Shown here one piece after another: positions 1 to 64,000 of a stretch of DNA of 64,000 nucleotides. The DNA comes from Tubiluchus corallicola (taxonomy: Eukaryota > Animalia > Priapulida): the NCBI GenBank assembly GCA_030141605.1, contig JAQGDQ010000121.1:1-64000 (forward strand), given 5' to 3'. The notes under the pieces were generated by a model, which worked only from the letters and a program-made list of their open reading frames with translations, was not told the DNA's origin and made no database searches. The translations under genes were made by a program, and so were the position numbers. Within the stretch, counting starts at the first letter, position 1, and each line of letters begins with the position of its first letter.

Positions 1-558
1 GCAAAAACACAAGAATAACATGAAAAAAACTTGGGAAACAATAAACAGTATTATAAAAACTGATCCAAAAACACGACAAACACCAAGTAAGTTAACAATA
101 AATAATGTGGACTATACAGATACATATGATATTGCCAGTAAACTAAATGAGTTTTTTGTAAATATAGGCCCTGACATGGCTGCCAAAATACCTAAACCTA
201 ACGTTAATTTTACTGACTTTTTGAAAAACCCTAACCCAAATTCTTTTTTCATTAATCCTATTACTGAAAATGAAACATGTACACTTTTAAACACACTTAA
301 TTCAAACAAATCACCAGGACCACAAAATATACCAATATCTTTTTTTAAATCTGCAAGTCAAATTATTTCACCAATACTCACATTACTGTTTAATAAATCG
401 GTTAATGCTGGAACTTTTCCAAATATATTAAAAATAGCAAAAGTTATTCCTTTATATAAAACTGGCTCTCCACATGAACCTGGCAATTACAGACCAATAT
501 CTCTCTTATCACCAGTATCAAAAGTTTTTGAGAGGCTAATTTACAAGAGATTATACCA
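1..558 (+). mobile_element. LINE ORF2 fragment (linker plus start of reverse transcriptase), inverted relative to the adjacent 5' part of the element
   Basis: ORF 20-592 has KTWETINSII, LNEFFVNIG, KSPGP, KIAKVIPLYK and NYRPISLLSPVSKVFE (RT domain 0-2 motifs of CR1/L2/Jockey-group LINEs). The frame is broken at about 558 by the inversion junction. Confidence 0.9.
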
Positions 559-2070
559 GTTATTCTTGTGTTTTTGCAATGCTTCAGTGTAATATTGTTT
601 TTTTGATGATTCTTTGACATGATTTAATTTATTTGAGTAGGATTTGTAGTAGATTTGTTTGTATAAATTATTTGAGAGTTTGTGTGATTTGTAAAGACGT
701 GATCTGATTTTAATACTATTTAAAATTCCTTTAGTGATCCATGGTTTTTGAAATGTAATAGTGTCTTTCCTAGACAGAGTTTGCAAAGGAAAATGATTAT
801 TAAACACATTGAAGAGTATTTCATTAAATTTGCTAAATCCCTCATTAGTTTCCAAGTCATTAAAATTTATTTTGGCTAATTCTAGCTGCAGGTTATTTAA
901 AAAAATTTGTTCAGTTGAATTTTTAAAATTTCTTGTGGTGATTTTGTTGGATTTCATTTTCAGTTTAGTATGCTTTATAATTGCAAATATAGGAAGATGG
1001 TCGGCTACTTGATAAAGCAAAATTCCAGGTGTTACGTGGTTGGTGAGGTCATTTGTATAAATATGATCAATGAGTGTATTAGTGTGATGAGTTATTCTTG
1101 TTGGTTTAGTTATAATTGGCACAAAATTATTAGAGAATAACATGTTTGTATAATTTGTCACTGAAGTTTTGCTGTCACTATGTAGTAAATTAATATTTAT
1201 GTCACCGCATATATAGCAAAATTTGTTAGTTCTGTTAATTAAGGATAATTTGCTTTCTAGTTCTTCATGAAATTCTTCAAGGTTAGTATTTGGGTGCCTG
1301 TAGATGACTCCAAATAAAATGTTTTTGATGTTGGGTGGAGTATCTATTTCAATCCACATATTCTCCAGTTGCATACGGTTTGTGGAGCCATTTTTACAGT
1401 CTGAGTTGTGTATTTTGTATTTAGGCATTTCTGAAAAAATTACAGAGTTTTTGATATACAATCCCACACCACCTGCATTGGTTGTAGAATCGTCACGAAT
1501 AAATTGATACCCAGGTAAGGGTGTGAGAAAAATATGATCTTTTTTTAAACGGGTTTCACTTAATGCTATAATGTCAGGAGGGTTTTGAAAGTGTAAAAGA
1601 ACGTCTAACATACTAGTGTAATTTTTGTTTATACTACTGACATTAAAATGCACAAAAGTGAAATCCTTACTGGTATTTGCTAAGTCATCTTGACTAGATA
1701 GAGTTGACAGTTTATAATAATTACTTTCTTGATAAGGAAGAAAGTTATCAGGATCATTATTATTAGTGGAAAAGTTAGTAAAAGTAGAAAACTCACGCAA
1801 AGAAGGTAGACTGGTCAGAGTTGACATGGATACATCTAGTCTAAAAAATTCTTGTATATCCTCATTCTCTTGTTCCTGGAAGGGGAAAATATCATTTAAG
1901 CATTTAATACAAAAATAAATATCATTATTACTTCCTAGTATATTGAATTGGTTAATTGTCAGAGCAGTGCACCTTAAATGGGTCCACTGATAACAATTAT
2001 CACAGTTAATAGAATTTTCATTATATTTACAGGGTCTAGCACATTTATTGCAAGGGTGCCTAACTGGCAT
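541..2070 (-). CDS. LINE ORF2, truncated: PHD finger plus apurinic-like endonuclease (APE)
   Basis: CNKC...CDNCYQWTHLRC...CIKC (PHD); HFNV, IIALSETRL, GGVGLYI, GVIYRHP, ICGDININ, PTRIT, TLIDHIYTN, DHLPI (APE motifs). The genuine reading ends at ...QKHKNN (559). Confidence 0.9.
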   Translation of the reverse strand: MPVRHPCNKCARPCKYNENSINCDNCYQWTHLRCTALTINQFNILGSNNDIYFCIKCLNDIFPFQEQENEDIQEFFRLDVSMSTLTSLPSLREFSTFTNFSTNNNDPDNFLPYQESNYYKLSTLSSQDDLANTSKDFTFVHFNVSSINKNYTSMLDVLLHFQNPPDIIALSETRLKKDHIFLTPLPGYQFIRDDSTTNAGGVGLYIKNSVIFSEMPKYKIHNSDCKNGSTNRMQLENMWIEIDTPPNIKNILFGVIYRHPNTNLEEFHEELESKLSLINRTNKFCYICGDININLLHSDSKTSVTNYTNMLFSNNFVPIITKPTRITHHTNTLIDHIYTNDLTNHVTPGILLYQVADHLPIFAIIKHTKLKMKSNKITTRNFKNSTEQIFLNNLQLELAKINFNDLETNEGFSKFNEILFNVFNNHFPLQTLSRKDTITFQKPWITKGILNSIKIRSRLYKSHKLSNNLYKQIYYKSYSNKLNHVKESSKKQYYTEALQKHKNNWYNLL

Positions 2071-3166
2071 TGATAATATTTACATTTTTTACACTTTAAT
2101 TTGTTTTATTCACTACTTTGCGAAAATCTGTTTCTGTTTCTATGGCAAACACTTCACTTTCATCATTGTATTTTAACAAAATTCTACCATTTTTGGTCCA
2201 CAAATATTTAAAATGTCTTTCTTTTTTGAACTGCTTAACATCGTAAAACAGTTGTTTTCGTTTTTGAGTCAAGCTCTCATTAATGTAGATTCTTTGCCTT
2301 CCATAATGGTAACTCCCTGTAGGTAAATCGCTGGTATATGCGACTTCGCCTCTTTTCTTAAACATCTCGTCCCTCTTGGTTTTCCTAACAAACTTCACTA
2401 TGATTTTTGGTGTTTCTTTCCTTACATTTGCCGGTAATCTGTGCGACACACTGATGTCACTGTCATCTATTTGCACTCCCATCGAGTTTGCTAGATCTTT
2501 CACAATCTCATCCGTGTCTTCTCCCTTTGTCACAGGTATCCCAGTAATCTCCAAGCATTCTCTCCTGCTATATTGTTCTAATCTGTCAATGGTTGCATCT
2601 TTGTCTTTAACCGACTCTTGTAATGTAGCAACAGTTAACTCTAGGGATTTTACTTTAGTTGTAAGTGAGTTTACCTGTGTGACTACGCCTGAAATTTCCT
2701 TTTTCATGTCCTCAAAGCTGTTTGAAATAAACTGTTGCGATTGTTTAATTTCTTCTGTTTCTTCAGAAAATTTTCTGTCTAATGCACTAACCTGCTCTTG
2801 TAAACTTCGAATGGCATTCAAACACTGTAGGCTGACCGACTGATCACCTGCTGCCGTCGTGTTGTTTTGCATTGACTGGGTATTCGTTGGTAAATTTTGC
2901 GTAGTATCAGCTGTTTGTTCCGAAGCCGTTTGCTTTCCCGCCATATTTGAATTATTTGGCGCGTTACTAGTGGAAGCGTTTTGTTCACTCATCTCAGCAA
3001 CAGACTGCGTTCTTTTGGGATTTTTCGATCCTCGTGTCTCCATCATATCATAATCAAATGTAATAAGCTTAGTTAAACGTTTCAATTTTGCGTAAGCACT
3101 TTAAATTTAATGATTTTTGTCAGAGCTCAATGAAAGTCAAACTGCTGTTTTTGCGCCGCAGCGCAC
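559..3166 (-). mobile_element. CR1/L2-group non-LTR retrotransposon, 5' part (5'UTR, ORF1, N-terminal half of ORF2)
   Basis: Two tandem minus-strand ORFs 25 nt apart with typical LINE ORF1/ORF2 domains. The 5' end is estimated from a short GC-rich patch near 3150-3166 that borders AT-rich flank. Confidence 0.88.
2096..3046 (-). CDS. LINE ORF1 (coiled coil, RRM-like region and C-terminal domain)
   Basis: Heptad-rich region followed by EQYSRRECLEITGIP, DISVSHRL, KIIVKF, IYINESLT and KYLWTKNGRI, the ORF1 type found in CR1/L2-group elements. First ATG at 3046. Confidence 0.85.
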   Translation of the reverse strand: MMETRGSKNPKRTQSVAEMSEQNASTSNAPNNSNMAGKQTASEQTADTTQNLPTNTQSMQNNTTAAGDQSVSLQCLNAIRSLQEQVSALDRKFSEETEEIKQSQQFISNSFEDMKKEISGVVTQVNSLTTKVKSLELTVATLQESVKDKDATIDRLEQYSRRECLEITGIPVTKGEDTDEIVKDLANSMGVQIDDSDISVSHRLPANVRKETPKIIVKFVRKTKRDEMFKKRGEVAYTSDLPTGSYHYGRQRIYINESLTQKRKQLFYDVKQFKKERHFKYLWTKNGRILLKYNDESEVFAIETETDFRKVVNKTN

Positions 3167-3997
3167 ATTATTAAGTATGATTAATTAAAGTATAACACGG
3201 ATGTACATCATGAGTACATTATCATGTTATAAATAGCTAGTTACTATCATATATTATAGAGCCTAGCATAATATTCTATTTCTGTCTTAATAAAAGTTTA
3301 TTTGAAAATTCATAATAAATTCATCTTATTTATACATAATAAGCTACCATGAAAAAAACGTGTGATATCTTACTTGAAATAATAATGAATGATTAAATAA
3401 TGACAACTTTACTGCAAATAAATAGTTTTGCCATGTGATTAATAATGCATACATTATATAGATCAATAAAAACCAATAAAAATTATTTTTTTCAAAACTT
3501 AAAATGTAAAAAAAAAATTGATTTTGTGCTGACTATGACTATGATGCATCAGGATCATAGAAGAAAACATTTGTGTCATTAATGTCATCATTATTCAGTG
3601 ATTTTTAAGTCATGCACTTATTTGCTGTCAATCTGTCCGAAGTACTTGCAAGCTGTAACTTAAAGAATGGCTCAATGCAACAAACTTCAATGAAGTAAGG
3701 GTTTCAAATTACTTTCAAGTAAAGTATTACCAACCAATTAAACGTAATCACTATGGTTTGCTTTACGGCTAATTCACAGACAATCACTTGCTTAGCTATT
3801 AAATAATTATATATAACGGCATATACTACTAAGTAACTACAATTTTAAAGATGGAGTGGTAGTTGACTAAGAAATGTCAATTTTTAAATCTTTTTTTAAA
3901 TGAGGGTTTTTTAAATCTTCTACCTTTAAGTTAAGCCGTTTTTTCGAAATATTTGCCTGTGAGGCTTTACTGCATTTGGCTTATCCTAACTTTTCAG

Positions 3998-4219
3998 AAA
4001 CCGAGTAAAAAGATGACGACACAGCTGCCATCTGGACCAAATCCAGCCATTCGAAGGAGGCTTAGTGTGACTTCTGTTGCATATACACCACAAATAGCAT
4101 ATACTACTCAGGATACTGCTGCAAGACAACTACATAGGCCACAACCACCATTACGGACACCTATGCTTAAATCACATGTAAATGCAACTAATTTAAAGGA
4201 AAACCGGATGATTGTGTAA
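3998..4219 (+). CDS. Possible terminal exon or small 68-aa ORF (ATG 4013) of unknown function
   Basis: Branch point CTAAC (3986-3990) and TTTTCAG acceptor (to 3997), open frame to TAA at 4219, AATAAA at about 4232. No recognisable domain. Confidence 0.3.
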   Translation, partial: KPSKKMTTQLPSGPNPAIRRRLSVTSVAYTPQIAYTTQDTAARQLHRPQPPLRTPMLKSHVNATNLKENRMIV

Positions 4220-4329
4220 ACACAAGTTCAGAATAAAGAATTCTCTAAAATATTGCAAACTACAATAGCTTATTTTAAATCAGAGCTTAGATTAAATAAT
4301 AACTACCTCGGATACTCAAATTTTGTTAA

Positions 4330-4470
4330 ACTTTCAAAGCTACGCGCAGCTCAAGATTGGCAGCGGCGCCTTTTTTCATGTGCGCGTGGCTGACAAATAG
4401 AAGGCGGTACCGTGCTAACCATGATCGTGAACTGCTGTGTTAGTTTCATGACGTCATATGATGTAAAGCC
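4330..4470 (+). promoter_or_regulatory. Candidate promoter of the UBX gene
   Basis: Local CpG/GC-rich patch in AT-rich DNA, with a perfect CRE palindrome TGACGTCA at 4449-4456, about 0.75 kb upstream of the ATG-bearing exon. Confidence 0.35.
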
Positions 4471-5179
4471 CATTTTTCGTGACATCATGCATTTAAGCTT
4501 TAGTGTAACATCTATGCAAATGTGCTTGATGCGCAAGGGAAGACACCTGCCATTGCACAAACTGTGGTTAGTTTCTGACTTAAGCAATAGCTGTGTTCGG
4601 TTGCAGTTAATTAACTTTCTAAGTTAATTATTCAAATATAAGGAACAATTGTTAACTTTTATAGGCAAGAAAATGTATATTTTTGACAGTAAATTAAAAT
4701 GTAAATCTAACTAAATAAACATAAATTTAGATTGAGTCTAAACAATCGTTCGGTCTTCCTTTAAAAACTGTATGACAGTTTTGTTGCAAGTGTGCAAGAA
4801 TGTTGCAATGCCCTTTGGCAATTTCAGCCAATGAATGTTTGTATGTTATACATTAGCTCATCGTAGTTTTACGTGATAGAAATTACTTATATCATTTTGT
4901 GTCAGAAGTGCAATCAGATCTGTGATATTTTAATAAGCAGGCCTATGTTTGTGTACATATTATCAACTTACTATAAGTGATTGACAATATCTGCATTGAA
5001 TTAGACAAAATTGCCCCTTTAGTAAATGACAAGTTTGAATGATCGTCAATGAGACTATGAGTAAAATTTATAAACTGATTGATACAAGATCATTGAATTG
5101 AAAGTGAAGAGTATATATATTACATATATGCAGAACTGTATGGTCTTGTGAGATACCTTAACACCATAATGTTTTCCAG

Positions 5180-6394
5180 ATGACTAATAAACATAAAGAA
5201 AAACATACAAAATCGCAACCAGACGACAGAAAACCGCCATCTGGAATTAGGCTCCAAAAGCTGGACAGTTCACGACCTTCAACACCCTCTTTGTGTCATT
5301 ATACACCTTTACCTGATATACCTGCTCCTGGGAGGAGTACGAAAAATTCTACTCCTACTTCAAAAAAAGATAGTGAGGTGAAACTTTTGAAGACTGATGA
5401 AGCAAGTGTGACACCTGAAAACGTTGTAGCCATGTCCGATGTGAGCATTGAAAGACTGACCATAAGTACTAGAGAAGAAGGGAAACAAACTAAGGCAAAA
5501 GCATATGATAGCAATTCTAGTTCTCAGGCAACCATGGAAACAGGAAGTGGAAATGCTTTGAAAAATAATAAATACAGAAAAAATATAAAAACTTTGCATA
5601 AAACAAGTGATGCTTTGCGAATTAAACAAAAGACTATAGAACCCTACATCGTTGCAGATGATGGCAGCTGGAATTTAGATATAGATAACAGTTGTAATTT
5701 ATACAAAAAAGAGCAAATCAAAATAAAAACAGTGGAACCAGGCATTAACCTGAAGGGCGTGGATCACAGCAGTCAGACGAAAAATTTGGTAATAAATGAC
5801 TATGAACACTCATCTGTGGAGAAAACAAGTACATCTAGTCATTTTGTGATTGCAAAATGTGTGTCAAGTGAGACTAAAGACTCTGTGACAGCACAGACAG
5901 AAAGTAACCAGCACTCCAGCAAAGAACTACCATCAAGAAGTCCAATAGACAGTGGTAGGGATGATGTTAGTACATCAGTAGCCACCAATAACAATGTTGC
6001 ACCAACTCAGAAAACAGCTGATCAGTTAATGATGAAAAGAAATGACACAAAACGAACAGAAAGGAGCCAAGTTGCTGTAATTTCAACAGATGAAAAAACA
6101 TTGACTTCCAAGCCAAAGACAGATACAAAACTCCAAAGCAAAAAAATTAGTTTAGCTTTGAAACTGCCAAATGGCAAGCGGGTCTTGAAAGAATTCAAAA
6201 TATCTGAAACTTTACAGGTGGTGGTGAACCAAGCTCGGTCCCTTACACTATTTCCTGATGAGGTTAATGTCGCTGTATCTACGTCATCTGTTCCAAAGAT
6301 TGTCTTTAGTGATTTAAATGTAAAAATATCTGATTCTGGATTACGAGACAGAACACTACTTCATGTGCATGTAAAAAAAAGTGGAAGGCAATAA
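5180..6394 (+). CDS. UBXN10: UBX domain-containing protein, UBXN10-like (404 aa, single coding exon)
   Basis: Long S/T/K-rich disordered N-terminus with SLCHYTPLPDI (resembles the SLxxYxxLPxI motif of UBXN10) and a C-terminal ubiquitin-like UBX fold (ISLALKLPNGKRVLKEFKISETLQ...SVPKIVFSDL...SGLRDRTLLHV). Splice acceptor TTTTCCAG lies directly before the ATG. Confidence 0.7.
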   Translation: MTNKHKEKHTKSQPDDRKPPSGIRLQKLDSSRPSTPSLCHYTPLPDIPAPGRSTKNSTPTSKKDSEVKLLKTDEASVTPENVVAMSDVSIERLTISTREEGKQTKAKAYDSNSSSQATMETGSGNALKNNKYRKNIKTLHKTSDALRIKQKTIEPYIVADDGSWNLDIDNSCNLYKKEQIKIKTVEPGINLKGVDHSSQTKNLVINDYEHSSVEKTSTSSHFVIAKCVSSETKDSVTAQTESNQHSSKELPSRSPIDSGRDDVSTSVATNNNVAPTQKTADQLMMKRNDTKRTERSQVAVISTDEKTLTSKPKTDTKLQSKKISLALKLPNGKRVLKEFKISETLQVVVNQARSLTLFPDEVNVAVSTSSVPKIVFSDLNVKISDSGLRDRTLLHVHVKKSGRQ

Positions 6395-9111
6395 CAACTA
6401 GACAAATTATGTGGAACGGCCAGATTTTAGAAATGTTAGTATCATAGCTATGTTGATAATTATGTGTGATATTATGGGTTACTCAATTACATTTGAAGAC
6501 ATATTATGCATGTGGTAATTTGCTCTTCTGTATAATGCAAATTCTCAAGTTTCTATTATTCAGTCGTTTATGATATCTAAGAAAGTCTATGATCTGTTGC
6601 AAGGATTGGTTACCTCATGTACTTTATAGACAGTACAGCATTATTTTTGTTTTATGGAAGGTAATGCAAACACACATCAGCTACTTATTGTGCATTATTG
6701 TCACATTTTATTTAATCAACAAATCCTGTCAGCATTACAACCTTCAGTTAAGTTTGGAAAATTATTGAAAAAACTATAACTGTTGTTTTAATTCATATTA
6801 ACTATGTTTAGCTAGGGCACGAGAACTAATTAGTAAAAATATGTCCCAATGTTTTTAGCTTCATAAGGAAGTCTACTGGATACTAATAGCATGTCACGAT
6901 TAAAAGACATGAGCTTTACGTGCTGGTGTATGCTTATTAATTAAAAATGCCTTGCAGTCGTTACTTAAAAAAAATTAAAATTGGTCATTTAAGTAAGGCA
7001 CTTTTATTTTATATAATAATGTAATATAAGTGTATATAAAAGAGAATAACCTCCTATAATTTTATAATAACAACTGACAAGATATATGTGTGCTACCTGA
7101 TTCAGCACTAGGCCTGTGACTGTGCACAATGTTGAGAGTTTAGTCGTGCAATATACAGCAAGTGTACATTCATGAAAAAATACTGACAATTTGCACTTAG
7201 ATGTACGTATAGCAAGATCGTATGGATCAGTGTAACTATTAGTACTATGTAAGAACATTAATTATAACATTATGGAAGACTATAAATCAGTGACAATAAA
7301 ACACTTAATTGCACAGGTATTAGAAAAAACATCAAGTATCCTGTAGCGTAACTATAAATTTGGACTCCCCTGCAAAATAATCTATTGGGCCCTACCATTC
7401 AAAGGTAAATTTTTGCAGCCTGCGGATGCACTATAATTTTTAAAATCAACAATAAAACAATCACAACTTGCTTTAATTTTTATGATTTCATACTGGCAAG
7501 TATTTAGCAAAAAATTCTTCGTTATGACCAAGGGCCCAGTAATTCACGGCTCCCACCCTCCTCTTTTTCAACTGCGGGGCCTGTGTATGTATAGTTATGC
7601 TACAGCATGTGACATCAACTGTTAACAAATCTATTAGCTGTAAGAATTTCTGGCAAATTGAGTTGCACCTATTGATGAATGTGATTGCGTTAAGTTCAGA
7701 AATTTTAGAAACATAACATTTTACATTCAAAAAGTTTTATAACTATAAAATCTTGGCTAAAACCATAATTTTTCTCGTCACCCACCGCTAGTCTTGCAAC
7801 AATTCAATTACAATCAAACAAAACACCCAATACATGTAAAATAATTATAGCACCAAACAATAGCGTACTTATCTGAGTATTTTTATAAGACATACATATG
7901 CTAAAACATATATATATATACACTTAGAGCCACTCTATCACTAACAAAATTTTGAAAAGGTGTTACTTAAGAGCCACAATAACAAATTTTATTTAGTTAA
8001 AAAAGATATATTACGGACACGCATAACCATCAAAAAAAAGTTGGTAAACCTTTGTATAAAAATCATGTGTTGTTGCATTAAATGGGTTTATAACAATTAA
8101 CAGATTACTTATACAATCAGTGGACCTTCATACGAAATATTTCGTCAAACCAGGCAACACTATGTTGACTAATCAAAACTTATACAAAACAAGTAAATAA
8201 AAAGTAACCTCAATCTTTCTAGGCCATCAATATGCAGTTCCTGAAACATCTGATAGCAATACATAACAAGAGATGACATAAAGTACACCAGTGAACAATT
8301 AAATTGCACAAAGTCAAAAATCAAATGTATTTCTTATTCTACTTCATTTCAAATGTATCCAGATTTTAAATCACGTGTGAAGTGAACACTTTATTGACAT
8401 TCCCTTGAATGCTATAACTGTGCAGAGAATACTACATCCTGTAGCAAGGCAACACTTTTTCAGTACAGACGAAGAATGCAACAAGAGAGTTATTGCCATA
8501 TAATGGCATGGTATTATGCATGTCTACTGTACTTCATTTTTTTCAGTGACTAATATAGCATATAGGACATGTTATTACTAGACCCACAGCTTTAAGCCAC
8601 AGGGCATAAAATAAATAGGTAAGATATTCATAGTCTATTTTCGCAGTTTCTTTTTATACAAATTATGGGTGGTGATGCATAAAATTAAATGAAACAGTGT
8701 ACCAGAACTGCAGCATATTTTATACACGAGCTGACTTGAAAAGCTTATGTTAATGCACAGTTGATTGTTGGTGTACAACAGAAAACATTTATCTTAAATG
8801 AACACATTTATGACTATTCTAAAATTGAACACACACACACGCACACAGAAACAGCTTGTTCCAGAGGGGCTAGAAAAAACAATAGTATACACTGACTTTT
8901 CACAATAATCTTCAATTTCTAAAAAGATTATGGGTAGTGGAGCATAAAATTAAATGTGACATTGTATGAGAATATTATTACAGACACTCAGGCACTGCAC
9001 CTTAGAAGCAAGAACTTGGTACACAAATCACCTAGCATTAACAAATTGTAGCATGAAAAAGAAACGTGCCATAGAAATTAACACATAACCCAAGATGACC
9101 ACAAATTTTGA

Positions 9112-12100
9112 TCACGGATCGACGAATGACACCATGATATATCGGATTCCATCTTTAATTTTCAAACCTTCGTGATAGTGAGTCAGCTTGCCAGGGTGCA
9201 TGAGCGACCAGCCTTTACGCGTGTGCAGCAATGTGCAGTTATAGCGAATGAATCTCACCCCTCCACCCTATCAAAAATTATGCAAAATATTAATGTCACT
9301 GTTGGCTCAATAAATTCTTTCTCATGCCATGTAGATTAATTATGGCTCATGTAGAAGAAAAAATGAATCATTAAGATCAATGCACTACTTAAAGCATTAA
9401 CTACACTGCACATTTGCTGCTACTATCATAACTTTTATTGTCCCGACTGGCCACATGACATAATAGTGTCTCAGAAAAACCAGCTTTTAGTCAGACAGGT
9501 GCCATCAAAGCAAATAAGGGACATAGATAAGCCAAAAGATGCTGAAAACTTAAGGTTTCTAATTTTTAAGATACTTAAACCTGTCACTTACTGTGCTATT
9601 TAAACTGCATAATTATGGTAAACATGCCAAAATCAAATTTTAAAAAAAAATTAATATAGGTTTTACATGTCAAATGTAGACCTGTGTTAACTCAAATGTA
9701 GATTTAGGTAATTCAAATGTATTAAAAAATGTAATAACAATGTATTAACGTCCATACAAATAGTTGCAAATTAATTAAATATAATAAAAATTGATGCTGC
9801 CGATAGCACCATGATCATAAAATATAATTTTAATTTGGTTTTATCTTTTTGTAATTTGCCCTTAAATGAGTTAATTACCGATTTATTCAAAGTACCACAA
9901 CTACATTTGACTTACCTAAGTCACATTTGAGTTACCAAAACACATTCGAAATTCCTATGTCTACATTTGACTTACCTAAGTCACACTTGAACATTCCTGT
10001 GTCTGCATTTGACGTGTAAAACCTATACCGTGCATGAATTACTGACCACAATAAAGTAGAACTAAGCTCAATTACCCATGATTTCATTAATTTGTGACAG
10101 ATAGAATACAAAACACTTTGTCATAAATCATATTTCACTGCCTTTTGTTTGGTTTTTATATTCTGTTGTCTTGCAAAAAGCAAGCTTTAATCATGTTGCA
10201 AAAACTATTATTCACACCAACAAAACTATAAATACATATAAATATATACAGTGAATGGTCACTAATATCACAGTTTGCAATGTAGTGTGCAACTTCCATA
10301 ATTTCAGCTATTCACATGACAAGACTGAAGAAAAGGCCAAGCTTTCTGGGAAGCTAGATTTATTTTAATGTTTGTGAAAAATGTTAGAAGGATTTAGTAA
10401 TAAAAGTCTGGTAATTCTTCGTGTAATTAGTAAAATCACTAGGAAGTCGCGATCATTTCACTCTTCGGCACTCCCATTTCGAAAGCCAATTCTTCTACAA
10501 ATGTCATTCATTCATTGGCTGAAGCAAAGCAGCACACCATCAATTTCCATCAAAAATATAAGTCTCACCGAAAAGTTAGCTCGCTAATTTTGTGACATTT
10601 TTGCAAGGACATTAAGTTGCAGAAATTTCAGTTAGTTTAAGCAGCACATGCTTACAATAGGAAACGATTAGCCTACGACAAGTCACAAAATCCACTAGAT
10701 ATTTCATAATTTTACAGTGAATGGCGGCTATCACCGTGCCTAAAAATATCCATACAGTGGTAGTATATATTAAATTTAGGCTTTATAGACAGTTTTCCAC
10801 AAATTTCTTTGTTATATTTTTCTAAGTGTAAGTGATAACAACAAAATAGCTGCAGCATGCTAAGTGACTTGTCCTTTCCTTTAATCTATAAAAAGAGGGT
10901 GTCAATGACCCTCGATCAAAATTACCCATTACAGGGCTAGGGGCCCGTCAAATAATTAAAAACTGTGGTCTAACTGAAATATAAAACAACTTAAGAAAAA
11001 TTTGCAGTACCCTATCCTGACAATTTGCCTTTATCTTTCTCGCATCAGCGAAGAACAGCTCTTTATCCTTCTCATCCAAGCTTTAAAAATACACATGGTC
11101 TTTGTAACAACCCTGGTACAGTAATATAATTGCAAAAACAACTTACCGTATAATCTTTTAGATAATTATTGAGAGCCAAATTTAATGTGTACGTCGAAGA
11201 ATCATGATGAGGACGAAGAGAAGGCTGCTCATCTATCTTATATCTAACCACGAAGTTCATGATGGCTTGTGGAGGCTAAGTAACCAACAATATCACATTA
11301 AAATCAAATTTTCACCAGGAATTTAATGCACAAACAATTATATGCATAAACTTAGGCAAAACATTTACAACTTTGTGGTGTTCAAAAGAAAGCACAAATG
11401 TTCAACCAAATCAAAAAGAATGTTAAATGTAAAGCCAATTTCTCTAAAATGTTGATAATGAAATCAAGTACATTTAGAAGAAAATTTTTATGCATATGCT
11501 TCATCAAAAATTTTAAATTTAACTAAAAAGACACACTACTATACAATATGATATTTTCTTATATTAAAAACATGCTGTTCTGCATTGTGCAAGAAAAAAC
11601 TAACAACTAAGAATATTTATCCAACTTATTTCACGGAAGTGCAACACATGTATACATACGGGTATTAATACGCAATCCCTAAGCTTTGAGTCAAACATTC
11701 CAAAGCTTTGTCTTGCAAAGACATTGTTACATGTGAGATATTATCTTGATCAAAGCCTGCAATTGCATATTAATGGTTTCTAAAATGTTTAGCCATGCAG
11801 TGCTGGTATAAAAAGCAATTAATAAACATACTTACATTGCAGCGTTTCAGCAAACTGACGTAGGAAGTGAATTAACAAAATATAAGCAAATGTACTCACC
11901 AAAGCTGAAGCAAAAGCCATGGCAATTAGCTCAGCACTAGTAGCAAAATAAGCACATTATTTATTTTAAGTAATGAGTAAGCTTTAGTAACTGCGTCTTA
12001 GTGTATTACTTGCATGCCACTGTTAGCAGTAATTTGTATTTTTAAAAACCATGGACAGGCACTTTCAACATGGGAAAATTGGGCACGGCTGCATTGGTGA

Positions 12101-15100
12101 CAAAACCTTGGGCACTGGCCAACTTGGGGATGAGACATTTGGGCACTAATGATGACACATATTGGTTATTGCTTTGCTATTGTGCCATGACTTTATTACA
12201 CAAGTATACATATTTCTGTGTTGCACTAAAAATTATGACGTCCAGTTTGTTAAAATTATGGGAATCCTCATCCCATTGTTGCCGGACAACTTTTAAAACA
12301 CCGAACGTTTTTGTAATAAAAGAAATAATTATTTTTGTGAATACAATTATGTAATAAAAGCTGGAAACAACTATAACTAATCTAGCATGTGTAAAAATAA
12401 CGCTACTGAAGGGAGAATTATCATGGATTTAGCAAAGATACATAAATAGTTTTCAATTACTATTCTTAATCTTGATGAAGATAATTATATAGATATTAAG
12501 CAGTAATTTGGCTCGTTAATTGATCTGGTCGTTTTTGATTTGGCAGCTAGAATGTAAACAACCAGATAACGCATTTTGCCAGTTTCTTCTAAAGCATACC
12601 AAACAGTCAATGAGTACAGAATTACGATATAATTCTAGCTGAAACACTAGCTGTGCTGTAACTAAACTTTGGCGTGAATAATTTTTTGTGACTCACTAGA
12701 TATTTTTTAAACAAAATGTTACCATATTTTAATAAAATATTACTCTAAACTTGTGGTTCTTTAACTTCGTTCATTTTTGAAACTACATTCAATACTAAAA
12801 GTTGAAAACCTGAACCTGCAGAAAAATATGACTGGTTAAAAAACTTTTAATTATTCCATCATTATATTATGCACTGCATAAATTTTTAATAAATTTATTT
12901 CAGTGAAGCTACCTTAAAAAATGCTGTGAGAATTAGAAGATAGCCAATCATTAAAGGAAAACTCAAGCTTTCCTGGAAGTTAGGCTTATTTCAATGTTTG
13001 CAAAAATTGATAGGATTTAGTAATAAAAGCGTCGATAAGCACCTCATGTAACTAGTAAAAATCACTTTAAAGTGGCAAACATTTCATTCCACATTTGGGC
13101 GCTCCTATTTTAAGCAGCTATTCTTCCACAATGACATTGTTTAATGACTGAAGAAACACAGTGCAATTTTACAAAAAATTATATAGCTACACAAGAACAG
13201 TGATATTTTTGCTTTGCATGAACAGAAGGTAAGCTGCAGAAGCTTGAAACAGTTTAAGTAGCGTGCGCTTACACAACGCCATGGTGCAAAGTTCACTAGT
13301 TACATCATAATTTCAAGTGAATGGCGGTTACCACTGTGTCTGAAAATTTTTATACAACAATAGTACAAAATATTTTTATTCACATTTTTTTCACATTTCT
13401 ATTTTATATTTTTGTAAGTTAACTGTAACAGTAAAATAAACCCAACATGTTAAGCGACTTGCCCTTTCCTTTAAAAATTAAACAAACACAAAATTAATAA
13501 AAAGATAGGTATAACATAAAGTTTTTGAGGCATCCAAATGTCTCCTGCCCAATGTCTTTGTGCCCAAATGTCCCATGTCCAAATGTCTCGTGCCCAAATG
13601 TCACATACCCTTAAAATATGTCATAGTTACATGTGAAGTGTTTCATACTATTAAGGAATTTGCACATAAAATACAACAGCAATAAGGCAAATGCATATAT
13701 AGTGCCATCTACCATGCAAAACTTGTACTGTTCATAAAAACTAATAATAAGCAAGTTTAAGCATTGAAGTTTAACTTCACACATTAAACTCAGTACATAT
13801 TTCTGTGTTAGTCATGGGAAGCAGGAGTTTACACAGTTACACCATGCGGTACCATGCCTGCTTAACTCACGTCATGGTGATAGCCGATAAAAATCTTCTT
13901 CTGCATTGGCTGATGATAGGTCTTCAGCATGTACAACCACAATCTCTCCAATCCGACTTGATTTAAGTGTATATCGCGTGTTGGCACGTTTTCGTACCCT
14001 CCTTCTAACCTGGGGTCCTGGTAAATCCAAATCGATAAGATGCTGAGCATTAACTACATATTATGAGTCTCACCTATTGGAGGATAGTGAGTCACTGTGC
14101 AAGGTACAGTCTGGGTACTTACAAGCGACACCATGGCCTTCCCTTCTGACAAAAGCAAAACAAAAAAGAGCTAAAAAAGTGGATGCTCATACATACCTTT
14201 TGTGATCAGAAGCACCTTTCATTGAGCATGCATTACCAAAAAGAAAAAACTCAAGACCACAACAAGTGTTTACCATTTTCATAATTGACAGAGTTGCACT
14301 GCATCCTTTTAATTTGTAGCAAACAAATAGAAAAAAAGGCAAGCCGCTATCAGAAAATGAAGAAAGAATAATAAGATACCAAAATCTGCTTAACTGATTG
14401 CTCAAAGTGAAACATCACGCCTAGTACTGTAAACCAGAAAAAAGTGTGAGCTAAATTTTTGCAAATTGAATTTAATGTTGAGTTAATGTTCCGTAAGGCT
14501 CCACTACAGAAAAGCCATTGCCAAGTTAATAACATTTTCTGTACTTAGCAGTGTATATTACAACCAACATTTAACAAAACACTTTTATTACTAGTGTTAT
14601 TTATGCACCTGGAAATTTATGCATCAATACGTCTTTGCAAAATTCGGAAACATGTCCAGCATATATTAATTTTACTTTTTACATTATTTCATTTCACTTT
14701 GAGCAAAACTACTATCTTATAGGTGCTTCAAGGAATCACTTTCATTATTATAATAGCCTCGTCTATCAACTCACATCATCAAAATAACCTGGAAACAATT
14801 TCCGCTGTACAGGCATCACATACGATTTCAGGAACCACAACCAGTGGTCATGCAGGCCCACCTGACGCATGTGAATGTCACGCGTTGGCACGGCTTCATA
14901 CCCGCCTTCAAGACGACTGTCCTGTCCAAATTAATCTAGATACATTAGTAAACCAACACCAGAGTTTTTTCTTACATATGCCAAGAAAAAATCGAAAAGC
15001 ACAACTCCTAACGAGTTGTCAAGAGACGACTACAGATATGTTAGTACAATGCCTCAAAGCAAAGAAACATAACACTAAGACATGCCTAAAAACAACCATA

Positions 15101-18100
15101 CAGTAGCGAGAACAGACTCTAGTAAACCATCTCAAGAGTGAGATAAGAAAATCTTAACATCTGCTCACTGGGAAGGTGCATGGGTGCAGGCATAACTAGT
15201 TACTTACGTCATGATTGTAACCAGCATACATTTTCTGCTGCATAGGACGAGAGTAATATTTGAGCATAAACAGCCACATACTCTCTAATCCCACCTGGTT
15301 CAAGTGAATGTCGCGTGTTGGAACATTTTCGTATCCACCTTCTAGTCTCACATCCTACAGAAGCCGATTTGTGGAGCAAGTGCAATGAAGCATGTAATCG
15401 TGCATATACCAGCCACCATTAGGTGCTAACAAGCCATAACTGACTTGCAATACCCAAACAAAATAGACCTTCATTTGCTCATAAGCAGCATGCAAATAAA
15501 GCTGGTGCTTGTACAAGGTGCTAGTTATATAACCCCTCCACTGCTGATCATTAGAGTGTGACTCACATCCTCATCATAACCAGGATAAAACTTTAACACT
15601 AAGGGCAGGATGTAATCGTACAGAAGCTTCTGCCACTGGTAAAATAGTCCTATCGCAGTTAGGTGTACATCATATGTGGGCACTGGGTCCTGGGATAAAT
15701 AAGCTAAAGTGTTATATAAGGTACATGTGACTCATGGAAAGAAGGTTTACAGTCATTTGTTCAGTTTAGGCCAACAGGATTAAGGATGTAGTTATTCAGA
15801 AAGAGGCTCTGCATAAGTAAGATTACACAGCTGCACTTTGTTACTTTTTAATGCATGTTTGCTAGACTGTATTTTCAAACAAAAATGAAAAAAGTTAAAA
15901 TGAAAACTTGTTAGGCACAACTTTGTCACATCTTTTCTGTAAAAATTAATGATCGTATAAAATTTTTTCAGCATAAATCTTACATTCGAATTACATTTCA
16001 ATACTTTAACTTATTTTAAAAGAAATTGTTTAAAGAAATACTGCTCTCAAATACATTTTGCTTTAAAAATTGTAGTCAAACGTATAAGGAATTAAAGGAA
16101 AATTGAAAGAAAAATTATCAAAAAAAGTAGTCCGCACACACAATTGCATTAAATAGAAGACACAACTTTGAAATGAAGAAGCCAAAACCATGACAGATGT
16201 AAAAACTGAAAGTTAACAAATATAATTTATAAAAAAAATAAAATTATTTATAACCAGACAACATAGCAAAATTGTAATAATCTATTATTTATAATCTCAA
16301 TTTCAAAATTAATTTATTAATGAGGGCATCAATTCTTCTCTAGTTACTGAATTTACTGAAACCAACTTCCATTCAGATTCATCCTAGTTTGCGACTTTAT
16401 CCCTTCATCAATATTGTAATAACTTTTAAATAAGCAGGAAGTGCCTAAGTCAAGAAGCAAATATCAAGAAAAAAAATCAGACTATATAAAGGCGTAAACA
16501 ATTGAGCATAAAATAAAAATTGCATAAAACTTTTTACATATTTTACTATAAAAGTCTTACAACTTGACTTTGTAACAGACAAAACAATAAAATTTTTCTT
16601 TGTAGTGGACATGGGATTTGTAAACCTAGGACTCCCTGTGTATGTAATGCAAAGAATGGAATGCACACGGTTCATATCAAATGGAATTTCCACATAAATA
16701 TAACATATTATGCCACTTTTGTGGTTTCAGTAGATAGCCAATGTGGTGCTCAATGCACGCTAGATAAACTTTACCTTAAATATAACACGCATTTTGCAGC
16801 CTCTCAGACTGATAGCAAAGTCGTACTCCTACCCACTCGGGGTGCCAACCGGCCATATTCCACCGACAAATGGTTAAAAGGAGACGCAATATACCCCATG
16901 GCGACCCAACTTGGCACTCAGTTGGGTAGGGGAGAAAAACAGCCAAGCCGCTGGGTCCCGGTTTTGGACCCCTCCACTTTAGGCCGACTACCTTTAGTGG
17001 CAGAAACCGTTATAGTTGCAAAGAATAATAAAAATAAACCTGGACGGGTGAATGGAAGCGCCGGGGCAGCGCGAGATACCCCGGCGTCGACTTACGGTCT
17101 GTTTAAGGACAAAGAGACTGGTACAACGATAACATTGAATTATCCTGTGCAGGTCAGCGACCGCTGTCCTGTGTGTGCGAAGGCGATTCCCGACTGGAAG
17201 TCGGCGAAATCGCATGTGAAATTATGCCATGGATTGGGCGTCCAGAGGCTAAAATTCCGATGTGTAAAGTGCGAAAAACTGTGGCCATCACTCCAGAGTG
17301 CCTGCAGCCACTACAGGTACTGTTCCACCAGAGTACCTGATGAAGCAGCTCAAGCGAGCGGTGGTACCGAGCCGTCACAGGATGACGCTCACCGCTGTCC
17401 TGAATGTCCCCGAGCCTTTAAGACACACGCGGGACGCCAACAGCATAGAAGGTGTGCTCATCCTGTCGAATATAACAACAGTCTTCCTGGACCCAGGGAG
17501 AAGAGGGCCGACGGTGCAGGTACACTGTGGACGGATGACGAACTCAGGCTCATGGCCGAACAGGAGCTCAAGTTCCACCCCAAAACAAGGGGGCTGGCCA
17601 AATTCCTCCAGCAGAGCCTGCCTCATCGCTCGATTGAGGCCATATATAGTATTTGGAAATCCGTCCGCTACACCGCCGCTAAAATGGCAGTAAGAACGGA
17701 AATCGAGCTGGCCGCCGGCGCAGGCGCTAACGATCCAGCAGCGGAGAGGGGCCCCGCTGCCCACCCTGCTGAGGTCGAACTGGTAGTCGATGAGCCACAA
17801 CCCTGTGTGAGGGCAAGCAGGGACACACCCGGTACGAGGGCAAGCCGGGAAGCACTTAAAGAGAGTATTGAAACCGAAATACGAATTGGGAATGTGCATA
17901 ATCGCACAGACGTGGCTGCTGCTCTGGCATTCGCTAGAGCGGCCTTGGACGGCGGCGATTTGGATATGGCCTTTCAGGCAATGAGCGAGGCTTGGTTCCC
18001 CGAGGATGTACGTCCACAACCAGCCAGACCCCGCCCTGTTAGGCGAGCTCTCGATCGACCCCCGAACCGCCAAGTACGCAGGAGGGAAAGGTATAAGACA

Positions 18101-21100
18101 TACCAGAGACTGTATCAGAGAGACAGACGCAAGCTTGCGAACGTCATACTCGATGATGCACCGCTGGATGTCGAATATCCCCCCATAGACTGCGTCGAGC
18201 AAACCTACATCCAGAGATTCGAGAAACCGTCTCTTCCGGACGACGAACCTATCGAGGACTTCAAACCGTGCGAAGATCCCGACGGCCTCTGTGCCCCAAT
18301 TGCACGCGAGGAAGTGGCCAAAACCTTCAAGGCCATGAAGTCACGTTCGTCCCCCGGTCCGGATAAGGCGGTCACCATGAAGGCTCTCCAGAAGATTAAC
18401 AAGGGCGCGATAACCCTTGTTTTCAAAGTGTGGCAATTCCTACGCGAGGTCCCGAAAAGCCTCAAGGAATGCCGCACCACCCTCCTACCTAAAGGCACGG
18501 AGGGCCTTCAGGACGTTAATAACTGGCGCCCTATCACAATCGGATCTCTACTGCTCAGGTGGTATGCCAAGATTCTGACCTCGAGAATCCAGGCAAGGGT
18601 CAAGCTCAACCCACTCCAAAGAGCCTTCCAACCAAGGGACGGCTGTTCAGAGAACCTGACTCTCCTGAACACCGTGATTCGGCATGCCCGAGCAAGTCAC
18701 AGGGAATTAAACATCGCATTTCTTGACTTAGCAAAGGCATTCGACACGGTACCTCACACCTCGATCGTGAGGGCAATGCGAAGGTTCGGCCTTCCGGGAC
18801 AGGTTCAGGAGATCATTGGGGATATGTACACGGGTGCTGCTACACGGATATCGACGCCGGAAGCAAGTACTCGTCGTATCGAAGTTACGTCTGGTGTCAA
18901 GCAGGGATGCCCGCTATCACCCTTGCTTTTCAACCTGGTAATCGATGAACTGATCTCAAAAGTCGGTTCTCGATTTGGCTATGAGATCGAAAATCACCAA
19001 GTGGCCATAGTTGGTTTTGCCGACGACCTAGTCTTGATATCGAACACCAAGCATGGCATGGGCAAGTTGTTGGAGACAGCACAGGGCTTCTGCACAAAGA
19101 GGGCAATGGCACTTAACGCAAAAAAGTGCAAAGCCATGCGACTGGTCAAGGCATACCGGCGAAGTGCTATGAAAGTGATCGTAGATCCCACATGGAACAT
19201 CAGCCAGACTCCTATCCCGATGTTGGGAGTCGCCGAGACGTACAAATATCTCGGAATACCGTTTGGCACAAGAGGGCGGCCCGCCATGGGCACAGATTCT
19301 CTTAAAACATGGCTGCTAAGAGTGGAAGGGGCGCCACTCAAACCTCAGCAGAAGGTGGATATGATCAGACAATACGTGATTCCGCGTCTGACATACCGCT
19401 TTCGTATATGCGAGGTTCACATGAATGGCCTCAAAGGTGCCGATAGGCTAATACGATCAAGCCTAAAACGCATCCTCCACCTCGCGGTGGATGTACCGAA
19501 TGCATTTTTTCATGTTCCAATGAAAAAGGGAGGACTAGGGTTTTCTTGTCTGGAAGAGGATGTGCCTCTGATGAAGATCAAGACCCTCAGTCGTATGCAA
19601 GCCTCACCAGACGCACTGGTGAGCATGAGTGCATCGGCACCGGTGTGGAATAAAGAGCTGGAGTGGGCCAAGAGGGTTACTAACCTCGAAGCCTACAGTC
19701 ACGGGCGAGATATTAGCCGTGCAAAAAGGGAGATGGCCCAGAACCATCTAAACTCGTTTTTAGCGAAAGCACATGGGAAGGGCTTTGCAGCCGTATCTGC
19801 AAACCCACTGAGTACTCACTACCTGCGTAGCAGCACACTCCTGAGGGGGGGTGATTATATCTTGGTTCTCAAGATGATCACCAACTCATTACCAACCAGA
19901 GTTAACTCCACGAGAGGAGCACCCAATGCAATCAGGAGATGCCGTAGGTGCGGGAGACACGCAGAGAGTCAGGTTCACGTACTTCAACAGTGTAGCTCGA
20001 TAAAAAATGCCGTATCCCGACGGCATAATGCACTGTGTGATGTGCTCGCCGAAGCCCTCACCGCCAGGGGCTTCAAGGTCGTCAGGGAACCTTGGTTCGA
20101 GGTAAACAGAACAAGGTACCATCCTGACATCCTGGCGACCAAAGATGGTCATACCTACGTTATCGATCCGACCATCTCGGCAGCGAGCAACATCGACCCG
20201 CTAAGGGCCAGGTGCAGGGACAAGGCCCTGAAGTACAAACCGATCCTCGATGCCGTCAAACGGCGGTGCGGCTCTGCCACTGCCTCGTCGCACGGCATCT
20301 GTGTGGGCTACCGCGGTGAATGGGCAGGTGGTGAGAACGATAAGATCCTTAAGACCTGTGGTCTGCTGGGAATCAGGGCCAAGCTGATTCGCTCAGTGAT
20401 AAGGGGCTCATGTATGATCTGGAGGAGATTCCTGTCCTGAGTCGGTTCCTATGATGAGGACCATAGGCACGGTCGCGTCCTGCACAGGATGATAGGGAGT
20501 TAATAATAACAATGACCACGACCGACACAGGTGATACCACCGAAGCCTGTGAAATTCTGAGGAAATAATGAGCTGACTGATTTTAATAAAAAGACTGTGA
20601 TGACTTCTACAAAAGATTATTAGTGTCATCTTCAATGGTAATAGGGATGTATATTGTCTGCCATCAATATCATTATTAGTGTTATGACCATTAATAACAA
20701 AGTTTGTTTTGTCTTGTACTACCTGTACAAGAAATACACATATGTTCTTTTATGTAAATCTGCCCTCACATAAACTCATATTTGTTGAAATGCAGAAAAT
20801 ATAAGTTTGTAGGTGCAGTTTTAGAAGAAAGTTCTTACCTCGTGAGAGCCACTTGACCACTTTCCAAATGTATTCACTTCTCTCACCAGGTCATCACAGA
20901 ATTTTTCTGTAGTGAGTGGAAACCAATAAACATCTGGACAAGGCTGCATGAACAAAGTAAGTTTAAAACTGCATAAGAACTAACAAAAACAAGTAGTAGT
21001 ACCTTCCCTCACAGAATGAGCTATAAATATAATAAATACAAATGCTAATGTGATATCAGAAATAAAATTGCCCTACACATCAAATTTTATAAGCAGTTCG

Positions 21101-24100
21101 GTACACTACAAGCCAGCATTCGATACTTATTAATATACTAAAATTGATGGTCATGACAGGCCACATTGGTCGATTTTACAGCATCACCCAAACAGTTAGA
21201 CAGGCAAGACGCTGTGCGAAAAGCGAAAATGTCACCACTCAGTTATTCCTCCCTCTTTACCCAAGTTTATAAATTAAGTATCTTTGAATAAATATAAACA
21301 TAACCTTTTATGCTGGGGAAAGTTTGGTAAAATGTTCAGAAATATGCAGCTATTAATAGGAGTTCGTTTATACCTACAATTAATTTGGTTATTTTACTAA
21401 GCGTAAAGATAAAACAAATACCTGCAGTATGTATTTATCTGTGGGGAAGTCTGTAGTACCAGGAGGGCTAAGCTCTGGTATTGGTGTATCATCTTCAAGC
21501 GCTTTGGCATACCACTTATGAATGTACTTTTCTTCCCAGTCCTACAAGAAAAAATGTGTTTGTGTTAACTAAAATAAAAAAAATAATTTTTCGTACAAAA
21601 CAACAATGTAGCAGCATTATAATACAGGTAGTATGAGTTTAACAACAATTTGAAAAAAAAAACTAACAGTAATAAAGAAAGGCACTTAAAAGTTTGCCGT
21701 AATTCTTATCAAACACAGATAAGGAAACCCATTTGCACAGCACTAGCAAACAAGTTCATATAACTAACATTATTTATGGAAATCCTTTAATATATGACAT
21801 TAAACTAGTAGAGATGTCTCAGTCGCATTTGGCATGCATATTATACATGATACATCCTTCTTCAATAGCTCGAAAACCAATTTGGAAGATGAAACTGCCC
21901 AGAAGCTGCCCAGTCACTTGTCCATTTCCTGGGCAGGCTTGCCAATGCTCAACTTAAGTTTAATAAGCACATTTCCCATGGAAAACACTGCGATCACTCG
22001 GGTAAAATTATTAGCAATGGTAATGACTGCAAGGCAGCATATTATTTGCCATACTTAACTCTTTGTCATTCATCAAAAACTTCAACATCTGATCAAAAAC
22101 AGTGAAGTTCAAATTTTGCATAAGAATTGTGTCACATGATTAGTTTCTAAGATGTTTACAAAAAAGATGTAAAATTACTATCTAAACCCACAACAAGAAG
22201 GTGATCATTGCAACAACAATATAACAAAAGAAAGTCGCAAACACAAAGTATTTTCGTGTAATGTGAAAGAGAGGCAGCAATTTTAGGGAAACACTATAAG
22301 AATGTACTAACTTATAAAAACAGGTATGGAAAGTTATTATAGTTATAGTTATGTATATAAATATACATCAGAAAATTTAAAACCAATAATAAACTTTCAC
22401 TACTTACTAATTGATTTTCAAAGATCATGTACAAGTCGGGTGATTTGCGATTTGTATCAAAGCCTTCAGAATTTAGCATATGACCAAAATGCACACGGTT
22501 TGTAACATACATAAAGTGGTGCTGGAAAAGAAATGACATGATGTCAAAATTAAATGATTCATAGACAATACAATGCTTATCATAAAAGGACAGAAAAAAC
22601 TTTTGGTGCAATCAGTTCTGATATTTAAATGAGTGAAATATTGCCATCTAAGCTGTAATCCACAAAAATTTTGTAAAAAATTTTCTCAGCTGTAGATAAA
22701 ATCGTTATAAAATTAACTAGCTTTTTTCTTTATAGCAGTGATGGACACTTCTTCTGGAGTTAAGACTCCAGTATAATTCATCTCTCATGAGAACTCGCAT
22801 GATGAAATGGAAACAATCTTCGCAGATAGTAACTCTAACTTGTAAACGTAAAATTACATTTAATAGAATATAAGAAATAGACGCAAAATAATTTCAAGCT
22901 GTAAATACAAATACATTAATAACTGTATTTTGGTCACATACATAAATAGTTAAATACAGTAACTGACTTCAGTCAACAAAAAATTGTGTGCTTACATGTT
23001 GTCTCATATGTTCCCCAAATGCCATGTCTGCATCCAAAAGTTTGTAGATATAAGGCTTCAATGGCGAAATCTGTTTTACTCGATCACCTCTAATCATGTA
23101 GCATGTGTGAACCAGGGCAATGTTCCACACACCACTGAAATGTAGAAGTTTATAATTAGAAATAGGAGGAGTTGAAAATCTATGATAATATGAAAACACG
23201 TCAAAGCTTAATAATGTGACGTCATTCAAAAAAAGACTGGTATGAATAATTTTATATGAAAAAATTTGCTTGAACAATATGATGACCTATGACACCAAAT
23301 GTACATAAGGTAGCTCACCCAATGCAGAACATTCAGCTAGAACAAATGTAAAAGCTGGCTCCTCCTCTAAAGTGAACACAATTATCACAGGTAAACATAG
23401 TAAACAGAGAAAACAATGATGAACTAGAATGGAAGTACCAATGTGCTTGGATCCAGAACATCCCATTTGCTCATTTCTTGTAAAGTTAATGGTTTCAATA
23501 AGAAACTCATTGGAAGCATTTACTGTTGTCACGGGAAACAGTTTTTCAGTAAAAATTTAGAATACCCATTGCTATGGCAGATCCACTTATACATTAGAAT
23601 GAAAGAATTTCTAGCAATGTAACAATTATAGGGCAGATCCATTTGGTCAGCAAAGGGTGATCAATAAAACAGGCATATTTTGGGGAAGGGAAAAATCGGG
23701 CTCCAATACGGTGATAGTTTTCAAAGACAAATGTGACAACAACAATAACAACAGGACTAAAAGCTTTAGAGATCTCGCCCTTTGTGCCGGATGCCCAAAT
23801 CTAAGCTCCAACAATGCACAAACTGAACTCACACATTTGTATGCAGCTACAATATACATATATATATATATATATAACACACAATAAACATCACTTATAT
23901 CACAAGTACCAAATAATTATAACAGAAAAATTACTGTATGAACGTTAAATGCTTCTGGATTTCAAATTAATTCGAATGCAGCAAACATGGCATAAAAAGA
24001 AACTTAAACACAGTGAACAAAGTCGAAGGTATCATAATTAAATAATCAGAACCACCCACATACAGGCTGTCAATGGAAGCTTCTCCTATTACCACATGCA

Positions 24101-27100
24101 CTTAAGCCGAACGGGCATAACCATATTGACTAAGTAAAGCAATATTATTATGAAGTTAGGCTACATAATCTATCGCGGCTAAGCAGCCAGAACAAAACTA
24201 ATGTTCTTAATAAAAGTATTCGGTATATGCAGAGGAAGTCATGCAGATTTTCTCAGGGAAGACACTACACAGATATTGGCAGAAGTCGAATTCATAATGA
24301 AAGTAACACCAAGTTTGACCTTATAAAAAAGCTACCAGATATGTTTTCACGCAGAAAGTCATATAGAACCCATCACAGAAGTACAAACGCACTGAAATAC
24401 TATACAATTATCTCAGACCTTTACCAAAAAAGGGCAAACAAAACAAAGTATAAAGTAAATTGAATAGCACCAACGAATTATCAGTAATGAAGCTACCTAA
24501 AATTTAAACCGAAAACACCTACAAAGTCTGCAGAAGCCATATAGAAACCATCACGTATGGAAATAAATAGAAACTATCACAGGGAAGCCATGTAGAAACT
24601 TAGAAAAACGACCAGAGAAGAAGGTTCGAAACTGTGGAAGAAAGAACACATGTGGAAACTCGGAGTTTGCTAGTATGCTCATTTCCACATAAAAACCCTT
24701 GAATCCTCATAAATTTATTGAAGAAACCATCTCCTTGCACAACCTTCATGGAAATATAGAAGTGTGCAGAAGTTTCACAAAAACCATGTATTAGTTCTCA
24801 GCAAGAAAGCTAAGCGCAGGAAGCCATACAGAGAAAGCTACGTGTAGAAACAGATAAAGAAAACATATAGATAACCCCAGAAAGAATATTATGCAGCCAT
24901 CCACAGTTCTCAAAACAATAAAAGCCGAACTCAATAGGAGAAAAGTGTACTAAGAAATGTCCTTTTCTTAAATCAGGCCCTAAAGAAGCCCTACAACACT
25001 CAAGGAGAGTACACGCTATTTTCCATGTTTAATGAGGCAACTCAAGGATATTCACTACTTCGTTTTTTAGATATTTTCACATTACACAATCAGAGTTTGA
25101 ACAGTATACATTCAATGATTAGTGATGTCAATCGGACTGTTTAGGTACACATGCTAATTATGGGCTAATTATAATCTTGTCTCGTACAGTTAAAATTTCT
25201 TGAATTTGGAAGATTTTCCATGCTAATTATTACTATTGCGACAACACCCATTCAGGCGAATTACCAGTTTTATTATCTGTATTAATCAGATGGTGATGAA
25301 CCTTTTAATGACACAAGGGTGAATGGTTTGAGCGTCATGTTCTGCAAACAATGGTCCAAAAAGTAATGACACTAGAAAAATGATACCTCTAAGATTATAA
25401 CACTCTGTGCTTACTTAGTTTTAGATAAACGTCAAAAAAACTTTGACTGTCCAAGGAAAGAAGCTAAAACATACATTGCAAATCTTTTATCAAGTTCTGC
25501 ATTTCAACCTAAATGGGCATGCGACGCAGCACACCCTCACCCCACGGGAAATGAGTTCTTCTGCAGCATGCAAAGATTCATCTGGAGAATCCGTAAAGTT
25601 TCTCCAAGCTGAATTGACGCCAGGAGTGCGATTATGAAGTGAAGGCAGCAAAGAGAGCGAACTGCGTAGGATACATGTTCCCAGGTAAGAATTTTACAAT
25701 AGAATAATTTCAGCTTTTGAGCAAAGATGTTATCAGTAATTAATTAGTGATCGAATTAGTTTTGTCAAGTCAAGTTTACACAAGTTTTTGTTGAGAACTT
25801 ATGGTTTCTAGAAAAAGTTTATTATCTTGTAACTGCATTATTAAAAATTATAAAAGCAAAAATCAAAATGTGCACATATTTAAACAATTAGCAACTAACA
25901 AGTGAACCTGAAGTGGTATTAGAAATTTTCTTTCTAAACTGCAAAAACAGATCTATGCGAAATTAAAACGCGCTTTCATTAGCAGTTACATCAAAGGACT
26001 AAAATTTATTTGGAACTTGGATACCGCTGTCAGAAAGCATTACTATTTTACATCATTTAACCGAGCCAAAGTTCTGCCAAAAGAAAAAGTTGTGTGAAAA
26101 GAAAAAATAGTTTCAAAGATAAAAGTAAACACCATAGTTTTTGTAAGGTATGTGTGTGTGTACAGTTGGATATCATAACATGTGTTAATTCACATAATAA
26201 ATGCCTTAGTGCGGAAAAATATATAGTGTTCAAAGAAGTATTTTGTTGAGCTACAAAATTGACACGTTTTTTTAATAAAGCAACATTTTACTTGCTGGAA
26301 AAGCATAATGCAAAAACAATAGAAATCTCTCCCTACATAATTTAAACACATGACAAAAAAAATTCAGTGGGAGATAGCAGCAACACACTGCTTATCATGA
26401 AAATAAGGTGGCATATCCAAAGGCACTTTTTAACTAGCTCACGAAAATGACAACCTGAACAACATCGAAAATTTGTCTGTAAAGAAACCTGGCAAACTTT
26501 TGTGGGCGTATTCATGTCTATAAAATGTACCAATTAATTATCATTTGTGTGTTGAAATGCTTGTGGGTTTCTAGGCTAAAAAATGTATATTCCTAACGTT
26601 TTTAATGTTTAAAAATGGGTGAGAGCAGTGTAAGAGCCATGTGCATTGCTTTGCCCAGACCTATAACATTCTTCAGTGTTCTCCGTGACTCCTATGAATA
26701 AAACACGAAAAAGGCGCCTGTGACATTACATCCCTCAAATTTACAGGAAAATGATTCTGAGAAAACGCCCGTTTTGAGCTCTATGCTTCTACGTCCTGGC
26801 TTCGCGATATCATAAAATTTAAATTGTAAATATTTGGCGTGGAAAACTTCAATTGGGAACAAATATGTATGTAATGGTGAACTAGTGGAAAACATGACGC
26901 AGTAAGAAAATTTACTGCTAACGCGAAGCTGTTTTGTCATAAATATCAGCGAAACCAGATCAAGTCGGCCGTTGAATAAACTGCTGCACAACACATTCCC
27001 TTTCAATGCTCCTGGTTCAGCCTGGTTGTTTACGTTTACCGGATTTTATTTACAGTTTCTCAACAACCCCTACAAGACGTCTCCCATAAAACGCGTGCTA

Positions 27101-30100
27101 GATTTGATCAAACAACTATCTTAATAGGGGTGGGATGAAATTCTATAGTAGAAGCATTTCTGACGTTTGACAAATTAGAACATAGTTCATTATCAATGGC
27201 CGAAATTTCAACCAATAAATAATCCACTGAGGTATTATTTAGACAGTTACGTAGGTCAGCTGGATGTAGTACTGAAGTAGGATTAGCGAACTGTCTGCTG
27301 TAAGCTTAGTGTTTGTAATTGCTGTCTATGTTTCTGTTGGGTATAGTCACCTACTTTTATGCGATATATTTGTTTGTAAAGTGACAATAGCTACACATTT
27401 ACTTACACATCTGTATCCAGAACAATAGCAATTGCATGGATGACCAAGTTCACCATGTATATGTAAATTTGTTCATATATTAATAGTATTTGGACAATTT
27501 AAACTGTATTTGGAATTTGCCCAACAGTTATGGTTTTTTATCAATAAACGAATAATTGTTAAATGTAATGGCCAAATGTCGCATTGTGTTTATTATACAG
27601 TAATGCTACACTATTAGTAATGGTGACACAAACGGATAATATTTCATTTTAATTCAGATTTTCTCAGAAGCGGCTGTTTTACTATTTCACATGTAGTGCA
27701 TGTACAGTCATTGCAGGCACTGTATCTTACGGGCAAACCTGCGCCAGTATAAGGCATCAAAATTTAACGGGCTCTCCCTTGCCCATACCCCACGAAAAAT
27801 CAAATTTACATGTCATGACAAGGGTGTTGAGGTAATTAGTGTAATTATCATAGTTTCATACCAACCACAAAACACAGAAATAATAACACTAAAAGAAATT
27901 ATTGATCAATATGGCATCTCAGTTTTCACAAAACACAAGTGTTGAACTGAGCTGAAAACTGAATGTGATAAAATCTCAGAATGTCAGAAATGCACACTAA
28001 CAACCATGAAGCAAATCAGGAAGTTCCGAAAGTCAATCAAATGAAAGTTCCAATTTTCAGATTCACAGGAGGTTAATTAAAGGCAATGACAAGCTGTGAT
28101 TCGATTCCACTACCTAAAGTTTATCATCTCTGTGTCCTGGCATATAAATGAAATCTTAAGCGCTTCTTGAATTAAGCCTGTTGGTTATTTGAACAAGTGC
28201 AACTCAAACAACAGTATAATGCGGATGAAACTGCAAAGTCTGATCCGAGGAAAAAGTAAAAACAAAAGATGACAGACAAAATGAAAGACCTTGTTTGTCT
28301 AATTTCTTTTTTCCTGCGATCAATAATTTAAGATCTGATGACAAAATAACTTCATCTCCAGAAATACCCAGTTTGCCAGTGTAAGACTAAGTGTCTTGCA
28401 GATAACATCTAAAATGATTACATTGTACAGTGAGAGCGCATGTCCCGCACGTGTAGTAAATGATATGCTAGTTTGCCAAAAATGCTCATTAAATTTTGTA
28501 TAGTGCAAGTCAAAGCAAAAGTAGCTCTGCCTGTTTTTTAGTGCAATAACAGAGCTAGTAATAGTAATTTTTGCATAAAGTCGTGACGATAATCGACAAG
28601 AAAAGGAAAGCCATTTTAATAGTGACAACCCACCAGAATAATGGGTAATCATCCAACGGTCAACTATACATTAATTTCTATCTACACTATCATAACTACT
28701 AGATGTGGATTACACCTTAGCAAAGTCTGACTAACAACTGACTACATACACTATAGAATTCCTGCCACCTATTCTAATTCTTTAGGTTTGTTGAGAACAT
28801 GGCAACCTACACACCTTGAAATAGCATTCCAACTAAATTTTTGTTACGTTGCACCATCTAGCACAACATTATGAAGTGTGGCACATGGTTTATTTCTAAG
28901 CTACTGTAGTTCTATGTAACCAGATGTACACAGTATTTTTAATGAGAATGTGAATGATTGTACTGTTTATTTATTTTTCAGACTGAGCCATACGCACATA
29001 GCAACTGCAAGGTTAATAAAATTAAGAGACTAACACGGACGAATTGATTTCTTTCCATAACTTAAGTTGGCAAAAGTGTGTTAACTACTAATAATACACA
29101 GAAACAGCAAAGTGAGGATAACTCAGATAACTTTGCACTTACTATAATAACAGAAGCAATACTCAAAGAAGTTGTGATAATACAGAGTACTACGGATGTA
29201 ACTGAAAAATAATTGATGTTGTAGCACAAGTGATTCACAATTATTGCTACAACAAATTTTTTGCTACTGTACATAGAACAAAGGTATAAAAATTCGGATA
29301 TAAAGGAACTTTAACATGGTCAGTTCAAAGAAAGAACTTTCAGTGGAAGTGATGCTTGTGGCGGTACTGCTTTATCTGATGATGGGCGTAGTGTTCTCAG
29401 AAAGGCCAAGGACGATGGCAGCAAGATACAGAGATGAATGCCGAGGCTCGGTAAGAATGCACTGAAATAACAATATAGCATCACTACCATCATTACTGAA
29501 ACATAATTTCTATGAGGGAATGTTGCAAAACAGGTGCAAAATTTGTGATCACTGGCAAGAAATCCCTTTTTATTGTAGACAAATAATAGAAATATCATTT
29601 TTTTACAATTACATGCTACACGTTTGCTTGCACTCAAATAGGTATCTGTCAAAAACAGAATGTGGCTGACTTGTTAAAGGGGAAGGAAAGAGATTTTAAA
29701 GTAAAGCCCAAAAAACTTTCCACACAAAGTTGCATTGCTTTGCATTATGCTTACTTGTTTGAAAGACATAAGTTATTGAAAAAAAATTCTTCATAGTTTA
29801 AAATATTCACAAGTGGTAAGACATCATTGTATCACCATCCCAGGGTACACCACTGCTTTACCAAAAAACTTTTTTCAAACGACCTACCAGAAAAATGGCT
29901 GCACTTAAAGAACATCAGCTCTTTATGCAGTATGTTGCATAAAATTTCAGAGCTTTTTTGAAAGAGTTTTAAACCTTTATTTATGAAAAGTGTTTTCTTG
30001 CCTTTTAAAGATAAATCAGAGGTAAACCAATTTTATCTAAAACTCGAAAAAAATGGTTTGCACAATATGCTGCAAAATCACCTATGCAGCAAATTGAAGA

Positions 30101-33100
30101 ACTCTGTTCTTTTCAGCAAAGGCCGGCAACAATTGTCAGCAGTTCTGTGTGGGCACAAAGCTTTTACATAGGAGACAAAATCAAACTTATGTGCTTTGCT
30201 TGTGGTCGCCCTCGTCCAAAGATTACCTGGTACACAGACGGACAGGAGATAATATTCCGTCCAAACATGAGAGTATGTGAAGTAGAATATTAGCATTTAG
30301 TTTATTGTATAACTATAGAATCATCATAACTATCTTCATGACTTTCACTGTTAGCAACACTATTCTTCATACAGTGATTGCAAGTGCTTATTTCATATCA
30401 ATTGTAAAGTTGTAAATAGTAAATATTCTGAACAGCAGCTCTGACAACAATGAACATAAAATCCAGCTTACACAGAATGATTGATATTCATGCTAAACTT
30501 AATAACAAATGTGAGAGGTCAGTAATACAATATACTGATCAGGTAAACGTAATCTCAAGGTTGCTGATTCGAATCTAATCTCTGGCGTTCTGACTTGATT
30601 ACATCCTCAGATAAGATAGCTTGCTAATGAATCTTCCATAAAGCCTTCAATCTCTTTGCTCTCAGATGGGAAGATGACATGGGACTTAAATGAATACTTA
30701 ATGTTTATTAAAGGGCAAATCACATTAAATCACATATTTTTTTAATGATGACAAGCTTTCCGTTTTAGGTAACAGAGTACAGGTACAACCGAAATAAAAT
30801 TAAGAGCTATCTAGAAATTGACCCAGCAACAGAGTCCAATGCTGGAGAATTCATGTGCCGGGCAAGCAACCGTAATGACTACGATGAACGGATTATTACT
30901 ATGACGGCATTGTACCCAAACGTACAAGGTAATACTGGATAAACACGATAACTGAAGAGTGAAAAACTAAAAATTTTAAATTTTAATCGCTAGTATTTCT
31001 CAAAGTCTAATGTGGTTAGAATACGTCAAATAATACAACATACTAACTGAGTGAGTGAAGAGTGTACAAACCTACTTAGTATATTTACTATTATTATTAA
31101 TATTTTTACACTCTAATATAATGACTATATATTAGCATGTAATTATGTCGGAAGACATTAATAAAATAAAAGGTATGTAATTAATATGACTGAATGTGTG
31201 AGATTATTTCTTGCCTCATTTCAGTGAAAGCAAAATAATGTTAGGTCATCTGATAATTAAAATACATCTCTGTAAATATTAAAGAAGGTTAGGTAGGAAG
31301 GAGCTGAATGTTGATTGCAGCAAATAAAAACATAAACAATTAAATAAAAAATGCAAACATCTGAACTTGTGCCTAGGAGTTATTCTGCCAAGAAGATTAA
31401 TTAAGCCAGAATCAGGCTGCCAATTTGCTGGAAGCTTCTACACAGAAAAACACACATATCTAAACATATAAAAGGCTGACGGTGAACACAAAACCTTGCA
31501 CTTAGTGCAAAACCTTAGCACTTAATTAATAACAGATTTTCAAGATAAAGGCAAGACTCCCGCTGAAAGTTTTTTTTTCGTTGGAATTCTTAATCAGAAC
31601 AACTTCAAATATGCTTAGTCACAGGCAGCAGTAAAAGCTACAGCAGTAGGCAAATGGCTTACAAATGTTTGGGTTCACGCTAAAATGGTGTTCCGGCGGA
31701 TCTCTGACTTTCCAGCCACTAATTTTCTCCATTAACAAACACTTGTACAGGATTTTCTTAAATTGCCTTTGTCAGTTAACAAGAGCCCTATTGACTAACT
31801 TTTGAAATCAAATTTGGCTAAAAGGAAGAAAAATTTACATTTTGAAAAAACTTGTGAAGAAAGTTTATGTTTTTTTCTTCCCGTTGGTTTAGCTTATATC
31901 AAAAGTTTACTACTAGTGATCCACCAACTTTCAAGTCAAATAATAAAATTTATTCACAAACTCTCTTTTATACTGAGAAAAGAAGTAAAATCCACACAGA
32001 AGCAAACTAACAGCAGTGGGAAAGCATACCAGTCTTAGTTACTGTTTGTTTTTTAGGACATGCATAAAATGCAAATATTTTATTATCTCAAAACTTTAGT
32101 GGAACACAACTGACGTAAATTAAAGGATGACAATTTTCCCATCAAACTGCATTAAAATACTGGGTACGATCGTATTAATAATAACAAAAATATGTACGGT
32201 TAAATAGGCATAATCAAGTAATTTAAAATGCCCCCTTAATACGTTAAATTTGCTTTCGTTTTAGTAACTATGATTACATCAAAAATTAACAATACTAATG
32301 TGCACTAATTTCATTTTGCACTTGCATTCTTTTAAGCTAGAAAAATATGACAATGTTAAAACTGTGCTGTAGATATAGTTCATTATGATTAAATTTTTGC
32401 ATATTGGATTATATTTTAAGTGAAATACTAAATGCTACTTTTTGATTGCTAATGCTGGAATAAGATGACTAACAACACGGTATGTTACCCTTAAGTCTGT
32501 AGAACACAATGCATGCTAATTGTGCATTTTAACTTGCAGGATGATTTACTGGAACTAGACTGGTACTGGAATAACCTGACTAACAACATGCTACCTCACA
32601 AACTGCTATAAAGATAGGCATGAAAAGAGCTGATAGAGTTGAAAAAAGACGAGCATATCATATGGCTCGTTTTCATTTTTCTTTTTTGAGAAAACACAAA
32701 AAGGAATAAAAGTTAATGTTACAAAGTGTTACACTGAATCAGCCTAAAGATCAATCTTTTAAACTGTCAGTGTGTACAAATATAGAAAATTTATGAGAAG
32801 GTTCAATGTGTACGTATAAGAGTCAAAGCTTTATCGTTTAAACAGTTTAATTTAAACTTCAGATGGTGAAGTATGAAGCATTATCAGCTGGCTAAGTAGT
32901 TACAGTAAAAATATTTGAATTGCGCAAAACTTTTAAATTTTGAATATCAATCAATTGACACTAATAAGCAAAATCATTTTTATTACAAATTTTACACCAG
33001 AATCAATTTCACCTGTTCAAAAAGTTAGCGAAAATAAAAAAATGAAATCTGAATAATTCTTCATAAACTTACATTTTTCTTTTTTCCACGATGTCTACAT

Positions 33101-36100
33101 AATCTTCTGATCGAGCATAAAAGCTTTCCTCAGTCAGTGCACCCCAAAAGTTTGACCACAGCTTGCCAGGTCGTACCAAAACTGGACCTAATACTGGCCT
33201 GCAAAATACGAGATACATATAGCCATAAAGTTTGTTAGCAAAAGTATTTGTGCTTTATTCAATAAGCAATGTTAAAAGGTAAGAAAAATTACTTTTCTAA
33301 GTGCTTAAATGGCATAACTTTTAAAGCACTTAGTCATTGTCAGAAAAATGTTAGGAACTACACTGTGTTCTATCCAATAATATTAAAACACATCTTTTCA
33401 GTTGAATTTTCCACCATCTGACTTGTATTTCATATACGCATAAATTTCAATCATGATTGCATTACTAATAACAGATTAGTTTATGAATACATAAAACCAC
33501 AAACAGGTTATTTGGTCAACCTTAAATAGCGTGAAAGCCCCGTCATAACGGTTGACAATTATGAAGACCCACTTGTGATGCTGCGAAATAAATTCATCGA
33601 TGATCATGGCAAAATAAAAAAAGAATTGCTTCTTCATTGCTGTCATTGGCTTCTTTCCTACTGTTCTACAATTCCTAGGAACGTGGTTGCATCCTCACAA
33701 ACAAACAAGTCCGAAATTAAGGCTGATGCAAGTATGACCATATTACGTCTACTACGTCTACAGAGACATTAGCACGATGGAGTAAATCTCGTAATACGAT
33801 TACACCATCCAAACCAAGCCCATACTGCATTTCTATGCTCATCTACTTCTTCCGCGATCTCATGAATATGACTTTGAATATGTTCAAAATGTTTCTGTGA
33901 CCATAAAGACCTTCAAGATTATAATGCATTTCTAACATTTCAACTGCGCCGTTACTAAGAACTAGAAGACCTCGGTTCTAGGGCTAATTTTCAAGGTCGC
34001 AGAGAGCTTTTCTGTGAAGGGACAGGGGTTGAAAGGGCAGTAAAAATGGTTAATATAAAAAGTTGTATTGAACTATAGTCAAAAAGTAAACTGTAAAAAT
34101 TTTGTTGCCATTGAATGTTCAGTGCAACTTAATGAAAAACTGAAAACGTGCCCATTCATTGTGGAAAAAATTATTATGCAATATTTTCCAAATAAAAATA
34201 TATTGCAAGATGTATATTAGATGGCAATAACGGGCAAGAAAATGTCGATGCCATAAAAACCTAAGGTGAGGTGTCCAACCGGGAGATGACATAATTAATC
34301 TAAAACGCGTTAATGTATTACTACTATCTAATGTTACAAAGCCCAGAAAGAATTGGAAAGAAGCTGCACACTGTCAGAAGACCCTGGCATACTATCTATA
34401 GGCCATTTTAGCATTTAATTTCAAACGGAAAACTTTTTAATATGAATTTAGAATGTCCTCAGAAACAAGCAATGAGTTTAGTACTGTTTTAAACATAGAA
34501 AACAAGAATCAATAAATTTAGTTTAGTAAACAAAAATGTTCAAAACCAAAATAGGTATACAGCAATCAACAGAATCAGATAAATACGGTAGCTAACACAT
34601 CACAAAGGTTTTTCTATATGAAATGAAACACTACCCTGATTCGCCGTGGTATATACTATTAATTAATCGTACTTACAAATTTTGCTCAATCAGTAACTGG
34701 ATTGTTTGCGGATTGACAAGCTGTGCTTCTGAGTCGACAACAAACAAGAAGTCGCAATTCTTCTCAACACAGTGATCCCTGTTTTAAAACAAAATATAAA
34801 TTGTACATTTAAAGCTAGAATTTAAATGAAGCTAAAAAATTAACAGCAATGATTCACAATTAAAATGTAAACCATAAATGCTACTGTTAATGCACTGCTA
34901 TTCCACTTGAAAGCTCCACAATGCATTACACGAAATGTAGTACAAATAAAGGTGCAGATTACCTGTACAAAAAAGGACTGACATACATTAATGTATTGGT
35001 GATGCCTATTAACACATTTGGGACGATGGAATGAAGTCACAATCAACAAATTTTTGAAATTATAACCTTGTCGAAAAGGAAAAAACGTGCAAAAGGTAGG
35101 ATAGAATCTGCATTTTAAAACTTTTCGACATAACATATGTCTCTAACAGATTTTGTAGCCCAGGATGTTTAAAACGTCAATTCCTATACATAACCAAAAG
35201 ATGAAAACTGCTGTTGGTACTCAACAACATTTTGGACCAAAATAATGAAAGGAATTTAGAAAAGTCATTTTGCTGCAAAAAGTGACTATACCCTACTCAA
35301 AAAAAATGCTGTTTGATGTTTTGGCCACAGATCCCAACATTTCTCGTAAGAAAATTCCCAATTTCACTAAATGCCTAGAAACGACGTAAAGCCAAATTTA
35401 AAGAAAATTATATTATAAGGGCAAACAATATGAAGTGCATAATGTCAACAGGCATTACTTACAAAGCTGCATTTCTTGCAAGCCATTCAGTAACTCCTTC
35501 CTCAGCATTTATAATCCTAATGCTCCTATACTGACTGCCATATTGTTCAATAAATTCCGCAATCTGAGGCACATGGAATTCAACCTGAAATATTGATTAA
35601 TGTTAATTATTTACACATTAACTGTAACAATAACTGCTAATCATTAATTTGTAATAGCCTGCATAGCTAACGATTAGTAAGAAAAACTAATTTAATGGCT
35701 TGGTGTATTTTTTGTTAAAAGCTTAAATCCGGTATATTATTTTAGGCAAGTAATAAAAAGATACAGTAAAACAAACTAATAGCATAAACTGCTAGAAAAA
35801 GGTACTAGAAATAAAATATATAAAAACTTCAAAACAATAAGACATCTTTCAAAAGTAATGTAATGCGTAAACACTCACATTAGACTGGACATAATCCAAG
35901 CTTCAACAACCAGCAGAGTAAAGACAAAATTATAGAACAGAACAATTTCCAAAGAATATCTGTTCATCTCAGTGCTCATCTCTAGTAGATAATCAAGTGT
36001 TACTAATACAATATTCTGCCTGCCAGTCCATAATGCTTTCACTGTATAAAATTATATTCCCGACAAAAAAGATACGCAACTAAACCCATGTGTAAAACTG

Positions 36101-39100
36101 TAACATCACTGCAATAGATGGCGCCACGTACAACGCTTTTGATTTTGGACACAACAGACCGCTTAATAATACCTAACAAGCGAATCCATGAATCAAAATT
36201 CAAAGCACACTTCTTTGCAGCTCTTCTGGCAAAGTAACAAAGTATTACGAACTTGGGTCAACAAGTCCAAAAGACACAATATTAACCATATACTATAGGA
36301 GACCTCACAAGTTTTACATATTATGCCTCAAGACACGCATCTTAACTAGTGTCACGCTTTTATGGCCGTAAGTCATCAAATCCACTAAACACCCTAACTC
36401 ATGCAATTTACATTATGGACTAATCATTATAACCTTGTTTTTCCACAGAGAAATTATAATTTAATCAAAATGCACCAGTGAAACTAGAATTTGGAAAATG
36501 AAAATCTCTTAATTGCCACTTAGTTCTTCGCCCATCGTCACAATTTTTTGTACAGTAAGGTAATTCATCTTTTAAGCGTATAAGATAATGAAGCAATTCC
36601 TACCAAATCACCTTGCAACTCACTGGGGTTTTTTTTCAAAACATTTCAATACACAACCATTCACAGAAGCACTTGTACAAAAACACTTATAGAGTAGCAA
36701 AAGCCAAATTCACGGAATTTTGATGCATTTTGAATAGCTTTAGTAGGAGCTAAGTCATCAATTTTAACTAGAAAGCCTCAGTAGAAGTTGCCAATTGCCC
36801 CACTGATATCGCTGTGCTTTGACACTACTACAAAGAGGCATTTTGCATTCACTCTTCAAATGATACTAAATTTCTGAGCAAGACCAACCACTGTCGTATA
36901 GAGCATCTGGCTAGCTGAGCATAGAATTCGGTGCAGACAGAACTGGAAAGTTAATTTTTAATAGAGAAAACTTTAAATGTGTCTGAGTTACAATGTGTGT
37001 TCAAAGCTTTAAACAAAAATCTAAATTCAGACAAAGACATACTCGAAGCTGTGAAAAACCACTTGCCACTATCATATCCTGTGGGTTTAAATAAGACAAC
37101 ATACATGAAGACTACCACAAAAATGTGTTTTCTGTATGACATGTTAGTCAGTTATGTCACGACTTAGCTGTCACTGGTGTTTACAGATCACGTACATTTG
37201 AACCGTGGGGATATTAGCTAAAGAAGTTTGAGTTAACTTCAAAAAAATTGTAAAAAATTCAAATCTGTGCCAATTATTGTGACAAACTGACAGATGAACA
37301 AACAGAGGGAACCAATTATTTTATAGTTGTGGCATGCATAAGCCTATTACAGCGGCAAGCATATTTTTTATTATACCGTATAACTGCTACGTGAAGATCT
37401 TAAAAAAATTGTAAAAAATTCAAATCTATACCGACTGATCCAAAACACAAACAAGCTCTAAGCTTTAACGATATTCTACCTCTGTACAAGGTATCAACTT
37501 CCTACATTACTCCAGGACCGAGAAAAAGTGGCGACAGACAAATAGAGAGACAGAACCAGCAATACTATAGTTACACACTTTGTTGGGGCAACTATAACTG
37601 CTCAAGTAAAGCAGTAAAAAGCTACCATTTTGATGCCGTCTCTGAGCACTTCAAGAAACAGCTGGAAAGTGTTCACACTCAAAGACACCACCACCAAACT
37701 GCATCAAAACACAAGCATTAAAATGGTACCCTGTTGTCATCAACAATAGCTATTATCTTCGTTGCATTATTAATACTCAAATTCTCCAAAAATAAATCAA
37801 CAGCTTAAGATTAACACTGACTAATGGCTGCCAGTGTGATGGAGTCTTATTATCTTAACTATGTGATGTTAAAGACTTCACATAATAAATTTGAAAGCAC
37901 TCTGTAACTGCCACGATATATGACATAAGTTCAAACCTTACACTTACCACATTGTGTAAGAAAAGGTCAATTCGGTTCTTCGGATAGTATTGATTTTGTA
38001 CAAGTCCAAGATGTTCAGCCATAAATGGTGTTGCTTTTTCAATAAATAAAGCCAAAGTGACAGTTGGCCAAGATGATTCCTATAAGCATCAAGCAAAAGT
38101 TCACATTAATGAGAGTAAGTGTCATCAGTAATTGTGCTAAAATCATTTACACAGTTCTGAAATGCTAACTACATCTTCAAATGTAGGATATAACTTTTGT
38201 ATATATCATAAGATAACACAAATAGAACTGTTCGATTAAGTTTTGAAGACAGACACCATGACATATTCATCATGCTCTTATGATTGAGAAACTTTGGAAA
38301 CAATAGAAAAGAAGAAACTTTGCTGTTACTAGTTAACAATAAATAATTTTCTGATAGTTTTCTAATTTAAGCTGACTATCTTAAATTTGCTGTTTAAAAA
38401 CACTGGTTGAAAAATAAACAAATAAAATGTTGCACAGATTTTGCTTACTACTTAATAGAAGAAATTATAACGGAAGTGCTTACGTAAGAAATTGATACAA
38501 AAAATATTGGCAGTCTGTGTATTCCTAGTTACCTATTCTTTTCTCTAGCATGGTGTTATGTTATGATGACAAATATGATATTTTAATGTGGTGGTGCACT
38601 GTGTTATGTTACATTAGGCTATAATTATAATGAGTTAGGTGGGGTTGAGTTAAGACAAGATAAGTGTTAACTTAGACTGAGTTCTGTTACACAATGTGAT
38701 TGTATAGTTACTTTACACAACATCTAGCACAGTTGCCCAAGCATCCAATGGTGACACGGCCCTCTTCCATTATGCGATTTTGAGTACACAATTATAATGC
38801 CAGAGTTATCGCATATATGCAGAACTAAAAGAAAATGCAAACAGACCAATAAAAATCAATGTATCAATACACGGAAACCTACTGGAAGTTGATGAAATTT
38901 GTTCAAATCTTCGTCACACCATAGACAGGCTTTAGACATTGACCACATCTCTGGAACGTAATTACCCAAAAAGTTGACGTAAAACTAAAAGAAACATAAA
39001 AAAAATATAAGAAAAAATTACAAATTCTAAGCAACCATTCTTATGAAAATATAAGTATTTTGTTTATTAAAAATGCTTTATAAACTAACGGTAAACTCTT

Positions 39101-42100
39101 ACGATGGCAACTCTGAACTTCATATCACTAAATGATTTTCTAGTTGTAAATGTGACTTTTACTTCAAGTTAACATAAAAAACTTAAGGACACTGTGTCTA
39201 CTCATCATAGTGCCAGTTATGGACTTTGATAAAGGTTATTACTGCTTGTTTGCCAAGAACATAATTCTGTCTGCCATCTCAACAGAAATAACAGAGCAAA
39301 GAAGGATGGTCACAATTAACCAAATAGTTTCACAGTGTCACAACAAAAGTCCACCCAATTACTATTTCTCAAAAGATTTTGGTTAACTAATGATCTGTTT
39401 ATTCCAATATAGTATCAACAACTAGCGAACAAACAAACCCAGTATTCATATATAACCAGGCTTGGCTCACATACGGAGGACACCTTCAATGTCAATCAAG
39501 AGATACTCTCCTCTCACAGAGGCACCAAAACAAGATGACACGTATGCCAAATTGGTATGGCACCTCTCAATACTCACAATTGAACTGACTCAGAGATTTA
39601 AACAAAGAAAACTAAAAAACTATCATTGCTGTTGCAATTTGTATAACCTCGTGACAAGACTGAAAACTATTGAAATTATGAAAATCAGTGATTTGAATTT
39701 ACAATTTCAATTTAATTATTACAAAGACCTACAAGCAGCTGTTTTACCTTAGAAAGCCCATTTCCATGCAGCACAATGGGATTGGTTCCATATTCCGTAT
39801 TTTCTACATACGATTTGTCATTGTGGAATTTTAATTTGACTTCATCTATAAGAATTAAATACAATAAAGTTAATAACACTTTCAGATTGTACAGTACTCA
39901 TATCGTAACCTTACCATAAACCAAAAACTGTAACTCGCTATTTTCACAAAACTTGAAATTGATGTTACTAATCAGTAGCTAGAAATATGATTAAAATTTC
40001 AGACACTGCTGTGGTGTATATACCTTACAATTTTGCTATTAAAACACCTCACAATTAAATAACTTTCTTGCTTATTTTCTGCAAAAAATGTACACACAAC
40101 CTTTAATGTTATACTTAGGCCCATTTCACAATAAATATATGCAGCATTCCTCTCGAAAATGGAACACATTGTTTTCTATGTTGAATTCCACAGTGAATTT
40201 CATGTTTTATTATGCAACAGTGATGGTTATATTTGTAAAAAAGAAAAATAATGTGCATATATCTTTTAATTATGAACATATTCAGATTATGAAGTTGTTA
40301 GTAGAACTTTAACAAAAAAAAATAAACAAGTCTCTGGCATCACACTGACTAACATTATTAATTGTACTTTGCATATGAGAAATACAGCAACTATACAGTA
40401 TACAGTATAAAATTAGAGGGTCAATGCAGATGCTGAAGTTTACATATTTTATTTTGTAATCGGGTCGTGCAGAAAAACTAATAACTCATCAAAAGTATCC
40501 CCTAGTCATTCTAGTGTAACTGTAAAATTTCTCCCGATCGTCTCTCAAATGTCCATACAAGGTTGCAATAACAGCACAGTGCTGTCTTGTTTCGTTAACT
40601 GGGTGCACCCAGTAATGATGGTAATTAATACTATTGTAATAATACTAAGCACTCAGTAAAAACATGACGTCGCCTTCCTTATCCATGTTGACGAGTAATG
40701 GCTACAAGCTTGCAATTCCCAAAGTAGCTGCAGCTAACTGGGCGTGCAAAGAAAAACTGAACAGTTTCACTGTGATTTGAAATTTCGTGCTGCATGGGAT
40801 TTCGAGAAAAAAATTGGAAATTTTCCAATTTTCTGACAGCAATTCCGTGCATCATTTTCCTTGCGTCCTCACTGTGAAATGGGCGTCAAAAGCCATCATC
40901 ATCCTTTTCCTTTAAAAAGGTTTTATTGCAAATGTTTGCAATTAAAATAACATAAAAAATAAAATGCATCCTGTACTTGTTCATATAACTGCCATGTTTT
41001 GAATTAACATGCTTAAAATCAACCTTCTGATTTATTTAAATATATCATGAAATTACCAATTTTAAACATGAATTAACATACTAATAACCTGTAAGCTGCT
41101 TAGAAATCTATTCTCAAAAAACAGTTTACTTAAAATTGCACAGCGATTATTTAAAGTAGTTTACCGTAAGCACCATAGATATTTTGGAATATCTCTGACA
41201 CATGGTCCAACTTTATTTTCCATTTTTCCTACAAAGTAACAAAGCGATATGTAAAATCTTAAAACAAAAGCATTAAAAATGCGTAAAGTGCTTTTTAGTA
41301 TACAGCAACATTTATTATCACGATACATTTCAAAACATTTGCATCTCGTGGTGAAATGGGTGTGGAATTAATACTAAATATTCAGAAGTATAGATAACAC
41401 TTGGGTTACAACATATAAAACACCATTACATAAATAATGTGTTTCTATTACTGCAAAAATTAATTTGATGGTATAGCACTATGATTGGTATTTTTTTGCT
41501 CAAATCAAACTTTTTTATGTGGACAGAAAACTTGGTAATATATCCCATGAACTTCACTCTTCAAAGTGCACGAAAGTATATTCAACAAAACACAAAACAC
41601 TTTTATTCAGCAAAGTGCAATAGTACGAATTGAGTATATGAAATTTTTAAACTGAGAAATCTGTAGAAAAATTTGTATCTATGACAGTTCTGCATTTTGA
41701 ACAGCTTTGCACCGACCTACTAACCTAACTAACATTACCCAGTTACCAATACTGTCGACAGAACCATAAAACCAGGTTAGTAAAATGTCTATAAATGCTG
41801 CGATTATTATTAAATGATTAGCCACCAGGCAATATTAGGACATATAGCCATCGGGCAATATAAGACAAAATTGTAATTATCATGCTAAACTTATATATTA
41901 TTCAAAACATAGTGCATAACATACCCTAAGTTCTGCATTAAGGTATAAGTGAGTGAAGTATAACTGATCATCGTCACTATCTTCTATCGTTTGGTAGTTT
42001 AACATAGCATAAATGTCAGCACCATAACCCATGTACCCTAAATTAGCAACAAGAATCATCATATTTTGATAAACAATATCCACATTCTAATACATGAAAT

Positions 42101-45100
42101 ATAAGTTGGAAGAATCTTATACCATGTTTTAGCCAAGTTATCATACAAAATAACTATAGTGTCTCACGCTGCCTTGGACTAGCGTACTTCTTACCAGGGA
42201 CATATCTTTAAATGCTCGTTACTGAAAATTTCATTAACATTTTAGTTTTTAAAAATATATACAAACAGAATGTACATTGACAATATACCAAGATTATTAC
42301 TTACCTCCAGAACACAAGAAGCGTTTTCCGACTGTCACTGAAGGATATTTGTTCTAAAAAGAGAGGACAATTCACAATAATGTTAAATTCACCGGACAGA
42401 ACCTACAGTACAATTTGAATTAGTATTGTTACCCTTGACTGAGAATACTCAGTATTCTTTTAGCCTTTCTGCAAATGCAAGGTGGTACATTAGATACTAC
42501 ATTTAAAAATCTGATATCCACAAGACAAAATTTATGTTGTCTTTATAAATTATTAAACACTTGACTTGCATAAAAAAATTAAAAACTAGTTGCCCAAAGG
42601 AGAACTAAATCAACAGATATTACATCATATGCATAGTGAACAATACTATTAAACACGCCAATAAATTTCTTTCTATTGGCATTGCTTACAGTCAATGAAC
42701 TATCAGGCCACAAGGTTCCTTCTGCCGAAAACACAATGTTAGCTCCAAACTTCTTGAATTTTTCTATAATGGCATCAGCACCATCTACGAAAATGACATC
42801 ATAACTGAAATAAAAAAGCAAATGCTGTAGAAATAGGAATATGACTTTCTTCCAAAGTTAAATGTCTGCACTGATGACCTGTTATTCAAAGAATTAATTT
42901 TGATGATGCAACAAATACCAATTATTAAACTTTTCTTTTTCACTTATACCTTTAAAGTAAAAGTCACTGTAGTTACTAAGAAAACTCTAAAAACATTAAA
43001 TCATCACATAGATACTTCATTGCAGCAAGTAGTCTACAAATATCAGAACAAAATGAAGTATTACAGGCAAAACACAAACAAAAGTTACAACAATCATTTG
43101 AACCGCTAATGTAAACATCACTCACCTATCTACAAACATAACAACAGCATCCTTGTTGTCTTTGTATTTTTCTAGTTCTTTCTTCAACATATTAATCTTA
43201 ATGCCACCGCTCGTGCTAACTGTGTCCCAACGTGTTCCTTTTTTATCCAATCCATATACCTAAATAACATAAATAAAAATTATATTTCTTTTTAATCCCT
43301 ACCATAACAATCTATATTTAAATTGAAATGTGAAATACAGAACTGTCTTGCATTATTTCAGCCTATCAGAGCTTAAAAGGATCCAGAAGAACTATTAATC
43401 TGCTGAATTGTGATTAGTCGGGTCCTAGTCTTGATCTGAATATTTTCATAAAACCGGTATCCATTGTGAAGGACCAAAAAATGGAAAGCAAACCAAGCCA
43501 GATTCATGCCTTGGGAATTTTAACTTCAAAAAAATGACGCAACTAAAAGGATACATATCAATGTAAAATTAAAAAATACAAGAAAATATAAAAACAAAGG
43601 CATGTATAGTGTATATTAAACTTCAGTATCGTATAGAAATGCAAAAATTGTTTAGAAGCGAGGACTAAATAAAACTAACGGTAATTTGTTTATCTAATCC
43701 CACAGTCTTGACCGATCTCATGAACCTTTTGTAGCCATCAGTTTCTTCTGTTGCTATGGTAACAATCTGCAGTTTTTGGCCATCTATAAAAAAACAAATT
43801 AATTAATCATGGCATAAAGATAACATTTTTCACCAAATGTTGTCCATGAAAAGTTACATCAAACTGATTCAGTCTGCACAGAAAAAGCATGCTTAGTTTT
43901 GGGGCAGAAGTTCTCAGTCTCTGTTTTTAAAAGGGATTGCATATAGGGGTCACATCCTGCCTCAGTATTTTTGAAAATTTGAACTGCAATAATAATAATA
44001 ATAATTAGTTTCATAACAATTATAAAACAACTTTTCCCTGAATTATAATAAAGTATATAAATACATATGTATGGGACTATGTGTGTATACACACAAATTT
44101 ACTGTCAATTCCTAGATATTTTGCTGAACCGCAAAAATTCTTACTTTAACTCACATAAGAACTCAATTCACCAGGGACCTCCTTTGAAATGCGCTCCACT
44201 AGATTGTGTAGCTATTGTCGTCCTATTTTTAGATTTGATTAACGGATCAATAGGGGCTTATATAAAAAGTGAATTCATCGCATTAGGATATACTGGGTCC
44301 AAACAAAGCAGTAAGGCATTATGATACTAGTTCATTCATGTTTGATGTTACTGCTAATTCAGTTTGCATCGTTAGTATATTAACCGGCAAATTGCAGTAT
44401 ATTTAGTATGTAGAAATGACTTTACTGATACATAAAGTGAAATGTAAATAGAAACCAACTGGCTTTCAGTAATTTCTTTTAGGAATTTTCCAGGTTCAGT
44501 ATGGAGTAAGTTGAAACTAATATTATTTTCAACAAATTTAATTCAGCCCTTCACAGAAAATATGTGCAAGTGTTTACTCAAGATAAATAATTGTAAACAA
44601 CTTGATCATTTAGCAGCAGCTAACATCGATGAGAAACACTGCAATGTCCATTAAAAACCATCTTGGTATTGTCACAAGCCATTCTTGTTGTTACAAGGAT
44701 CAGTACATAAATTTCATTCATGATAACTGCATTTGTAATTCATTACCTGTTCCAAAAGAAGAAAAACAGGTAGGTCCAGTTAATTATCTAGGTCATTTTC
44801 GTAATTAGTTGCTTTGTAATTCATTCACAGTGAACTCATATCTAGACCTACAGAACATTTTGACATTAACTAAACACCAATATTTTTCTACTGTTAAATA
44901 ATCATGCATGCGCACGCGCACGTTCATCCTACTCCTAACATAAACTCGTTCATCCTACACAATCTGCTTTATGCAAACCATTGCGGCAGCAGTAGAATAC
45001 AGACTAATTCATCTGATTTAATCTGCCTAATTTTCTTAACATTTGTGTAAACAAATGAGCAGTGTCATTAAACTTTGCTTTAAATAAAGAACAGGTTCTA

Positions 45101-47607
45101 CATGAAAGCATACTTATGACAAGAATTACTGTGAAGGGACCGACAAGAGTAACGTGCACTCCTGTTTTTTAACGCATTTTATTTTACATTCTGAATCTAA
45201 AACTAGAAAAGGTAACCAAAGAAGTTCCATAGAAAACCATGGCTCCTTCACTTGCAGTAGGCTTATAGGGAATGTTGATCGCTAACAGAAACTGACAAGA
45301 AAGTGCGAGACTATATTAATAAAAAAAACTTTGTTTTAAATGAGTAGTCTATCAAAAGCTGGTAAAAAAGTCATCTGTTGGTGTTTCCCCACAACATTTA
45401 TTATTAGTTGCATAATCAAATGAGGTACAGAAAACACACTACTGATTCAAAAATTATGACAGTTACCAGAATTCTATTTGTCGGCAATGTAGGAAAAACA
45501 CACCCTTAACCAAACATAGTTAGTTTCATGAATCTTATGGAATATTAAATTTTGTTGGTTTTATTGAATCTTAAACGTAGTTGATTTACTTAAGGGAGTG
45601 TTTTTCTTTCTTTGCTGTCTTTAGAACATTTACGACCACCCTAATGGCTTTCAACTTGTATCAGAAGGCTTTTTCTGATCTTTCTGTCAACTGTGTCTTT
45701 GCACTTTCTAACTAATTTGACAGTGGCATGATAGGAGATTTTAGCAGGGATTTAGCATGGTTGCTGTCAGCTCACACAAATTTTCCTAGAAGAGTTTAAG
45801 TCCTGTAATATCAAGCTATAAAACTTTGCTTGAGGCAAGTTCCTACAATAACTAGCCTAGGGCTGCAATGCAAATTTAAGTAGATATAACAAATATTGTC
45901 TTGTTTGAGACCATTTTAGGAATATAGAAAGAGGTGCTTCAAATATCTCCTGTTCATTGGCATCTCCAACAACTTAATATATCCTAGCACTCTGTAATGG
46001 TATTTGAGATGCTTTAGAAATGTTTCAATTCCATACAACATTGACTAAACAAGGATTCTTCTTTAAAAAGCTTCATTTTATACTTTTCAGTCATAAGTTC
46101 TTTTTGACAATTGACATTTTAATACTTCAACACAGGTGCTATTAATATCTGTCACATATATATAACAGTCACCTCAGGCTGGGTTTTTGACACAGAATAA
46201 GTTCTCTGCTGTTACGTTCACAAATCACTCTTCAGATAATCTTTATATGATCTTTTAAAATTACATTTGTCTTCAACCACATTCAATCTCATATTTAAAA
46301 TTTGGTTAAGTCTCATTTGGGCCTAACTCTTGCAGGTAAGATTGCAATTCAAACTTGCTTTCTTCTATTAGAACCTAATTTTTGTCATTTTGTAAATGTT
46401 CTCATTAATTTCTTAATCCAACCTTTCTTTAATTAAATTCTTAATCATTTTATCCATTTCGTCCACTTTGCCTTTTATTCCATTCTTCCTCTTTTATTTT
46501 ATCCTTCTCTTCCACTTTGATATCTTAATCTTACTTACATCAGCATCTTTAAGTAAATACTGTTCTAGCAACCCTGACACTTCAGACAACCAGTAACTAA
46601 CATGTTTCTTTTTTCTTCAATCAATATTTTCTTTGCAAGATCAGAATTCAAATATATGTATATATATATATATATATATATACATACACACACATATATA
46701 TATATGTGTGTGTATATAGTTACATATACTTATGTACTATATATTCATATATATAAGTGAGTGTGCTACTTTCTCCATTTCATTTCGTTCAGTATTAGTT
46801 CATGTTTCTGCATTAGCTAAGTTCTACTGAAGGTATGACCATACTTTAAAATATTAATAAGCACACTTCAACTGAATTTAATCCAGTGCTTTGCCATTCT
46901 TCTAAGTTTTAATATCATAATATCATATAAGTTATTTTCTCTTCCTTTCATTATATCAATGTTTCGTAGCTGCTTTTATCACTAACCCTGTCTCCAGCAC
47001 TGCATATCATAAAATGGTACAATTACTGTACCAAGTCCAGCAAAGGAGCCTTACGCAAATTGAATAAGAGATAGGGCAGAAAATTCTCTTACAATAAGTA
47101 ATACCATCACAAAGCCAAGTTACGAGTCAAACATACAGAACCAAACCTTATATAAACTAATGAGGACCAAGCTGTAGTTAGCAACTCAACGACAAGAAAA
47201 CCAAATCACCAAAAGCAAAAATCCCGATATGAATACAAACTAAAAAAAAAGAAAGTGAGTACAAAGTAAAGGCCTACTATACTAAAGCCTTGAAACTATG
47301 ACAGCCTATGTTGCGTTTTCCTATGAGTGTAATATGAGATTCACCAAAAAAAAAATTTTAACTGTCCGAGAATTCTTCACCAGAAACTACATCAAAATTA
47401 CGTAAAAGTTATACAAAGAGCCTGGACTAGCTGCCATCAGTCACGTACACATGATGCTGAAACCACATTAGATACTGACACAGGCACAAACTTTCCTAAA
47501 GGATGTGTTCAACTAACGACAAATACAAGCGAAAAGAACATACCTGAGGAAGCGTATGCTTGAAATGCAAAAAGTAAAATTATTCCTACTATTGCAGAGT
47601 AATGCAT
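9112..47607 (-). CDS. PLOD: Procollagen-lysine 2-oxoglutarate 5-dioxygenase (lysyl hydroxylase/glycosyltransferase), 20 coding exons, with exon 18 present as four variants
   Basis: GT-AG exons with consistent phases: 47544-47607 (signal peptide [19 protein letters not shown]), 43680-43783, 43126-43259, 42690-42804, 42305-42353, 41925-42037, 41165-41228, 39748-39845, 38883-38984, 37948-38079, 35463-35584, 34677-34778, 33073-33198, 22996-23134, 22408-22521, 21422-21541, 20839-20943, [15567-15689 | 15208-15354 | 14775-14921 | 13871-14017], 11147-11275, 9112-9267. Motifs: [21 protein letters not shown] (DxD), [43 protein letters not shown] and THYHEG (Fe ligands), C-terminal MVSFVDP*. Confidence 0.95.
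9655..10027. mobile_element. MITE with 27-bp terminal inverted repeats and subterminal TCAAATGTAG/CTACATTTGA repeats
   Basis: TATAGGTTTTACATGTCAAATGTAGAC (9655) versus GTCTGCATTTGACGTGTAAAACCTATA (10001-10027), 25/27 complementary, with TA ends. Confidence 0.8.
10326..10884. mobile_element. Non-autonomous DNA transposon copy (same family as 12951-13474), degenerate left end
   Basis: Colinear similarity to 12951-13474 (AAGCTTTC..GGAAG..AG, GGATTTAGTAATAAAAG, GTGAATGGCGG, GACTTG.CCTTTCCTTTAA). Confidence 0.75.
12050..13614. mobile_element. Foldback-type element with inverted arrays of ~20-bp TTGGGCAC repeats, containing the nested Kolobok-like MITE
   Basis: Array of (ACAT)TTGGGCAC units at about 12070-12150 and the complementary GTGCCCAAATGTC array at about 13530-13605. 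Confidence 0.55.
12951..13474. mobile_element. Kolobok-like MITE (TTAA-AGG...CCT-TTAA termini)
   Basis: Starts TTAAAGGAAA and ends TTTCCTTTAA. A TTAA target duplication with RR..YY termini is the Kolobok signature. Second copy at 10326-10884. Confidence 0.7.
13871..14017 (-). CDS. PLOD: PLOD exon 18 variant D (49 aa)
   Basis: cag|[49 protein letters not shown]|gtgagt; 147 nt, phase 0/0. Confidence 0.9.
14775..14921 (-). CDS. PLOD: PLOD exon 18 variant C (49 aa)
   Basis: cag|[49 protein letters not shown]|gtgagt; 147 nt, phase 0/0. Confidence 0.9.
15208..15354 (-). CDS. PLOD: PLOD exon 18 variant B (49 aa)
   Basis: tag|[49 protein letters not shown]|gtaagt; 147 nt, phase 0/0. Confidence 0.9.
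15567..15689 (-). CDS. PLOD: PLOD exon 18 variant A (divergent, 41 aa)
   Basis: cag|[41 protein letters not shown]|gtgagt; 123 nt, phase 0/0, no stops. Confidence 0.8.
16812..20591 (+). mobile_element. Full-length R2-clade non-LTR retrotransposon (three-zinc-finger, R2-A type) in PLOD intron 17, antisense to the host gene
   Basis: Sharp GC-rich block in AT-rich flanks, single intact ORF, structured 151-nt 3'UTR ending TTTTAATAAAA, flanked by the direct repeat AGACTG (16806-16811 and 20592-20597). Confidence 0.9.
16898..20440 (+). CDS. R2 protein: CCHH/CCHC/CCHH zinc fingers, Myb, reverse transcriptase, CCHC knuckle, restriction-like endonuclease (1180 aa from the first ATG inside the element)
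   Basis: CPVC..HVKLCH, CVKC..HYRYC, CPEC..HRRCAH; [10 protein letters not shown] (Myb); [52 protein letters not shown] (RT); CRRC..HVLQQC, RHN, PDILA..YVID, KALKY (RLE). Confidence 0.93.
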   Translation: MATQLGTQLGRGEKQPSRWVPVLDPSTLGRLPLVAETVIVAKNNKNKPGRVNGSAGAARDTPASTYGLFKDKETGTTITLNYPVQVSDRCPVCAKAIPDWKSAKSHVKLCHGLGVQRLKFRCVKCEKLWPSLQSACSHYRYCSTRVPDEAAQASGGTEPSQDDAHRCPECPRAFKTHAGRQQHRRCAHPVEYNNSLPGPREKRADGAGTLWTDDELRLMAEQELKFHPKTRGLAKFLQQSLPHRSIEAIYSIWKSVRYTAAKMAVRTEIELAAGAGANDPAAERGPAAHPAEVELVVDEPQPCVRASRDTPGTRASREALKESIETEIRIGNVHNRTDVAAALAFARAALDGGDLDMAFQAMSEAWFPEDVRPQPARPRPVRRALDRPPNRQVRRRERYKTYQRLYQRDRRKLANVILDDAPLDVEYPPIDCVEQTYIQRFEKPSLPDDEPIEDFKPCEDPDGLCAPIAREEVAKTFKAMKSRSSPGPDKAVTMKALQKINKGAITLVFKVWQFLREVPKSLKECRTTLLPKGTEGLQDVNNWRPITIGSLLLRWYAKILTSRIQARVKLNPLQRAFQPRDGCSENLTLLNTVIRHARASHRELNIAFLDLAKAFDTVPHTSIVRAMRRFGLPGQVQEIIGDMYTGAATRISTPEASTRRIEVTSGVKQGCPLSPLLFNLVIDELISKVGSRFGYEIENHQVAIVGFADDLVLISNTKHGMGKLLETAQGFCTKRAMALNAKKCKAMRLVKAYRRSAMKVIVDPTWNISQTPIPMLGVAETYKYLGIPFGTRGRPAMGTDSLKTWLLRVEGAPLKPQQKVDMIRQYVIPRLTYRFRICEVHMNGLKGADRLIRSSLKRILHLAVDVPNAFFHVPMKKGGLGFSCLEEDVPLMKIKTLSRMQASPDALVSMSASAPVWNKELEWAKRVTNLEAYSHGRDISRAKREMAQNHLNSFLAKAHGKGFAAVSANPLSTHYLRSSTLLRGGDYILVLKMITNSLPTRVNSTRGAPNAIRRCRRCGRHAESQVHVLQQCSSIKNAVSRRHNALCDVLAEALTARGFKVVREPWFEVNRTRYHPDILATKDGHTYVIDPTISAASNIDPLRARCRDKALKYKPILDAVKRRCGSATASSHGICVGYRGEWAGGENDKILKTCGLLGIRAKLIRSVIRGSCMIWRRFLS
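24225..24900. repeat. Degenerate tandem repeat / decayed minisatellite
   Basis: Recurrent GCAGAAG(C/T)CATATAGAAACCATCAC-like units at about 24350, 24530, 24580 and 24820. Confidence 0.45.
29674..30008. mobile_element. Possible Kolobok-like MITE
   Basis: TTAAAGGGGAAGGAAA at the left end and TTTCTTGCCTTTTAA at the right end (imperfect inverted termini, TTAA ends). Confidence 0.4.
30117..30942 (+). CDS. Nested single-Ig (I-set) domain protein, oig-4-like, antisense inside PLOD intron 13; exons 30117-30272 and 30769-30942 (or 30928 spliced to 32540)
   Basis: Spliced translation [52 protein letters not shown]|[44 protein letters not shown] has Ig C...W...C spacing, and the KSxLEIDPATxxxAG signature recalls OIG-4-family proteins. 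The 5' exons are unresolved. Confidence 0.78.
45500..46640 (-). mobile_element. Decayed non-LTR retrotransposon 3' fragment
   Basis: Broken minus-strand frames with LINE C-terminal-like peptides (e.g. [17 protein letters not shown] near 46260-46310). Boundaries are approximate. Confidence 0.35.
46652..46720. repeat. (TA)n/(CA)n/(TG)n microsatellite
   Basis: TATATATA...CACACACATATATATATGTGTGTG, self-complementary. Confidence 0.85.
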
Positions 47608-48887
47608 AATTGTAAGAATAAATTTTTAAATGGTAGCCTTCTTTCGAAAACGTTGCCACATCAACATCCAAACCGATGGTAGTTCACTGACATCTGGCTG
47701 CCGAAGCAAAGCTGAGGCTGCTGGCAATCCTAGCGGCAGGGTACAGCATGACTTGGAAGTTGTACTATTGTAGGGGTGGTTTGACAGTAGTCACATAGAA
47801 CTTTTCCTCTGATACAGTATCATCGGTATGGCGCGTTTTCTAGAACTTATAGAATTTTTTATTTATAAAATGAAGCTTACGTTTCACAAATCACATTCAG
47901 ATATTTTTTGATCAAATCAGATACTTTTTGTATCATTACAGTAAATTAAAAGGTTTCTTTAATCTTATAGCTTAAAAACAACAAGTATAGCCGCAATGAC
48001 TAGCTGTCTGCCCGAGATTACAGATACTTGGACCATAATGTTTTACCCATACTGGTCATTCAGTACCCGTTTTGTAATCGGAAAACTGTAGAGCAGTAAC
48101 AAAATGACCTTTGAATATGTTCATTAGATCATGGAAATTTATTCGAAGGATGCGCAACACAGCTGTCACGACTCACAACAGGACAACTGGTTTTATCCGT
48201 GCAGTGTTTTGAAATTAGCTGCTTGGTTTCAAGTTACGTACGTCCAACTGAATGAAAGCTGCTGCAGTCTTTTAAACTGTGTACCAGGAAACACGACACG
48301 ACAGTATGTACTTATCATTAAAACTCCCAAGGCCCAACAACATCATTGTATGTCTTTTCTCTCGCGCGCGCGAGCGCTCGCTGTTAGTCTGCCACCGAGG
48401 CACCGACTATAGACATTACTGTAAAAATAGTACAAGGTCGGTGTTGCTGATTAGATCTGTGATAAATCTCTGTCCACACATTAATGCTATTATGGCAAAG
48501 AATTATACCAAAGATTTTTTAGAATTATAATCAGGCAATGAACTGAGTAAAAATTTTAATTACTTAAAATTATCACACTATTTTACGCTGGCTCCAGTTG
48601 CCCGCCATATTCTTGCATAAACAAATATCGTTGTTATTACGTTTGCCCGCCACCATAACTTCGAATAATCTCACTATATCTACCTAGTGTAGCTGTAGAA
48701 CTGATAACACTTTAATTTGTATAACGGACATGCGCAGAACCACTTGTAACAGCACTACGACAACCTATTGCATTACGCATTGCTGCCGTTTACAGTACTG
48801 GCAATTTGTATAAAGAGTTCCAGGAAAAGGGACAAGATGGAGAGCAAGGTGACAAAAATGAAATGGGCCTACGGAGCGACCGAAAAT

Positions 48888-48962
48888 GAGAGAGAGATGG
48901 GAGGGAGTGCGAGAGATAGGTAAATAGATAGATAGAGAGAGAGACAGACAGAGAGGGGTGAG
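48888..48962. repeat. (GA)n/(GATA)n microsatellite
   Basis: GAGAGAGAGATGGGAGGGAG...AGATAGATAGAGAGAGAGACAGACAGAG. Confidence 0.8.
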
Positions 48963-49145
48963 AAAGATGATATAGTCTAACTGGCGCTGTAGAATTTTTC
49001 AAAAAAGTTATAAAATTTTAAATTGGTACCTGAAACGTGACACCATTAAATTGAAAAAGTGATTTTTTTGTGAAACTATGTACAGTTTTTTTACAAATTT
49101 CATTCTGTTCGAGCGCCCACGTGTAAGAGGCGACTTTTTTATTAC

Positions 49146-50122
49146 ATTTCGGGGTACTCGAGGTTCGAGGCGCGATCAAAATTCAGAATGGGGTCGGGAT
49201 GCTAACTGAGTTCGTTCGAGGTCGGGATTTCTCTGGGTTCCGGGTAACTGGTCGGGATCGGGATTCGAGTTAGGACGAAATATTCGGAATTAGGGCTTAA
49301 ATAAATATATACAAATATATAAATGACAGGAATTTCCGCTGTTTTAGCAACAACGTATTACTTATATGTTTTTAGAATCCTGGACGAAAAAATGTTGTCT
49401 AGACGAGAGCAGGTTCCGTGCACCCGCACAAACACTATCTGACAGTTTACCTGTAATTTTGTCAATGATAAAACATTTGCTGTCTGTCATGTAGTAATAA
49501 GCAGATCCTCATTTCCCTGTGCTGTTCATAATAATTTTGAACAGAACCAGCATACTTCACTACAAACGCAATGTGAACGAAACAGTAATCTTCTTCCAAT
49601 AAATAGGAATAATTGTCTAATGACCAAGAAGCATTATCTGTTAGGGCGATATTTAAATAGGAAATTAAAATACAAGTAGCAGCGACGTGAGACAAAAATA
49701 ACACAGAAAAGTCAAAACATTTTTTGTAAATTGTTCCAATATTATTGACAAAATACACCCCATTAAAACTTGTGGTTAATAAAATGTCAATTAAAATATT
49801 TGGCTAAAGTTTACAATTCCCCACACAAGAAATTAGTTTGTGGAAACGGATAACGGTTAGGAATATTATTAGGGTCAGGATTAGGATTAAAATTAAGGTT
49901 AGGATTGGGTTAAGGTATTAAAATTTTGTGGGGAATTGTAAATTCCTTTCAAACATTTTATCGCAAAATTTAAGCGATGAATAACATGATAAATTGCAAC
50001 GTTGTTTTTTAAATATTATAATTTCGGGAACGGGGTTCAATTTTCGGGAGCGAGGTTCAGGATTTGAAAAAAATTCGGGATCGAGGTTTGGGTCTGGATT
50101 ACAACGCCCTCGACCCCGAATA
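49146..50122. mobile_element. Putative non-autonomous DNA transposon with inverted termini and TCGGG(A/G) subterminal repeats
   Basis: ATTTCGGGGTACTCGAGG (49146) versus CCTCGACCCCGAATA (50108-50122), with clusters of TCGGGA/TCGAGG at both ends. Confidence 0.55.
49810..49942. mobile_element. Small MITE with perfect 16-bp TIRs enclosing degenerate (TTAGGG)-like repeats
   Basis: TTTACAATTCCCCACA (49810-49825) and TGTGGGGAATTGTAAA (49927-49942); interior GGTTAGG..TTAGGGTCAGGATTAGGATT..GGTTAGGATTGGGTTAAGG. Confidence 0.75.
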
Positions 50123-51074
50123 TCTCTAAATGGTTATTAACAGCATATTGATGACGTCGACATCTATGTGGATATTTTCTGTCTTCTGTAATTATGAAAA
50201 AAAATTATCTAAATTCGGCATAAAATTATGAATGCTTTTCATCTAAGACAATTTATTGGAGTGAGTGCGTAATAATCACGAGTGATAAAGTTACATTTGG
50301 CGTTGGATGCTTCTAAGAGAAGCAAGGATAACAATGTGTGCCTAATTTAAAAAAAGCAAAATAAATTATTTCGACGGTAATGATAATAATTTGCACAGTT
50401 TATTTGGACCTTCTTGTATTTTGCATGTGTATCCCTATATTTTGCTCTTTTTTCAGGAGCGGTGGATACCATTATTTTGTATAATATTATATGTTGTATT
50501 CACTTGACTATAAGCCTGTTTGGACTAATAATTATTATCTTCCATTCTGGTTATACATAATCATACTCCCTTTATACGCATGTTTAGCTCACATGACTCA
50601 GATAAAGTCACATCACAACAGTTGATCAAGTACATTTGCATATTTAAGTTGCCCAATTTACCTTCACCATCCTTATATTATACTTTTTTTTCAGCAAATA
50701 TTTATGGTGTACTATAATGAGATTTATATTGTCGAACTAAATAGCAACGAATACCGTATCTACATTTTGGTTGGGTTCCATTAATACGTTTCTACATTTT
50801 GCGGGAAACTTTGTATCGAAAATTTTGCATTTTTACCGCTTAGATAATTGCAATAATATATGGTCTGATTAAGACTGATTTTCAACGAAAATCAATCCGG
50901 TAGCGGCTGAAATTTACTGGGACTTTATGAATTTGCTTCTTTGATGCCCTGTACGTTAATGACGAGCCACAGGCCCAGGCAAATTGTACACAGGCGCTCA
51001 TGATAATTATTGTTATAGATCACACAATACCTGGCATTGTATTGTACAGTATTGATTTAAAGGGCCAGCTACCC

Positions 51075-51335
51075 ACCCCTGACGCGGAAGTGAAGCGGTC
51101 CTGCGTAAAAGAGAAGCGGCCATCTTTTCTGTAGACTCTACACTGTATGCGAGTTGGGCGTAGTCCTTAGAAAATCGTCTTTTTGTGCATTGCAGGACAG
51201 ATGGACTAAATTAAGTATAAGTTGGTTTTCTACAGTGGATATTTATCAATGTCTTTAGGAATTCTACATGGTGTTTCAACCAGGTAGCGGTGGTGGCTGA
51301 CTGGATAACAAAAATTTTCTGTCTGGCGCAGTGGT
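51075..51335 (+). promoter_or_regulatory. Probable GNB promoter and non-coding first exon
   Basis: TGACG half-CRE (51080), ETS CGGAAGTG (51085-51092), YY1-type GCGGCCATCTT (51116-51126), GC-rich patch, and donor G|GTAAGA at about 51333 upstream of the ATG exon whose acceptor ends at 54407. Confidence 0.6.
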
Positions 51336-54300
51336 AAGAAATTGAGGTGCCATTTTAAGTAAACGAAAAATCGAAACTATAAGTTGCAAATAGAGATAAG
51401 CAATTTCATATGGATATTACTAGCTGATTCTTGAAATTTTTCTTGTTAGTTACGTGCTATTAGTGGTTATCAGTTTGATTTTGACCATCTGTGGTTGTAT
51501 TATTTAGTATGTTGAACGTCCAAATAGTGTAGTCTGACTTTGATCTGGCAATTTTCTTGTTTTGGCGATTATTAATGCTTAGTTAGATTTTGATCCTCTA
51601 AGCTGAAAAATAGGGAGACAATAGCCAGGTGGTCTAGGAGAACAAGTTTAAGTTCCCAAAATAATAGGTGAAGCCTCCTAGGGTTTCAGAGCCAGTGGAT
51701 AGATCTTCTTGAACCTTAAGAATTTGGTGTTGTAAGGATATTAAATATCAAAACTTTTAAGATTTTATGACAATTATATGATGTCATCTTCCTGAGTCAT
51801 CTAGTTAGACGCATTGAAAACTAGAAGGCCCAGAACCCACCATACAATGACAGAACTTACTAGTTAGTATTACTGTAGTGCGACTGTAATTTAGTTGATT
51901 CAACATCAGATCTTCTAAGAGTGAAACACTGACCAAGTAGGGTACCATACTCACATTAAATTGTTTGTACATTAAGATAAGATAAGCAGTATGTGAGATA
52001 AAGATTAAGATAAGCAGTATATGAGATAAAGCCATTCAGAAGCAATTCTCTTATCTGTTTACTATTACTAACCTGTGCTTATGCTGTTTAACTTTGTATC
52101 TGTAGCCTATTTAACACGTACCATAACCATTCTGCTACACCTCACCATTCTCATACTGTTAAGATTTTTAGGCTGACCAAAGCTATATAAAGTGTTCTGA
52201 AACAGAGATAAAACACTTTTGAGACCACTCACACACCAGTATACTATACTTGAGAAACAAATTATTTCCATTGTTTTATACAGGTCTACAAGCTGTGACG
52301 CAGCTAAAATGCATAGCCTACTTATGGTGTAGATAATTTTGATACCTTGTTGATCCTTCTTAATATCATGTGTTGTCTTTGTAAACTCGTTCCAGTGGGC
52401 TCATTTTTATTGCTTAGGGTCTACTGTAAATGCCTGTTATCATGCATTGTCCAAGAATGCAAATATCTTCTAAAATTTGTTTATTATGTACATTTCTTTT
52501 TGTCGGACACGTAGAAAGTCTTATGCATGCAAGAAAAGTAAAAATGTAAAAAAAGACGATTTTGGCATCTTTGCTCAACATGTCACGTGTGAGAAATACA
52601 TTAAAACCAGACTGCAGATAAAAACAAAAAGTAAAAGTTACTGTGTCCAAGTTTTCAGTATTAGTTCTGTTTTATGGTTATCACACACTGTACAAGGTAT
52701 AACTAACAGGAGCCAAAATGAATGAAAAACAAACAAGGACATTTTGTGGAAAATAAAAAAAATGTTGATGCCCTTTATTTCTTCATGTCAGCTTTTTAAA
52801 TTCATAAATCAGCGACATAAAATTATGCAACCAAACTTGCCATGCAGCCTACAATGTAAATCACGGGCCATAACAACTCTCGGGTATATAATATGAAAAC
52901 AGAAATGTCAGTAAAGACAGTAAACAGACATGCCTTGCCATTCTTCATGACAATATGTAATGTAAGGCAACTTCATGCTCAATTTACGTTTCCCTACTGT
53001 ATGTGTTTATTATTTTTCCATTTTGGAACTTACTCATGAAGTGTATAAACATTCTACTTATATTAAATCACATTTTAAATGAACATGATTAACTTGCTTA
53101 TAGGCAAAACTGAGTCAAGTAAACATTACTTTGATATAATTTAGTAACAATGTACAATCCTAGGAGATTCAATAGGCCTGTGTTATTATAGATGTATATA
53201 TGAAAGACTACCACATATACTGTACTGTAAAGGATAGATGACAATGGTCTGCCTACAATTTGGATATAGTTTTATATAAAGTTAGACTAGGTCTTGTTTA
53301 TAGTCTTTAAAACTTTTACAGTCTGCATGGGATTTCAGTAAAATTACCATGTACCTGTACCAGCTAAATTACTTTATTGTCGAGTTTTGTAAATTTCATT
53401 CTTGTGTATTGTTAGAAAATGTCAGAGGTTGTAATGAATATATACGTATCATTGTGAATATACAAAATGTTTTGAACGCTGAATGAAGTTTTCTTGATCT
53501 GGTTTTTCATTTAATTCATTATTTTTAAAAAATCCATATACACTCAGCATGCAGTGTTTCTGTTTAATTAGACAATTAACGAGCTGCGCCTAGTTTAGGG
53601 TTTATAATATGTCTAGCTTTCATGTGGATGATTTGCCCTGAATGGCTTAGTAAATTTTGACTAATTCTATTTTACTGACATTTTTGCATTTCAAAATGAA
53701 GATTGATTACAAAGAACCATCACGAATAACGTACCTTCTATTATCAATGCAACATCCCAAAAAGTCTTCGACTCGCCTTTTTATGAGTCACCTTTACAGC
53801 AGAAATTTTACGGAAAAACAGTCTTTATTGAAAGCTCACAAGAGTAAAAATCCGTGTGATACAAGTTGCTGCATATGTGCAGGAGACTTTAGTTTGCAAT
53901 TAGTGTTGTTTCTTAGAAAATGAGAAAGCTATAACATTCTAATTTTGCCGCATGAACAAATTAATGTGATGTAAATTGTGCGGCAGTTAACTTTCAAATT
54001 CTGCCGGAGCTTAAAGTTTTAAACATCTGACTAATTGAGCCTTAGCCGTTAGTCATAGCCTGCTGGTTCATTTCTTCAAAGTAGCTTAACGATTTGTACA
54101 AGTATCATGAATAAATCATATGTCTGTATAAGAGCTAAAAACTGCTAAAAAAGTCTGGTAAAATCTATTGGAATGCCAGCTACTACAGACTTGCTGTAGC
54201 TTTAAATTATTTACTTTTAAGATATGTGTTGATGGCAGTATTGTGCAGTATTATGGGACCTATCTAGGTTTTGTTTTATATCTTCTGCTAAATATTATGG

Positions 54301-54425
54301 GGTAGAATTACAATCAAACTTAATACAAAATTCGTAATTCACAAATGTTGGTCTAATATGATATTTTGGCGAATTAAAAAACCTACACTCAGATTTTTCT
54401 ATTGCAGAACATTTAGTAATAGAAG

Positions 54426-64000
<9,575 letters not shown>

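Follow-up and report, generated by a model that had tools for sequence, protein, structure and literature searches.

Four tandem copies of the exon for the lysyl hydroxylase cap segment in one gene, with a predicted RNA pairing switch

Can a single gene supply several lysyl hydroxylases (LHs) built on one catalytic core? Vertebrates diversify LH through three genes, as the original prediction for this locus had said and as a section of a 2026 review states (PMC13382579); the same section treats the determinants of LH substrate choice as open and implicates the structure around the conserved active site and the capping loop. For LH3, passages of PMC6082870 describe the capping loop (residues 590–610), the second-iron ligands, Arg599 and the Phe639/Tyr642 pocket, and according to parts of PMC9453210 residues 640–646 touch the partner's gate, and a 3–5 fold increase in uncoupled and a 1.5 fold increase in coupled activity is given there for Asp597Ala or Asp611Ala.

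We analysed a window of 64,000 nucleotides containing a PLOD gene with four variable exons, A to D, at a position where the vertebrate, urchin and acorn worm PLOD proteins examined have one cap-exon copy. The reading that we favour, with a probability of roughly 0.7, is that the exon encoding residues 597–645 exists here in four tandem copies, all of them old and intact, with D spliced alone and A, B and C each likely to be used singly in its stead, yielding four enzymes with one catalytic core; a choice steered by RNA pairing is predicted.

Results

The gene lies on the minus strand between ~43.8 and 9.1 kb (Table 1), contains exactly four paralogous phase-0 exons and encodes a full GT-AC-LH homologue of LH3 with 49–53% identity to animal PLODs over ~720 aa. 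The original prediction placed four stop-free exons between constitutive exons, and their coordinates, frames and flanking exons were confirmed: each is preceded by AG, followed by GT, in phase 0/0 and free of stops. The three helix sequences quoted for B, C and D were also correct. Six-frame profile searching of the window recovered the four copies (E 7e-11 for A, ~1e-26 to 7e-26 for B, C and D) and no fifth, the next match having an E value of 2.2. The introns between the variable exons measure 212, 286 and 757 nt, and all four single-exon forms are open to the natural stop, at 714 aa with A and 722 aa with B, C or D, excluding the signal exon. The HxD...H iron triad of the jelly-roll core is present, its motifs in exons 19 and 20 aligning to homologues without gaps. 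For a retroelement in the window, no target-site duplication was found.

Table 1 Features of the PLOD gene, its variable exons and the predicted pairing segments
Feature	Position	Strand	Remarks
PLOD/lysyl hydroxylase gene	9112..43783	-	18 mapped constitutive coding exons and the four-exon array; signal-peptide exon unmapped
Constitutive exon 17	20839..20943	-	End encodes first part of capping loop, including His595 equivalent; spliced to D in run X2
Variable exon A	15567..15689	-	123 nt; cap-less, 8 residues shorter
Variable exon B	15208..15354	-	147 nt; full cap, Asn606 type
Variable exon C	14775..14921	-	147 nt; full cap with Ala606
Variable exon D	13871..14017	-	147 nt; full cap, Asn606 type; sole copy observed in spliced form
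Constitutive exon 19	11147..11275	-	Carries HxD iron ligands
Exon 20 (last)	9112..9267	-	Distal His region and stop
Predicted switch element	14071..14150	-	55–130 nt upstream of D acceptor; complementary to A donor and to segments behind A and behind B
Exon A end and 5' splice site	15557..15582	-	Predicted 15-bp helix with 14071–14096, -25.5 kcal/mol
Predicted selector, A-B intron	15430..15472	-	Pairs with 14100–14140, -36.8 kcal/mol
Predicted selector directly behind B donor	15165..15196	-	Pairs with 14119–14150, -25.8 kcal/mol; competes with A-B selector

That the array is an assembly artefact, with haplotypes joined in tandem, is barely credible, as the copies are only 50–70% identical in pairwise nucleotide comparison and X1 contigs agree at ~99% with A, with most of B and C and with parts of the introns.

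The variable exon corresponds to human LH3 Asp597–Lys645, exon B aligning to LH3 without gaps (E 5.5e-12). The predicted mapping to about residues 595–645 was right, the exon starting at Asp597; its placing of the second-iron ligands in the variable segment holds from Asp597 onward, whereas His595 sits in the upstream constitutive exon. Copies B, C and D retain Asp597, Arg599, Asp611, His613, the aromatic residue at 639 and Tyr642, and with them the capping loop and second Fe2+ site of LH3/PLOD3 (PDB 6FXK family); they differ at 1–2 of 14 positions in residues 597–610 and at 11–17 of 32 in residues 614–645. Exon A has no equivalents of Arg599 or Tyr604, keeps those of the exon-start Asp, Asp611, His613 and Tyr642, and has no in-frame upstream acceptor that would restore it to 147 nt. 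The array had been proposed to diversify the cap. This applies to A, in which 8 residues including Arg599 are lost, but B, C and D have a near-identical cap and vary in the helix and the dimer-contact loop.

Read against the LH3 structure, B, C and D would preserve the iron-locked gate (Asp597, Arg599, Asp611, His613) and vary the helix and residues 639–645, which line the dimer pocket and contact the partner's gate, which suggests a likely tuning of gating or dimer behaviour. By the same analogy exon A, which lacks the Arg plug and retains little of the loop, would give the least self-inhibited form, a less gated enzyme.

One spliced contig of 551 nt, from run X2, reads exon 17-D-19-20 and skips A, B and C. 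Its three joints are GT-AG, including 20838-14016 and 13871-11275, and it is ~93% identical to the window, run X2 being ~7% diverged from it and only presumed to be RNA; none of the runs listed as containing the sequence is recorded as RNA. The expected junctions from exon 17 through a single variant to exon 19 are thereby seen for D, in this one contig, and none for A, B or C was found among the contigs examined. Missing coverage of A, B and C in X2 does not count as evidence of their silence. Exclusivity is not enforced by decay or steric hindrance, since all four exon lengths are divisible by three and the inner introns span 212–757 nt.

A comparable exon pair is common in insect and crustacean records, in which the cap exon is duplicated in tandem. 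The exon and its boundaries are the same as in this array, and the copies are likewise swapped one for one (XP_043236665.1/XP_043236666.1, XP_065582274.1/XP_065582276.1, XP_059089132.1/XP_059089133.1); of 20 clusters looked up, 4 have annotated isoforms with such swaps (barnacle, brine shrimp, copepod, damselflies). The insect and crustacean array has two copies where this gene has four, one of them cap-less: two tandem cap-exon copies were found at 22 of 72 metagenome loci and three or more at none. The predicted mutually exclusive use is supported in part, by D alone in a spliced contig and by these one-for-one swaps, A, B and C being in no contig.

The copies might instead be cassette exons, with combinations such as A+D or B+D in one transcript giving longer proteins. 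Any combination would stay in frame, the pairings predicted below place upstream donors close to the D acceptor, and some database models do carry both arthropod copies in tandem. Against this, the one transcript carries one copy, the annotated swap isoforms are equal in length, and two copies would, judging from LH3, repeat a core helix of the domain; we consider joint inclusion very improbable.

The second insect and crustacean copy mostly has Ala or Ser at 606 and in this resembles exon C. Exon C scores +18.5 in favour of pancrustacean second cap exons in a profile comparison, but the grouping is weak (90/86) and is lost without site 606, and a B+C+D clade is not rejected (p 0.58) and has the higher likelihood. 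In trees, the window falls beside tardigrades (support 80–84) and outside Pancrustacea, a placement within Pancrustacea not being rejected (p 0.25); the animal is likely a priapulid-like worm. The original prediction knew of no such cluster in PLOD. Literature searches, which did not extend to the supplements of insect and crustacean catalogues of mutually exclusive exons, found no published description of this array, and the main texts of PMC9741552 and PMC3303723 do not mention PLOD. Duplication of this exon is not confined to this animal, its two-exon form being widespread among insects and crustaceans. New here are the number of copies, four, the likely position of the animal outside arthropods, the presence of a cap-less copy among the four and a candidate pairing mechanism.

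With D the sole copy seen spliced, it could be that the gene uses D either by itself or with a single further copy, and that the remainder are dead or rarely used duplicates. Some features point this way, above all for A, which sits on a very long branch and has lost the animal-conserved loop, while the acceptors of B and C are the weakest (pyrimidine counts of 10 and 8; constitutive exons 9–15). Among 33 representative-search matches to exon A, the 18 PLOD-type all have the full cap, so that no cap-less close relative was found among them, 15 repeat-type matches being left out. Yet synonymous sites are near saturation while frames, splice sites and key residues are kept in all four copies. 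In pairwise comparison among the four copies of this one gene, pS is 0.64–0.99 and pN 0.14–0.41 in all six pairs, which answers the dN/dS check among variants proposed earlier: amino-acid change is restrained and the copies are under purifying constraint. Of the 41 columns common to the four exons, 15 are invariant, and B and D are sisters (support 99/91). Run X1 has one listed synonymous change in exon A and one synonymous and one Ser-to-Asn change in exon B; exon D in run X2 has 8 changes altogether, the three listed being synonymous. Decay of A is further countered by its acceptor of constitutive strength and its in-frame deletion, and silence of the others by the loss of rare forms from contigs. 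On balance, we judge dead or rarely used duplicates unlikely.

Also against a decaying A, cap-less forms with intact HxD occur in a brine shrimp isoform (X3, XP_065582277.1) and a barnacle model (KAF0306266.1). As in exon A, the loop is shortened, Arg599 is lost, Asp-Pro precedes Val607 and HxD is kept; their cap-less exon has its own alternative last exons, whereas exon A uses the common exons 19 and 20. Exon A scores 90 and 99 against the brine shrimp and barnacle forms, and 88 and 60 of 287 ordinary cap exons score as high; exon A is thus no closer to cap-less than to ordinary cap exons, and convergence is possible. With the brine shrimp cap-less sequence as query, no further cap-less representative appeared among the 120 matches listed, in which 90% clusters hide isoforms. 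The predicted fold of the brine shrimp isoform has a TM of 0.78 to LH3, with confidence of 50–70 around the loop, and is not informative on exon A.

How might one copy be chosen? The candidate is the predicted 80-nt element upstream of D. The energy of its predicted helix with the A donor is reached by 1 of 150 shuffles, and none of 17 other donors falls below -18.5. When the 1,881-nt region is folded, the minimum-energy structure contains the pairing with the selector behind B, and all three pairings are populated in the whole-region ensemble. The two selectors overlap on 14119–14140, and a shared-element test gave -56.1 vs -45.1 +/- 3.2 (0 of 50 shuffles), this and the other targeted pairing tests having been designed after the pairs had been seen.

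A dock immediately behind D did not stand up, with 381, 133 and 301 of 427 shuffles equally good. Shuffle tests gave no significant dock upstream of A or far behind D and no selector for C, and an Rfam search over 9000–23300 returned a chance match only.

It is quite conceivable, at somewhat below even odds, that exclusive splicing is real and the pairing a product of chance, with splicing proteins and weak acceptors making the choice. Blind all-against-all scans were not significant, their best duplexes being matched by 3 of 10 shuffles in one scan and by 1 of 7 in another, and in this one species a single X1 change within the element makes both helices less stable (from -25.8 to -22.0 and from -36.8 to -35.6). 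Chance is harder to reconcile with the shared-element result and with 3 of the 7 best distinct 40-nt pairs falling on one 80-nt element, one of them at a splice donor.

Discussion

Our preferred reading is that D, seen spliced alone, has three alternatives in A, B and C, probably picked one at a time in its position. Competing RNA pairing at one element upstream of D is predicted to steer the choice. With the element paired both to the A donor and to the selector in the A-B intron, A would be hidden and B and C looped out, which favours D; this fold would give way if the element paired with the selector behind B instead. Docking-site/selector control is described for Dscam exons 4, 6 and 9, the 14-3-3 exon cluster and serpent in a portion of PMC4691838. 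As in those systems, two intron segments are here predicted to compete for one complementary element. Unlike in them, the predicted element, known from one sequence, is situated within the array, ahead of the last copy, and would in addition mask a 5' splice site; no significant dock was found outside the array, and not every variable exon has a predicted selector.

A bolder proposal can be put forward, though we hold it to be rather doubtful: exon A would yield a natural, ungated, active lysyl hydroxylase with no Arg plug, which would escape self-inhibition by iron and accept substrates shut out by the capped forms; the three types, capped Asn, capped Ala and cap-less, would be an ancient ecdysozoan repertoire common to this worm and crustaceans, selected here by a donor-hiding RNA switch; and one gene would fill the role of three vertebrate genes.

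Exon-level duplication also reaches other parts of the LH domain. Fish PLOD1 has tandem homologous exons there (10 fish models), but of the next exon, which carries HxD, and not of the cap exon, and a brachiopod and a ribbon worm also have duplicated LH-domain exons other than the cap exon. Together with the cap-exon pairs of insects and crustaceans, these cases make the LH domain a recurrent target of exon-level diversification. The gene described here offers four natural versions of the cap segment, including one with the loop deleted, on an identical core, so that single-exon swaps can test what the cap and the dimer-contact helix do.

The PLOD gene carries four constrained variable exons

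The coordinates, lengths, splice ends and phase of exons A–D in the original prediction were confirmed on the minus strand. Every single-copy form (A, B, C or D) has an open frame to the natural stop, and a profile of other animals' cap exons, which encode the loop over the Fe/2-oxoglutarate active site, detects all four; the same search found no fifth, decayed copy in the window. The four copies are old duplicates: their pairwise nucleotide identity is 50–70% (six pairs), pS is 0.64–0.99 versus pN 0.14–0.41 in 6/6 pairs, and of the 37 residues (over 49) that B and D have in common, 22 are specified by different codons. Fifteen alignment columns are invariant across A, B, C and D. The array is real and constrained.

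Features of the window
Feature	Position	Strand	Remarks
Variable exon A	15567-15689, 123 nt	-	AG before, GT after, phase 0/0, stop-free
Variable exon B	15208-15354, 147 nt	-	AG before, GT after, phase 0/0, stop-free
Variable exon C	14775-14921, 147 nt	-	AG before, GT after, phase 0/0, stop-free
Variable exon D	13871-14017, 147 nt	-	AG before, GT after, phase 0/0, stop-free
Flanking constitutive exons (17, 19)	20839-20943 and 11147-11275	-	Either side of array
Complete PLOD gene	~43.8 kb to 9.1 kb	-	Contains array
Predicted switch element	14071-14150, 80 nt	-	Before D; complementary to three upstream segments
Non-LTR retroelement, intact-looking	about 16800-20580, open frame 16568-20440	+	Zinc fingers, reverse transcriptase (Pfam E 7.5e-36), restriction-like end
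PLOD exon 16	21422-21541	-	About 17 residues longer than homologues, in linker before LH domain
Nested Ig-domain gene	29315-30939	+	Inside PLOD intron, opposite strand
Truncated CR1/L2-type element	541-3100	-	Coiled-coil first frame, PHD-endonuclease second frame
UBX-domain gene	5162-6394	+	Single long exon, UBX domain C-terminal
G-protein beta subunit gene	55346-64000	+	Extends past window end

Two sequencing runs matched the window, neither recorded as RNA; X2 is RNA by guess and the kind of X1 is unstated. One 551-nt X2 contig contains the joints exon 17–D, D–exon 19 and exon 19–exon 20, all GT–AG, and skips A, B and C. It differs from the window at 39 letters over about 550, so its source would be a diverged population or a near relative; the three listed of its eight changes in D are synonymous. 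Exons A, B and C are uncovered by X2 contigs, from which rare forms drop out, so this is no sign of silence. At about 99%, contigs of X1, perhaps the source sample, match exon A, the greater part of B and C, and some intron sequence, with three exon changes listed (two synonymous, one Ser to Asn in B). One form is shown, with D alone between exons 17 and 19 in one contig; the array is most likely mutually exclusive in use, as proposed.

The retroelement, which we take to resemble R2, sits antisense in the PLOD intron before exon A and not in rDNA; no target-site duplication was found around it, and run X1 holds many diverged copies. The nested Ig-domain gene presumably resembles ImpL2/zig-type two-Ig proteins. 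No alternative in-frame donor was found in PLOD exon 16.

The variable segment corresponds to part of the LH3 cap, a helix and a dimer contact

The expected homology to the cap segment of human LH3 holds: exon B aligns gap-free (E 5.5e-12), and the variable exon corresponds to Asp597 to about Lys645, in the numbering seen in passages of PMC6082870. According to these passages, the LH3 capping loop comprises residues 590–610, Arg599 mimics substrate, His595, Asp597, Asp611 and His613 are second-iron ligands, and Phe639 and Tyr642 give the dimer pocket its shape. In PMC9453210, residues 640–646 are reported to touch the partner's gate, and the substitutions Asp597Ala and Asp611Ala to increase uncoupled activity 3–5 fold, with coupled activity rising about 1.5 fold. 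The His595 equivalent is retained in the constitutive exon upstream of the array, and the catalytic triad is also encoded outside it. Exons B, C and D differ at 1–2/14 cap positions (598, 606) versus 11–17/32 over 614–645, so what varies among these three is the helix together with the dimer-contact loop rather than the cap. Exon A has eight residues deleted, Arg599 among them, and retains the initial Asp of the exon as well as Asp611 and His613. Diversification of the active-site cap, as originally predicted, therefore applies to A but not to B, C and D. We infer possible functions of the variants from LH3 only, by analogy.

A candidate RNA switch

With inner introns of 212, 286 and 757 nt and frame kept by each of the four exons, single-copy use is enforced by neither steric hindrance nor decay. 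The predicted element pairs with the A donor over 15 bp (-25.5; 1/150 shuffles as good; best of 17 other donors -18.5), with 15430-15472 (-36.8) and with 15165-15193 (to ~15196; -25.8), the last two pairings overlapping on the element. The shared-element score was -56.1 versus -45.1 +/- 3.2 (0/50 shuffles), and the A-donor and 15430-15472 helices nest into a single fold (3/315 shuffles). Such a fold would mask the A donor, loop out B and C and leave D chosen, in keeping with the contig that has D alone. Across the ensemble of the full 1,881-nt region, each of the three pairings forms in part (expected pairs 8.5, 9.1 and 12.3). The targeted pairing tests were designed after inspection of the pairs; in blind duplex scans the energies were not exceptional, with 3/10 and 1/7 shuffles reaching them. 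The one X1 change within the element weakens the helices with 15165-15193 (-25.8 to -22.0) and 15430-15472 (-36.8 to -35.6), no candidate dock outside the array passed the test, and the model does not explain choice of A or C. It resembles the competing pairings described in passages of PMC4691838, and we put at about even odds that competing RNA pairing at the element steers exon choice.

The same exon in other animals

Among the PLOD proteins fetched, the cap exon occurs twice in tandem in seven arthropod models and the next exon is doubled in ten fish models. Isoforms swap exactly the cap exon in at least 4/20 clusters, among up to 15 members of each (barnacle, brine shrimp, copepod and damselflies); tick and spider isoforms differ elsewhere. 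In the brachiopod and ribbon worm it is other exons that are exchanged, and isoforms of equal length (P0125/P0070/P0126, P0128/P0129/P0127/P0089) swap the final exon as well as one internal exon. Cap-less exons, each with last exons of its own, occur in one brine shrimp isoform and one barnacle model. Spider model P0173 has an extra 34-residue, strongly diverged copy of the helix part of the cap exon. Two cap-exon copies were found in 22/72 metagenome PLOD loci, many near-identical, and three copies or a cap-less copy in 0/72; merging near-identical loci with the protein models left 16 distinct exon pairs. In insect locus L020 the cap exons lie 38 nt apart (8147-8186), close enough for steric exclusion, unlike the variable exons of the window. 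Metagenome locus L046 has two last exons, and L060-L070 are intronless PLOD-like genes, several with G+C of 22-29%, probably from giant viruses or protists.

The Pro-Pro start of exon 19 is common to the window's PLOD and protostome proteins and absent from deuterostome ones, among the proteins printed. In the tree, this PLOD sits next to tardigrades and not within Pancrustacea, at weak support; a pancrustacean placement is not rejected (p 0.25). Within the array, B and D are sisters (99/91). Exon C scores +18.5 for the class of second exons in the tandem insect and crustacean pairs, by a profile for which left-out second exons were positive (15/16) and first exons (16/16) and single-copy exons of other animals (30/31, the exception a garbled model) negative, and it groups with second exons in the tree at 90/86. 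That grouping disappears once site 606 is removed, Ala606 is present too in single-copy insect proteins, and a B+C+D clade is not rejected and has the higher likelihood (p 0.58). Exon A is no more similar to crustacean cap-less exons than to ordinary cap exons. The array may share ancestry with the arthropod pair or may be a repeated invention.

We found no description of alternative PLOD cap exons in the open-access papers searched; subscription journals and supplementary exon catalogues may list the arthropod pair. The main texts of PMC9741552 and PMC3303723 do not mention PLOD. The basis of LH substrate choice is treated as open in PMC13382579. The cap-exon pair itself is already in public annotation of insects and crustaceans; new here are a four-way array in a likely non-arthropod, a cap-less copy within that array and a candidate RNA switch.
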